64,000 bases of DNA from a virus. Positions 1 to 64,000 of this stretch are shown piece after piece (the first letter of the stretch is position 1; every line of letters starts with the position of its first letter). Location: positions 1 to 64,000 of the IMG/VR virus record IMGVR_UViG_3300045988_145683; one strand, written 5' to 3'. The translations under genes were made by a program, and so were the position numbers. The notes beneath the pieces are model-generated. The model was not told the origin of the DNA and did not search any database. It saw only the letters and a program-made list of their open reading frames with translations.

Positions 1-35
1 ATATATATATAAGGTTAAGAAAGGAATTGATAAAA

Positions 36-227
36 ATGAATGATTATGATGATATTTCTTGGGCAGTTGCGAGTGTAGCTTTTATGTTCATTGAAGTAGC
101 TATTATGTTATTTATTTGGAATACCGCTCTTATTCCTTGGTTTTGCTTTCCAAGCATTACTTATTGGCAAATGTTTGTCATTAAGATTTTTATTAATATT
201 GCGGTTCCTTCTCGCTCAAAGGAGTAA
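36..227 (+). CDS. small hydrophobic (2-TM) hypothetical protein
   Basis: Track ORF 27..227. ATG at 36 follows a purine-rich RBS. Hydrophobic segments. TAA stop. Confidence 0.35.
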   Translation: MNDYDDISWAVASVAFMFIEVAIMLFIWNTALIPWFCFPSITYWQMFVIKIFINIAVPSRSKE

Positions 228-232
228 TTCAA

Positions 233-493
233 ATGGCATCTTATGAAAATCATGATTTTTACTGTATGAATTGTGGACGAAAAGGAATCCCTTTGTCTCG
301 TCGAGTAAGTCTTCAACATGGTAAATTTCATCGTAAAAAACTGTATTGTATTTATTGCAAAGAAGAAGTAAATCATATCGAATGTAGAACTCCAGAAGAA
401 GTAGAAGAGTTTAAAGAAAATTTTGAGAATGGGGTGTATAAAGATGAAGCAAAAGAATCTTTGGATTATGTCCGGGGTTCCAGGCTCGGGTAA
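233..493 (+). CDS. zinc-ribbon hypothetical protein
   Basis: Track ORF. Two CxxC pairs (CMNCG...CIYCK). TAA stop. Confidence 0.4.
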   Translation: MASYENHDFYCMNCGRKGIPLSRRVSLQHGKFHRKKLYCIYCKEEVNHIECRTPEEVEEFKENFENGVYKDEAKESLDYVRGSRLG

Positions 494-956
494 ATCTACT
501 TGGCTTAAAAATCGTTGGCCTCAGTGCGGTTGTGTTGTTTCTCGTGATGCTCTTCGTTTTCAAATGTTAAATGATGATGAAAGCTATTTCGCCAAAGAAG
601 AAAGCGTATGGCATGCTTTTGTTGAAGCAATTACTCTTTCTTTAAGAGACTATGATGATGTGTATGCAGATGCCACGCATCTTGGACCCGGTTCTCGCAA
701 GAAACTTCTCAAAGCAATTAACGCAAAAGGATATGCAAATCTTAATGTGAATGTTATTTATTTTAATGTTCCTGTTGAAGTTTGCATTGAGCGCAATAAA
801 CAGCGTGATGGTCGAGCGCAAGTTCCAGAAGAAGTAATTCGGAGTATGGCAAATTCTTTTACTCCTCCCACTTTTAAAGAATATATTAAATATAACCTTA
901 TCCAAGAGGTCAATGAAAAAGGAGAAGTGATTCATACATGGCAATCTCATGTCTAA
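444..956 (+). CDS. P-loop kinase (AAA_33 / polynucleotide-kinase-like ATPase)
   Basis: Track ORF 423..956. Walker A SGVPGSGKST. Probable ATG start at 444. TAA stop. Confidence 0.6.
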   Translation: MKQKNLWIMSGVPGSGKSTWLKNRWPQCGCVVSRDALRFQMLNDDESYFAKEESVWHAFVEAITLSLRDYDDVYADATHLGPGSRKKLLKAINAKGYANLNVNVIYFNVPVEVCIERNKQRDGRAQVPEEVIRSMANSFTPPTFKEYIKYNLIQEVNEKGEVIHTWQSHV

Positions 957-1024
957 ATTGTGGGTCAAGAAGTGTTAATTTTATTAATTATTTTCTCATT
1001 AATATATGAAGGAGTGATTAATAA

Positions 1025-1765
1025 ATGAATGTTGTATATAAAATTACTAATTAGACTAATAAAAAATCTTATATAGGCTCAAGTACTCGTGTTGAAACTA
1101 GATGGAAATAGCACATTAATAATGCTTTTAATCTAAATAATTCAAATTATTTTTATCCTTTATAGTGTGCTATTAGAAAATATGGAGTAGAAAATTTTAC
1201 TTTTGAAATTTTAAGAAATGATTTTAATGATGTTAATTCGATGGAAACTTATGAGCATCAAATGATTTTAAAATATAATTCTTTATGTCCTAATGGATAT
1301 AATTAGACTGAAAATACTAAATCTAATATTATCGCTCTTGAGAATACTCAAAAGCATATAAAAAAAATTAGTAAAAAATGTGCTTTAGTAAATGAATAGA
1401 ATGAAATTATTTCTATTTATAGTTCTTATCATGAAGCTGCAAGAGCTCAAGGGTGGGATGGCGATAAAAGAGCTACGACAATAAAAAAAATATGTGATGG
1501 AGAAGCTCATAGTTGTAATAATTTAATTTTTCGATCATTGGATGAAAATAATAATGTTATAATTCCAAAAGCAAAAACTCGAAAAAGACGTACCAAAATA
1601 AAAGGAATTAATATAAATAACCCAAATGATATTGTTTACTATGATAGTATTAGCGAAGCTGCTCGAAAAGAAAAAGTAGATCGAAGTAGTTTAAGTAAAT
1701 GTCTCGCTGGATCAAGTAGATATAGCAAAGTTGGTGGACGAAAATGGGAAAGGATAGGTGATTAA
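1025..1765 (+). CDS. free-standing GIY-YIG homing endonuclease (I-TevI-like), 5 in-frame TAG codons
   Basis: ATG at 1025. Reading TAG as Gln gives MNVVYKITN-Q-TNKKSYIGSS...RWK-Q-H...AIRKYGVENFTFEIL. The C-terminal NUMOD/HTH-like tail DSISEAARK...SSLSKCLAG corresponds to track ORF 1538..1765. TAA stop. Confidence 0.75.
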
Positions 1766-1768
1766 AAT

Positions 1769-2336
1769 ATGGGTGCTATCTTTTTAACAAGTGATATGCA
1801 CTTTGGTTAGCCATGACCGTGAATTTATTTGGAAAGCTCGTGGTTATTCTTCAATTAAAGAAATGAATGAAGATTACGTCGAGAAATGGAATAGCATCAT
1901 TTCTGATGAAGATGACGTTTATATTCTTGGTGATCTAATGCTTGGAGAACCTTCTAATATTGAATATATTAAACGTCTTAAGGGCAAATTCCATATTGTA
2001 TTTGGCAACCATGATACAGCAACTCGGCAGAAGCTTTACGCGGACTTGCCTAATGTTGTTGAAATGAACTGGGCGATTATGCTAAATTATCGTAAATACC
2101 ATTTCTTTATGACCCATTTCCCTTGTATGACTGGTAATCTTGAAAGAGAAAATCTTCATCAAATGACTTTAAATCTCTATGGTCATACTCATCAAACCAC
2201 TAATTTCTTTGAAGATCGACCTTATATGTATCATGTAGGTGTTGACTCTCATCATGGCTATCCCATTAATCTTGATGTAATCATTGATGCTATGAAAGCT
2301 AAAGTTGAGGAATGTAAATCATTTCTTGATGAATGA
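1769..2336 (+). CDS. calcineurin-like metallophosphoesterase; needs a +1 frameshift at GGT TAG C (about 1805-1811)
   Basis: ATG 1769 opens MGAIFLTSDMHFG (D-x-H motif I) in frame A. That frame then reads TAG CCA TGA. Motifs GDLM and GNHD are in the +1 frame (track ORF 1791..2336, GTG start). Total length is 3n+1. Confidence 0.55.
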
Positions 2337-2346
2337 GGAAAACTAA

Positions 2347-2610
2347 ATGGCACTTTATGATTATAAAGGTAATGATTTAACAAAAAAACTCATTACTGGA
2401 AAAATGTCTTATGAAGATTGGGAAAAATTAGTAACAAGACAAATGGAAGAAGCAATTTACAAAGAAGTAAAAGAAAAATTGGAACAAGGTCCATTGGGTG
2501 TAGAAATCTCTTTCTTATGGGATGAAGATGGAGAATTTGAACATAATGGATACTATAATTCGATTGATGATGCTATTGAGGCATTATTCAAATATAAGTA
2601 TAAAATTTAA
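2347..2610 (+). CDS. hypothetical protein
   Basis: Track ORF. GGAAAAC RBS. TAA stop. Confidence 0.4.
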   Translation: MALYDYKGNDLTKKLITGKMSYEDWEKLVTRQMEEAIYKEVKEKLEQGPLGVEISFLWDEDGEFEHNGYYNSIDDAIEALFKYKYKI

Positions 2611-2636
2611 AATTAAATAAATAAGGAGAATTATTT

Positions 2637-4022
2637 ATGCCCGCTATTATTTCATTTATCCTTCCGGCAATTCCTGTAGTTCTTATCGTGCTACTGGTAA
2701 TTTTCATTTTCCTCAATGGTTATGTAAAGGCTCCGCCTGATATGGCTTACATTATCAGTGGTGTCCATAAGAAACCTCGAATTCTCGTTGGTAAAGCTGG
2801 CTTGAAGATTCCTTTCTTCGAACGTTTGGATAAGCTGGCTCTCGGCGCTATTCAAATTGATGTAAAGACTGGATCTGCGGTTCCTACTGCCGAATACATT
2901 AACGTTCGTGTTGACTCTACAGTTTCCGTTCGTGTGGGTAGAGATCCGGAAATGATTGCGCTCGCCGCTCAGAACTTCCTTAACGTAGGCCGTGATGAAA
3001 TTTCTCGTAAGATTAACGACCTTCTTGAAGGCAATATTCGTGAGATCGTCGGTCAGATGAAGTTGACTGATATGGTTAGCGATCGTAAGCTGTTTAGCGA
3101 GAAAGTTCAGGAGAACGCAGTTCCTGATCTGGCACGTTATGGTCTTGAGTTGATTACCTTTAACGTTCAGAACTTCTCTGATGATAATGATGTTATCACT
3201 AACCTCGGTATTGATAATGTCGCTCAGATTAGCAAGAACGCGGCGATCGCTAAGTCCAATGCGGAACGTGAGATTGAGGTCGCTCGTGCGGAAAATGCTA
3301 AGCAGTCTAATGACGCTAAGGTTAAGGCTGCTGAGGAAATCGCAATCCGCAATAACGATCTTGCTATCAAGCAGGCTCAGTTGAAGCAGGAAGCTGATAC
3401 TAAGAAAGCTCAGGCAGAGGCAGCCGCTGGCATTGAGTCTGAAAATCAGCGTAAGCTCAAGGATGTTGCTGCGACTAACGCGAATATCGCAAAGGCCGAG
3501 CGCGAAGCTGAACTGAAGCAGAAAGAAATCGAGCTTAAGGAATATGAACTGACTGCATTGGTTCGTAAGCAGGCTGATGCTGATAAGTATGCTGCGGAAA
3601 AGGCTGCCGAAGCAGACCTGATTCGTCGTCAGAAGGACGCGGAAGCTAAGGCTTATGAGATCGAGCAGGAAGCAAAAGCTATGCGTGCTCGCGCTGAAGC
3701 AGAAAAGTTCGCAGCCGAGCAGAAAGCTGCTGGTATTGCGGCCGTTGGTGAAGCTGAAGCTACAGCAATCGACAAGAAAGCAGAAGCACAGAAGAAGATG
3801 GGTGAAGCTTCTATCATTGAAATGTATTTCAATGCAATGCCTCAAATCGTGGCAAATGCGGCAGCCCCTCTTACCAATGTGGATAAGATCGTCCAGTATG
3901 GCGATGGAAACTCTGCTCGTCTTGTAAAGGATGTTATGGGTTCCGCAAACCAGGTCATTGAAGCAATGTCTGAAAATGGCATCGACATTAAAGAGATGCT
4001 TACAAAAGCATTGAACAAGTAA
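2637..4022 (+). CDS. SPFH/band-7 flotillin-like membrane protein
   Basis: N-terminal TM helix, an SPFH core (PPDMAYIISGVHKKPRILVGKAGLKIPFFERL), then a long Ala/Glu/Lys-rich coiled coil typical of flotillins. GC and codon usage are clearly higher than in neighbouring genes. Confidence 0.8.
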   Translation: MPAIISFILPAIPVVLIVLLVIFIFLNGYVKAPPDMAYIISGVHKKPRILVGKAGLKIPFFERLDKLALGAIQIDVKTGSAVPTAEYINVRVDSTVSVRVGRDPEMIALAAQNFLNVGRDEISRKINDLLEGNIREIVGQMKLTDMVSDRKLFSEKVQENAVPDLARYGLELITFNVQNFSDDNDVITNLGIDNVAQISKNAAIAKSNAEREIEVARAENAKQSNDAKVKAAEEIAIRNNDLAIKQAQLKQEADTKKAQAEAAAGIESENQRKLKDVAATNANIAKAEREAELKQKEIELKEYELTALVRKQADADKYAAEKAAEADLIRRQKDAEAKAYEIEQEAKAMRARAEAEKFAAEQKAAGIAAVGEAEATAIDKKAEAQKKMGEASIIEMYFNAMPQIVANAAAPLTNVDKIVQYGDGNSARLVKDVMGSANQVIEAMSENGIDIKEMLTKALNK

Positions 4023-4029
4023 TTTAAAT

Positions 4030-4066
4030 AGACACTATGATTTATTTCATAGTGTCTATTTTTTTA
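4030..4066 (+). terminator. rho-independent terminator
   Basis: Hairpin AGACACTATGA...TCATAGTGTCT followed by T7. Confidence 0.6.
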
Positions 4067-4205
4067 TCTCTAATCAACGCGATCGGCCGTAGTTCCAATT
4101 GCTCATACCCATAGAAATTTTTCTAACAAAAACCCTAAAACTTGCCTTTTAATAATTTTTATGTTAATATATTTATAGAAATAGATAGAAAGGAGTTCTA
4201 CTACT

Positions 4206-4643
4206 TTGAAAAAAGAACCTTTATTTAGTTATAATCCTGAATCAGGCGAAGCTTCTTGTTTAATTGAAGACAAAGATGGTAATATTATTTATGGTATCGC
4301 TAAATGTCATCCTGATGATATGGATATGGCAAATGAAAAAACTGGATGTAATTTTGCTTATAAACGAGCTTATATTAAAGTTTTACAAGCATATAAAAAA
4401 GAATTAAAAATTCAACTTGGAGCTTTAAATCAATTATATTATTCAATGAATAGAAGCAAATATTTTAATCCTAAATCTTATGAAAATAAAATGCTTCAAC
4501 GACAAATCCGCCAAAGACAAGAAGATATTAGTTATGTAAATGACTCTATTAAAAATGCTAAAGACGAATTAAATTACATTATTAAAGAAAAAGATAAATT
4601 TTACCAGAGTATTCGTAAACATCGTAATGAGGCCAAGAACTAA
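4206..4643 (+). CDS. hypothetical protein (TTG start)
   Basis: Track ORF. AAAGGAG RBS about 10 nt upstream of TTG. Basic, helical C-terminus. Confidence 0.4.
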   Translation: MKKEPLFSYNPESGEASCLIEDKDGNIIYGIAKCHPDDMDMANEKTGCNFAYKRAYIKVLQAYKKELKIQLGALNQLYYSMNRSKYFNPKSYENKMLQRQIRQRQEDISYVNDSIKNAKDELNYIIKEKDKFYQSIRKHRNEAKN

Positions 4644-4935
4644 AAATAAAAGTATATAAATTTTTATAAATGTTAAGAGGTAAAAATCTTCAAATCCCTA
4701 ATGAAAGGGTGAATATTTATTTTAACATTTATATTCGGAATAATATTTATCGCATTTTTATACCCAATAGGAGATAGTTTAGTTAGTTTGTTGACAACTT
4801 TTCTCGAATTGGTAAAGGGAAAATTAACTTTAAAAATAGCAGAGTATAATTCCCAAATCGAAAAATTAGCAACTGACACAAAAACTTCAGTTCATGCAGT
4901 CGGATTTGCTATACCAAACATAAAAGAGGAAGAAG

Positions 4936-6198
4936 ATGATGAGTACGAAGATGTATAAATTTTATGATACTTGTAGTTTGCTGATGGCGGTTGACACATT
5001 TCTCCAAGAGGAAGAATATACACCGGTTATATCTTCTATTACTTTAAAAGAATTAGAAAATATAAAAACATCATCAAACAAAGATGCTGATATTAAATAC
5101 TCAGCTCGTAAAGTATTACATAAATTAAATGAAAACCCTGATGATTATATTATCCAACTATTTAAATTAGATGGATTAAAAATAATTGAAGATTCTAACC
5201 TTCCAATTACTGATGATAGTAAAATTTTATCTACGGCTATTGAATTTAAATTAGCTCATCCAAACACTATATTCATTACTAATGATTTATCATTAAAAGC
5301 AATGGCGAATCTTTTCTTTGATAAAAATCATATTCAAAGTATAGATGAAGAATTAATTGATGAATATAAAGGATATGTGGAAATCACAATGTCCGACACG
5401 GAAATGGCTGATTTTTATTCTAATCAGTATGAAAATATTTATAGTTTACATATTAATGAATATTTAATTATAAGAGACAAAGATAATAATATTGTTGATA
5501 AAGTATGTTATACAGGCGATGGATATCGACCCATATCATTTGGTAATTTTGACTCTACTCAATTTGGAAAAGTAAAACCAATGAAAGATGACCCATATCA
5601 AGCCTTATTCGCGGATAGTCTTATTAACAATACTATTACTATGGTTCGTGGCCCCGCAGGGTCAGGTAAAACTTATTTAAGCTTAGCTTTTTTAATGAAT
5701 CAATTCGAGCGTGAACGTATTGATAAAATTATTGTATTTTGTAATACAATCGCGACTAAAAATTCAGCAAAATTAGGTTTTTATCCTGGCACTCGTGATG
5801 AAAAATTACTTGATAGCCAGATCGGCAATCTTTTAATTAGTAAATTTGGTGGTCGCTTAGCTGTTGAACGCATGATTGAAAATGAACAATTAGTTCTTTT
5901 ACCATTAAGTGATATCCGTGGTTATGATACTACTGGAATGAAAGCGGGTATTTATATTTCTGAAGCACAAAATATGGATATTTCGCTTATGAAATTGACT
6001 TTACAACGTATCGGTGAAGATGGTATTTGTATCATTGATGGCGATGATAAAACTCAAGTTGATGATATCGCTTTTGCTGGAGCCAATAATGGTATGCGTC
6101 GTGCTTCTAAAGTATTTAGAGGATCAGATGTATATGGTGAAATTGAATTAAAACAAATTCATCGTTCTAAAATTGCGGCATTAGCTGAACATATGTAA
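4936..6198 (+). CDS. phoH: PhoH-like ATPase with N-terminal PIN domain (PhoH2-type)
   Basis: N-terminal PIN-like acidic motifs (FYDTCSLL). Walker A GPAGSGKT and a PhoH core. No TAG codons. Confidence 0.75.
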   Translation: MMSTKMYKFYDTCSLLMAVDTFLQEEEYTPVISSITLKELENIKTSSNKDADIKYSARKVLHKLNENPDDYIIQLFKLDGLKIIEDSNLPITDDSKILSTAIEFKLAHPNTIFITNDLSLKAMANLFFDKNHIQSIDEELIDEYKGYVEITMSDTEMADFYSNQYENIYSLHINEYLIIRDKDNNIVDKVCYTGDGYRPISFGNFDSTQFGKVKPMKDDPYQALFADSLINNTITMVRGPAGSGKTYLSLAFLMNQFERERIDKIIVFCNTIATKNSAKLGFYPGTRDEKLLDSQIGNLLISKFGGRLAVERMIENEQLVLLPLSDIRGYDTTGMKAGIYISEAQNMDISLMKLTLQRIGEDGICIIDGDDKTQVDDIAFAGANNGMRRASKVFRGSDVYGEIELKQIHRSKIAALAEHM

Positions 6199-6202
6199 TT
6201 AT

Positions 6203-6245
6203 AAGAAAGAGAAGATTTACTTCTTCTCTTTCTTTTTTATTTTGT
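6203..6245 (+). terminator. rho-independent terminator
   Basis: Hairpin AAGAAAGAGAAG...CTTCTTCTCTTTCTT followed by a T-run. Confidence 0.55.
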
Positions 6246-6260
6246 GGAAAGGAGGATAAT

Positions 6261-7562
6261 ATGACTAATATTGAAATAACTTGGAATTATTTATATAAAC
6301 AAATAAAAAACCCTTATGGAACGGCCGGGCTAATGGGAAACTTAAAAGCTGAATCAAATTTTAATCCAAAAAATCTTCAAAATAGTTTTGAAAAGACACT
6401 TGGATTAAATGACGAATAGTATACAAAACAAGTAGATAATGGTAAATATACTAATTTTATTTATGATAAAGCTGGATATGGTTTAGCTCAATGGACTTAT
6501 TGGAGTCTTAAAAAACAATTATATGATTTTACAAAAAAGAAAAATACTTCAATAGGAAACTTAAATACACAACTTGAATTTTTAATTTATCAACTTTCTA
6601 CATATTATCCTACCGTTTGGAATACTTTAATAAATTGTAAAGATATATAGACTGCTTCAAATATAGTTTTAACATAGTTTGAACGACCAAAAGATTAGAG
6701 TTTAAAAATCCAATAGTAGAGATTATATTATGGAGTTGAAATATATGATCAATTTATAGAAAAAGGTGAAAATATGAAAATTGTAGATAATTTAACAACA
6801 TCTAATTATCAAAAAGGTAATAATAGAAAAATAAAATATATTGTAATACATTATTTTGGTTCTTTAGGGACTGCAAAAAATATTAGTAATTATTTCAAAA
6901 ATCCTGTCGCTAAATCATCAGCTCATTATTGTGTTGATGAAAAAGATATTATTTATCGTAGTGTTAAAGATGAAGATATTGCTTGGCACTGTGGCACAAG
7001 AAAAGGATATAAACATCCTGAATGTAGAAATGCCAATTCTATTGGAATTGAAGTAAGACCTTGTAAAATAAATAAATCTAATATTGTAGCCAGTGATACT
7101 GATTGGTATTTTGATCCAAAAGCATTAGAAAATACGATACAATTAGTAAAACAATTAATGTAGAAATACAATATACCTGCGGACCACGTTATTCGCCACT
7201 ATGATGTAACTGGTAAATTATGCCCTCGTCCATTATGCGGAACTGACATGAATAGTTATTATAGAACAAGTGGCGATTACCAATGGTAGTTATTTAAACA
7301 AAAAATTGGTGATAATATAAATATTAATGAGGAGGATGAAGATATGACTTAGGATAAATTTAATGAGATGATGGAAGTTTATTTAAATCAACAAGCCGAA
7401 AAAAATGCAAGTTCTTGGTCTGATACGGAAAGAACTTGGGCTGAAAGTAAAGGATATATTAAAGGCGATAATTTAAATCGTAAAATGTATAAAAAATTTA
7501 TGACTCGTGAAGAAATGATTGTAGTTCTTTATAGAATTATGAAAGATAAAGGGTTGGTGTAA
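6261..7562 (+). CDS. modular peptidoglycan hydrolase / endolysin: tail-lysozyme-like domain + Amidase_2 + SLH-like C-terminal domain; 9 in-frame TAG codons
   Basis: Track ORFs 6774..7163 and 7368..7562 and the upstream segment from ATG 6261 are all in one frame. They are separated only by TAG codons (about 6415, 6648, 6676, 6700, 6718, 6721, 7162, 7279, 7348). Domain 1 has G(L/M)GNLKAES...GLAQW. Domain 2 is an amidase_2/PGRP-like fold (IVIHYFGS..., HYCVDE, GIEV). The C-terminus WAESKGYIKGD...MTREEMIVVLYR fits an SLH consensus. Confidence 0.75.
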
Positions 7563-7563
7563 T

Positions 7564-7959
7564 ATGAAACAAAAAAGAGAATTTTCTAAAACTCTGTTAA
7601 TTCAAGAGTCTGCCTTAATTTGGATTTCAACATTAGCATATATTGTTTTAGCATTTTATTGTATTTTTAATGGATATATGGGTTCTTTGCCTTGGCTTAC
7701 CGCAAGCGCAAGTCTTCCTTGGGCGGCATATGGTGTGAGCCAAGTGTATTATTATAAAAAATCAATGGCTGAAAATACCAAAGATGGCGTTAAATATGCG
7801 TCAGTTATGAAAGAGCTTGATGAAGCTTATAATAATTATAAAGAAGAATTAAATAATACACCAACAGTAGATAATACTGAAACTACTTCTATGAGTTATT
7901 ATACCGAAGACGATTATAGCGATAATAGTGATCCTATAAATACTGATTATGGTATTTAA
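7564..7959 (+). CDS. putative holin (2 TM helices)
   Basis: The gene sits immediately after the lysin with overlapping stop/start. Two hydrophobic helices and an acidic C-terminus. No TAG codons. Confidence 0.5.
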   Translation: MKQKREFSKTLLIQESALIWISTLAYIVLAFYCIFNGYMGSLPWLTASASLPWAAYGVSQVYYYKKSMAENTKDGVKYASVMKELDEAYNNYKEELNNTPTVDNTETTSMSYYTEDDYSDNSDPINTDYGI

Positions 7960-7967
7960 TATAAAAT

Positions 7968-8004
7968 TGGATAGTATATAAAATATACTATCCAATTTTT
8001 TTAT
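7968..8004 (+). terminator. rho-independent terminator
   Basis: Hairpin TTGGATAGTATAT...ATATACTATCCAA followed by T8. Confidence 0.6.
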
Positions 8005-8097
8005 TTATATCTTTGGGCGCTTCTCTTAAATATATTATACAAAAATTTTTTATCTCTGTCAAGTTTTATTTAAATCGGCATTTTAAGCCACGATTTT

Positions 8098-8126
8098 TTG
8101 ACTTTCCAAAATATTTTTGTTATAAT
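8098..8126 (+). promoter_or_regulatory. sigma70-like promoter TTGACT-17-TATAAT
   Basis: Exact -35 and -10 hexamers with a 17-nt spacer, upstream of 8148. Confidence 0.5.
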
Positions 8127-8147
8127 ATATTTATAAAATAAAGAAAT

Positions 8148-8780
8148 ATGTTATTGGAGAAAAAAAATATGAGTAATTATATTAATCATTTAAATACTGT
8201 TTTAACACATAAAAAGTATGTATTTAAATATTGTAAAATGGCTGGTATCCCTTGGCGCGGTATTAAGCATGATTTATCCAAGTTTACTCCTATTGAATTC
8301 ATTGAATCCGCTCACTATTGGACCGGTAATCGTTCTCCAATTGATAATTGTAAAGATGTTAATGGATTTAGTAAAGCATGGCAACATCATAAAGGCCACA
8401 ATACTCATCATTGGGAGTATTGGATTGATGATATTAAAGATGGTGGAGTAGGCCATCCAAAAGCACTACTAATGCCTTACGAAGATACCGTTGAGCTTCT
8501 TTGTGATTATTTGGGTGCGGGAGCCGCTTATATGAAAGATAAATTTAATGCGGAAAGTGAATTAAATTGGTGGCTTAAAAAGCGCGAAGAAGTTTTGATG
8601 CACCCAGTTGTTAAATCTTTTGTTAATGTAATTTTTCTTAGGTGGAAAAATGGAACTCCTATTGAAGAATTACTTAATAAAAAATATCTAAAAAAATTAT
8701 ATAATGATTTAGCTTATGATTATAAATTAAATCAAATTATTCCTAAAGTTAAGGAGGAATCTAATGACAACGACAATTAA
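8148..8780 (+). CDS. hypothetical protein (DUF5662-like, His-rich)
   Basis: Track ORF. Conserved HHKGHNTHHWEYW. TAA stop. Confidence 0.4.
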   Translation: MLLEKKNMSNYINHLNTVLTHKKYVFKYCKMAGIPWRGIKHDLSKFTPIEFIESAHYWTGNRSPIDNCKDVNGFSKAWQHHKGHNTHHWEYWIDDIKDGGVGHPKALLMPYEDTVELLCDYLGAGAAYMKDKFNAESELNWWLKKREEVLMHPVVKSFVNVIFLRWKNGTPIEELLNKKYLKKLYNDLAYDYKLNQIIPKVKEESNDNDN

Positions 8781-10674
8781 TTTAGATTCTTATGGAGTAA
8801 AAGATATTAAAACTCTTGAAGGTATAGAAGCAATTCGCCTTAGACCAGGTATGTATATTGGTTCTACTGGACCCGATGGAGTTAAACATATTACTCTTGA
8901 AATTATTTCAAACGCGGTTGATGAATATTTAAATGGTCATTGTACTCGTTGTGATATTTCAGTATCTAAAGATGGTTATGTTGAAATCCGCGATAATGGA
9001 CGTGGTGTTCCTTTTGGAAAAGCTAAAGATGGTAGTGAAACATTGGTAAATATTTATACTAAACTTCATACCGGTGCAAAATTTGACAGCAATGGAAAAA
9101 CTGGATATAATACATCTGGTGGTATGAACGGTGTTGGTGCTAAAGCCACTAACGCTCTTTCTCGTTATTTTCAAGTTGCATCTTTCCGCGATGGTAAACA
9201 CGCCGTTGCGTCTTTTGAAAAAGGAAAATTAAAAGATTATCAAGAAGAAAAATGGGCTGGTAAAGAGACCGGAACTTGGGTTAAATTTTTGCCAGATGAA
9301 AGTATTTTTAAAGAAGGTATTCTTCTTGATTATGATGCTTTAAGAAAACAAATTCAAGAATTAGCTTATCTTTCTCCTGGGATGGTATTTCATTTTACTT
9401 ATCTTGATAAACCAGAAGAAGAGATTACTTCAAAAAATGGTATTCTTGATTATATTAAAGATTTAAATAGCAATAAAACTTCTCTTACTTCAATTTTTTA
9501 TACTGAAAATATTGAAGATAGAATTGGTGTAAAAATTGCTATGGAGTATAACGATACTTATAGCGACACTTATAAACTTTATACTAATTCAATTCCTAAT
9601 AGTGGTGGAACGCATCTGACCGGTTTTAGAACAGCACTTACTACTTCTATTAATGAATACGCTCGTGATAAAGGTCTTTTAAAAGAGAAAGATGCTAATA
9701 TCACTGGTGAAGAACTTAAAGAAGGATTAAGTCTTGTTCTTTCATTTATTATGCCTGACCCGGTTTTCTCTGGTCAAACCAAAGATGTTTTATCCAGTAG
9801 TGAAGCAAGAACTATTGTTCAACGCCTTGTCTCAAAAGATTTAAAAGTTTGGCTTGATAATAATCCAAAAGATGCTAAAGCTATTGTAGATAAGGCAATG
9901 CTGGCACGCGCGGCCCGCGAAAAAGCGAAAAAGGCTAAAGAAACCGTTCGTAAGGTTGATACAAAGAAAAGAACCATTTTACCCGGCACATTAAGCGATG
10001 CCAATAGTAAAAATAGAAGTGAATGTGAAATTTTTATTGTTGAAGGTCGTTCCGCAGAAGGTCCTACTAAAGAAGCCCGTAATCGCAATACGCAAGCAGT
10101 TTTGCCTGTAAGAGGTAAAATTCTTAATACTTTAAAAACAGATCTGCATAAAGCATTAGGAAATAAAGAAATTAGTGCGATGATTGACGCTTTTGGTCTT
10201 GAGGTTAAAGATGGTAAAGTAATTGTAGATGAATCCAAATTACGTTATGGTAAGATTATTATTACAGCGGATGCCGATGTTGATGGTAGCCATATTCGTA
10301 TTTTATTCCTTACATTTATCTGGAAATTTGCGCCTGAATTAATTGAAAAAGGTTATATTTATGCGGCGGTTCCACCTCTCTATAAAGCGACTTGGGGCAC
10401 AAATATTAAATATCTTAAAGATGACGCTGCCCTTGAAACATTTAGAAAAACTATGAACCGATCTTTTGAGTTAGGTCGAATGAAAGGTCTTGGAGAAATG
10501 GACACTCATGAAATGGAACTCGTCATGAATCCAGAAACTCGCACCTTAAAACAGATTACAATGGATGATATGAATCTTGTAAATAAAACATTTATGGATT
10601 TGATGGGTGAATCAGTTGGCCCTCGTAAATCTTTCATTGAGTTAAATGCAGAAAGGGCCAATATTGATGTATAA
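8764..10674 (+). CDS. type II topoisomerase ATPase/TOPRIM subunit (GyrB-like, T4 gp39-like)
   Basis: GHKL ATPase N-terminus (LEGIEAIRLRPGMYIGSTG, NGRGVP) and TOPRIM EIFIVEGRSAEG...DADVDGSHI. No TAG codons. Confidence 0.85.
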   Translation: MTTTINLDSYGVKDIKTLEGIEAIRLRPGMYIGSTGPDGVKHITLEIISNAVDEYLNGHCTRCDISVSKDGYVEIRDNGRGVPFGKAKDGSETLVNIYTKLHTGAKFDSNGKTGYNTSGGMNGVGAKATNALSRYFQVASFRDGKHAVASFEKGKLKDYQEEKWAGKETGTWVKFLPDESIFKEGILLDYDALRKQIQELAYLSPGMVFHFTYLDKPEEEITSKNGILDYIKDLNSNKTSLTSIFYTENIEDRIGVKIAMEYNDTYSDTYKLYTNSIPNSGGTHLTGFRTALTTSINEYARDKGLLKEKDANITGEELKEGLSLVLSFIMPDPVFSGQTKDVLSSSEARTIVQRLVSKDLKVWLDNNPKDAKAIVDKAMLARAAREKAKKAKETVRKVDTKKRTILPGTLSDANSKNRSECEIFIVEGRSAEGPTKEARNRNTQAVLPVRGKILNTLKTDLHKALGNKEISAMIDAFGLEVKDGKVIVDESKLRYGKIIITADADVDGSHIRILFLTFIWKFAPELIEKGYIYAAVPPLYKATWGTNIKYLKDDAALETFRKTMNRSFELGRMKGLGEMDTHEMELVMNPETRTLKQITMDDMNLVNKTFMDLMGESVGPRKSFIELNAERANIDV

Positions 10675-10957
10675 AACTGATAAGGGATATGTAAGTAATT
10701 ATAAAGGAACACCTATTGAAATAATTCCTATTCGTAAAGATGACGTTATTTTAGCTCATGTTAATAAAGATATTGATATAATTACTTGTAGAGACCTCCA
10801 CGAACAATTACAAAAGTTATTTCCAGATAATAAAGTAAATATTATTAACGATTATTTTATTGATAAAATTACTATTTTTACTAATACTTCTTTTCATATT
10901 GATTGTGGAGAAAATGAATTTTTAGGGAGGCCATCACATGATTGCGATTTATACTGA
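10646..10957 (+). CDS. hypothetical protein
   Basis: Track ORF overlapping the end of the topoisomerase subunit. TGA stop. Confidence 0.3.
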   Translation: MQKGPILMYKTDKGYVSNYKGTPIEIIPIRKDDVILAHVNKDIDIITCRDLHEQLQKLFPDNKVNIINDYFIDKITIFTNTSFHIDCGENEFLGRPSHDCDLY

Positions 10958-11462
10958 TGGATCTTGTCGTGGAAACGGTAAAATAAATAATAGCGGTGGT
11001 TATGGGTTTGTTGTTATTGAATATGATAGCAATCCTGAGAACGGTGTTGTAATTGATGCTTGTCAAATAAACGCTTTTGAAGATACTACAAATAACAGAG
11101 AAGAAATTAAAGCTATTCTTCATGTATTGAAAAAATATGGCAAACATGATAATGGAGAATGGACTAATGATATCCCTACTGTATATAGTGATTCAGCCTA
11201 TTGTGTAAATACTTTTACCAATTGGATGTATGGATGGGAGCGTAATAATTGGATTAAATCCAATAAAAAAGTTCCAGAAAATCTTGATTTAATTAAAGAT
11301 TATTATGAAACAGAAAAGGAAGTTAAAATTGATTTAAGAAAAATTTCCGGGCATGATGGCCATTTGTGGAATGAGTTAGCAGATGGTCTTGCTACTGGAA
11401 AAATTACAGCTGAGGAGGTCCTTAAAAAATATGGGAGAGATTCTAAAAACTCCAATAGTTAA
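10938..11462 (+). CDS. rnhA: ribonuclease H (RNase HI family)
   Basis: IAIYTDGSCRGNG...YSDSAYCVN...GHDGHLWNELAD: the catalytic DEDD motif pattern of RNase HI. Confidence 0.8.
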   Translation: MIAIYTDGSCRGNGKINNSGGYGFVVIEYDSNPENGVVIDACQINAFEDTTNNREEIKAILHVLKKYGKHDNGEWTNDIPTVYSDSAYCVNTFTNWMYGWERNNWIKSNKKVPENLDLIKDYYETEKEVKIDLRKISGHDGHLWNELADGLATGKITAEEVLKKYGRDSKNSNS

Positions 11463-13806
11463 CGAAGTGGAGCAATCCTTCCTGGATTACTCTTTAAGTG
11501 TAATAACTGATAGAGCAATTCCATCTGCGGAAGATGGATTAAAACCAGTCGCAAGACGTATTCTTTATGATATGTTTGATAAAGGATACTTTAATAATAA
11601 AAAGTTTGTTAAGTGCGCTCAGCCAGTTGGTGATGCAATGGGTCGTTTTCATCCTCATGGTGATAGCTCTATCTATGGAGCTTTATGTCTTTTAAGCCAA
11701 CCTTGGACGATGCGTTATCCGTTAATTTCATTCCATGGTAATAATGGTAGTCGTGATGGTGGAGAGCCCGCAGCATATCGTTATACTGAATGTAAATTGT
11801 CTAAGGTCGGCGAAGAAATGCTTGCTGACATTAAAAAGAATACTTGTGATTGGCAATTAGCTTATACTGATGTTGAAAACGAACCAGTGTATTTGCCGGG
11901 TCGAATTCCGCATCTTCTTGTAAATGGTACTACTGGTATTGCGGTTGCCATGGCTTGTTCTTTTGCTCCACATAATTTAACTGAAATTATGGATGCAATT
12001 ATTTATACTTTGCGTAATAATAATTGTAAAGTTGAAGATTTGCTTCAATTTGTTCAAGGCCCTGATTTTCCTACTGGTGGAACTGTTATCAATAAAGATG
12101 AATTAAAAACTGCTTATTTAACTGGTAAAGGTCGAGCTCGTATGAGGGCTGATTATGTAATTGAGCATGAAAAAACACATGATTTAATTGTATTTACTAC
12201 AATTCCTTATAAAGTTTCAAAAGATACTCTTTGTGAAGATATTGATAAACTTTGTGAAGAAGGTAAATTAAATGGTATTGTTGCCATTAGAGATGAAAGC
12301 ACTAAAGATGGAGTACGTTTTGTAATTGAACTTGATAAGGGTGTTAGTGCTCAGCCTATTATTTCTAAACTTTATAAGTTATCTCGCCTTGAGGAAACAT
12401 ATAGTTTTAATCAGGTTGCTCTTGTTAATAAGAAGCCAAAACTTTTAAATCTTAAACAGCTTATTGAAATTTATATTAGCCATCAAAAAGATGTAATATT
12501 AAGAAAAACAAAATATGAATATGATAAAGCACAAGCTCGTATCCATATTTTAAATGGTATTCTTAAAGCTCTTGAAGATATTGATAACGTAATTGCTCTT
12601 ATTAAGAAGAGTGAAAGCGCGACTACTGCTCGTCAGGCTTTAATGACTCAATATAAATTAGATGAAGACCAAGCTAAAGCAATTCTTGATATTAAATTAA
12701 GTAGATTAGCTCGTTTAGAAAAAGTTGAAATCCAGGAGGAAAGAGATAATTTAATTAAAGAGAGTGAGCGTTTAGCTTTAATTCTTAAAGACCCTACTGA
12801 TGAACTTGAAAAGATTTTCATTACTATTAAAAATACTTATGGTGATGCGCGTATTACTAAAATCATTCAAGCTCCAGTAGAAAAAGAAGATAAAGAAATT
12901 GAATATGTCGAGCCTGAGAAATGCGTTGTTGTAATGACTGAGGGTGGAACAATTAAGCGTATTCCCACAACTTCTTATCGCACGCAAAAGAAAAATGGTA
13001 AAGGTATTAAATCTCAAGAAGATATTACCTCTTGTGTTTTAAGAACTAATACCATTGATTCTCTAATGATTTTCTCAAATAAAGGTGTAATGTATCGTCT
13101 TTTAGTTGACAATATTCCAGTAGGAACAAATAGTTCACAAGGCCAATCTATTAAGAGTCTTGTAAATATGGCTCCTGATGAAAGTCCTGAGACAATGTAT
13201 TCAATTTATAGAGATACTGATGCTAAATATGTATTATTTACTACTAAGAACGGACTTGTAAAGAAGACTGCTTTGGAAGAATATATTAATACAAAGAAAA
13301 AGACCGGTATTGTCGCAATTAGTTTGCGCGAAGGTGATAGTTTAGCGTCTGTATGTTTAATTAAAGATGAACCTATTGTATTGACAACTAAAAATGGTAT
13401 GGGAATTAAATTTAATTCTACAGACATTACTGCGACCTCTCGTGCTACTGCTGGAGTTAAAGGTATTAATCTTAACGAAAGTGATGAAGTAATTTCTACT
13501 ATGCCAATTCGGCATGATACTGATTCTATAGCAGTATTTAGTGAAAATGGCTTAGGAAAGAAATTATCGTTAAATGAATTGACTTTACAAAAACGTGGTG
13601 GTAAAGGACTTAACATATATAAAACAAGTGGGTCTACCGGTCCATTGACCGCAACTGCGTTAATTGCTGATGAAGACAATCTACTTATTACCGGGGATAA
13701 AGCATCTATTTGCGTTTCCGCAAAAGACATTCCTGCTCTTGGGCGTATTTCTGTTGGTAATCAGATTATTAAGTCTAGCAAGATTAAGTCAGCAACTAAG
13801 GTATAA
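11431..13806 (+). CDS. type II topoisomerase DNA breakage-reunion subunit (GyrA-like, T4 gp52-like)
   Basis: ATG 11431 follows a GAGGAGG RBS. KPVARRILYDM active-site-Tyr region. No TAG codons. Confidence 0.85.
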   Translation: MGEILKTPIVNEVEQSFLDYSLSVITDRAIPSAEDGLKPVARRILYDMFDKGYFNNKKFVKCAQPVGDAMGRFHPHGDSSIYGALCLLSQPWTMRYPLISFHGNNGSRDGGEPAAYRYTECKLSKVGEEMLADIKKNTCDWQLAYTDVENEPVYLPGRIPHLLVNGTTGIAVAMACSFAPHNLTEIMDAIIYTLRNNNCKVEDLLQFVQGPDFPTGGTVINKDELKTAYLTGKGRARMRADYVIEHEKTHDLIVFTTIPYKVSKDTLCEDIDKLCEEGKLNGIVAIRDESTKDGVRFVIELDKGVSAQPIISKLYKLSRLEETYSFNQVALVNKKPKLLNLKQLIEIYISHQKDVILRKTKYEYDKAQARIHILNGILKALEDIDNVIALIKKSESATTARQALMTQYKLDEDQAKAILDIKLSRLARLEKVEIQEERDNLIKESERLALILKDPTDELEKIFITIKNTYGDARITKIIQAPVEKEDKEIEYVEPEKCVVVMTEGGTIKRIPTTSYRTQKKNGKGIKSQEDITSCVLRTNTIDSLMIFSNKGVMYRLLVDNIPVGTNSSQGQSIKSLVNMAPDESPETMYSIYRDTDAKYVLFTTKNGLVKKTALEEYINTKKKTGIVAISLREGDSLASVCLIKDEPIVLTTKNGMGIKFNSTDITATSRATAGVKGINLNESDEVISTMPIRHDTDSIAVFSENGLGKKLSLNELTLQKRGGKGLNIYKTSGSTGPLTATALIADEDNLLITGDKASICVSAKDIPALGRISVGNQIIKSSKIKSATKV

Positions 13807-13815
13807 AATCTTATA

Positions 13816-13850
13816 AAGGAGGATTGTATCCTCCTTTACTTGATTTTTTT
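13816..13850 (+). terminator. rho-independent terminator
   Basis: Hairpin AAAGGAGGA...TCCTCCTTT followed by a T-run. Overlaps the -35 of the next promoter. Confidence 0.5.
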
Positions 13851-13868
13851 AAAAAATTTTTCTATAAT
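13840..13868 (+). promoter_or_regulatory. sigma70-like promoter TTGATT-17-TATAAT
   Basis: Hexamers with a 17-nt spacer, upstream of the ligase gene. Confidence 0.5.
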
Positions 13869-13897
13869 ATATTTAAAGATAGGACGGAAATAAATCA

Positions 13898-15109
13898 ATG
13901 AGTTTCTCTAAAGAATTGCTTGATAAGTATGCTCCAGAAGCAGATTGTATCCAAGCGATGAAAATTTGGAAATTGCCCGATGGTAAAGAGAGTCTTTTCC
14001 CCGTTGTTTGTAATGGCGGTGAATATTTTGCTGAATTGAAAAAAGATGGATATTGGTATCAGTATGAAAAGACAGAACATTATGATTATTTATTTAGTCG
14101 TAATGTAAGTGCAAATACTGGTATTTTAACTGAAAAGTTAGCAAATGTCCCTCATATTCATGAAGCACTCAAAGATTTACCTTCCGGCACTATTTTAATA
14201 GGTGAAATTTATTATCCAGGTAAAACTTCTAAAGATGTGACTAAAATTATGGGATGTTTAGCACCTGAAGCGATTAAACGTCAGCAGTCCAGTGGATTAA
14301 TCCATTATTATTTACATGATGTTATTAAATATAATGGAATTAATATTCAAAATGAGGGTGCTTGGACACGTTATCAGGTATTAAAAGCCATTTGGGATAA
14401 ATTTAATTTAAGTCAATATTCTTATATGGAACTTGCAGATGCAGTTCTTGATAATATTCAAGAATTTACTGCGGCCGCTCTTACTGCGGGTGAAGAAGGC
14501 GCAGTTTTGAAGAAAAAAGATGCTCCATATATTCCAGATAAGCGACCAGCATGGTCTTCTATCAAAATTAAAAAAATGGACTATGTTGATTGTATTTGCA
14601 TTGGATTTGAAGATGCAACTAAATATTATGATGGTAAAGAAATTACGACCTGGCCTTATTGGGAAATAAAAACTCCAATGTTTTATGATTGTTTTGAAGA
14701 AGATCATTGTTTCGCAGGATGGTCAAAACCCCAATTAGTAAAAGGAAATTTCTATAAAAATTATTTGAAGAATCCTCCTGCTAATGGAAGTAATTTATTA
14801 GAAGATGATGAAAAATATTATCAGCCAATTACCAAAGGCTATTATTATGGATGGAAGACATCTATGAAGTTAGGCGCCTATGATAATAAAGGAAATCTTA
14901 TTGAAATCGGAACGGTATCCTCTGGATTAACCGATGAACTTAAAGAAGCTTTTGCTAAGGAACCTGAAAAATACCTTAACCGAGTAGTTTCTATACAATG
15001 TATGGAAATTAATAGCAAAGACCATACTTTAAGACATGGATTTTTTAAAGGATTCCGCGATGATAAGAACATTACCGACTGCACTTTGGCGGAATGTTTT
15101 GACAAATAA
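13898..15109 (+). CDS. ATP-dependent DNA ligase
   Basis: Adenylation motif AELKKDGYWYQ (KxDG), EGAVLKKKD, OB domain. No TAG codons. Confidence 0.85.
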   Translation: MSFSKELLDKYAPEADCIQAMKIWKLPDGKESLFPVVCNGGEYFAELKKDGYWYQYEKTEHYDYLFSRNVSANTGILTEKLANVPHIHEALKDLPSGTILIGEIYYPGKTSKDVTKIMGCLAPEAIKRQQSSGLIHYYLHDVIKYNGINIQNEGAWTRYQVLKAIWDKFNLSQYSYMELADAVLDNIQEFTAAALTAGEEGAVLKKKDAPYIPDKRPAWSSIKIKKMDYVDCICIGFEDATKYYDGKEITTWPYWEIKTPMFYDCFEEDHCFAGWSKPQLVKGNFYKNYLKNPPANGSNLLEDDEKYYQPITKGYYYGWKTSMKLGAYDNKGNLIEIGTVSSGLTDELKEAFAKEPEKYLNRVVSIQCMEINSKDHTLRHGFFKGFRDDKNITDCTLAECFDK

Positions 15110-15127
15110 AAAAATTTTTTGTAAAAT
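15099..15127 (+). promoter_or_regulatory. promoter-like TTGACA-17-TAAAAT embedded in a gene 3' end
   Basis: TTGACAAATAAAAAAATTTTTTG spans the ligase stop codon. A near-identical copy lies at 15351. Confidence 0.4.
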
Positions 15128-15160
15128 AAACTTGTAAAAATTAAGGAAGAAAATTTTTAA

Positions 15161-15361
15161 ATGAAAACAAAAGAACTCAAGAATCTCGCAAAAAAAATTG
15201 CTAATGCAGAATTAATCGTTCAGACAAGTGAAGACCCGCAAGCTGTTCGTAAAGCCCAGAATCAAATTATGGAACTTTCGAGCCACGTTCACAGTCTTGA
15301 TGATATTACAACCATTGATGAAATGGTTCAAGAAATTCTTGGAAAAATTCTTGACAAATAA
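15161..15361 (+). CDS. hypothetical small acidic protein
   Basis: Track ORF. Its 3' end repeats the TTGACAAATAAAAAATTTTTT motif. Confidence 0.4.
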   Translation: MKTKELKNLAKKIANAELIVQTSEDPQAVRKAQNQIMELSSHVHSLDDITTIDEMVQEILGKILDK

Positions 15362-15379
15362 AAAATTTTTTACTATAAT
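15351..15379 (+). promoter_or_regulatory. sigma70-like promoter TTGACA-17-TATAAT
   Basis: Exact hexamers. The -35 overlaps the stop codon of the 15161 gene. Confidence 0.5.
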
Positions 15380-15453
15380 ATTTACATAACCTAAAGGTTA
15401 AAAGAAAAAAAATAAAAAAAATATTTAATTATTTAAAGGAGATTATTATTATT

Positions 15454-15723
15454 ATGGCTATGAAGGAAAATTCTAAGAAGGTTCTTAATTATTTGAAGGA
15501 AGTTAACGGTCAGGAAGTTACTGCTGCTGATGTTGCTGAGGCTCTCGGTCTCGAGAAGCGTTCTGTTGATGGTATTTTTACCAGTGCTATTCAGCGCAAA
15601 GGTCTCGGTCTTCGCACTCCCGCTGAGGTTGAGCTTGAGGACGGCACTCATAAGCAGGTCAAGTTCCTCTCTCTCACTCCCGCTGGCATGAGCTTTGATC
15701 CCGACGCTCCTGACGCGGAGTAA
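15454..15723 (+). CDS. small hypothetical protein (possible winged-helix DNA binder), GC-rich codon usage
   Basis: Track ORF. Strong GGAG RBS. Uses G/C-ending codons, atypical for this genome. Confidence 0.45.
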   Translation: MAMKENSKKVLNYLKEVNGQEVTAADVAEALGLEKRSVDGIFTSAIQRKGLGLRTPAEVELEDGTHKQVKFLSLTPAGMSFDPDAPDAE

Positions 15724-15738
15724 TTAATATAGATTATT

Positions 15739-15775
15739 AAGGGGTAGATATTTAATATCTGCCCCTTCTTTTTTA
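15739..15775 (+). terminator. rho-independent terminator
   Basis: Hairpin AAGGGGTAGATA...ATCTGCCCCTT followed by T6. Confidence 0.6.
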
Positions 15776-15782
15776 AGTATTT

Positions 15783-16796
15783 ATGCTTACTTTAATAATT
15801 GCTATACTGGCGTTTATTATTGGTGGATTTTTAATATATTTTATTTTACGTCCACGACTAAATAATATTCAAAAGCTCAATGAAGAAATAGTAAAACAAA
15901 ATAAAGAGCTTGAATCTAAAAATTCAGATTTAGATGATTAGTATACAATATTATCAACGGCAGTAAAAAGTATTACTTCCAGAAAAGAAGAAGTAGAAAA
16001 TAATTTAAATATTCTTTAGTCCAAAAGAGACGAAGTTGAAAATAGTTTAAATTCTTTATAGAATCAGGCAAAGCAATCAGCGGACATTTTCTATCAGCAA
16101 TCAATGGAAAATGCTCGTGTTCGTCTTGAATATGATTTAAATAAACAAGAATTTAAATATACAAAAGCTAAAGAAGAATATGAAAATGAATATCAATCAA
16201 CTCTTGTTGATTGTTCTTTAGAATTATCTAATTTAATTAATTCTAAAAAAGAAGAATTAAATAAATTAGATGAAGAAATTCAATTACATAGTAGAGAAGT
16301 TGCGGCCGCAGTTGATGCTGCGAAACGTGCCGAAGAAATTAAAAATCAAGCTGATTTCTATAAATTATAGTTGTCTCAAATAGATATTGATGAAATCAGT
16401 CTTCTTCGTTCTATTGAACCAAGACTTCGTGATAAAGATATTTTAAATAAAGTAATTTGGAAAAGCTATTATGAAAAACCAACTACAGATTTGATTGGTC
16501 GAGTAATTGGCTCTGGAGTCCATACAGGGATTTATAAAATTACTAATTTAGAAAATCAAATGTGTTATGTGGGTCAAGCAGTCGATCTTTCTGCGCGTTG
16601 GAAACAGCACATTAAACGCGGAATTGGTGCGGAACCCGCCACGCGCAATAAACTTTATCCTGCTATGTTGGCTATTGGAGTAGAAAATTTTAGTTTTGAA
16701 GTAATAGAAGAATGTTCTCGTAAAGAGTTAGATGTGCGAGAAGATTACTGGCAAGACTATTTTAAAGCTAAGGAATTTGGGTATAGTATAAAATAA
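15783..16796 (+). CDS. membrane-anchored coiled-coil protein fused to a C-terminal GIY-YIG nuclease domain; 4 in-frame TAG codons
   Basis: ATG 15783 (MLTLIIAILAFIIGGFLIYFIL, a TM helix) is in frame with track ORFs 16104..16370 and 16371..16796. They are separated only by TAG codons (about 15951, 16017, 16047, 16368). The C-terminus has GIYKITNLENQMCYVGQAVDLSARWKQH...GVENFSFEVIEE. Confidence 0.6.
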
Positions 16797-17071
16797 TGTA
16801 TAGAATAATTGATAAACGTGGAACAGGAAAAACGAGTAGATTAATACTGTTAGCCAAAGAGAAAAATGCTATTATTGCTTGTTCTAATCCTGATGCTATG
16901 AGAATTAAGTCAGAAGGATATGGAATTATTGGAATTGATTTTATTTCATATTATGATTATATAAATGGGAATTATCCAAAAGGCAGTATGGTATTCATTG
17001 ATGAACTTGATTGTTTTGTTCGTTCTCTTGGGCATAATCTAAGCGGATATACTTTAAGTAATGAGGATTGA
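16796..17071 (+). CDS. small P-loop-containing hypothetical protein
   Basis: Track ORF. DKRGTGKTSRLIL. TGA stop. Confidence 0.35.
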   Translation: MYRIIDKRGTGKTSRLILLAKEKNAIIACSNPDAMRIKSEGYGIIGIDFISYYDYINGNYPKGSMVFIDELDCFVRSLGHNLSGYTLSNED

Positions 17072-17073
17072 TT

Positions 17074-17736
17074 ATGAAAAATAATAAAATCGTCAGTAAT
17101 GTGAGAGTTTATGATTTGCCAGAAAGTATGGTTGCTTCTGGGTATCCAATGAGAACGGATACCGAGCAACATCCAATTAATGATAAAGATATGACAAGAT
17201 GTTAGAATCTTGTATCTGCCACAAAAAGTGGTAATATGGCCCATGCCCAATTTTTAACCGGTATTAGAGTTAATTTTGATTTAACTTTTTCCAATAAGGC
17301 TTGGGTCGAAGCAGAAAGATATAGATTCCTTGAATTTGTATCTTCACAATCCACAATGCATTGCATTACTAAATTTGATTTAAATGAACAATATAATGAA
17401 TATGTTGATCCAAGAATCATTGAAATAATGCGTGAGAAAGTTGATATTTATAATAAACTTTTAAGTATTATTGATAGAATTAAGCATTGTGAAACTGAAA
17501 ACAAAAATGAAAAAATTAAAATGCTTGAGCAGTTAGAAGAGATTAGAAAAGAAAAATATCTTGAAATTTTATACTCTAATCCTGCTGGATTTTTGCTTAC
17601 CGCAAGATTAACTACTAATTATAGATGTTTAAGAAACATATATATTTAGAGAAAAAACCATCGTCTTCCCGAATGGAGAGAATTCTGTAAATGGATTGAA
17701 ACTCTTCCTTATGCGGAAGAACTATTGGTAAATTAA
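17074..17736 (+). CDS. hypothetical protein (2 in-frame TAG codons)
   Basis: ATG 17074 is in frame with track ORF 17236..17649, through TAG 17203. The ORF's apparent stop at 17647 is itself TAG. Read-through continues to TAA 17734-17736. Confidence 0.4.
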
Positions 17737-17743
17737 TCATAAC

Positions 17744-17772
17744 TTGATTTTTCTAAATAAATATTATATAAT
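17744..17772 (+). promoter_or_regulatory. sigma70-like promoter TTGATT-17-TATAAT
   Basis: Hexamers with a 17-nt spacer, upstream of 17811. Confidence 0.5.
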
Positions 17773-17810
17773 ATTTATATAAGATAAAGAAAGGTTATAA
17801 ACTTTTTAAA

Positions 17811-18188
17811 ATGAGTAAGAAACAAGCATTTATTGATTATGTTGAAGAATTAATTGTTGCCACTAATGAAAACCGCTATCCAGTAGTAATGAGTGAAGAT
17901 GCTAGTATCTATTGGGAAGCGTTAAAAGCTAAAGAAGAAACTGAAAAGCCTCTATTTACTGAGGGCGGAAAAGCCATTATTAAATGGATGCAAGATAATA
18001 ATAAAGATATTCCTCTTGTTAAATCAAGAGAAATTGCCGAATATCTCGGTGTGTCTAGCCGTGGAGTTGCGGGTTCCATGCGCAAATTAGTATCTGATGG
18101 TTTCGTAGAAAAAGTTAGTCAAGATCCAATTATTTATACTTTAACAGAAAAAGGAAAAAATATTAATTTATTGAATTTATTTAATTAA
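17811..18188 (+). CDS. hypothetical protein with C-terminal HTH/winged-helix-like segment
   Basis: Track ORF. REIAEYLGVSSRGVAGSMRKLVSDGFVEKV. Confidence 0.4.
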   Translation: MSKKQAFIDYVEELIVATNENRYPVVMSEDASIYWEALKAKEETEKPLFTEGGKAIIKWMQDNNKDIPLVKSREIAEYLGVSSRGVAGSMRKLVSDGFVEKVSQDPIIYTLTEKGKNINLLNLFN

Positions 18189-18202
18189 GGAGAAATTTAT
18201 TT

Positions 18203-19150
18203 ATGAAGAAAGTAATGGAAAATGCTACTCATATTGAAGGTATCTTGTACGAACATGCTTTGGAAAATAAGGTAACCGGACCAAATTCTAAGAACCCCGG
18301 CACTCCTTTTATTTCTGGTACTATTAGTATTGCTACTGATAATGCTCTTACTAATATCGTCCAGGTTCACTTTACTTATGTAACTCAAACTACTACTAAG
18401 GGCACTCCTAATGCTACATATAGTATTCTTCAGAATATTATTGATGGTACAATTGGTAATTATATGGCTGATGGAGAAGATAAAGCTGCTAAGCTTCGTG
18501 TCGATTCTGCGATTGGTCTTAATGAATTTTATTCTGATCGTAACGGCAAGGAAGAGCTTGTAAGCACTAAGCGCAATGAGGGCGGATTTGTTCATACTAC
18601 TACTACTCTTATTGATGATGAAAAGCAGCGCAATACTTTTAAGTGTGACATGATTATCACCAATGTGACTCATGTTGATGCTGATGAAGAGCATAATATC
18701 CCTGAAAAGGTAATTGTTAAGGGAGCAATTTTTGATTTCCGCAAGTCTTTACTTCCTGTTGAGTTTACAGCTACTAATCCTGGAGCCATGGCTTATTATG
18801 AGGGTCTTGGAGCTTCTCCTTCTGAACCTGTATTCACAAAGCTTTGGGGCCGTCAGGTATCTGAAGTAATTAAGCGCGAGATTCGTGAAGAGTCTGCGTT
18901 CGGTGACGATAATGTCCGTGAGGTTCAGAGCACTCGTAAGGATTTTGTTATTACCGGTGGCGCTAAGGAGCCTTATGTTTGGGATGATGAAAGTTCTATC
19001 ACTGCGAAAGAACTTACTGAAGCTATGGCCGCACGTGAGACTTATCTTGCTACTTTGAAGCAGCGCCAAGATGAATATAAAGCTTCTAAGCAGAATGCCA
19101 CTACTGCTACTACTGTTGCATCCACTGCTACGGAAGGTTTTAAATTCTAA
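18203..19150 (+). CDS. putative ssDNA-binding protein (phage SSB-like; acidic tail, C-terminal Phe)
   Basis: It sits directly upstream of a Sak4-like ATPase, a common SSB-recombinase pairing. GC-richer codon usage suggests high expression. Ends ...EGFKF. The functional call is an inference. Confidence 0.4.
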   Translation: MKKVMENATHIEGILYEHALENKVTGPNSKNPGTPFISGTISIATDNALTNIVQVHFTYVTQTTTKGTPNATYSILQNIIDGTIGNYMADGEDKAAKLRVDSAIGLNEFYSDRNGKEELVSTKRNEGGFVHTTTTLIDDEKQRNTFKCDMIITNVTHVDADEEHNIPEKVIVKGAIFDFRKSLLPVEFTATNPGAMAYYEGLGASPSEPVFTKLWGRQVSEVIKREIREESAFGDDNVREVQSTRKDFVITGGAKEPYVWDDESSITAKELTEAMAARETYLATLKQRQDEYKASKQNATTATTVASTATEGFKF

Positions 19151-19297
19151 TTATGAATTAGCCATTAAATAGCGATGACCTCCCAATAAGAGGTCATCGC
19201 GCTAAAGTTAATTTATATGATGATTTTTGTAATATACTAAATTTAGAAGAAATACTTAAAGAGATAATAATTAAAACAAATAAGGAGAAATAACATA

Positions 19298-20293
19298 ATG
19301 GCTATTGATTTAACTAAAATTCAACCTCATAAGGTAAGTAAAGATCTTTCTGGTTATATCACTTTTATTTATGGCAAACCCAAGACCGGCAAGACTACTT
19401 TGGCGACTCAGATGCCGAATTCTTTGCTTTTAGCTTTTGAGCAAGGCTATAACTGCCTTCCTGGCGTTATGGCGGCGGACATTACTTCTTGGGCAGAAAT
19501 GAAGCAAGTCTATCGTGATTTGAAGCGTCCAGAAGTAAAGGCAATGTATAATGCTATTATTGTAGATACTATTGATGAAGCTGCTAAGTATTGTGAGAAA
19601 TATATTTGTAATCAAAATCAAATTGAATCTCTTGGAGACCTTGGTTATGGTAAGGGCTGGTCTAAATTCAAAGATGAATTTAATGAAGTTTTTAGAGGTT
19701 TAACTCGTCTTGGATATGCCGTTTTCTTTATCGGCCATGAAAAAGAACAAACTGTAACTCGTCCTGATGGTACTGAGGTTGTGGCAGTAAGACCAAATCT
19801 TTCTCAATCCACTCGCACTATTATTACCGGTATGGCTGATGTTTATGGGTATGCTCATCAAAAAGCAGCAGGCCAAATGTCTGTCCTAACTCTCCGTTCT
19901 GGTAATGACCTTATCGACTGTGGCGGTCGTTTTAAGTATATTGAGAGCGAAATTCCTATGAACTATGATAGTCTTATTAACGCCATTCATGAGGCTATTG
20001 ATAAGGAAGCGGCTGACAATGGTGGTAAATTTGTCACTGATGAAAAGATGGTCGTTGCTCCTGAAGCTCCTACTTATGATTATGAAGCACTTATGGCTGA
20101 ATTCCAAAATCTTGCTGGAGATATGATGAATAAGAATCCTGGATTCTTTGGTCCTCGTATCACTCAAATTATTGATAAATATTTGGGCAAAGGTAAGAAA
20201 ATTTCTGACGCCACTCCCGAACAGGCAGAATTTGTATCTTTAATTGTTGGTGAAATTAAAGATGATCTTCTTCCTCAAATGGAAAATAAGTAA
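19298..20293 (+). CDS. AAA_24 family RecA-like ATPase (Sak4-like recombination protein)
   Basis: ITFIYGKPKTGKTTLA Walker A and a Walker B hhhhD. No TAG codons. Confidence 0.7.
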   Translation: MAIDLTKIQPHKVSKDLSGYITFIYGKPKTGKTTLATQMPNSLLLAFEQGYNCLPGVMAADITSWAEMKQVYRDLKRPEVKAMYNAIIVDTIDEAAKYCEKYICNQNQIESLGDLGYGKGWSKFKDEFNEVFRGLTRLGYAVFFIGHEKEQTVTRPDGTEVVAVRPNLSQSTRTIITGMADVYGYAHQKAAGQMSVLTLRSGNDLIDCGGRFKYIESEIPMNYDSLINAIHEAIDKEAADNGGKFVTDEKMVVAPEAPTYDYEALMAEFQNLAGDMMNKNPGFFGPRITQIIDKYLGKGKKISDATPEQAEFVSLIVGEIKDDLLPQMENK

Positions 20294-20310
20294 ATAAAAT
20301 ATAATTTATA

Positions 20311-20345
20311 ACCGGAGTGATAAAAGTCGCTCCGGTTTGACTTTT
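20311..20345 (+). terminator. weak rho-independent terminator
   Basis: Imperfect hairpin ACCGGAG...CTCCGGT followed by a T-rich run. Overlaps the -35 of the next promoter. Confidence 0.35.
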
Positions 20346-20365
20346 ATTTAAAAATATTGTATAAT
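20337..20365 (+). promoter_or_regulatory. sigma70-like promoter TTGACT-17-TATAAT
   Basis: Exact hexamers with a 17-nt spacer. Confidence 0.5.
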
Positions 20366-20398
20366 ATTTATATAAAGTAATGGAAAGGAGTAATTTAT

Positions 20399-20959
20399 AT
20401 ACATAAAGTTAAATGTATTTATTGTCAGCAGACTTTTGATAGAGATAAGTTTCCTTATGTTCAAATAAAATCTCGAAGATATGCGCACCCTGAATGTGCT
20501 AAATAGGCTGAAAATGAAGACACTCCTTTACAAGTTCATAATCCGCCTGAAAAAGTAAAAACAAAAGAAGATTTAGATAAAGAAAAATTTGAAGAATATG
20601 TAAAAAATTTATTGGGAGAATCATATATTAATGCTCGCGTCCGCAAGCAAATGAATGATTATATCAGAGAATATCAATATACATATTCTGGAATGTTAAA
20701 AGCCTTAGTTTATTTTTATGAGGTTAAAGGAAATAATAAAAATAAAGCTAATGGTGGAATTGGTATTATACCTTTTATTTATAAAGACGCTTACAATTAT
20801 TATTATAATCTTTGGATGATTCAACAATCCAATAAAGATAAAAATGTTATTGATTACGTTCCTAAATTAAAGGAAATAAAAATTCCTATTCCTAAAAAAG
20901 AACCTCGAAAAAGATCAGTTTTTACATTTTTAGATGAATAGGAGGACTTAAATGCCGAG
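20399..20959 (+). CDS. hypothetical protein with N-terminal zinc ribbon; start codon uncertain (no ATG); 2 in-frame TAG codons
   Basis: Track ORF 20612..20941 extends in frame upstream through coding-like sequence CIYCQQTFDRDKFPYVQIKSRRYAHPEC. An AAAGGAG RBS sits at about 20384. Its terminal codon 20939 is TAG, and read-through reaches TAA 20957-20959. Confidence 0.3.
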
Positions 20960-22484
20960 TAAATATGTAGACCCAACAGCGATTACACAAGTTATAGGGT
21001 GTGTATATAATACTCCTTAGCTTTTGGATTTTACTGATAGATATACAATAACTGATGAAGATTTTGCTGATGAATTTCATAGAATTGTTTTTGGAGCAAT
21101 ATATAAAATTCATGAATTAGGAGCTTAGAAAATTACTTTAGAAAATATTAGTGATTTTCTTTCTTCTCGACCTAAATATGAAGCCACATTTAAAGTTAAT
21201 AAAGGTGAAGAATGGTTATTGAAAGTTTCTGAAAATGCGAAACCTTTGTCATTTGATTATTATTATGGTCGTTTAAAAAAAATGTCTCTACTTCGTGCTT
21301 ATGACAGATATGGCATTGATGTTTCTTTTATTTATGATCCTGATAATATTTTAGATACTGAAAAAAAACAATTACAAGAAGATAATCTTGATAATTCTTC
21401 ATTAGAGCATATCGCACAATTAATTGATGACCGTATAGAACAAATTAAATATGAGTATGTAAATGATGTTGAAGGAGTTGCAGTTCAAGCAGGTGATGGA
21501 ATTTTTGAATTGCTTGATGATTTAGAGCAACATCCAATAGCAGGAAGTCCTCTATATGGGCCATTAATTAATACAGTTACTCGTGGAGCAAGACTTAAAA
21601 AGTTTTATTTGCGCTCCGCGGCCACCGGTGTAGGTAAAACTCGTTCTATGATTGCGGATTCGTGCTATATTGCTTGTAATAAAATATATGATGATACTTT
21701 TGGAAGTTGGATTAAAAACGGAATTCAAGAACCAGTATTATATATAACTACAGAGCAAGATAAAAATGAAATTCAAACAATGATGCTTGCTTTTCTTTCT
21801 AATGTAAATGAAGAGCATATTATTTATAATGAATATCAAGGAAATGAAAAAGAACGAGTAATAGAAGCTGCAAAAATTCTTAAAGATAGTCCATTGTATA
21901 TTCGTGAATTACCTGATTTTTCATTACAAGATGTCGAAAATGAAATCAAAAAAGGCATCCGAGATCACGATGTAAAATATATCTTCCATGACTATATTCA
22001 TACAAGTATGAAAATTCTTGAAGAAATTACTCGTCGTAGTGGCGGAGTAAAACTTCGTGAAGATAATATACTTTTTATGCTATCTAACAAATTAAAAGAT
22101 ATCTGTAATCAGTATGGTGTTTTTATTATGTCAGCAACACAGTTAAACGGTGATTATGTTGATTCTAAAACCCCTGACCAGAATCTTTTGCGTGGAGCAA
22201 AATCTATTGCCGATAAAGTAGATTATGGATCAATTCTTTTAAATGTCCAAGATGATGATTTAATTTCATTGGAAAAAATACTAAACACAAAATTATTTGA
22301 TACTCCAACTATTAAAATGTCTGTTTATAAAAATAGGCGTGGTAGATATAAAGGAGTTATTTTATGGTGTAAGGCAGATTTAGGAACTTGTAGAATTATT
22401 CCTATGTTTTGTACTACATATGCTTATGAACTTGTTCCTATTGATGATATAAAAATTACTCTTGAAGAAGAGTCAGCTTTTTAA
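20952..22484 (+). CDS. dnaB: replicative DNA helicase (DnaB-like), 2 in-frame TAG codons
   Basis: ATG 20952 follows a TAGGAGGA RBS and is in frame with track ORF 21219..22484 through TAG codons at about 21018 and 21126. DnaB N-terminal domain, Walker A GVGKTRSM and a RecA-like C-terminus. Confidence 0.8.
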
Positions 22485-22670
22485 AATTAAGGAGAAAAAT
22501 TATGAAGAGTGGTAATGTTGAATACAAGATGAGTAATAGAATGGCTAAGGAAATTATTCGTACTTATAAGGCTATTCCTCGTTTGGCAAAGCTTCGTCCG
22601 CAAGAAATGCTTGTTCATTATGTTAACGAGCAGTGCGGACTTATGAGAAATTGTTCTAAAGTAATTACTT

Positions 22671-23774
22671 ATGATAGTATTTGATAAATCAGAAATTCGT
22701 CAAGCTCTTGGGCTTGAAAATATTTATGATTTATTAATTGAATGGGGCGGAGATCCTGAATATACAGAATTCGGGATTCTCTCTTCCACCATTTGTCATA
22801 ATCCTCCTGGAGAAGGTAGCAGAAAACTTTATTTTTATGAAAATACAGGATTATTCAAATGCTATACAGGATGTGATTCAACTTTTGATATTTTTGAATT
22901 ATGTTCTAAAGTAATGAAAATTCAATATGATGAAGAATTTGATTTAAATGATTCAGTTTTATGGGTTGCTCGTCGTTTTGGTTTATCAGGTATGATAAAA
23001 GATGACGATATGGGTAAAACTTTAGATGATTGGAAAATTTTATCAAATTATTCTCGTATCCAAGAGATTGAATTAAAAAATAATACAATTATTTTAAAAG
23101 ATTATGATGATTCTATTTTGAATAGATTAAATTATAATATTAAAATAATTCCTTGGCTTGATGAGGGGATTTCTCAAGAAGTAATTAATAAAGCACGTAT
23201 TGGTTTTTATCCAGGAGCCGATCAAATTACAATTCCTCATTATGATATTAGTGGAAGATTTGTAGGCTTGCGCGGACGCACTATGTGCAAAGACGAGGCG
23301 GACTTATATGGGAAATATAGACCAATGAAAATAAATAATCAATTATATAATCACCCTCTTGGAATGAACTTATATGGATTAAATTGGTCTAAAAATGCCA
23401 TTAGCATAATGAAAAAAGCAATCATTTTTGAAAGTGAAAAATCAGTATTGAAATATGCTACTGATTTCGGTTGGAATAACAATATATCAGTAGCTTGTTG
23501 CGGAAGTAATGTTTCTTCGCATCAAATTCAATTATTATTAGATAGTGGCGCGCAAGAAATTATAATTGCTTTTGATAGACAATTCCAAGAAATTGGAGAC
23601 GCAGAATTTCAACACTTAAAGTTAAATCTTTTAAAGATTAGAACTAAATTTAAAAATGATGTGCTTATATCTTTTATTTTTGATAAAAATATGATTACAA
23701 AATACAAAGATTCACCAATTGATGATGGCAAAGAAAAATTTTTACAATTATATAAGGAAAGGATATTTATATGA
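22671..23774 (+). CDS. dnaG: DNA primase (DnaG-like: CHC2 zinc finger + TOPRIM)
   Basis: CHNPPGEGSRKLYFYENTGLFKCYTGC zinc-binding motif and a downstream TOPRIM-like region. TGA stop. Confidence 0.7.
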   Translation: MIVFDKSEIRQALGLENIYDLLIEWGGDPEYTEFGILSSTICHNPPGEGSRKLYFYENTGLFKCYTGCDSTFDIFELCSKVMKIQYDEEFDLNDSVLWVARRFGLSGMIKDDDMGKTLDDWKILSNYSRIQEIELKNNTIILKDYDDSILNRLNYNIKIIPWLDEGISQEVINKARIGFYPGADQITIPHYDISGRFVGLRGRTMCKDEADLYGKYRPMKINNQLYNHPLGMNLYGLNWSKNAISIMKKAIIFESEKSVLKYATDFGWNNNISVACCGSNVSSHQIQLLLDSGAQEIIIAFDRQFQEIGDAEFQHLKLNLLKIRTKFKNDVLISFIFDKNMITKYKDSPIDDGKEKFLQLYKERIFI

Positions 23775-24061
23775 ATGATGATTATGATATTCCTATCTCT
23801 GTAAATGATACAATTATTTCATTGAGTGCGCAGATTGAAGGATTAAAAAAACAAAGAGATAGTTTGCTCCGAAGCTGTATTTATTGTGATAAATGTAATA
23901 AATATTATGATAAAACCAGTAATTGTATTTCAAGCGGAATTGAAACTCGAAAAGTAATTAGGTATAATGGAGATTTAGAAAAAGGATATACGGAAATGGA
24001 AATTCCTGTTCTTTTTCATATTTGTCCATTAGGACATAAGATGGGAGAAAGTGGTTTATGA
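23771..24061 (+). CDS. hypothetical Cys-rich protein
   Basis: Track ORF. CIYCDKCNKYY...CPLGH. Confidence 0.35.
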   Translation: MNDDYDIPISVNDTIISLSAQIEGLKKQRDSLLRSCIYCDKCNKYYDKTSNCISSGIETRKVIRYNGDLEKGYTEMEIPVLFHICPLGHKMGESGL

Positions 24062-24375
24062 CAGGTATCGTTTGGTGTAATACTTTCATTGAAGGAACTG
24101 AACAATTAGAGAGAATTGAAGAACAATATAAAGCGATGAGTATAAAACCAATAGAAAAAAATAAATCTATCAATCGTTATTCTATAGTTTTTGAAAATGA
24201 AGATTATTGGAAAGTAGTTATTTCTACTGGAAATGCCAGAGGTCATAAGTGTAATATTTCTTATATTTCTCGTCAAACCCCTCTTTCAGTTATTGAAACT
24301 ATTATTTTTCCATGCACAAAAGCCCTTCCTTATACTGCTTATCATTACTATGGTGATCCAGTAGGAGAGGACTGA
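24058..24375 (+). CDS. hypothetical protein
   Basis: Track ORF. TGA stop. Confidence 0.35.
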   Translation: MTGIVWCNTFIEGTEQLERIEEQYKAMSIKPIEKNKSINRYSIVFENEDYWKVVISTGNARGHKCNISYISRQTPLSVIETIIFPCTKALPYTAYHYYGDPVGED

Positions 24376-24444
24376 TATGAATAAGTAAATTATAGAAATT
24401 CTTAAATAATAGTGGTGGTATTATGAAAGGAGGTTGAATAGCCT

Positions 24445-26193
24445 ATGGACTATCAACTAAAAGCTCCTCGCATCCCGCAGTATTCAGCGGTCGAACAGGT
24501 GCTAACCAATAGAGGAATTAAATTACAAGATATTCCTCATTATCTTAATACCACTGATGACGACATTATCGAACCAGCAACTATTGATAGAATAGAAAAT
24601 GGTGCAAAAATGCTCGTCAAACATATTGCACAAAATGACAAAGTTCTTATATAGGTAGATAGTGATTGTGATGGCTATACTTCGGCGGCCGCACTCATGA
24701 ATTACTTATACTGTCTTTTTCCTGCGTTTGTGCAAAACAATATTTTTTATCGTGTCCATGCAGGAAAACAACACGGAATTATACCAGATAGTATTGATAA
24801 AGATATTAAATTAGTAATTGCTCCAGATTCTTCATCAAATGATTATTTAGAACACGAATATTTATATAAAAATGGTATTGACGTGTTGGTAATAGACCAC
24901 CATGAAGCTGATAAAATATCATAGTATGCTTGTATTATTAACAACCAATTATGTGATTATCCAACTAAATCTTTATCTGGTGTAGGAATGGTTTATAAGT
25001 TTTGTTGTTATATTGATGAACTTATGAATGTTCGGTATGCGGATCATATATTGGATTTAGTTGCTCTTGGAATGGTGGCCGACATGATGGATATGCGTGA
25101 TTTTGAAACAAAACATTTAATTAATAAAGGCTTACAACAAATCACCAATCCTTACTTCAGAGGCATAATCAATAGAGATTAGTTTCATTTTAATAATGAG
25201 ATTACGCCTATTGGAGTAGCTTTCTATATTGCTCCTTTAGTTAATGCAACTACTCGTGTTGGGACGCAAGAAGAAAAGCTCATGCTATTCGAGTCAATGC
25301 TTGATTTTAAGGGATACGAACTTGTCCCTTCAACAAAACGTGGATGTAAAGGTCAAGCAGAAACAAGAGTAGAACAAGCTTGTCGTAATTGTACTAATAT
25401 CAAGAATAGGCAAACTAAAATCAGAGACACTAGCTTGGAAAAAATTGAATAGATAATCGTAAATCAAAATCTTTTAAGTAATAAAATCTTAGGAATTAAG
25501 TTAGATGGATTTGCTGCTGACAAAAATTTGACTGGGTTAATGGCCAATCAATTAATGAGCAAATATCAACGTCCTGTTTTAATTCTTAATAAAACAATAG
25601 ATGAAGAAACTCAACAAATTTGTTGGGAAGGCTCCGGCAGAGGATACGACAAATCCACACTTAAAGACTTTAGAGAATTTTGTCAAAAATCAAATCTAAT
25701 TATGTATGCGGAAGGACATCCTAACGCTTTTGGATTTGGTATTATTGATGATAATTTTGATAAATTTATTGAATATGCGAATTCTGCTTTACAAGATTTT
25801 GATTTCACCCCAATTTATAGTGTTGATTTTATTTATCACACTAATGATTTAGTTGGAAAAGATATCATTGATATTGCTCAACTTAAACCACTTTGGGGCC
25901 AAGGGGTAGAAGAAGCATCTATTGCCGTTGAAGGAGTAAAAGTTGCATCAAATAACTTAACTTTAATGTCAAAAGATAAAAATCCTACCTTGAAGATAAC
26001 TATGCCAGATGGCATCAGTTTAATCAAGTTTAAGTCGTCCGAGGAGGAATACGAGAAATTGTATTCTGAATAGGGTTATGTGACAATTAATATCGTTGGT
26101 AAATGCGAACGAAATATATGGAATAATAATATTAGTCCTTAGATTATTATAGAAGATTACGAAATTGTAGATAGGGCTGCTTATTATTTTTAA
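24445..26193 (+). CDS. DHH-family phosphoesterase (RecJ-like ssDNA exonuclease), 6 in-frame TAG codons
   Basis: Track ORFs 24445, 24697, 24988 and 25528 are in one frame, separated only by TAG (24655, 24925, 25183, 25438). The apparent stop 26071 is TAG; read-through reaches TAA 26191. Motifs DSDCDGYTS, VIDHHEA (DHH), EGHPNAFGFGI (DHHA1). Confidence 0.7.
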
Positions 26194-26246
26194 TAATTGA
26201 CACTACGACTAATAGACTTAAAAAACCTATTAGGAGGAAATCATTT

Positions 26247-27086
26247 ATGAAAAGATATAAGATTTTAGCAGGAAGTATTATTTGTTTTGTATTAATTTTT
26301 ATTTTACAAACATCTGCTCTTGCTTTAAATTATAGCGAAATTACTACTTTTTCGGAAGCTTACATCCCTTCTGAATCATCAACTGTATATAATTTCTTAA
26401 CAGAAGAAACTGCTGTTATGGAGCCTATGAGTAGAGAAATTAGCGATACAGTTAATCGTAAAGAACTTAAATCTCTGATCCAAGAATATCAAGAGATTGT
26501 AAATAGCGCTCATGACTTAGCCGAAGCAACAAGAGCACTAGGATATGATGAAAATCATCCTATTATTGAATTTGCTAAAAAAGAATATGAAACTGCTAAT
26601 GAATATTTAGAAATTTATCAAAATCGTTTAAACGAAATTAATTCTCAATGGAATGATAAATTATCTATTTATCCAGTAGCGACAGAAATTTGGCTTTATA
26701 TGAAAGACCAAGGTTGGAATGACGCGGTTTGCGCTGGCATTTTAGGTAATATGATGGCGGAATGTGGCGGACATACTTTATCCTTACAGCCAACTGCTTC
26801 TAATAAATATTATTATGGAATTTGTCAATGGAGTAAAGGATATCCAAGTGTTTGGTATTCTAATTTAGATTCACAATGTGAATTCTTAATAAATACTATT
26901 GAATATGAATTTAATACTTTTGGTTCTTCATATAAAAGAGGATTTAATTTTAATTCTTTTTTAAATTTAAATGACGAGAAAGAAGTTGCGAAAGCATTTG
27001 CGAAATGTTATGAGCGTTGCGGGTCAAGTTCTTTGAATCAAAGACAAAAGAATGCGACCATTGCTTATAATTATTTTACTAATTAA
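26247..27086 (+). CDS. secreted/lipoprotein-like peptidoglycan hydrolase with tail-lysozyme-like domain
   Basis: N-terminal signal/TM peptide. C-terminal CAGILGNMMAECGG...YYGICQWS, paralogous to domain 1 of the 6261 lysin. Confidence 0.45.
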   Translation: MKRYKILAGSIICFVLIFILQTSALALNYSEITTFSEAYIPSESSTVYNFLTEETAVMEPMSREISDTVNRKELKSLIQEYQEIVNSAHDLAEATRALGYDENHPIIEFAKKEYETANEYLEIYQNRLNEINSQWNDKLSIYPVATEIWLYMKDQGWNDAVCAGILGNMMAECGGHTLSLQPTASNKYYYGICQWSKGYPSVWYSNLDSQCEFLINTIEYEFNTFGSSYKRGFNFNSFLNLNDEKEVAKAFAKCYERCGSSSLNQRQKNATIAYNYFTN

Positions 27087-27090
27087 TTTT

Positions 27091-27137
27091 ATGGCTATAT
27101 GAAGATTTATTTCTTCATATAGCCATTATTTTCATTT
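27091..27137 (+). terminator. rho-independent terminator
   Basis: 15-bp stem ATGGCTATATGAAGA...TCTTCATATAGCCAT followed by a T-rich run. Confidence 0.6.
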
Positions 27138-27149
27138 ATGGAGTAAATT

Positions 27150-27593
27150 GTGGAAAAACTTAATTATTATGATAGTGATATCAATATGATATGGCAATCA
27201 AGCCCAGAGGAAAGTGGCGAAGCCCTTAGAAAGCTTTCAAGAACTTTAGCATCTTATAGTTATGAATATAAAAAAGCTAATGATGAAATAAATAATCAAT
27301 TGGCTAAGTTAGGAATTTCTTCCGAAGAAAAATTATTTGATGTATTAAATAAATTAGCAGACATATGGATTAAAGCTTCCACTACTGGTTATAAAGAAGA
27401 AGGGTACTGGCCCGAACCGGGGACAGACGAAGAAGCCGACAAATCAAATGAAAAAAGTGATTTAGAAATTTTTGGGGAAAAACTTAAATCTGAAATTTTT
27501 TCTGAATCTAATCCGCATACAGAAACTATCTCTTTTGGGCCTCCTATAACAATTGAAGCAGATAATACAAATAAAGAATTTATTATATTCTAA
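27150..27593 (+). CDS. hypothetical acidic protein
   Basis: Track ORF (GTG/ATG start region). TAA stop. Confidence 0.35.
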   Translation: MEKLNYYDSDINMIWQSSPEESGEALRKLSRTLASYSYEYKKANDEINNQLAKLGISSEEKLFDVLNKLADIWIKASTTGYKEEGYWPEPGTDEEADKSNEKSDLEIFGEKLKSEIFSESNPHTETISFGPPITIEADNTNKEFIIF

Positions 27594-27595
27594 AT

Positions 27596-27624
27596 TTGAC
27601 TAAATAATTAAAATATGGTATTAT
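27596..27624 (+). promoter_or_regulatory. sigma70-like promoter TTGACT-17-TATTAT followed by conserved ATAAATATAAATGAA box
   Basis: Hexamers with a 17-nt spacer. The downstream 21-mer TATTATATAAATATAAATGAA recurs at 30240. Confidence 0.45.
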
Positions 27625-27660
27625 ATAAATATAAATGAAGAAAGAAGAAAAAAAAATATT

Positions 27661-27939
27661 ATGGATTTAAAAGAAATGGTTGAAAAAGCTCATAAATACG
27701 ATAATAGTTTAGAATTTTTTGAAGAAAGAGAAAAACATACTAAAGGTTATATATATGACAGTCTTTGTTATAGATACCAATTAGCTCGCTATAAAGCAAT
27801 GAATGAAGATATTGAAAATTATATTAATAGTAGAGGATATACTAAAAAAGAAGCTGAAAATGCGGCTAGAGAACTCTATGAAAGAGATTGTATACGCTTT
27901 TATCAAATTCTTAATGAGGCAATTGGAGAACATGACTAA
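27661..27939 (+). CDS. hypothetical protein
   Basis: Track ORF. Confidence 0.35.
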   Translation: MDLKEMVEKAHKYDNSLEFFEEREKHTKGYIYDSLCYRYQLARYKAMNEDIENYINSRGYTKKEAENAARELYERDCIRFYQILNEAIGEHD

Positions 27940-28160
27940 TGTGGATTTATTGGAAAGAACAATGTAATTATTGTTCTAATTATGAAAATTGTTCTTATTA
28001 TAATAAAGTTCAAGAATTAATTTCTAAATTAGATAACATAGATAGACATACAACAGGCGTTTATGGAACATTGAAATGGGCTTGTGATTATTTTATAGTT
28101 GATGAAAATAAATATTATAGATTAAACCCTGGAGAGTGTGAAAATGGAATTAACTCGTAA
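27939..28160 (+). CDS. hypothetical Cys-rich small protein
   Basis: Track ORF with overlapping ATGA start. Confidence 0.35.
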   Translation: MWIYWKEQCNYCSNYENCSYYNKVQELISKLDNIDRHTTGVYGTLKWACDYFIVDENKYYRLNPGECENGINS

Positions 28161-29337
28161 ACAAGAAGAAGGATTGAAAATTGCGGTTGAGCGCTATTAT
28201 GCCCATGAGCGTTGGACTTGTATAGCAGGATATGCGGGAAGTGGAAAGAGCACTTTGATTAAATTTATTATTTCTGCTCTTGATGTCGACCCAGAAGAAG
28301 AAGTTTGTTATGTGGCATTTACAGGTAAAGCCGCGACTGTGCTTCAACAAAAAGGTTGTCCAAACGCAACAACTGCGCATAAACTTTTATATAAAGCTAA
28401 AATGATGGCTAACGGAACTTTTAAATTCTTTCCAAAAGATAACAGTGAATTAGCACAATATAAAGTAATTGTTGTCGATGAAGTATCAATGCTCCCTAAA
28501 AAATTATGGGATTTAATGTTAACCCATGGTATTTATATCATCGCGGCGGGCGATCCAGGCCAATTGCCACCTGTAGATCCTAATGAAAATAATCACGTAT
28601 TAGATAAACCACATATTTTTCTCGATGAAATTATGCGTCAAGCGCAAGATAGTGAGATTATTCGTTTCTCAATGTGGATTAGAGAAGGTAAATCTTTAAT
28701 TTCTTATCGCCCAGAAGGAAAACAAGTGAGAGTATATGATAAAAGTCAAGTTATACCTGAAATGTATGATTGGGCGGATTAGATTATTTGTGCTAAAAAT
28801 ACCACAAGAACTAAAATTAATAATGTAGTCCGATTAAGAAAAGGATTTGATCCTAATATTCCTCAAATTGGAGATAAAATTATTGGATTACATAATAACT
28901 GGGATTTTATGTCTGAGAACCGAGTATGGGCTTTAACTAATGGCACTGTTGGAACTATTGAAGATTTTTATACTGAAGACATTCGAGTCCCTTATTATAT
29001 TTCAGAAGTTCCTATTACTTATATGTTTACTCAAATTGTTTTAAGCGATGGAGATAAATTTTGTGGGACTCCAATTGATTATAAACAACTTATCACCGGT
29101 GAAGGGACTCTTACTGGTAGCCAATGCTATCAATTAAGAAATAATAAACAATGCCTCGATCCTCCGCTTGATTTCTCCTATGCTTATGCTATTACCTGTT
29201 GGAAAGCGCAAGGTAGTGAATATGGAAAAGTATTAGGATTTGAAGAAAATCATCCTTTTGATCGAGAAGAGCATAAAAAGTATTTATATACTATGGCTAC
29301 TAGAGCCAGCGATAAATTAGTAATTATAAGGAAGTAA
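28138..29337 (+). CDS. SF1B DNA helicase (Dda/RecD-like), 1 in-frame TAG
   Basis: Track ORFs 28138..28782 and 28909..29337 are in frame across TAG 28783. GYAGSGKST, VVDEVSM, AAGDPGQLPPV, YAITCWKAQGSEY. Confidence 0.8.
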
Positions 29338-29340
29338 TAA

Positions 29341-29985
29341 ATGAAAAAAATATTATCAATAGATTTTGATATTATAATGTCTCCTTGTATTCAACTTTAT
29401 AACAATTATTCAACTGATGATTGGGAAGCATTATGTTCTCATTTTGAAATTTTAAAATTTGCTAAACCTGATTATATTCATTTTAAAAGGCTTTTACAAC
29501 TTTTATTAAAATTAAGTAAAAGTATGAAAAAAGAAAACATTCATTTCATTGCTTCACATGAAATGATTGCTACTTATGTTGATAAGAATATAAATGATAC
29601 TATATCTTTAATTAATATAGATCATCATCATGATATCGCTTATACAGACAAAGATATTGAAAATAAAATTGAAGATTTAAATTGTGGAAATTGGGTAAAA
29701 TATCTATCTGAAGAAGGCAAATTAGAAAATTATGTTTGGATTAGAAATGAAGATTCAACTAATTATCCAGAAGATAGAAAATTTAATTTTTCTTCTACTC
29801 CTATTATAGAGTGTAATTTAGAAACAATTGATGCTCCTGATGAATTGTTTATTTGTCTATCCCCTCAATGGATTCCACCTCATTTAAGATGTCTTTTTTA
29901 TATTATTGTAGATATATTTAATAGTATTTATGATACTGAATTTAAAGTTCAAGGAGACGAAGAAGATAATGGTAAATACATCTAA
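29341..29985 (+). CDS. hypothetical protein
   Basis: Track ORF. Confidence 0.35.
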   Translation: MKKILSIDFDIIMSPCIQLYNNYSTDDWEALCSHFEILKFAKPDYIHFKRLLQLLLKLSKSMKKENIHFIASHEMIATYVDKNINDTISLINIDHHHDIAYTDKDIENKIEDLNCGNWVKYLSEEGKLENYVWIRNEDSTNYPEDRKFNFSSTPIIECNLETIDAPDELFICLSPQWIPPHLRCLFYIIVDIFNSIYDTEFKVQGDEEDNGKYI

Positions 29986-30232
29986 TTTAAATTCAAGTAT
30001 TAATGCTATACTTGAAAATAATATGTTTCTTAAAGACGCGGATTTAGCTTAGGATTTAAACTCTAATTTAGAACTTTTTACCCATGACTTAAATGTAGAA
30101 TTAGATGCGTTAAATTCTATGATTTGTGATAATATAAATAAGATATCAACTCGGTCAAGAGAATTTGCTGATTTTTTAAAAGATATTCGTAGTACATGCG
30201 ATAATTATATCTCTCGATTTGATTATTATTAA
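29969..30232 (+). CDS. small hypothetical protein (1 in-frame TAG)
   Basis: ATG 29969 overlaps the upstream gene's end. TAG at 30050. TAA at 30230. Confidence 0.3.
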
Positions 30233-30245
30233 ATAATATGATATT
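30217..30245 (+). promoter_or_regulatory. sigma70-like promoter TTGATT-17-TATTAT followed by conserved ATAAATATAAATGAA box
   Basis: Same architecture as the 27596 element. Confidence 0.45.
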
Positions 30246-30340
30246 ATATAAATATAAATGAAAGATGAAAGTCGGGCAATCTTAAAAAATTTCTATTGTT
30301 AGATTTTCAAATAATATAACAAAATTAAAGGAGATTTTTT

Positions 30341-31006
30341 ATGGCTACGAAATATGACTTAACTGATAAACAAATTGGAAAATTAAAAGTTATACGTCTT
30401 TGCTCAATAGAAGAACGTCCGACGCAAACCCATGGAAATTATTGGTTATGTAAATGTGAATGTGGCAATTATTGTAAAGTGCCTACTTCATATTTAACAG
30501 GAAATGGGAATTATACCCAAACTAGTTGTGGTTGTGATAGAAAGAAAAAAGCTTTCCAAGCAACAACTTATATAGAAGTTGAAGAAGATTTTCTTAATGA
30601 ATTTAAAGAAGATTTTGAAAAATATTTATTTTTACATAAAGCATTAAGAATTACTCATAGAGATTTGCTTTATTATAATAATCATATTGAAGAATATAAA
30701 ACTATTATAAGATATTTTTGGCAAGATAAACAATTTAATAAAGTATACCAATTTTGGAATAATAATAAGAATAAAAATAAAACATTTTATGATTGGGCCA
30801 AACCTAGCTTAGATCATATAATTCCAATCTCCAAAGGTGGAGAAGAAAAATTAGAAAATTATCAATTTTTAACAGTTTATGAAAATTTTTCAAAAAGAGA
30901 TATGACAATGGAAGAATGGAATGATTTTAAAATAAAAACAAATACTACTTCAGATTATTTTATTGATAAAATAATGAATTTGGAAGGAGGGTTGGAGTTA
31001 GAATGA
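30341..31006 (+). CDS. HNH endonuclease with N-terminal Cys-rich (zinc-finger-like) region
   Basis: LDHIIPISKGGEEKLENYQFLTVYENFSKRD HNH motif. Its TGA stop overlaps the polymerase ATG (ATGA). Confidence 0.6.
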   Translation: MATKYDLTDKQIGKLKVIRLCSIEERPTQTHGNYWLCKCECGNYCKVPTSYLTGNGNYTQTSCGCDRKKKAFQATTYIEVEEDFLNEFKEDFEKYLFLHKALRITHRDLLYYNNHIEEYKTIIRYFWQDKQFNKVYQFWNNNKNKNKTFYDWAKPSLDHIIPISKGGEEKLENYQFLTVYENFSKRDMTMEEWNDFKIKTNTTSDYFIDKIMNLEGGLELE

Positions 31007-34000
31007 GATCATATTTTGGTATCCATAATCATACTATGTATTCGAATCTCCGCTTACTTTGATTGTATTAATAGACCGCAAGCTCTTATTGACAAAGCGA
31101 TAGAATTAGGCCTATCAGGAATAACTATTACAGACCATGAATGCCTTTCTGCGCATATGGAAGTAAATCAATATGCAAAAAAAATAAGAGAAGAAAATCC
31201 TGATTTTACTATTGCTCTTGGTAATGAAATTTATCTCACTGATACAAGAGATAACGGACAAAAATATTACCACTTTATTCTTATTGCTAAAGATGCCATC
31301 GGACATAAAGCATTAAGAGAATTAAGTTCTATTGCTTGGATTCATAGTTATGTTGATAGACGTATGGAACGAGTTCCTACTTTAAAAAGTGAACTTGAAA
31401 TGGTAATGGAACAATATAAAGGGCATGTTATAGCAACAACTGCTTGTATTGGTGGAGAACTCGGTAGCTGTATTTTACCAATGTTCCAAGCAGAATTAAA
31501 TAAAGATATTGAAACTCAAACTAAATATTACAATCAAATAATTGATTATATCAATTTTTGTATTAAAGTATTTGGAAAAGATGATTTTTATCTTGAATGT
31601 GCGCCATTTACTGACGCTGAGCAAATAATTGTAAATCATAAAATTTATCAAATCGCCAAGGCGTTTGATTTAAAAATGGTAGTTGGAACAGATGCGCATT
31701 ATTTAACTAAAGAAGATAGACCCATTCATAAAGCATATCTTACTTCTAAGCCAGGAGAAAGAGAGGTTGACGATTTTTATAAATTTACTTACTTAATGAC
31801 AAGTGATGAAATTTTTGAATTAATGGAACCTTATGCTAATGATTGGGATAAAGATAATAAAACAGGAAAAGAATTGATAAATTGGATTCTTGATAACACT
31901 CAAGAGATCCAAAATAAAATTTCTTTTTATTCATTAGAAAGAAAACAAATTATTCCAAAAGTTGAAGTAAAAGATTATAAGAAAGGATTCATTCCTTCAA
32001 ACTGGTTTGATAAATATCCAATTATTTGTTCTTTAATTAATAGCGACAATATTCAAGAACGATATTGGGTAAATGAATGTATTAAAGCTTTACAAGAAAA
32101 GCAACTTTATGATAATAAAAATTATTTAGAGCGACTTGAAATTGAAGCTGATATCATAAAAGATATTGGCGAAAAATTAGATGATTGTCTTTTTGCTTAT
32201 TTTAATACTTTCCAACATTATATTAATTTATTTTGGGAATGTGGAAGTATTGTAGGCCCTGGACGTGGTTCAGCGACTGGCTTTTTATCTAATTATCTTT
32301 TAGGCATTACTCAATTAGACCCAATTCGTTGGGGACTTCCTTATTGGAGATTTTTAAATAAGGAGCGTGCAGAATTGCCTGATATTGATATTGACCTTGC
32401 CCCAAGTAAACGTCCCGCGATTTTCAAAGCAATTAGAAAAGAACGCGGAGAATTGGGATTGGTTCAAGTTGCCACATTTGGAACTGAAGGCACTAAACAA
32501 AGTATTTTAACTGCTTGCCGTGGATATAGAAGTAAAGAATTTCCAGAAGGAATTGATGTTGATAATGCTCAATATATGTCTTCATTAATTCCCCAAGAAC
32601 GTGGATTTTTATGGCCTATTCATGATGTTATTTATGGTAATGAAAAAAAAGACCGTAAACCCGTTCAAGCATTTATTCGAGAAGTAAACCAATATCCGGG
32701 CCTTTTGGATATTATTGTATATATTGAAGGAATGGTTAATAAACGTTCTTCTCATGCTTCTGGTGTTATTTTATATGGCGATGACCCATTTGATACAGCA
32801 TCATTTATGAGAACTCCTAGTGGAGATATGATTACTTGTTGGGATCTTCATAAAGCGGAAGCTGCTGGAGATACAAAATATGACTTCCTTGTAACTGAAG
32901 CTTCTGACAAAATTATTACTTGTTATCAATTACTTCTAAAAGATAAGCAGATTCCAGAATTATCTTTACGAGATTTTTATAATAAATATATTCATCCAGA
33001 AGTAATAGATACGACTGATCAAGCAATTTGGGATCACCTCGCTGCCGGTGATGTATTAGATGTATTTCAATTTTCTACGGGAGTTGGTTTGGCAATTGCG
33101 AAACGTCTTAAGCCCCAAGACCCTATGGAAATGACGGCAGCAAATGCTATGATGCGTCTTATGTCTGAAAAAGGTAAAGAATCACAGCAAGATAGATATT
33201 ATCGCATTCAACATTCAGGTATTAAAGTATTCGATGATGAAATGAAGGCTCAGCGTCTTCCGCAAGAATTAATTGATAAGATGCATAAGCATTGTGATAA
33301 ATATTATGGATGTTGTCCTATTCAAGAGCAAATGATGGAAATTCTTATGGATGTAGCTCATTTTACTCTTGGTGAAGCTAATACTGCGCGTAAGATTGTT
33401 GCTAAAAAGCAAATGATTAAAATTCCACAATTGAAAGAACAAGTATTTAGTAAATTTGATAATGAAAAATCTGCTGAATACTTTTGGGAAATTGCAGTTG
33501 CTCCTCAATTAGGATATGCATTTAGCCTTAACCACTCTCTTCCTTATTCATTTGTAGCAATTCAAATGATTTACTTAGTAATTCATTTTAATCCTATCTA
33601 TTGGGATACCGCTTGCTTAATTGTTAATAGTGGCTCCCTTGAAGATAATAGCGAAGAAGAGATTGTTGATATTTATGCTCCTGAAGGCGATGATTTAGCT
33701 AATGGAGTAACATTTGAAGATCTTCCTGACAAAAGTGGCAAAATCCGCAAAACCGCGGCTACTGATTATGGAAAAATTGCCAAGGCTATTAGTGACATTC
33801 AAAAAGCAGGAATTGAAGTAGGTCTTCCTGATATTAACAAATCTAAATTTGGATTTGCCCCTGATATTGAAAATAATAAAATCCTTTTTGGATTAAAAGG
33901 TATGCTAAATGTTGGTGATGAATTAGTTAATACAATCATTGCCAATCGTCCTTATTCAAATCCTAAAGAATTTTTATACCGTATTAAGCCAGGTAAACAA

Positions 34001-34993
34001 GCTATGATTTCTCTTATTAAAGGCGGAGCTTTTGATAATATGATGGATAGAAAAGAATTAATGATTTGGTATATTTGGGAAACTTGCGATAAAAAGAAAA
34101 GAATTACTCTTCAAAATATGGGCGGACTTATGAAGTATGATCTTCTTCCAGAAGAAAATGAAAATCAAATTATGGCTCGCCGCATTTATGAATTTAATAG
34201 ATATTTAAAAGCAATTTGTAAAACTGCAAAAAATAACAGTTTATATCGACTTGATGAACGAGCAATTAATTTTTTAGTAGAAATTGGAGAAGATAATAAT
34301 ATTCAATTTGATGGAACTAATTATTTTTTAAGTGAAAATGTTTGGAATAATATATACCAAAAGTGGATGGATATATTTCGCGCTTGGATTGCTAATAACA
34401 AAGATGAAATTTTGAATAATCTAAATATGAAAATATTTAAAGATGATTGGGATAAATACGCTAATAAAAATAATTTATCCGCTTGGGAAATGGAAGTTCT
34501 TTGTTATTATTATCATAGTCATGAATTGAACAATATTAACAATGATAAGTATGGATTTGCAGATTTCTTTAAGCTTCCAGAAGATCCAATAGTTGATAGA
34601 AGTTTTACTAAAGGAAATCATACTATTCATATTTATAAGTTATTTAAAATTTGTGGAACTTGTATTGCCAAAAATAAGACTAAAAGCACTGTAACTATTC
34701 TTACTACTACTGGTCCTGTAGAAGTAAAGTTTAGAAAAGAATATTTTAGTTTGTTTGATAAACAAATTTCAGAGCGTGGAGCGGACGGAACTAAACATAT
34801 TGTTGAAAAATCTTGGTTTAATCGCGGAAATATGATTGTAGTCTCTGGAATTCGTAATGGAGATAATTTCATGTCAAAAAAATATGCTTCTTCTGGAGGA
34901 CATCAATTATATAAAATTGATGAAATTTTATCCAATGGCGATTTAGTTTTAAAAGATGCTCGTTATCAAGGAGGAATTGAAGAAGATGTATAA
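31003..34993 (+). CDS. dnaE: DNA polymerase III alpha subunit (DnaE-type, PHP N-terminus); needs a +1 frameshift at CTT TGA T (31057-31063)
   Basis: ATG 31003 follows a GGAAGGAGGG RBS and encodes MRSYFGIHNHTMYSNLRLL, the first half of the PHP motif. It then hits TGA. The +1 frame (track ORF 31016..34993) continues DCINRPQALIDKAIELGLSGITITDHE... The core GPGRGSATGFLSNYLLGITQLDPI...PDIDIDLA matches DnaE. Length is 3n+1. Confidence 0.75.
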
Positions 34994-35561
34994 AATTATT
35001 GCATTATGTGGAAAATCTGGTGCAGGAAAAGATAGCCTAATGATGGCTACCTTTTCCCGCTTAGAGGAATATCTAAATCCTATTATAAGCCACACTACGC
35101 GCCCAAAGCGTGAAAAAGAAATAGCAGACAAAAATTATCATTTTGTTTCAGATAATCAGTTTTTAACTTTAATTGATGAAAATAAAATGTTAGAAACCAC
35201 TTCTTTTAATAATTGGTATTATGGCACAAGTATTGATAGTTTGTCTGATAGTAAAATTAATATTGGTGTTTTTAATCCTGAAGGAATTATAAGTCTTCTT
35301 AAAGATGATAGAATTGAATTGGAGATATATTATATCACCGCTAAAGGAAAAACTCGCTTAATTAGGCAATTAAACAGAGAAGAAAATCCTGATGTAGATG
35401 AAATTATTAGAAGATATACTGCTGATGAAATTCAATTTCAGCTAATGAATGATATTAAGTGCAATATTGTGACAAATGAAACATTAAAAGATTATAATAA
35501 TATTGTTAATCTTTTAACTCAAAAAGTTAAACAATGGGCGGAAATGGACCAAGATAAATAA
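34986..35561 (+). CDS. gmk: guanylate kinase-like nucleoside monophosphate kinase
   Basis: ATG 34986 overlaps the polymerase end. GKSGAGKDSL P-loop and a TTRPKREKE...YHFVS signature. Confidence 0.65.
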   Translation: MYKIIALCGKSGAGKDSLMMATFSRLEEYLNPIISHTTRPKREKEIADKNYHFVSDNQFLTLIDENKMLETTSFNNWYYGTSIDSLSDSKINIGVFNPEGIISLLKDDRIELEIYYITAKGKTRLIRQLNREENPDVDEIIRRYTADEIQFQLMNDIKCNIVTNETLKDYNNIVNLLTQKVKQWAEMDQDK

Positions 35562-35635
35562 TTATTTACTAACAAAATCTAAATATAGTAGAATATTCTA
35601 AAAGAACTACTATATTTAGTTTGGAGGCAAAAAAA

Positions 35636-36879
35636 TTGTATATTATTAAACGTGATGGAAGTATAACTCAATTTAATAAAAAGAAAATTATTAACGCAAT
35701 AAATAAAGCATTTATTGAAGTTGATGGTAAACTATATGAAGATGATACTGCGAAAGATATTGCGGAAGACATTGAAAGACAAATAAATCATTTCCCCGAT
35801 GGAAGTGTTGGAGTAGAAGATCTTCAAGATTGGATTGAAGATTATTTAATGCGTTCTGAGCGACGTGATGTTGCTCGTGCTTATATCAGATATAGATATA
35901 AAAAAGAAGTTGCTCGTAATAAAAAAGATGATTTTATTAAAGCAATTCGTGAAAAGCTCGATGGTAATAATGTAAAAAATCAAAATGCTAATGTTGATGA
36001 ACATTCATTCGGCGGTCGCACTGGTGAAGCAAGTAGTGTTGTTACCAAACAACTTGCGCTTGATTATTTACTTTCACCTATGGCTCGTAAGAATCATATT
36101 GATAATATTATTTATACTCACGATCTTGATTCTTATTATGTTGGTTCTCATAATTGTTTAAGTATTCCCTTTGATAATTTACTCGCCAATGGATTTAATA
36201 CTCGTCAAGCTGATGTTCGTCCTGCGGGCTCAATTAATACAGCATTTCAATTAATCGCTGTTATTTTCCAAATTCAAAGCCTTTGTCAATTTGGTGGAGT
36301 TAGCGCCACTCATTTAGATTGGACTATGGTTCCTTATGTAAGAAAATCTTTCTTTAAACATTTCAATGATGGTATTGAGTTTTTATATGAAGGATTAGAT
36401 ATGAACAAATATGATGGCTGCTATAGTAAAGAAACTTCTATTGAAGATGATTTTTATAAATCATTTCCAAAAGCATATAAATATGCTATGAAAATGACTG
36501 TCCGTGAAACTCATCAAGCTGCGGAAGGTCTTTATCATAATCTTAATACTTTACAATCTCGTAGTGGAAATCAATTACCATTTACAAGTATTAATTATGG
36601 TACTTGTACTAAACTAGAAGGTAGAATGGTAACTAAAGCATTATTAGATGTTTCTATTGAAGGTCTTGGTAAACTTCATAAAACTTCGATTTTCCCTTGC
36701 GGAATTTTCCAATGTATGAAAGGTGTTAATCGCAAACCTGGTGATCCTAATTATGATTTATATAGATTAGCATTAGAAAGCACCGCGAGACGCCTTTATC
36801 CTAATTACGCAAATGTTGATTGGTCTGGTAATGCAGGATATGATATTAATGATCCTCGCACTTATTTTTCTACAATGGG
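35636..36879 (+). CDS. nrdD: anaerobic ribonucleoside-triphosphate reductase NrdD, exon 1 (ATP-cone + core)
   Basis: GGAGG RBS then TTG 35636 (track start 35621). N-terminal ATP-cone (IIKRDGSITQFNKKKI). Exon 1 probably ends ...YFSTMG at about 36879. The exon continues into a TGA at 36911, consistent with an intron. Confidence 0.7.
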
Positions 36880-37730
36880 TAAGCGTAAACTCAGCCCATT
36901 TAAAATCTTTTGAACTGCGCCCGCAGGTGTCTCTATGAAGAGGCTAACGGTTAGGTCTTAATATAATTAGCTGTAATATTAAGATGAGACCGTGCTAAGA
37001 TTCATCATAATATTCATATAAAGGAGGTGCCCTTAATGTGGATATATAAAATAATAAATATTCAAAATAATAAAGTATATATTGGTTAGTCGATTAGACC
37101 AATTAATCAAAGATTCCAAAGACATATAAATGATGCTCTTAATAATATTCTCGATACTCATTTTGCTAGAGCAATAAGAAAATATGGTAAAAAAAATTTT
37201 ATTATAGAAGAAATTGATACAGCCAATACTCAAGAAGAATTAAATGAAAAAGAGCAATATTGGATTAAATATTATGATTCAGTAACAAATGGTTATAATG
37301 AAACAGATGCCATTTCTAAGTGTGGTGGAAATACTTACCAATCTAAAACTGAAAAAGAAATGGAAATTATTAAAGACAAAATTCGACAAACTAAAATAGG
37401 AAGTAAAAATCCTATGGCTAAAAAAATAAAAAGAATAAATATTCTTACTAATGAAGTAGATATTTTTGATACTATTATTAGTTGTGCTAAAGCTTGTGGA
37501 ATTTAGAATGGTAAAACTTCTATTACAGATAGATTAAATGGTAAAATTAAAAGTCCATTTAAAAATACTTGGAAATTTGAATATTATGATGAATAAAGTG
37601 TATCGACTATCCCTGATGAATGTAAGGGAGTAGACTTGGAGATAGGCACCAAGTCGAAGCGGAAGACAACTCTATCTTATAGATAGAATGATAATATAGT
37701 CAGTGCCGATGGTGACATCGGGTAAACATG
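36880..37730 (+). other. group I intron in nrdD with embedded homing endonuclease ORF
   Basis: The NrdD reading frame breaks between ...STMG and CRTANGWDINGF... Internal guide GCCCAT about 12 nt into the insert pairs with exon ATGGGT (U.G at the splice site). The insert ends in G. An RBS+ORF lies in a loop. Compare the T4 nrdD (sunY) intron. Confidence 0.55.
37036..37596 (+). CDS. intron-encoded GIY-YIG homing endonuclease, 2 in-frame TAG codons
   Basis: AAGGAGG RBS. MWIYKIINIQNNKVYIG-Q-SIRPINQRFQRH, with TAG at the invariant Gln (37087). Second TAG at 37504, inside a C-terminal HTH-like tail parallel to the 1025 enzyme. 3' boundary uncertain by about 1 codon. Confidence 0.65.
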
Positions 37731-38741
37731 TGTAGAACTGCAAATGGTTGGGATATTAATGGATTCGGTCAACTTAAAGATGGACGTGGAAATATTTGTC
37801 CTGTTACTATTATTCTTCCTACTCTTGCGATGATGGCCGTTACTCTAAATGAAAATGATAATTGGGATGACTATAAGTCATTATCCCAAGAAGAACGGAC
37901 TAAAATTGGTGTAGAACGATTTATGTCTTTACTCGATAGAAAAATCAATGAAGCACGTATTCAATTAATGGAACGTTTTGAATGGATTTGTTCTCAAGAC
38001 CCAGGCTCCGCGAGATTTATGTATGAAAATAATGTTATGGCAGGTTATGTTCCAGAAGAAGGAATTCGTTCCGCTCTTAAGCACGGAACTCTTGCTATTG
38101 GTCAGTTAGGTTTGGCTGAAACTCTTCAAATTCTTATTGGTAAAGATCATACCACTTCAGAAGGAATGGAATTAGCTAAACGAATTGAACAATTATTTAA
38201 AGATAGATGCGCCGAGTATAAAGAAAAATATAAACTAAATTTTGGAGTTTATTATACGCCCGCAGAAAATCTTTGCTATACTGCTATGACAAAGTTTAAA
38301 GAAAGATACGGCGAAATTCCTAATGTTAGTGATAAAGAGTTTTTTACCAATAGTATTCACGTTCCAGTATGGAAAGAAATGAGTCCATTTGAAAAAATTG
38401 AAATTGAATCTGAATTAACTGGTTATTCCTCCGCAGGATGTATTACCTATGTCGAACTTGATTCTACTGTAAAACATAATATTGATGCTCTTGAAACTAT
38501 TGTCAATTATGCGATGGATCACGATATTCCTTATTTCGCAGTAAACGTTCCTAATGATACTTGCCTTGAATGTGGTTATTGTGATGAATTTAATGATTCT
38601 TGTCCTGAGTGCGGAAGCCACAATATTCAGCAATTGCGTCGTGTGACTGGTTATCTTACAGGCAATTATAAAACTGCTTTTAATTGGGGTAAACAAAAAG
38701 AAGTTGAAGCAAGAGTAAAACATACAGGAGCATTAGAATGA
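37731..38741 (+). CDS. nrdD: NrdD exon 2 (glycyl-radical and zinc-ribbon C-terminal region)
   Basis: Track ORF 37728..38741. CLECGYCDEF...CPECGS zinc ribbon and an RRVTGYLTG glycyl-radical-like motif. TGA stop. Confidence 0.7.
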   Translation, partial: CRTANGWDINGFGQLKDGRGNICPVTIILPTLAMMAVTLNENDNWDDYKSLSQEERTKIGVERFMSLLDRKINEARIQLMERFEWICSQDPGSARFMYENNVMAGYVPEEGIRSALKHGTLAIGQLGLAETLQILIGKDHTTSEGMELAKRIEQLFKDRCAEYKEKYKLNFGVYYTPAENLCYTAMTKFKERYGEIPNVSDKEFFTNSIHVPVWKEMSPFEKIEIESELTGYSSAGCITYVELDSTVKHNIDALETIVNYAMDHDIPYFAVNVPNDTCLECGYCDEFNDSCPECGSHNIQQLRRVTGYLTGNYKTAFNWGKQKEVEARVKHTGALE

Positions 38742-39190
38742 AATATGCAGGAATTATAAAGAATGATTTGGCGGCGGCACCCGGAGTATGTGTATCATTT
38801 TTTACACAAGGGTGTCCGCACCATTGTGAAGGATGTCAAAATCCCGAAACATGGGATTTTAATGGTGGTAAAGAATTTACTAATAAAGTATTAGATGAAT
38901 TAATTACTGCTATTAATGCGAATAATGTTGAACGTAATCTTTGTATTATGGGTGGAGAACCTCTCTGCCCTGAAAATGAATTTTTAACTAATTTAGTTAT
39001 TACTGAAATTAAAAAAATATATCCAAATATTAAAATATATATATGGACTGGATATGTTTATGATGATTTGAAGAATAGTAATAATATTAGAATTAAGAAT
39101 ATATTAAAAACCGCTGATTATCTAATTGATGGACCATATATCCAAAAGGAAAGAGATATTACTTTACCTTTACGCGGTTCCCGCAATTAG
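38738..39190 (+). CDS. nrdG: anaerobic RNR activating protein NrdG (radical SAM)
   Basis: GCPHHCEGCQNPETW CxxxCxxC cluster. The terminal codon is TAG (39188); if decoded, the ORF extends to TGA 39232. Confidence 0.75.
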   Translation: MKYAGIIKNDLAAAPGVCVSFFTQGCPHHCEGCQNPETWDFNGGKEFTNKVLDELITAINANNVERNLCIMGGEPLCPENEFLTNLVITEIKKIYPNIKIYIWTGYVYDDLKNSNNIRIKNILKTADYLIDGPYIQKERDITLPLRGSRN

Positions 39191-39209
39191 AACATTATTA
39201 ATTTAAAAC

Positions 39210-39238
39210 TTGACAAAAAAGAAAATTTGTGATATAAT
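39210..39238 (+). promoter_or_regulatory. sigma70-like promoter TTGACA-17-TATAAT
   Basis: Exact consensus hexamers with a 17-nt spacer. Confidence 0.5.
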
Positions 39239-39271
39239 TTTTCTATAAAATAGATAGGAGATTATATAACA

Positions 39272-39805
39272 ATGAATGTTTTTTATACTAATACGATGGG
39301 AGAATTATATAATTCTCCTCGTAAATTCGAAGAAGGAACTATTGCCATTTCTGGTGAAGATCAGAAACAATATTGTTATACTGGAAATGAATGGGTAATG
39401 GTAGGAACTACTACTAATAATTTATCAGATAATTCTACTACATTCCAAACTGGAATGAATTTATATGATTTTAATAAAAATATTATGATACAAATGGATC
39501 CAATTAATGAAGAAGAATTAAATAAATTAATGAGTAGTATTAATGAAATAAGTGAATATGGAATGTATTATATGTTATTATGTAAAGATTATAATTATTA
39601 TACCATTTTTCACAGAAATATTCCTCCAATTATTTCAACTGGTTCTGTAGCGAGTATGGTAATTATACTTTGCCAAGAATTAGGAAGTATTGTTGGTTGG
39701 GAAAAAAATAATGATAATGCTATTGAAATTTGGATAAATATTGATAATGAATCTTATTGTTTTTATTTATTCCAATATGATGCTGGTATTGTGGAGTGTA
39801 ATTAA
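39272..39805 (+). CDS. hypothetical protein
   Basis: Track ORF. Confidence 0.35.
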   Translation: MNVFYTNTMGELYNSPRKFEEGTIAISGEDQKQYCYTGNEWVMVGTTTNNLSDNSTTFQTGMNLYDFNKNIMIQMDPINEEELNKLMSSINEISEYGMYYMLLCKDYNYYTIFHRNIPPIISTGSVASMVIILCQELGSIVGWEKNNDNAIEIWINIDNESYCFYLFQYDAGIVECN

Positions 39806-40066
39806 ATGATTGTTTGTAATATTAATTTATTTTCAATGGAACAAAATGTTTTTAAAACTTATGATGATGGAATGGCAGTAAGTATTGGAACTTGTAGTAT
39901 TCCTGATCTTCCAAATGTTTTAGTAGCATCTTGTTATAAGAATGATACTGATACTATACGTTTATATGGTATTGAAGATTTTATTAATGAATTAATTCCA
40001 AAAATTTATGAAAGTAATAGTTTAAATTATTCCAATAGAAAAGAAATTAAAGTTGAGGTAGGTTAA
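39806..40066 (+). CDS. hypothetical protein
   Basis: Track ORF. Confidence 0.3.
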   Translation: MIVCNINLFSMEQNVFKTYDDGMAVSIGTCSIPDLPNVLVASCYKNDTDTIRLYGIEDFINELIPKIYESNSLNYSNRKEIKVEVG

Positions 40067-40314
40067 TGAATAAGTATCTTGTAAGTGCTACAGAAGTTTA
40101 TCGTGTAGATAATGAGGAAAGTGCGGCTGCGCTTATTGATGAGGCTAAGGCTGAAACTAAATATATTTTAGCTAAGTATAGTTCAGTAAAGAAAGAAAAA
40201 AAGGCTAAGGGTGAAATTGTCGATGAATGGTATCAAGTCACTCTTGTTAAAAAATTCAATGATGAAAAAGATCCTATTAGTAATATTGATGTAAATTATG
40301 AGGTAAGCTTTTAA
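40066..40314 (+). CDS. hypothetical protein
   Basis: Track ORF. Confidence 0.3.
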   Translation: MNKYLVSATEVYRVDNEESAAALIDEAKAETKYILAKYSSVKKEKKAKGEIVDEWYQVTLVKKFNDEKDPISNIDVNYEVSF

Positions 40315-40832
40315 TGAAGTTTGAACGAGTAAGCAAATATCCAGACGCGGTTTTGCCCGTAAGAAAAACAGCGAAATCCGCAGGCTATGATTTTACAGTA
40401 GCAGAAGATGTTGTAATTCCAGCATATAAGAATTTGCTAAATAGATTTCCAACACGTTATTTTGATTCAATCTCTCTTGAAGATATGGGTAATATGACAA
40501 AAAATCTTAAAGCAAAACCAACTCTTGTGCCTACTGGAATTAAATGTGAATTAAATGATAATACATATCTTGAATTATCAGTTCGCAGTTCTTGTCCTTT
40601 AAAATATTGGCTTATTCTTGCCAATGGCGTTGGGATTATTGACGCAGACTATTATAATAATCCTGACAATGAAGGACATATTTATTTTCAAATGATTAAT
40701 TTATCTCCTTTTGATATCCAACTTCATAAAGGTGATGTTATTGGTCAAGGTATTATTAAACCTTATTTAATCACCGAAGATGATAATGCTTCTGGTGATC
40801 GCCTTGGAGGATTTGGCTCAACTTCAAAGTAA
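40314..40832 (+). CDS. dut: dUTP diphosphatase (dUTPase)
   Basis: AGYDF, RSS, GVGIIDADY, and a C-terminal RLGGFGSTSK motif V. Confidence 0.85.
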   Translation: MKFERVSKYPDAVLPVRKTAKSAGYDFTVAEDVVIPAYKNLLNRFPTRYFDSISLEDMGNMTKNLKAKPTLVPTGIKCELNDNTYLELSVRSSCPLKYWLILANGVGIIDADYYNNPDNEGHIYFQMINLSPFDIQLHKGDVIGQGIIKPYLITEDDNASGDRLGGFGSTSK

Positions 40833-40865
40833 TTACCTCAAACCTTAAAGAAAGGAGGTAATTAC

Positions 40866-41378
40866 TTGAATATCCTCTTTTTAGATTTATCTACTAAATC
40901 TACTGGTTATTGTGTATCTAATAATGAGGGAGAAATGTTAGATTATGGACTGTTAACCGCGATTTCCTCTAATAATTTAGATAGAATACAAAAAATACAA
41001 GATTAGATTATTGAATTAGTAAAAAAATATAATATAGAGAAGATAGTAGCGGAAGATGTTCATCCTGAAACTTATGGATATTCTGATACTTCACGTTTAT
41101 TAATGTGGCTTCAAGGCGCAGTAATGTTAGGCGCACATGGAGTTAATTCTTCATTTACTTCCAAAACATTAGAGCTGATGTAGGCAAGTGAATGGCGCAA
41201 AAAACTCGGAATTAAAACCGGCCGCAGTGTTAAACGTGAAACTCTTAAACAAGCCGATATTGATTTTGTATAGCAAAAATATAATATAAAAGCCAATGAT
41301 GATATATGTGATGCTATATGTTTATATACTGCATATTTCACGAAAGAAAGCCCCAATAATGATTTTAATTGGGAATAA
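40866..41378 (+). CDS. ruvC: RuvC-family Holliday-junction resolvase (phage type), 3 in-frame TAG codons
   Basis: AAGGAGGTA RBS then TTG 40866. NILFLDLSTKSTGYCV and a C-terminal DDICDAICLYTAY motif. TAGs at about 40998, 41181, 41271. Antisense track ORF 41111..41356 is discarded. Confidence 0.65.
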
Positions 41379-41455
41379 TAGGTAGGCCTTAAATAAATAA
41401 TTCTCCTTCCTTTCTTTTAAAATATATTAGAAGTTAATGGAAGGAGGTATTTTTT

Positions 41456-41884
41456 ATGTCTGCTTTTATTGCCTAGCATTTTATAGAAATATTTTTTGGT
41501 CTTATTTCTGCTGGCCTCTTAGCCTTTTGTAGATATATTTATACTCAAATGAAAATGTATCAAAAATTGGCAGAAGAAAAGAAAGATGAACAATTAGAAG
41601 AATTAATTGAAGAACATATAGCTCCAATTAAAGAAGATTTAAATAATTTAAGATCTTTCGTATTGGAAGAAAAGAAAAGTAGTGAGAGTTATATTGAAAT
41701 AATTCTTGCTTCTTATAGATTTAGATTAATTCAGTTATGTCAAAGTTTCTTAAAACAAGGATATATGACTTCAGGGCAGTATGAATAGTTAGTCGAATTT
41801 TTTAAAGTATATGCAGGTTTAGGTGGAAATGGATAGGCTAAAGAGTATTATGAAAGGACTTTAAAATTACCGCTTAAAGACTAA
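41456..41884 (+). CDS. membrane protein, hypothetical (3 in-frame TAG codons)
   Basis: GGAAGGAGGT RBS then ATG 41456. In frame with track ORF 41549..41788. N-terminal TM helix. TAA at 41882. Confidence 0.4.
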
Positions 41885-41937
41885 TAAAAAAAAATAAGGG
41901 AATGAAACAAAAATAGTTTCATTCCCTTATTTTTTTT
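41885..41937. terminator. bidirectional rho-independent terminator between convergent modules
   Basis: Stem AAGGGAATGAAAC...GTTTCATTCCCTT flanked by A11 upstream and T9 downstream. Confidence 0.65.
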
Positions 41938-41939
41938 AT

Positions 41940-42239
41940 CTATTTAAATAAAAGATTAGTATTATTTATAATTTCTTCACCATAAGTTCCCACCAAATCC
42001 GCAATCAATTCTTCTTCTTCTGGTTTTAATGAAATATCATAGCTAAAAATAGCAGCATGAGTTAATTCATGCGCTAATACTTTTTTTAATTTTTTATTAC
42101 TAATATTTTCATTAATGTAAATTGTTGAAGTAGGATCATCACAAGAACCTAAAGTATATATTCCAGAAGGGCGCATTAACATAGGATGATTGGAAGATAC
42201 TAATAGTATCCTCCAATTCCTATCATTAATATTAACCAT
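41940..42239 (-). CDS. HExxH metallopeptidase-like small protein (DUF955/ImmA-like)
   Basis: Track ORF. LAHELTHAAIF. Confidence 0.4.
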   Translation of the reverse strand: MVNINDRNWRILLVSSNHPMLMRPSGIYTLGSCDDPTSTIYINENISNKKLKKVLAHELTHAAIFSYDISLKPEEEELIADLVGTYGEEIINNTNLLFK

Positions 42240-42777
42240 TCATAGATCCAATTTTAGATGCTAAAGCCTAGATTTTCTTCTCCATATAAGAACGTTCATC
42301 ATTAGAGGCATCTTCAATCATTTCTACTATATCAGAGCTTAATTCTTGAAGATACTTGTCTAACTCTTTTATCTAAACGCTTTTATCTTTATGAAGTTCT
42401 TTAGCTTCTATATACATCTTTCTGTGAACGCCACTACGACCTTCTCTACTGTCATGAGTTTCACGAGATTTTCCACTCATTGGCATCTCATATTCATGTT
42501 CATCATAATCGTAATCTTCCCAATCATAATCATATGTCATGGGTTTATAGATTCTTTTTTTATGAGGAGATTTATATTTTTCAGTATAATAATGTGTGGT
42601 TTCAGGTAATTCATTCATAGCTTCAGTAATAGTACAATAATAAATGGCCTCTTCAAGGTCTTTTATCATATCTATTACTTCGCCCATTTCCTTTGTATCA
42701 ACACATTCTAAATGAGCCATTTGGCTTTCTACTTGAGTTAATAATTGCTTTTTAATTTCTTGGAATTTATCACACAT
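42232..42777 (-). CDS. hypothetical acidic protein (2 in-frame TAG codons)
   Basis: TAAGGAGGT RBS then ATG 42777. Track ORF 42373..42777 ends in TAG. Read-through reaches TAA at 42232. Confidence 0.4.
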
Positions 42778-42790
42778 TTAAAAAACCTCC

Positions 42791-43213
42791 TTATGCCACT
42801 CTCTCGATAATTAAGCTGGCATTTTCAACATCAATAGCCTATGAACTCGTGTTTTCAATACTAATTTGAGTGCAACAACCGCCTAACACATCAAGGAATA
42901 AAGCACGTGAAACATTATTAAACTATCCAGTAGCCGTAGGAGTAGAAATCATTGTAGAAGTAGTAACTGGCTCTCCATTAATAGCTATAGCCAAAGAAAT
43001 AGCGCCCGCAGTTCCAGTGGTTGGAAGTCCTATATTACCTCCAAATGAAATGCGGAAACGAGCTCTGCGTTGACCGTTCGTAAGACCGCGGAGAGTGACT
43101 AAACCGCTACCCTCGCGATACATTATGGAACAGTTTCCAGCAACAGCTGTGTTAGTGAATACTACATTAGAACCAGTAGCAACTGATTGTAAAGCATTAG
43201 CCGTTATTTCCAT
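42791..43213 (-). CDS. hypothetical Gly/Thr-rich beta-rich protein, GC-richer (2 in-frame TAG codons)
   Basis: Track ORF 42923..43213 ends in TAG. Read-through reaches TAA 42791. Confidence 0.4.
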
Positions 43214-43234
43214 AATTTAACCTTCTTTCTTCAA

Positions 43235-44011
43235 TCAGGAATTGCAACCGCATCCTGAACCGTATCCGCATCCATAGCTAGTATAACTAACACCGGTATA
43301 AGGATTAGCAACAATATAAGCAGGAGTTGCTTTTGGAGACAACTGATCAATAAGATAAGCATTTTGAAGATTTTGAGAAATCTAATTTTTAAGAGTGCTA
43401 TTTTCACTGGTAAGAGTCTCAATTTTATCTTGAACAAGGAAGTCAAGAATAGAACGCATATTAGCATTATTATTGTCAATAATATCGCGGACACCATCAA
43501 CGGTAGTCTGACGATTCTGGCAAGCAATACTAGCGAGATTGTAATTAAGATCAGCAAAGCTAGACTGAATTAACTGTTTATTCTCGCAGCAGCATTGAGC
43601 ATTAGTAGCTGCCATATTACTTAATTGCTGAGTTAAATTATTAGTATTCTGCATACCTGCTACAGTATCAGCATTAATGGCCTGAGTAATACTAAAGGTA
43701 TTTTGCATATTATTCATACCCATATTGCAAATATCGCTCTGTAAAGCACGAGTATTAGCATTATTAGTTTCAGCAAGATTAGCAAAACCACTTAAAAGAT
43801 TAGTGTTTACTCCGCTGAAACCATTACAAAGACTAGAATTTAAACTATTGACTCCAGATTTAAGATCACTAATGTCGAAACCATAATTTAATTCTTCTCG
43901 GGTTGTAGCGCCTTGGAAACCAGAACCATTATTACCCCAGCCATTACCGCCCCAACCATTGAAGCAGAATAAGAACAGAATAATAATCCACCATGCTCCG
44001 TCTCCCCACAT
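43235..44011 (-). CDS. membrane protein with N/Q-rich repeats and Cys/Gly-rich C-terminus (1 in-frame TAG)
   Basis: Track ORF 43382..44011 ends in TAG. Read-through reaches TGA 43235. N-terminal TM helix. C-terminus ...YGCGYGSGCGCNS. Overlapping poly-Leu ORF 43231..43557 is discarded. Confidence 0.4.
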
Positions 44012-44179
44012 TCCGCCATCATTATTATTTTGTCTTTATTCCGCCAAGTTTAATTATTAATTTAAATCAAATTAAAATAATGAATAAAGATAATTTAACT
44101 TTTAAAAATGGTGAAGTTTTATACTTTCCTAAAAAAGGCTATGAAGAAATTAATCGACGATGGAAAAATCCATTTAGAT

Positions 44180-44229
44180 AAAAAAAAAATAAGGGAGACA
44201 TTCAGTTAAGAATGTCTCCCTTATTTTTA
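44180..44229. terminator. bidirectional rho-independent terminator
   Basis: Stem AAGGGAGACATTC...GAATGTCTCCCTT flanked by A10 and T-rich runs. Confidence 0.55.
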
Positions 44230-44637
44230 TTGTTTTAAATCATCACTTGGAGTACGATAATTATTTACTGTAGATTCAATTTTCTCTTGTAAATATTTAT
44301 TCAAATCACCAAAAGCGTTATTTAAATACTCTTTAGCATCATCACTCAAAATAAGCAATACTGCTTGATAAGTTTTCTAAAATGCTTCTTTCTAAGCTGC
44401 TTCATCAAACTTACCTTGTTCTTTAAGAGAATTTACATAAGTTTGATTAGTGGCAATAACACAATTAGTAATTGTGTCAGTAGCCATTTGCACATATTTA
44501 TTTAAAATATCGCTATCGGTTTTCTTTTGTAATTCCGCACTTTTTGCTTTAATCCAAATAACTATAAAAGTAGTTAAAGCACCAAGCATAGGAATTAAAC
44601 ACACTTGAAACAATTGATTAATCAAATTTTGATCCAT
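44227..44637 (-). CDS. small membrane protein (holin-like or fibre-assembly factor?), 2 in-frame TAG codons
   Basis: AAAGGAG RBS then ATG 44637. One TM helix. Track ORF ends in TAG 44392. Read-through reaches TAA 44227. Confidence 0.4.
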
Positions 44638-44673
44638 AATATTATCTCCTTTTTATCATAATAAATATTTATA

Positions 44674-45804
44674 TTAAGACCAAGCAACAGGGACATGAGT
44701 CCAAGCGCTAGTCGTTGATTTTCTATATTTTAAATGGCCCGTAGAAGAAGTCGTATCTATCCATAATAATGGCGTAGTTCCAGAAGCAGGTGAAGTTGTA
44801 CCAATATAAATAGCATAATCGGTAGTAGTGCCAATTACTGGAGTTTTATCTATTGTCGCCCAAGCGCCATCAGCACGTAAGTATTTTGTTGTACTACCGT
44901 CTGACTTTGGAACAACACCAGCTTTACTAGTTGAGAATTGAGCTGGGGTGGCATTATCCACATATTTCTTTGTAGCTAACTCCATATCCGCAGTGGGAAC
45001 ATAACTACTATCCATACTAATTCTGCCATCCGCGGTCATTATATTAGATTTATTTTTATATACTGCTTGTGTTACATCATCAGGAACAGTTGCTAATTTA
45101 TCATCAATTTGTTTAATAGCACTACTTACTTTATTATTAATAGTTATTTCAGCATTATCTACTGCTTCCTAAATCTAAGCAATTTTTTCGTCTACATTAA
45201 TCGCGGCAGCTCCTTCAATACCCATAACCGCAAGATAATCATTAGCTTCGCTGGTCCAACCATTTAAAGTAATAACTTTTCCTTTAACAGTATAATGATC
45301 TGTTTCTTTTAACATAATACCATTATAATATAAAGTTAAAGCACTGCTATCATCAAAATCAAAAGGAATGGTAAATGTATTCTAATTTGCTTCTGCTGTA
45401 AACACATATTTATTTACAGGTTTGCTCACTATATTTGCAGGACAAGTCACATTATGCTCAATTCCATTAATATTTATTGTACCAATTTTGCTTCCAGTGT
45501 CATCAATATTTTCATAAGATACTTCTGACAATTCCGCTAAATTACGTCCATTTTCATCATAAGTAGCATAATCTGCATGATCAGTATATAAATTTAATCT
45601 TTTATCTTTAGTATCAATATAAAATTTATGAGTGTCTTCTGTAAAATAAGCATACCCTTCTGTAATAGGAGTACTGTCTACTGTTGTAAATAAAGTTTTT
45701 CCTGAATCTAAGGCAGGAAAAGGAATTTTACCATTAACTACTTCAGCATTATCATAGGAAACTAAATTATTTGAGTCTCCTTTTAAAATTTTAAATAGAG
45801 CCAT
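44674..45804 (-). CDS. tail fibre protein (C-terminal phage tail-fibre-repeat-like ATKKYVD motif)
   Basis: Track ORFs 45382..45804 and 44674..45039 are in the same frame, joined by TAG-punctuated sequence. N-terminal FKILKGDS... domain is shared with two other fibre-like genes. TAA stop 44674. Confidence 0.55.
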
Positions 45805-45836
45805 CGATCTTCAATAACTCCTTTCTATAAATTAAT

Positions 45837-45866
45837 GGTATAGAATTAATTAATAATTCTATACCA
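45837..45866 (-). terminator. possible rho-independent terminator
   Basis: Hairpin GGTATAGAATTA...AATTCTATACC. Weak T-run. Confidence 0.35.
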
Positions 45867-45876
45867 TTTAGTTTAT

Positions 45877-46497
45877 TTATTCAAGAACAATCCAATAAAC
45901 ATCCAACCCATTACCGCCAACAAATCCTTCCAAACGAGCTAAACGCTCCCAAATTTGTTGGACTACTTGACTATCATCAATTACATAATAATCTTCTTCT
46001 TTTACAATAGAATCTAAATTAAGTTTAGAATAAACCTAAAGACTTGCTGGCAATGTGTTTAAATTATATAATAAATTATTAGAATCTTTTTCTATTTTGT
46101 AAAAAGTTATCATATAATTTATATTGCCAGATTTTTTAGTAGCACTATAATTTAAAACCCAAGGAAAAATAATTTTATCTTTATGAGTTAAAGTATCATA
46201 ATATGGAACTGGATAAATGCGTTTTTCATTATCAGCATTAACATACTAAATAATACACATCATATTAGTTAAATCCATAGTGTCAAAATATCTATCTATT
46301 TCAAAATAAATAATTTCAGCAGCATGGTCACCTTCAACTGTAATATAATTATTTTCATTACTAATAGTCCTTGAATTTAAATTTACCTAAACTAATTTTT
46401 CATCTTCTGGAACAGGAAGAGCTGGATATTTAACTGGAAAATTTTCATCTTGTATTTGATGTAAAACACTATAATAATCAGTTGGATTAGTTATCAT
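45877..46497 (-). CDS. virion structural protein paralogous to the N-terminal domain of the 46503..48182 gene (3 in-frame TAG codons)
   Basis: AAGGGG RBS then ATG 46497. Shares ...EGDHAAEIIYFEIDRYFD... with the ...ENDHLAETIYFQIDRYFD... of the upstream gene. TAA at 45877. Not in the >=60-aa track because TAG fragments it. Confidence 0.45.
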
Positions 46498-46502
46498 TTA
46501 TC

Positions 46503-48182
46503 TTACCCCTTAATCTTAAAAGTTCCTGGTTTTGATTTTCTTTCACCTTTCTAGATAATTACAGCTACTTGAGTAATATTTTCATCTACTTCTGTTGAAT
46601 TTTCAGAAGTTGTTTTTTGAGTAAGACCATTCGCATTTTTCCATTGATATTCATAAATACCATTGCCTAACTCACTAGTATTTTCGAGTTTAACAATATA
46701 TTTTCCATTTTCAATTGAAACTTCTTTAATAACAGGAACTAAATTAGTTGGGTCAAAATAATTAGTAAAACTAATTGTAGGATAATCTATATTATCTTTA
46801 TTTTTATAACCATGAACTGATAAAGTATAATTATCCTCTTCAGTTAAAGTTACAGTTTTTTCAGTGCTAAAATCAGAGCCATTCTTTTTCCAAAGATAAG
46901 TACACTGAACGCCTTCATCATTCTATCCAACAGCAGTAATAGTATTAGAAGAACCATAATAACATCCATTATCAGGGGAAGGATCAAGAACAATTCTAAA
47001 ATCTTCACTAATTCCTTCAACAGAAATAGCTAATCCAGCCCATTTAACTTCTTTACTTACTTGATTGGCAGTTGTACCAAATGCGGTAACGCTATAACTT
47101 CCACATCCATCAACTTCGCAGTATTGAACTTTTAGGTAGAGATCGTTTTTCTTAGCAGTATAGTTCTCAAGATTAATATCACTGCTACTATTAATATAAG
47201 AGTCTCCATTTTTAGTGAAATAAGTTAATTTCTCATTATAAACCATATCTCCACTAAAAATACTATTATCTTCAATAATTTTCTTATATTCATAGCCAAT
47301 GCCGCTTTTTAATTCAGTATTAGTTCCTCTATAATTACAAATCCATTTATACTCAATAGTAGTATTATCTGGATTATTTAAAGTATCATTATAAGCTAAA
47401 GCATATAACTTATCACCAGTTAAATAAACTGATTTATTATTTAAAATACTTGTTAAGAAAGCAACATTATCAGGAACACCAAAACCAGCAGATTTCTTTG
47501 AGTCAATTAGGCTTTCTAAATAACCAGTTAAATAATCAACAGGCTAAGCGGTAATTAAATCTTCGTCAATATCTAAAGTTTTATTAATAACCATTTGCGC
47601 TGGTAATGTATTAAATACATACATTAAATTATTATTATCTTTTGGATTCTTTTTAAAGAAAATAATAGAAAACTATAAAGTACCAGATTCACTAGTCACT
47701 TCATCACTAATTTGCCATCCAAAAATCAATTTTCCAGCAGTTCCGATATCAGGACAAATAGCTTCAGAATAACCTTGAACTTGATCGTTTAAATAATACT
47801 AAATATAAATTTTAATATCATCAGCTGCTAAATCTTGTAAATCAAAATATCTATCAATTTGAAAATAAATTGTTTCTGCCAAATGATCGTTTTCAACAGT
47901 AAGTAATTGTGTTTTTCCAAATTCTTTAGTTAATTCAATTTGACGAGTATCAGCATTTATATTTATAATAGGTTCATCTAAAGGTATACGAAGAACAGAT
48001 GGATCTAATTTCTTCATTTGAACGATACCAGTGATATTACTATAATAGTCTTCAATAGATTTTATTTCAACGATTTTTCCATTAACGTTTTTTATTGAAT
48101 TATCTTTAGCTAAAGTATTGATTTTCTTTTGAAGTTCTTCCCATTTAGCTTGTTCGATAACGCTATCATTTTTAACTATCAA
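46503..48182 (-). CDS. virion structural protein (baseplate / receptor-binding-like), TAG-containing
   Basis: GAAAGGAAGAG RBS then TTG 48182. Track ORFs 47799..48182 and 46923..47246 are in the same frame and both end in TAG. Read-through reaches TAA 46503. Confidence 0.5.
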
Positions 48183-48198
48183 ATCTATCTCTTCCTTT

Positions 48199-48250
48199 CT
48201 AAAAAATTAGGTTAAATAGTTTCTTTTCCTATTTAACCTAATTTTTTTTA
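48199..48250 (-). terminator. rho-independent terminator
   Basis: Stem AGGTTAAATAG...CTATTTAACCT with T-runs on both sides. Confidence 0.5.
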
Positions 48251-48277
48251 TATTTAAATCAATGTATTCTGGCCTAT

Positions 48278-48478
48278 TTAAACCTCATACCATTCTTCTA
48301 ATTCATCCTCGGGAACTAAGGGAGAGATGGAAAAGAATTCTTTTCCATCTCTCGTTAATTTTTTATTATAATCCGCAATTAATCTATATAATTTAGTCGC
48401 AGGCACTCCTGCTAACTATATAGAAGATTCAATAATGCCATTAGAACCCATATATCTATAAACAATTTCTTTTTCCAT
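48278..48478 (-). CDS. small hypothetical protein (1 in-frame TAG)
   Basis: ATG 48478 lies 8 nt downstream of the giant gene's TGA. TAG at 48416. TAA at 48278. Confidence 0.35.
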
Positions 48479-48487
48479 ATTTTATCC

Positions 48488-51400
48488 TCACTTTACAATA
48501 GGTTCTTCTTCAAAGTTTGCTCTATTAGATATCATTGCTTCATAAATTCTATGTAAAGTATTCTTAACACTTTCACCATAACTAGCAACATAATAATATC
48601 TAAAACGACCTGTATATCCATTAGCGACAGTAGGCATACCTGTTTGACGAGGGGTAAAAATATTACCAGAACTATCTACCGTAATCTATTTAATTGGATG
48701 TTTATTAGTGCCAATCTATACTTGAATAGCACCAGTATAACCCTTAAACTAATTACCAGACATATTTAAAATTGTCTAACCAGAGAACGCATTTACATCA
48801 AAGTTAAGAATACCATCTTTACATCCCTCTATAATTAAATTATAAGGAGAATAAGACCCCATCTTACTTTGATAGAATGCTTGAGCTCCAAAAGTCAAAC
48901 CTTCCGTAGAAGAAGAATAAGGAATTATATTATTACGACTTAAAGGACATTGATAAAATGCCTTAATGCCAATTTTCTTTAGACAATCACTAAATTGGAA
49001 ATATTCTAATCCACTATCTAAAATAAAGGCATAATCATCTATTACAGAAATTTTATTACTATCTTTTGGAGCAAAGAATATAGCAGTAATATTAGGATTT
49101 ACTTGAATACCAATTGCTGCTGATGGGTTAACTTGGCTATATTTAATTCTCGTAATTGGCTAACCATTATAAGTTGTAGGTAAAGTAATTTTGCCTTTTA
49201 AATTCTTAGCTAAGTCAGTCATTGCAAATGATAATTCTCCATCAGAATTTATAATATCATAATATTTATGAGTAGCATCATTAGTTAAAATATTATCATA
49301 AACACTAATTGGTTCTCCAACGGCATAAAACTCACGATCGGCATAAGCTAATTGTTTAGTTAAATCAATTTTAACTCCATCTTTATCCGCCCATCCAGTC
49401 TGTCTCCAAGTCCACTCTAATGGGTCTTCACCTTTTGGTAAATCAGTTACTTCTGCATTATTAAAATAATAAAATTCTTCTGGAACAGTAATTCTTTCAC
49501 CATAATTAAATACTTTTTTTACAGTTGAATCATTAATAACACGGTCACCATTGACAAAAGTGATTGTATAAGATTTGCGTTCAAATCTTGCTTTAAAAAC
49601 ATAATCTATTTTATTAGGTTGTAAAGACAAAGAATTCCAATTATTTTTTAAGACGACATCTTCTTCGTTTACATTTTTCCCAACAGTAATTACCAATTCT
49701 CCCGTATCGTCTTCCCAGCCTTTAAAATCATAAGTTGGCATTTTTTCTTGTAAACTACCAAAAGAAATATAAGTTTCACTAGAAAGAATAGTTGGATCAT
49801 CAAAAAACTTATCACTAGATGAAGACAATTTCTAAGTTTTTAAAACTTCCTAAACTATTACTCCATCGACGTCTTCTTTTTCTAAAATAAATTTAGCAGA
49901 ACATTCTTGTTTAACATTTTCTACAAAAATTATTAAATTAGGATATTTATTCTATAACTCATTTTGAATAACTGATTCATCAATTTGATTATTATTTTTT
50001 ATATATATAACACCAGATATTTCTGGTTTATTGGTATTAAGACCTCTATAATTATTATAAACATCAATTAACAAATTATAATCAGTTATTATATTATGTT
50101 CTTCATTATCTCCATTTATTGTATCTAAATAATAAATCTAATTATTTTTAATATCAGATTTTGTTATTTTACTAACCTAATCTTTTGAAATACTTGTTAA
50201 CTAAAAATGTCCGTTATCTCTATAATAAGATTTTTTTTCTGGATCAAGAGCTGTTTTAGTATCAGTTAAAAGTCTATAGGGGCTCCATTGAATATTGCTT
50301 AAATTAATAATACAATTAGATAAATCTAATTTACTATTTTCACTAGCTGAAACATATTTACGCAATAATTTATAACTATTATATCCTAAATTGCCACCTC
50401 GAATATCAAAAGTTTTTATCTCGGTTTTTTCTTGACCTTCAATAGCATCAGTAAGACCCTAAATATATAAACCACGATTTTCATCTAAAATTTCAAGTTT
50501 TCCAGTAGTTGAATTTTTTTCAGGATATACATAATTAGTTATTAATTTCGTTAATAAATTAGCTTCTATTAAACTTAAATAATTTGTTCGATTGGTTAAA
50601 TATAAAGTATTTAAAGCTACTCCAGGAGCAAAATTAACTCTTGGAATATTAGATTTAGTATTTCTAAAGTTTTCAAGCTTTTCGCTCTTAGTTAAATCTA
50701 ATGCTCCTTGGTCTTTTTTAAAGTTAATATTGCAAAGATTCATTTCTTTAAGTAAAGGCATTCCGCCTTTTGAGAAAGACCAATCGTTTACATCATTATT
50801 AAAATATTCATTACCACTTTCATCTTTCCCGTCATACCCTAATAACAAATCAGTTAAACGCTCCATTTTTCCTTCAGCAGCAAATTCTTGGAAATATAAT
50901 TTACTTAAATCACCGAGAGATTTCATTTGATCCATTCCATAAATATAATATAATTGTTCTTTATAATTACCGCTACTTATAATTCCTTTTTTAATATCAG
51001 GAGCTACATATTTAACTGGTTCTAAACCATTATATTTCTTTGAAGGAAAATTCTCTCCATCTGTACCAATAGTAACATAGGCATTGCGCGCGGGCTCCAT
51101 ACTAATCCAATATTCGCCATCAAACATATGATTTTTTTCTTCAAATTCAGCATTATTTTTCCAATATTGAGAATTTGTAATTAATCCATCCATATTCTAA
51201 GTATTAGTGCCTTCAATCCATTTATCAGATGTATTTTTAGGATTATTTGCAGAAATACGGCTTCTAATATAACTTCCTCCACCATTTCTGGCATAAGTAC
51301 CAACAGTTAACCAAGAGTCAATATAATTAAGACGATTGGCTAAAAATTGCGCACGATAAAGATTTCTATCTCCTTGTAAAGCATAAAAATATTTATCATC

Positions 51401-54400
51401 TTCAACCTCATATGACCCTCCGTCAGTTAAGCGACCAAACACTGGCATATTTTCAGCTTTAGAATTTGTTGGAATAATATACTTAAATTCTTCATCTAAA
51501 CTTAAAGCAATAATTGGTCGATCTCCCAAAGCAGCGTAGCTATCAAGAAATACTGATGGATCAGTACGATACCATTTATCTACAATATCACTTTTTTTAG
51601 CCCCGCTTCCGGCTCCTTTAGTAAAAATTTTATTTACTCTTGAATCATTTGGGCTATAAGAATTATTTTGAGTTCCCATTAATTGCTTATACTTATCCAC
51701 CATCTTACTTCTAAAGAAAGTGTAAAAATTATTCCAAAGAACACTATCGTTAGTTGAAAAACTTCCTTCTTCAGTAGCATCAATATAGTATTCAAAAGAT
51801 GGAATACCAGTATTATTAATACCTAATTGAGTATCAATATCATAAAAGATAGGATACCAAACATAATGTTGTTTGCCAGTAGATTTTTGAACATTGCCTT
51901 TTTGAGGCCCCCAAGAAGCAAACATTGCATTTTTTCCACGAGAATCATAACATTCAAAAATTTCTGTCATTAAAAGGTAAGAAGCTAAATATTCAATATC
52001 AAAGAAATTACTTAATTCATTTTTAAATTTAGCTTGACGGTATTCTTTACTATCTTTAGTATAAGTAATAGAGCCATAGGTTACTGGGTTAGGTAATTTC
52101 CATCTTTCCTCAATACCTTCTTCATTTTTATTAAAAGAATAATAATCTAAAGAAGAATTAAATTTATCAGAACTTAATACATAAATTTCATTTTTACTAT
52201 CAGTTAAAAGATAATAAATATTTGCTTTATATACTTTATCTGAATTATTTGTAAGTTTTATGCTTACATACTTTAAACTATTATTTTCATTAATCTACTT
52301 ATAATATCTTGTTTCAGAGTTATATTCTTCAGAAGCTAATTTATAAATAATTTTTCCATTTTCATTAACTCCATCTTCAACATAATAGACATTAGGAGCA
52401 TATATGGCTTCAGCTAATCCATCAACTTTAGTATAAACGCCCATAGATGGAATTTTTAATGTCTATCCATCATCAAATTCAATATCGCAATCTAAACAAG
52501 TACTCCATACCCAACTAACTGCGTCTTCCCAGTTAGACATTAAAGCTAAGAGCAATTCTTGTTTACTTGTATCATTAGCAACATTAAATTCTATTTCTTC
52601 TCCATCTGGATTCTTTATAATCCATTTAATAGATTTTACACCAGTAATTTCATCAACTATTTCTTTTTTAGTAAGTCTATCTGGGGCTACATTTTTTAAT
52701 TCTTCCTCAACAATCTTAGTCTATGTCCCATCTGGATCAAGCCATTCTTTTAAACTAAATAAATTATCAGCAATTAAATCATCATTTGGATTATATCTAG
52801 GCTCAAAAGAATCAATAACTTTTGGCGCACCTTTAATTAATTCAGGATTATCTCCGTCTGGAGGTATTACCATATTAGGATTTCTAAATGATAATTTATA
52901 ACGATTCCAAGGATCACGGAAAGAACAGAAAGTTCTTGAATTGTTCTAAAATTCCCAACATTCTGCTATATCTCTTACTTTAGGATTGCCCGTAATTTGA
53001 TTTTGTAAAATCTCTTTATTTGGTTTAAATCCAAAACATTCATCTGATCCTTTATCTAATAACATATTATATTTGCCAATAAAAATACAGTTATTACTAT
53101 TTTCCTTAGAGTAAGTATTATCATCGTTGGACATATAGTGGAAAGCTAAGACGGGGAATCCTTTTACCGAAGTGCGATAATCTTCTAAATTTCCATATAA
53201 ATTATAATTATCAAAAGAATCTTTATAGTCTTCTACTGGATGTTTAGAATAAATCTCGTTAACTAAATTAGCAAATCCTCTATTATAATCTCCAGAAGAT
53301 TCCATAAAATCTATCTTTAAAGTAAATTTAGTAGTACCAACTGTCTTATTATCCATATAAAACCATTCTAAATAGCAAGGATGTTTAGTTATATCTTCAT
53401 TATACTAATCTCCTGCTTTTTTATATTCTTCAGCAAATGGACCTCTATTTAAAAGCATTGATTCTTTGCATTTAGCTTTATAGTTACGACGAGGATAAAA
53501 TTGTGAAGAAGTGCCTTGAACTTGGAAAGTACACCCATTAAGAACAGTTATAAAACTAGGGCAATGATGTATATAATAATTCTATACAGCAGTATATTTT
53601 ATTATTTCTAACCCCGTCTCTTTATTTTTTTCAATTACAGGTTTCCATCCTTCTTTTATAGCAACTTTTTCTAATTCGCCACTATTATAAGCAGCATCTA
53701 AAGCCGTATTAACAAATTCTAAAGTTCCTTCCTAACTTCCTTTTGCTTTAGAATAAGGTAGTCTATTATCTGTGTTGTTTTTATTATTTTTAGTAGTTCT
53801 TAAAATAATATAAGGCATTAAAGGATCAGTAGGGTGATTATCATTATACTTTTTCATTTTAGTATAAGAGAATACATCGTCTTTTAATACCATATTGTTC
53901 TCATAAAGGTCTTTTTGATCCCATTGTTTTATACTTCTTTTATCAAAAGCATAATTTTGGACTATTTCAGGAATGGTTAAATCTGTATCATAAACTCTAA
54001 TACTATAAATATCAATATCACAAGTATTAGACATAAATTTAATGAAATCAGAATCAATATTCCAAACATCACTACTACAACGTACAACACTAGTTAAAAC
54101 GCCATTCATAAAAATTTCTAATAATTTAGAATTTCCGCCTTCTATATCACTTTTCTTTTTAGTATAAACAAATGAAAGATTTAACATTTCATTTTCAATA
54201 AAATCAACTGAAACTGTCTCTTGAGCGCCATTAGCCGTAAATACAGCATCCTATGGACTAAAATAAATACCAGGAGAAACAGAGCTTCCTAATTTACCAT
54301 ATGCACAGACTAAATTCTTTAAATTAAAATCTTGTTCTATTTTATTATACTCTAAATCATCATAGCTATAATTAGTTGTCGGTAAATATTCTTTAGTTAA

Positions 54401-56233
54401 AAACTCATCATAATTAAGATATTTATTTTGAGCTTTAAATTTATCCCAAGCATCATCATCTTCCCAATTATCTCTACTTACTTTATATCTAGTATATTTA
54501 GTTATAACTTTAGCATAATTTTGAGGATTCTTTATTTTAAATTGAATCTCAATAGTAGCAGATGATGATCCATCTTTAAAAGCCATTTTTCCGACTGGGA
54601 TAGATACTTCAGCACCATTGCTTACTCGTAAACAAGTCGTATTATTTTCATCAAAAACCCAACCATTATTATACCAATTAAAATTTTTAAATTCTACATA
54701 TTTATTATTATTAATTAAATAAGTTTCACGGCCTAATTTTCCCTCTGAATTAGAACGACCAGTAGCTATAAAATTAACTTTTAAATTATCTTTTTTTGCT
54801 AATTTCATATCTCTTAAAGGATCAATCAAAATTGTAAAATTAAAATTACGAGAATAAGAATAAGGATCAGTACCAACTTTAATAGTATAATAAGAACTAT
54901 CATCTACAGTTAAATTAGTAATTTCCCAATATTGCCATTCTCTAACTTGTGAACTATCTAATTCTCTAGTTCCTACTTGGACGCCATTCTTATAAAGAAT
55001 TATAAAAGCTCCATTATTATTTGGGTCTAATACTTTAAAAGGAATTCTTATTGTCTCATAAGTATAATATTCTGTCTTAAAATCTTGCACCCAAATTAAA
55101 GGCATTTTATTGCCTGGTTCTTGAATAACAATTTCCTTTTGAATAAAATCTGTTCCCGCGCCTTTTTTAGAATTATTCATTAAATACAACTTTGCTTTTA
55201 TTATATGCTCACCATGAGTAAAATAATTTTTTAAAGTAGAAACTTTGTCAACCCCTAATATATTTGTATCAGGAGTAATAACAAAAGAATCTTCAGAAGA
55301 AGAATCAGTATCACTATAAGTTCTATCTAAAACTAAATAATCATCAAAATAAACTTCAACAGATCTGGCGATATCTTCAGACATTAACCAACTAACAGAT
55401 ATTTGTTCATTATCAATTGGACTATCATTACTAAAACTACTTTCTTTCCAATTAAAAGAAAGATGATGTTTATTAATATTAATAGTATCAGAGCTTTTCT
55501 AAAATCTATTATTTTCTTTATCAGGATTATAATAAATACTAAAATTAATTTCACTAGAACATGAATTTCTTAAAATATTAGTTAAATCAATTTCTTGCGG
55601 AATATTGTGCTCATAAGTAGTAGGAGGAGAAGTATAATAAATTTCTTTTTCTGTAGCACTTTTAATTTCGCTTATAGTTATAATTCCTTGCACAGAAGAA
55701 GATTGCGGAACGCCACCAACAGTTCTACATTTAACCAAAACTTTTACTTTAACATTTTCTTCATTTAAGATATCAACAGGGCTGTCAGATGGAATTCTTG
55801 TTAAAGAAACAGTTCCTAAAACTTTTTGTTCAGAGTCTCCTTCTCCGCCACCGCCTGCCCCAGCGACAGTTAATTTTTCACATCTCGCACATTCTTCGCG
55901 GTTTTCATTTAAAGCAAAACCTAAAATTCGATAAAAACATCCGTCTAAATTTAAAATTAAATCATCTATATGACAATTTGTTATAGATAATTTTGATAAA
56001 AGAATTAAATAAGCCACTGGGTTTTCATCCGCATCATATTCAATTTCCACAGTATTATCTGTACCGTAAATTACCTGAACACCACTAGACCCTATTGGCA
56101 TTTTATTTTCAGTTGCCGTATCTAAATAAACTCGGCCTGTATCTGTTGCCACATAAAAATATCCATCGCTTTGAGGATATTCTTTTATTTTTTCTTCTGG
56201 GCCCTATACAGGACGAAAACGTATCTTAGACAT
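48488..56233 (-). CDS. giant virion structural protein (about 2580 aa; tail fibre / adhesin-like), more than 20 in-frame TAG codons
   Basis: GAAAGGAG RBS then ATG 56233. Track ORFs 55499..56152, 54251..55384, 53732..54187, 52946..53356, 51197..51970, 50459..51193 and 49160..49828 are all in one frame and all end in TAG. The gap 51971-52945 was checked codon by codon and holds only TAGs (52295, 52463, 52721). The first non-TAG stop is TGA 48488. Composition is beta-rich, N/T/S/Y-rich. Confidence 0.6.
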
Positions 56234-56252
56234 AATTTACTCCTTTCTATCC

Positions 56253-56290
56253 TAAAAAAAATATGGGGAAAGAATATTTCATCTTTCCCC
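56253..56290 (-). terminator. rho-independent terminator
   Basis: GGGGAAAGA...TCTTTCCCC stem followed on the minus strand by T8. Confidence 0.55.
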
Positions 56291-56351
56291 ATAAAAACAT
56301 TCTTCTATATAAAATAGAAAAAATTATATTTATTATTAAATAGTATTGCCC

Positions 56352-57998
56352 TTAGAATGTTCCCCACTCTAACTCAAAATTAACTTTAGCATCATCAGTC
56401 TTAGTTGCCGCAGAAACATTAACTTTTAAGCTATTACTAGTGAAAACAAGTGGTTTACCTTCAAGATCAGCACCAGCAACTTTAAGATTAGGAATTAAAG
56501 TATCAGTACCATTTACTGTATAATCTGCGTTGGCAATTTCTTGGTGAGTATTCTTTACAGTAAATGTTTTTTTAGTAGATTTAATTACATGGCCTTGAGC
56601 ATCAATTTCAGTTGGTTCATTAATAACAATAGTCTACTCATCGGCATAATTTTGAGAGACTGGAGTATTCACAGTTAAAGTATTACTGTGTTTAATAGTA
56701 ATTTCTTTCACTACTGAACCAGTTTGAGCCTTTACTTCTAACTCAATACCTTCTTCACCTTTAAGGACATAATTTAAAAGTTCTTTAGTAGGACCAAGCT
56801 TAATAATAAATCCAGCATTACTGTTATCATCAGCTCCTTCGACCTCAGTAACAGGATCATCAGCAGAAGGAACATAAGTCCAACTAATAGTACCAGTAAT
56901 AACACCATCAACTTCTTTGCCAGAAGCGATAATTAAATCTCCAGGACGTAAGTAATGACCGTTCCAAAGAGTGTCTTCAGCGCCAGTATAAATAAAGGTA
57001 TTACCTTTAGCAATTTCAGTAATATCAGCGCTATCATAAATAATGGCTCCATCTTTAACCTAGAATCCGCCACGGAATATCATAGCGTTAATAGTTCTAA
57101 GCTGATTATCAATATCTTGTTTACTATAAACAGGAAGAGTTAAAACACCATCTTTAAATTTATAACTGCCATCCTTGCCTTCTAAAGCAATTTCTGGATC
57201 AATATCAGCAGATAAAGTTGTACTATTATCAGCTCCTTCAACACCAGGACCGCTAATAGAAGCAGTAAAACCAGTACCATTAGCGTGATTAATTACGTTG
57301 ATATCATTAACTGCTTTATCAACACTTAAAGTATAACTACCAGCGGGGTTTTCAGCAATATTAACATTACTGCCAGCGATAATATTAAAATTACCCGCAT
57401 CAGTATCAGCATTTTTTAAATTAACATTTAAAGTTTTATCACTTAAAGAAGAGCTTAATTGATAATTAATTCCTTTTAAACTCAGTTTAACAGTGTCTAC
57501 ACCTTTATCATCAACTGCAGGAATTGCTTCCACTTGAATATAATCGCTACCAATAATATCATAAGTCTCAGTAATAATATTACCACTACTATCAGCAATA
57601 GTATTAGTTATAGAAACTCCATTAGGTTTTTCAGGATTACTATTTACTGATACATTACTATTTTTTTTACTAGTATCTAAAACAGTATCAGTGTTAGTTT
57701 GAATCCAACCTTTACCATTATTAATACATAAGATATTTTTATCTTTTACATAATAAAATTCGCCAGCAGTATTTTGGTTAAAACTTTGAGGTAAACCTGC
57801 GGTAGTATCAACTACATTAATACCTTGATTTACAGGAACACAATTATTTTCATCTACACCATAATAAAGACGACTTGGTTTTTTATAATCATCAGCGGAT
57901 TTATTATCATTAATTACTAAATAAAACGCACCAGGTTTATATCTACCTGCCACCTTTTCAAATTCGGCTTGAGAACCTTTTAAAAACTTAACGTTCAA
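56352..57998 (-). CDS. tail-fibre-like structural protein (about 548 aa), TAG-containing
   Basis: AAAGGAGTG RBS then TTG 57998. Track ORF 57060..57998 ends in TAG. Read-through reaches TAA 56352. N-terminal VKFLKGSQAEFEKV...GAFYLV domain is shared with two other fibre-like genes. Confidence 0.5.
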
Positions 57999-58012
57999 TC
58001 TTTTTCACTCCT

Positions 58013-58594
58013 TTAAATATCAGTCCAAGAAACAGTTTGTTCAACTGCTTCAACACGAGTTACCAAATTATCAGGACCCTTATCTACTAAATATTTATTA
58101 GCTATATTAATTGTTTCAATATCTCCCTAAGTTAATGTTCCTACTGGCATATCAATCCATGTACCAGCATCAGTAAGAATATGTTTTCCTTTAGTTTCAT
58201 GTAAAGAAACTGGAACTAAACCCGGAACCGTACCCTTAAAAACAGGAGCTAATTTAGCTAAATTTTCTTCCGTAGATAATTTTTCAACAATAGAATTAAT
58301 TAAAGTTTCATTATTTTCTAAGCCCTAATTAACCCATTTTTTTTGTTCTTCGTTATAAATTAAAACTTGATTTGTTTTAACTTCATTGAGAACAATATCA
58401 CTTAAATCGCTTAACTTACCCCCGGAACTAATTCCACCGCAAATTAAACGACTACCTAAATAAAGTTCTCCAGAAGAATCATTTTCCCCATAAATAAAAT
58501 ATAAAGTATCATTGTCTCTTTTGGTTCCTAAACTTTCAAAAGCAGTTTTAGAACCTCTAACAAATTTTACATATTTATTTAATGTATTAGGCAA
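58013..58594 (-). CDS. fibre-like protein sharing the conserved N-terminal domain (2 in-frame TAG codons)
   Basis: GAAAGGAG RBS then TTG 58594. VKFVRGSKTAFESL...TLYFIYG. Track ORF ends in TAG 58325. Read-through reaches TAA 58013. Confidence 0.45.
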
Positions 58595-58643
58595 GATAAT
58601 CGACTCCTTTCTATTATTTATAAAATCTTTTTAATCAATACTA

Positions 58644-58675
58644 AAAGGGTTTGGCCTATTAAGACCAAACCCTTT
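58644..58675 (-). terminator. possible rho-independent terminator
   Basis: Stem AAGGGTTTGG...CCAAACCCTT. Modest U-tract. Confidence 0.4.
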
Positions 58676-58682
58676 ATTTAAA

Positions 58683-60959
58683 TTAAGTTGTTTCAGATGG
58701 AGTATCAGTATTGTTTGAATTTTTCTTTAAAGCATCAACATCAGTTCTTAATCCAGTAATTAAATCATTTAATTCTGTATCTTTATCCTATAATGCTTTA
58801 ATAGTTTTATTCAATTCCGCGTTTTTAGTTTGTAAAACTACAATTAAATCAAACATTCCTGCTACTGTTTTAGCTCCATTATCTCCAGAAGTCGCATTAT
58901 ATGTAAGACCACGCACTGCGCTTTCATTTAATTTGCCACTTGCTAAAGTATTTATATCAGCTAATGTGCCAGTATAGCCACCTAAAAGATTAGTTTTTAA
59001 AGTATTTAAACTACTCATAGTAGCTACTTTATTACTATTGCTATAAGTTCCATCAAAAGCAATAGGTAAATCACTTTCTTGTAAAGCACTTCTTGAAACA
59101 GTTATTAAACCATCTTTTTCTTCTACTGCCGTAACAAATTGTTTATCTACTTTATTATCAGTTTTATCTAATTTATCAATAGCCTATTTAATACTATAAG
59201 CAACAGAATTAGTCGTAGATACAGTTCCATTTAATACATCAATTTTATCACTTAAATTGCTAATACTATCTCTATCAGCATTAATTCCCTATCTTAATCC
59301 ATAAAGAGTCGGGATAGTATCTTTACCAAAACTATTGTTAGATTGACCTAATAGAGTATTATATTTACTATCACTATTATCAATTAATTTACTAATACTA
59401 TCATTAAGAGTTGTATCTTTAGTAATAGTATTTAATTTATTGTTAATAATATACCCTTTGCCTAATGCTAAAGTTCCTAAATAAGATTTCTCACTACTTA
59501 AAGCTCCAGTAGTATCAGTAAAATTTAAAGAAGTAAAAACATTACCTTCTTTAGTATTAGTATAAGAGCCTTTTGGAATACTAACTGAAAATGTTTCTTC
59601 TTTTACAATATGTCCCGCTCTATCAGTAAATAATTTAGGTAAAGTAATAGAAGAACCAAAAGTACCAAAATCAACATCTTTGCCATAGCTTTTTGATGCT
59701 TTACTTACATCTAAATTATTATGAGTAATTTTAATAACTCCACTATTCTTCTCAATGTTCGCATCTACTGAAATCAAATTATCTCCTTCGATAGTCGCAG
59801 ATTTCATATAATTATCATTAATATCATTATCAGTTTCAGTAGAAAAATAAATAAGTTTATTAGTATCTAATTTATCTAAACTCATTTTTCTATTAAGGGT
59901 ATTCAAAGCACCTTTAATATTAGTTTTATCAAAATTAGTAGTAGAATCATCGCGATTTTGACCGTAAAGCAAGTCATAGGTATCACATACTGCATTACCA
60001 AGAGCAGGAAGCTTTACAACAAGAGATTTGCGGTCGTAGCCGTCTTCGATCGGCTCACCAACAACATTATCCTATGCTACATTATAATAAAATCTATATC
60101 CTGACTAACTTAATTTATAATTAATACTATTTTTTGTAGTATTATCGTAAGAACGTTTTGTTTTACTAAATCCTTCTTTATTATAATAAATATTATTATC
60201 GTCTAAATCAAGCTGGAAATTAGTAGGAACTCTTAATTTATAAAGTAAATTCGTGCTACTTTGATCTGTGGTTATCGCAGGTCCAAGCTCACTTTCTAAA
60301 TAATAAACGCGCCCCTCAGTTTTAGTATCATTATTATCTAATTTATAATGACTATCAGTTTCATCATAATAATAATACTTACCTGGTTGGTATACAATAC
60401 TAGCATTATCAATCGCAACATAGGGATCTTGAGGAAGTAGTGGGTAAATTGAAAAATTAGGAACAACAGTATTTAATTCAGCAATCTAAACATAAGTCTC
60501 TTGATTATTGATGTATTGTTTTATCCAAACTGTAGAATCATAACCGCGACCATAAACAGGATAATCTATTTGATAATTTAAATTATACTATTCATCATCG
60601 ACTCTATCATTAGTAATTCTAGTGAGATATTTCCACTCTTTAGTCCCGCTCGCGGTTACATTTCCCACATATAAATACCATTGGTTGCTTCTTTTAACTT
60701 TTACTAATTTTCCATTCTCACATAAAATAATATGAGAATCACTTCTATCAGAAGGATCATCATACATAATTTTATTATCAAGATATCCTACTAAATATTG
60801 AGTAGCAGGAAGGCCATATTCAACTAAAACATAGCGTCCTAAAAATATACCATCACTCGTACAACTATTATCCATTTGAAGTCTATTGCTATAAATTTTA
60901 TCAAAAGTAAAGGTTGTTTTTGAAGTATTAGTTATATTACCATAAAAACCCATTATCAA
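58683..60959 (-). CDS. large virion structural protein (about 758 aa), TAG-containing
   Basis: TTG 60959 overlaps the upstream TGA. Track ORFs 60588..60959, 59289..59972 and 58788..59018 are in one frame and all end in TAG. The gap 59973-60587 was checked and holds only TAGs (60072, 60105, 60486). TAA at 58683. Confidence 0.5.
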
Positions 60960-61300
60960 CCCTCCTCAAATAAATAATCTATAATAAGATATGCTTCTTG
61001 ATTTTGATTAATCAAATTCATAGAGCTTCTATCAAATTTAATTAAATTAATAGTAGAAATACCTTCTAAGTCTAATTCATAAATACCAGTATTTCCAACA
61101 ATAATAGCATTAGCGCTATCATTTAAATAAAATTTCGTTCCTGGCAAAGTCTAAATACCTAATTGAGTAATTAATACATTTTGATTATTATTTTTAAATG
61201 CAGCTCCTGTAATTAATTTACTCATATTAACATCACTTGGATAGTTCTTAGAATTAAGACCTTCACCATAATAACGAATTTGTCTTATCTTTCTTGCCAT
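60956..61300 (-). CDS. hypothetical virion protein (1 in-frame TAG)
   Basis: AAGGAGGA RBS then ATG 61300. Extends track ORF 60956..61147 through TAG 61151. TGA stop. Confidence 0.45.
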
Positions 61301-61313
61301 TTAGTGGTCCTCC

Positions 61314-63620
61314 TTAATATACTCTTGATATCGCTTTGGTGGCACTAATAGACATTGAACCATTATAAGTTAATGGAATAGTTATTTTATTAACTAAATA
61401 TTCTCCTTCAACGCCACTTCTTTTATCTTCAATATAAATTCTATTATTAGGCTCTAAATAATAAACTGGAATAGTAGAAATTGAAACGCTCTCCGCACAG
61501 TAAGCAGTCGTATAGAGCAAATCCTCAATCTCATCAACTGCGCTTTTACCCTTAGAACTAATCTTAAAATAATTATCATATCCAGAAGGGATATTGATCC
61601 AAATATATCCACTTTCTGTTGGATAGTTATTCTAAATAATAGAATCATAATCAGTCTATGTCATAAATAATACATCAGGTGTATCTCTATAACATATAAC
61701 TTTTACATTAGTATCATTAATTGCTTTTGTTCTATCTCCAATTAATTGGACTGAATATTTAGCAATATCCGCATTTTCTTCCCCAATAAAATCAAACCAG
61801 AAATTTAAATTCTCAGGATTATTTTTTACTTCTTCCTTGAAATCTAATTTATCATAATCATAAATATCTCTCCAAAAGGAGAATAAATCTACATAATAAG
61901 TCTCATAACCAGTTATTCCAGAAGGATAGAGGTCAGGATTCGCGGTCGCCACTTTACTGGTAAAATCATCTGCATAATTATATTGATAATAATCTACAGC
62001 CATACGATATAGAACTTCGCGCCAATCGCAATAAATAACTCCTGGTTCATTTTCACTTCGATACCACTTATTTTTATAAGTTTTTTGTTCTAATTGCGGA
62101 TTCATAGTATCAAAAATATCATTATTATACATTGTAGATTTATATCTATTTATATCATTATCATTTACAATAATCGTAGTATACTAAATAGGCTTTTGGT
62201 CTATCGCGTATCTTAGATGAATAGGAATCTCAGCACCACTCGCACTTTCTCTCTATCCCCAAATAGAAAAATCATTTCTTAAATTAGCAATCTGTGGAGT
62301 GTTGTTAAAAGAAATAATTGTCTATCCGTCTCTAAATGAATAAATTGAAGATGAAGAATAAACTGCAGGCTCAATATAACTATCTCCATTAGAATTATTC
62401 ACTATACTAGTCCAAGACTAATATTCATAAAATTTCTTTCTTTGGAAAATAAATCTACCATCTATATCATAATAATATTCAAAACAACTTAACATATTTT
62501 TAATTTTGTCTAACACGCTAGCCACATTTTCACCAACACTTGTAATAAGTTCTCCTGCATAGACTAAATCACAAATACGATAACCAACTGTTTCATTAGT
62601 TGTTCGACTTATAATAGTATAAATAGTTCCGTTATTTACCAGTCTTACTTTAGTCGGTTCAGAAGCGTCATCTAATAATTTATTACTATCTAAATTATCG
62701 AATTTAATACTACTCATATCAGTTATTTTATTATTATTTACATCTAATAAATCTGGCAATATCCCTATTGAAGCATTAACTATTCTATTAGTTTGCGCGT
62801 CTTTAAAAAAATACATAGTTTCATCACATTTATTAGCCAATAATTCATAACCATATTGATCTAAATCATTAATAACTATATTACTTTCTTTTTCTTTGCC
62901 ATAAACTGTAAGAAGTTTTTTAATAATAGTCTAAATAGGAATTTGAATTAAATTTAAATAACTTTCTCTTAAATAGTATTCTCTATTACTAAATTCTTCT
63001 TCATCTAAAACGTAATAAGTGGTTTGTTTATTCTAAGTAGAAATATAATAAACGTTATGTTTCTTAGCTTCTTCCTCACTATTGACAATATAGCAATATT
63101 TACCTTTTATATAGTTATCTTTAGTTATATTATCTTGTTTATTATAAGTATAAGTAATTACTTCTTCCTATCCAAAATCTATAGAAGCAGGTAAATCTCC
63201 TCCCAAATCTCCATTTAATAAACACATTTTGTCTTTACCTTGAATAGAAATGCTATATGAGCTAGCACTTTGAGAAGTATTAAAAGACGTAATTAAATAA
63301 ATGCCTTGATTAAACCAAATAATATCTGGATATTTATTATCAATTTTATTTTCTAATCCAATAGCCAAACTAAACTTAGAATTTAAACCCCAAGAATATT
63401 GTTTATATAATTTCTCATTTGTGGCCATAGTAAGAGAACAAGACCGGCGGACCGCAGATGTTCCATCAATATTAATTGATCCACCGGTTATCTTACCCTC
63501 TATACTTTCTATTGGTAATTCATCAAATGTTAGTAATTCAATACGAGCATAAACTACTTTATGTTTAAATTCATCTAACTTTTTAAGAAAGTCGGTATCA
63601 TATTGTCTTTGAGTCTTCAT
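61314..63620 (-). CDS. large structural protein (about 768 aa; baseplate-like), TAG-containing
   Basis: Track ORFs 63168..63620, 62418..62840, 61656..62132 and 61314..61520 are in one frame. The three upstream ones end in TAG. The gap 61521-61655 was checked and holds only TAGs (61632, 61656). TAA stop 61314. Confidence 0.45.
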
Positions 63621-64000
63621 AATCCTCTACCGCCTTTCTTAAAGTGTCAATAAATAAAGTATATGTTTCATCAACTGTCTTTTGTAATCCTGCTACTTTA
63701 TTATTATAATTTTTTATACAAGTCTAAATATTATTCTAATTCACATTATAGAATGGATCATCTTTAGTGAAATCAGGATTACTTTTATCTTGTTCTAATT
63801 CTTTAAAATCTTTTAAGGCCTTCTTAGCTCTTAACCAATTTTGCTTTAATTGATAAATTGTGGTTGTAATATAATTCTAACCATTAAAAATTCTATAAGT
63901 AGTTTGATTATCATTTTCAAAAGAATAAACTACTTCTTGACGTTGGACTGATAATTCGCATAAAACACCTGGATCGACTTCAATAGAAGTAATATCAGTT
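63598..64000 (-). CDS. partial structural gene (C-terminal part; N-terminus beyond the window)
   Basis: Open minus-strand frame from the window edge down to TGA 63598, overlapping the start of the next gene. Confidence 0.35.

Follow-up and report, generated by a model that had tools for sequence, protein, structure and literature searches.

The seven short reading frames that the standard genetic code gives on the minus strand between 48488 and 56233 of the window (the whole 64,000-nt stretch of DNA that was analysed) almost certainly form a single open reading frame in which TAG is read as glutamine. The explanation favoured here, in which we have good confidence as a whole, is that this is one late gene with its own ribosome-binding site and TAG = Gln, that it encodes a giant virion appendage or adhesin, and that the window is part of a human-gut tailed phage of approximately 160-197 kb with genetic code 15. 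Read-through of the 23 TAG codons would give a protein of 2,581 residues. The features that define the gene are as follows.

48488..56233, minus strand: giant gene, 2,581 codons, ATG 56233-56231, TGA 48490-48488, with 23 in-frame TAG codons, in all likelihood read as Gln
48686..56206, minus strand: span of the 23 TAG codons, first bases in the three lists below
Minus strand, TAG first bases 1-8: 56206, 55501, 54253, 53734, 53584, 53407, 52948, 52723
Minus strand, TAG first bases 9-16: 52465, 52297, 51199, 50461, 50203, 50179, 50140, 49954
Minus strand, TAG first bases 17-23: 49852, 49834, 49162, 48778, 48751, 48718, 48688
56240..56246, minus strand: Shine-Dalgarno-like AAAGGAG, 6 nt 5' of the ATG, read from sequence
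56262..56293, minus strand: hairpin resembling a terminator (stem of 12 bp, then T8), located between the giant gene and the fibre-like gene upstream of it

The reverse complement of 48488-56233 is 7,746 nt long, is divisible by 3, starts with ATG and ends with TGA. A preliminary description of this DNA had proposed a single minus-strand frame of about 2580 codons from ATG 56233 to TGA 48488 with TAG as the only in-frame stop. The complete frame agrees with this proposal, as it contains 23 internal TAG codons and no internal TAA or TGA. Two segments that had previously been left unchecked (49829-50458 and 53357-53731) were also free of any TAA or TGA that would split the gene. The remaining two minus-strand frames carry 128 and 404 TAA/TGA codons over the same interval, and chance is therefore excluded as the origin of an open frame of this length. 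Upstream, a single codon lies between the in-frame stop and the ATG at 56233. Five terminator-like hairpins were observed in the scanned region compared with 1.9 expected. Sigma-70-like promoter matches in the region were not enriched over shuffled sequences (60 versus 51.8 +/- 7.9). The product had been described as rich in N, T, S and Y, which its composition confirmed (N 9.0%, K 8.1%, S 7.7%, Y 6.5%, T 6.2%); it is in addition K/I/D-rich, in line with the 30.6% GC content of the genome.

With the standard code, exactly seven minus-strand ORFs of at least 60 aa were found within 48488-56233, all in frame with 48488, as had been claimed. They encode 136-377 aa from ATG, GTG or TTG starts.

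49160-49828, 50459-51193, 51197-51970 and 52946-53356, minus strand: standard-code ORFs 1-4
53732-54187, 54251-55384 and 55499-56152, minus strand: standard-code ORFs 5-7

A standard-code annotation would present 62% of the giant gene, the share covered by these ORFs together, as seven unrelated hypothetical proteins and would leave 38% of it without an ORF of at least 60 aa. The fragmentation that had been anticipated is thus real, but the gene is not hidden from current pipelines, as the protein collections searched already list it as a 2,58x-aa protein. The start codons of the seven ORFs, and the absence of a tRNA of any kind, a suppressor included, from the 64,000-nt window, would fit a locus in which TAG is a true stop, with at least seven small independent genes or the decayed pseudogene of a large gene. 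This reading is already contradicted by the frame, orthologue and omega evidence, and it retains practically no probability. The seven ORFs lie in a common frame, with neither TAA nor TGA in the intervening gaps. The frame is kept in 17 orthologues (L049-L065) of 2,564-2,651 codons, which contain 24-40 TAG and no TAA or TGA, and TAG positions turn over to CAA or CAG. Omega was 0.08-0.12 for the giant gene, and the parts of it that the seven ORFs leave uncovered likewise gave approximately 0.1. Individual domains extend across TAG sites; the CotH-like domain described below (aa 885-1560) contains five of them. Moreover, RecJ, the tail protein, the holin and others require the same read-through; conserved genes are interrupted by TAG only, and reading it as sense gives full-length homologues.

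Re-translation with code 15, as had been suggested, fitted the window, with 89.5% covered by ORFs of at least 100 codons compared with 64.5% with the standard code. In the late arm this coverage rose from 48.9% to 94.0%; the standard-code reading therefore costs the late arm about half of its long-ORF coverage (94% to 49%). TAG occurs in structural and lysis genes, is used variably in replication genes and is absent from the early enzyme PolIII alpha. It makes up 27% of the Gln-type codons of the late arm. Recoding of TAG is in itself already known biology.

The identity of the inserted amino acid was assessed in orthologue alignments. The alternative codon was CAA in 55 and CAG in 12 of the 83 columns with TAG (67/83 together), and TAT or TAC was never found in these columns. 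Opposite TAG codon 661, 50 of 60 distant homologues have a conserved Gln, P0068 and P0071 (both from NCBI) among them, and Q was enriched 5-fold at TAG columns in the distant homologues. Decoding as Gln has a precedent in crAss-like phages, and among phage amber reassignments proteomic support exists for TAG to Q only (PMC9523058).

No suppressor tRNA was found in approximately 110 kb of related loci, and the first tRNA array in the relatives (Thr, Ser, Leu, Gly, Lys, Cys, Met) contained no tRNA(CUA); Rfam added no tRNA. Six relatives, whose loci were fetched through a marker gene at 91-100% identity, do carry a conserved tRNA(CUA), which in the close relatives lies in a tRNA array approximately 44 kb to the left of the window. 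It would be expected in the exact genome of this phage too. Decoding would most likely proceed through this phage-encoded tRNA with anticodon CUA, which is probably charged with Gln. The tRNA is 90 nt long, has a variable arm of approximately 20 nt and adjoins a 90-nt tRNA-Tyr, with which its anticodon stem-loop is common except at position 34. A variable arm of this length is unusual for a tRNA-Gln, and it is not a feature of the known code-15 systems compared here. This class II-type arm, the neighbouring tRNA-Tyr, and G73, which also fits the bacterial identity rules for tRNA-Ser, would suit one ORF with TAG decoded as another amino acid, such as Ser, Leu or Tyr. We consider that very unlikely, as TAT and TAC are absent from the TAG columns, as Gln codons are found in 67 columns and Ser codons in 14, despite Ser being about 3 times as common as Gln protein-wide, and as TAG 661 stands at a near-invariant Gln. 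Furthermore, the U1 with a weak 1-72 pair and the G73 of the tRNA also fit tRNA-Gln identity.

The number of TAG codons also bears on how completely they are read as Gln. By arithmetic, the full-length yield is p^23, which amounts to 9% if each TAG is read through at 90%, to 50% at 97% and to 79% at 99%; the giant gene therefore demands near-complete reassignment. The same arithmetic is the basis for proposing partial read-through, with a ladder of N-terminal fragments, a minor full-length product and TAG codons acting as attenuators: with 23 TAG, under half of the chains would be full length below about 97% per site. The host presumably still has RF1, and a release-factor gene did not turn up in the approximately 150 kb of related sequence inspected, in which part of the ORFs was searched. 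Nor did the parts inspected show a 'code-change module' with a release factor or synthetase. Partial read-through is nevertheless unlikely. Purifying selection at the C-terminus (omega 0.07-0.13 at aa 2134-2582) is as strong as at the N-terminus, the late-arm frequency of TAG is far too high for leaky stops, and the tape-measure-like ORF of the relatives, with 77 TAG, is workable only with near-complete reassignment. This ORF and the 23-TAG gene together set a demanding lower bound on read-through efficiency. The many TAG codons would tie expression of the giant gene to the late, code-switched state, according to the model of Borges et al.

Code-15 gut phages include Lak, crAss-like phages and the 'Jade/Sapphire/Agate' clades of Borges et al. 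(bioRxiv 10.1101/2021.08.26.457843), with proteomic validation in PMC9523058 and the phAss-1 group in PMC10607447. The phage analysed here resembles them in its human-gut origin, low GC content and TAG use (in structural and lysis genes, variable in replication genes, absent from PolIII alpha), its relatives carry a tRNA(CUA), and its size of 160-197 kb is within the 154-210 kb given for large recoded clades. It differs in that blastn of the giant gene against 50,697 GenBank phage records gave no match and tblastn of the protein gave remote matches only (at most 25% identity). The approximately 190-kb human-gut phage group has no cultured representative.

The giant gene is located in the tail module, downstream of the tape-measure-like ORF and the phrog_1887 tail protein and not far from the lysis genes. 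The order is a tape-measure-like ORF of 2,750 codons, ORFs of 1,134 and 963 aa, a 768-aa tail protein, three fibre-like ORFs, the giant gene, three more ORFs and the holin.

61314..63620, minus strand: upstream late gene, tail protein, 768 aa, 9 TAG; phrog_1887 (E=7e-11) and phrog_32343 (E=1e-43)
56352..60953, minus strand: three late, fibre-like ORFs immediately upstream, all containing in-frame TAG (58683-60953, 58013-58630, 56352-58004)
44674..48206, minus strand: three late ORFs directly downstream (46503-48206, 45877-46497, 44674-45804)
44227..44637, minus strand: holin, 2 TAG, first of the lysis genes downstream of the tail module; phrog_13712 (E=4e-37)

The ORF at 44674-45804 is also fibre-like, and relatives have its C-terminus again in a second fibre cluster. 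A candidate group I intron behind the split nrdD was rejected, with no Rfam match at the gathering score or at E<=1.

The giant product may share an N-terminal anchor motif with its fibre-like neighbours, a weak resemblance at the sequence level. Four neighbouring fibre-like ORFs open with a similar F-x-(K/R)-G ... Y-F ... L-Y motif. BLASTP of the giant N-terminus against that of 44674-45804 gave a weak match (E=0.025), and the motif in 58013-58630 matched Pfam Phage_tail_C weakly (E=4e-4, below the cut-off). The regions recognised outside the conserved core are listed below.

56054..56233, minus strand: N-terminal ~60 aa with the motif IRFRPVQG...GYFYVATDTGRVYLD, from the family consensus
53864..54796, minus strand: LamG / concanavalin-A-like region, ~aa 480-790, transferred by alignment from the homologue P0079
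49304..49786, minus strand: Listeria-Bacteroides-repeat (Flg_new)-like segment, ~aa 2150-2310, transferred by alignment
48674..49216, minus strand: C-terminal BspA-type leucine-rich repeat region, ~aa 2340-2520, from Pfam LRR_5 and the family profile

The Pfam Laminin_G_3 match in P0079 maps to aa 655-757 of the window protein, which has no direct match itself. Flg_new was matched in 3 of 20 homologues, and the match in P0068 maps to aa 2222-2253. LRR_5 (PF13306) was found in the window protein at aa 2393-2455 with E=0.003 but missed the gathering score (17.9 bits versus 27.7), and was found in 12 of 20 homologues at E<=0.01 (best E=1e-63). The family profile matched the BspA-like LRR structures 4fs7 (E=7e-27) and 4gt6 in the PDB. 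With BspA-type LRR surface proteins (LRR_5; PDB 4fs7, 4gt6, 4h09) the giant protein thus has its C-terminal approximately 180 aa in common at the family-profile level; it is unlike them in that its own LRR match is below the Pfam cut-off and that the LRR is a small part of a larger protein. An NCBIfam search of the giant protein gave nothing useful. No tail-fibre, spike or receptor-binding protein family was matched above the cut-off in Pfam, PHROGs, NCBIfam or PDB sequence searches.

Prediction of segment structures indicated a CotH-type atypical protein-kinase fold as the conserved core of the protein. This predicted core is neither a beta-helix, which the preliminary description had suggested looking for, nor a simple fibre.

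51554..53581, minus strand: CotH-type atypical protein-kinase-fold domain, ~aa 885-1560
52064-52786, minus strand: beta-rich insertion in this domain, ~aa 1150-1390 (~240 aa)

The AlphaFold2 (AF2) model was made on a 98%-identical fragment of the homologue P0001 with a 31-row alignment of full-length homologues, and its N-lobe is of moderate confidence only. A first AF2 model from a 13-sequence alignment was discarded (pLDDT 51.5, no meaningful Foldseek match). The predicted structure has the three-dimensional fold of CotH at a sequence identity of 12% to 5JDA. No match to Pfam CotH (PF08757) was found for the window protein or P0001, and the gathering score of 23.8 was passed by two remote homologues, P0079 with 47.3 bits and P0083 with 31.8 bits. 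PDB sequence searches with the protein alone, with a central-domain profile and with the P0079 core gave no CotH match. The CotH likeness was revealed by fold comparison only. Q906-G-T-S-S910, K973, D1430, K1434, N1435, Y1464, D1465 and D1467 were unchanged in every alignment, and K973, D1430, N1435, D1465 and D1467 were invariant in homologue alignments of up to 73 sequences. D975 did not vary in the alignments of 13 and 20 sequences, and its conservation in the larger ones was at least 90%. The putative catalytic residues were assigned by this conservation pattern and not by a residue-level alignment to CotH; the CotH-like kinase may be active.

Reference structures are those of B. cereus CotH (5JD9/5JDA), and the catalytic residues of B. 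subtilis CotH are D228 and D251 (PMC7821199), the pair of catalytic and metal-binding Asp that in this family goes with an ATP-binding Lys. CotH proper is a spore-coat protein of approximately 360 aa, unlike the giant protein, in which the domain carries the beta-rich insertion and is part of a multidomain product encoded in a phage tail module. A CotH-family domain has also been reported in phages as a fusion to hypervariable C-type lectins that are targets of diversity-generating retroelements (DGR), proteins described as 'currently unstudied' (PMC8008677). The CotH C-lobe, aa 1392-1665, matched by tblastn a hypothetical protein of Bacteroides phage p00 and of related phages at 22-26% identity (E about 1e-8); the domain therefore recurs in phage late regions. 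A Hankyphage-like DGR/C-type-lectin architecture was considered and rejected: unlike the p00 type, the protein has a conserved, LRR-type C-terminus and does not end in a C-type lectin, and neither a DGR nor, among the annotated genes, a reverse transcriptase was seen. The sole PHROG matches were 14959 (E=1.7e-49, best stretch aa 1393-1663) and 24896 (E=1.6e-25, aa 568-1071), both of 'unknown function'; PHROG 14959 is a 2,494-position profile, and thus a giant phage protein as well. The family of the giant protein comprises 4,637 clusters at 50% identity, mostly of 2,000-2,900 aa, and has no family name. The present description would be the first domain-level annotation of this widespread, unnamed family of giant gut-phage tail-module proteins, in which adhesin-type repeats flank a predicted CotH kinase fold.

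Two allelic classes of the giant protein were found, with approximately 70% aa identity to each other, in genomes that are 97-99% identical in PolIII alpha and 95-98% in the tail protein. The divergence is located in aa 100-2200, and conservation is highest at the C-terminal end (91-97% identical). In these comparisons, the giant gene behaves as an exchangeable cassette that diverges faster than the rest of the genome, and it is therefore a candidate host-range determinant of these phages of approximately 190 kb. In receptor-binding proteins it is usually the tip that varies, the opposite of the conserved C-terminal end seen here.

The giant product is probably a virion appendage, which would be present in the virion and bind the host. 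In the proposed architecture, an N-terminal anchor motif would be followed by LamG-like and beta-rich modules, a central CotH-type kinase-fold domain, and C-terminal Listeria-Bacteroides-repeat and BspA-type LRR regions of a type that serves surface adhesion in gut bacteria. The structural, tail-fibre- or adhesin-like role first put forward is supported by the tail-module position, the LRR and Flg_new-like parts and the cassette-like allelic divergence. A full-length protein that is not a tail appendage, being instead a non-virion or ejected effector (such as an intracellular kinase with host or phage proteins as targets) or a decoration protein that attaches to gut mucus and not to the bacterial host, is a less probable alternative. 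It would account for a conserved core with an enzyme fold and invariant active-site-like residues, for the lack of a tail-fibre family match in the searches above and for a conserved C-terminus that is atypical of a receptor-binding tip; proteins that attach to animal-host surfaces can also contain BspA-type LRR and Ig/LamG-like modules. It fits less well with the position of the gene in the tail module, where fibre-like ORFs flank it and the holin follows downstream, with the N-terminal motif common to the fibre-like neighbours, weak as it is, and with cassette-like allelic replacement in otherwise near-identical genomes. The size of 2.6k aa and the modular repeat architecture are typical of phage appendages.

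A more speculative extension of the appendage reading, which we put forward tentatively, is that the giant protein is the type member of a very large unnamed family of phage tail-module proteins with a catalytically competent CotH-type kinase. The kinase might be displayed or delivered at the cell surface as part of the adsorption apparatus, or might be morphogenetic for the phage's own fibres, with the class-II-shaped tRNA(CUA) still inserting Gln. If so, patterning of fibres by a phage kinase would be comparable to the role of CotH in the spore coat, and a class-II-shaped tRNA(CUA) that inserts Gln would represent an unusual solution to tRNA identity.

The reverse complement of window positions 48488-56233 (7,746 nt) starts with ATG and ends with TGA, and between these two codons the frame has TAG 23 times but neither TAA nor TGA. 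As the remaining two frames of the same strand held 128 and 404 TAA/TGA codons, a frame that stays open for 2,581 codons at 30.6% GC is not explicable by chance. The preliminary description had proposed one continuous frame from the ATG at 56233 to the TGA at 48488, with only TAG stops in the stretches checked; this was confirmed, and the two stretches left unchecked there were also devoid of in-frame TAA or TGA. Under the standard code, the minus strand here yielded exactly seven ORFs of 60 aa or more, all in one shared frame and covering 62% of the giant gene. The original observation was real and had been correctly interpreted. Only one codon separates an upstream in-frame stop from the ATG. 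A Shine-Dalgarno motif (AAAGGAG) is located 6 nt 5' of the ATG, and a terminator-like hairpin (56293-56262; 12-bp stem plus T8) lies just 5' of this motif. Directly 3' of the TGA there is a short ORF (48278-48476, minus strand; about 66 codons, one of them TAG), followed by a hairpin with a T-run (~48205-48240) ahead of the next gene, which appears to begin at a TTG near 48181, behind a AGAAAGGAAG motif.

Orthologues were collected from 17 loci on IMG/VR contigs of 68-197 kb. In all 17, the ATG was at the same place, the length was 2,564-2,651 codons and the frame ended in TGA, with 24-40 TAG codons and no TAA or TGA. The dN/dS ratio between the window and close orthologues was 0.08-0.12. The TAG codons of the window delimit 13 segments of 60 codons or more; omega was estimated for the 12 that had enough differences, and it was below 0.35 in all 12, including the C-terminal ones, which indicates selection on translation from end to end in this frame. 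TAG sites were also found inside single folded domains, with five in the CotH-like domain described below. A row of small genes and a pseudogene were both considered, and each was rejected on the kept frame, the purifying omega throughout and the domains extending across TAG sites. These data show that the giant gene is one ORF under selection.

The codon alignment had 83 columns with TAG in at least one genome. The alternatives in these columns were CAA (55 columns) and CAG (12), then AAA (13) and GAA (9); all Ser codons together occurred in 14 columns, and TAT or TAC in none. Since CAA is two substitutions away from TAG, the alternatives reflect amino-acid equivalence and not mutational proximity. 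In distant homologues (≤38% identity), Gln was the commonest residue at the 23 TAG columns of the window (15.9% versus a background of 3.0%), a frequency much like the 14.9% at its CAA/CAG columns. At TAG codon 661, the aligned Gln was kept in 50 of 60 distant homologues, among them two NCBI-sourced proteins. The reading of TAG as Gln (genetic code 15) is well supported by these sequence comparisons.

With TAG read as sense, ORFs of 100 codons or more covered 89.5% of the window instead of 64.5%, and 94.0% of the minus-strand arm instead of 48.9%. Genes for replication and nucleotide metabolism (PolIII alpha, GyrB, GyrA, ATP-dependent ligase, PhoH, DnaB, RecJ, a PIF1-type helicase and a split NrdD) lie on the plus-strand, early arm (1-41.9 kb); late genes, among them those for a tail protein (phrog_1887) and a holin (phrog_13712) as well as fibre-like ORFs, lie on the minus-strand arm (41.9-64 kb). 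TAG was present in 14/14 late gene models (27% of Gln-type codons) and in 15/36 early gene models (10%); PolIII alpha had no TAG among 48 Gln codons, and RecJ had six. A gene at 6261-7562 (plus strand), annotated in relatives as Phage_lysozyme2 plus Amidase_2, had nine TAG codons (36% of its Gln-type codons), concordant with the published idea that lysis functions are held behind the code switch; it sits among TAG-free replication genes. This distribution is the pattern published for recoded gut phages, in which recoding affects the structural and lysis genes and, variably, those for replication (bioRxiv 10.1101/2021.08.26.457843). Proteomic data have validated TAG-to-Gln reassignment in crAss-like phages (PMC9523058), and the genome size here is within the range of large recoded clades (154-210 kb). 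Recoding is a known phenomenon, of which the present phage is another lineage. The closest GenBank-phage match of PolIII alpha was to SPbeta-like Bacillus phages (39% identity), a similarity that hints at a Firmicutes host.

No tRNA of any kind was found in the window or in ~110 kb of related surrounding loci, and the search was extended leftward over related contigs. Of the two tRNA arrays met there, the first (Thr, Ser, Ser, Leu, Gly, Lys, Cys, Met) was without a suppressor; the second carried a tRNA with anticodon CUA. Its contents differed among the six relatives scanned, with Ile, Val, CUA and Tyr tRNAs in all six. The candidate decoder is as follows:

L128 (a locus from a related viral contig), 5210-5299: tRNA(CUA), 90 nt, conserved; also in related loci L125, L126, L127, L129 and L151

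In IMGVR_UViG_3300045988_126226, this tRNA lies ~44 kb left of the position matching window base 1. A ~20-nt variable arm gives it a class-II-like shape; it also shows G73 and a U1.U72 mismatch, and adjoins a 90-nt tRNA-Tyr whose anticodon stem-loop is identical except at position 34. This neighbour was also its best match among phage tRNAs, at just 63% identity, and a recent copy of another phage tRNA was rejected on that basis. The window's own genome probably carries tRNA(CUA), as the marker gene through which the loci were retrieved is 91-100% identical in the relatives, and the TAG comparisons suggest that it would be charged with Gln, for which a class-II-like shape is unusual. The tRNA sets of the relatives were large (the loci scanned had at least 21 distinct anticodons between them) and varied between near-identical genomes; two arrays ~11 kb apart were noted in L125 and L129. 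A RAGATH-33 RNA (Rfam RF03102; L121:1958-2086, minus strand; 123.3 bits versus a gathering score of 120.4, E=8.5e-26) was located inside a phage tRNA array, directly beside tRNA-Leu(UAA).

With the giant protein as query, Pfam gave a weak LRR_5 match (aa 2393-2455), PHROG gave 14959 (a 2,494-position profile) and 24896, both of unknown function, and the PDB sequence search gave no match. In a large protein collection, the family was present as full-length unnamed proteins of 2,000-2,900 aa. One of them, P0001, was 97% identical (2,582 aa; 401 member sequences; contigs up to 193 kb), and its full length implies that the gene callers of that collection already read through TAG. With a central-region profile, matches were obtained to 4,637 clusters (50% identity) at E≤1e-3 and 1,616 at E≤1e-30, with the domain at about residues 800-1700 of 2-2.9k aa in nearly all. 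The following regions were distinguished (all minus strand):

aa 1-60, 56054-56233: N-terminal motif
~aa 124-131: Gly-rich linker
~aa 480-790, 53864-54796: LamG-like region
~aa 885-1560, 51554-53581: CotH-like domain, with an insertion at ~aa 1150-1390
~aa 2150-2310, 49304-49786: Flg_new-like segment
~aa 2340-2520, 48674-49216: BspA-type LRR

The predicted structure of a P0001 fragment showed the fold of CotH, an atypical protein-kinase-fold family (Pfam PF08757). Two remote family members matched Pfam CotH (P0079, 47.3 bits; P0083, 31.8 bits; cut-off 23.8), with segments aligning to window aa 1075-1556; other Pfam matches in remote members were LRR_5 (12/20), Flg_new and Laminin_G_3. Residues QGTSS 906-910, K973, D1430-x-R-x-K-N1435 and Y-D1465-x-D1467 were unchanged in every alignment (up to 73 sequences), and D975 was invariant in smaller alignments and at least 90% conserved in larger ones. 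A count by hand on the alignment put the two Asp motifs of P0079, a short homologue, at a distance of 22-24 residues. In Bacillus subtilis CotH, D228Q or D251A inactivates the enzyme (PMC7821199). The conserved pattern is compatible with an active kinase; neither the central-domain profile nor the P0079 core gave a residue-level alignment to a solved CotH in the PDB. LRR homology of the C-terminal end was shown by the family profile, which matched BspA-type LRR surface proteins (4fs7, E=7e-27; 4gt6), and this end resembles the BspA-type proteins of gut bacteria. Phage CotH-family domains fused to C-type lectins have been noted in passing as 'unstudied' (PMC8008677), a remark that the Hankyphage-type matches of the giant protein fit. 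Neither the combination of LamG, CotH and LRR in a 2.6k-aa protein of a recoded phage nor the extent of the family seems to have been described in the literature searched.

The late operon past the right edge of the window was reconstructed from related loci. Its order is:

beyond the right edge (relatives): virion structural protein (phrog_2729)
L089 (related locus), 5069-13321, just past the right edge: tape-measure-like ORF, 2,750 codons, 77 TAG
next (relatives): 1,134-aa ORF, 23 TAG
next, its end lying at window 63.6-64.0 kb, the right edge: 963-aa ORF, 15 TAG
61314-63620, minus: tail protein, 768 aa (phrog_1887)
next, minus: 114-aa ORF
58683-60953, 58013-58630 and 56352-58004, minus: three fibre-like ORFs, directly ahead of the giant gene
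48488-56233, minus: giant gene
46503-48206, 45877-46497 and 44674-45804, minus: three ORFs
next, minus: holin (phrog_13712)

The position of the giant gene is the usual place of baseplate, fibre and receptor-binding genes in tailed phages. The position and coiled-coil-rich composition of the 2,750-codon ORF suggest a tape measure; it is larger and more heavily recoded than the giant gene. A second fibre-like cluster (L128:6481-21168) was found beside the suppressor tRNA in a relative. Four of its ORFs begin with the classic 'GE-G-E-DTGK-K-GDG...W' tail-fibre N-terminus, one has Listeria-Bacteroides-type repeats, and L128:16750-17844 has its C-terminal half in common with gene 44674-45804 of the window. 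The appendage set of the phage thus seems unusually rich.

Among genomes with PolIII alpha 97-99% and the 768-aa tail protein 95-98% identical, two versions of the giant gene were present, with 95-97% versus ~70% identity to the window. The versions diverged over aa 100-2200, where identity per 100 aa was 44-88%; it was 80% in the first 100 aa and 91-97% in the last ~380 aa. Such cassette-like replacement is typical of host-interaction genes. Fibre tips are usually variable; the conserved LRR end at the C-terminus shows the opposite, and may simply mark a recombination boundary.

Early genes such as PolIII alpha could be made by an unmodified host, and late genes would need the phage tRNA(CUA); expression of the giant gene would therefore be tied to the code switch, as in the model of Borges et al. 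The full-length yield (p^23, by arithmetic) is 9%, 50% and 79% at 90%, 97% and 99% read-through per site, which, together with the 77-TAG ORF of the relatives, argues for near-complete late reassignment and not leaky suppression. The product is probably an adhesin or virion appendage, with its N-terminus as the anchor, and its predicted kinase domain may be active. That the family forms a widespread class of tail-module proteins with an active CotH-type kinase, decoded via an unusually shaped tRNA(CUA), is a tentative proposal, and we regard it as rather doubtful.

The two arms converge at 41884-41919, where early genes end at 41884 and late genes at 41919, and a sign change in GC skew falls within 40-44 kb. 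The nrdD gene (anaerobic ribonucleotide reductase; 35849-38741, plus strand) is in two ORFs (35849-36913 and 37728-38741), split by a GIY-YIG homing-endonuclease ORF (37036-37596; two TAG); Rfam detected no group I intron there, so the locus looks like a 'gene in pieces' and not an intron. In relatives (L069), gyrB is split by further GIY-YIG insertions. An SPFH/Band-7 (flotillin-like) gene (2637-4022, plus strand) has a local GC of 41.5% versus ~30% elsewhere and 19 CAG versus 2 CAA, the reverse of the phage's usage, and looks recently acquired. The exact protein was present in 72 index blocks of the assembly collection.
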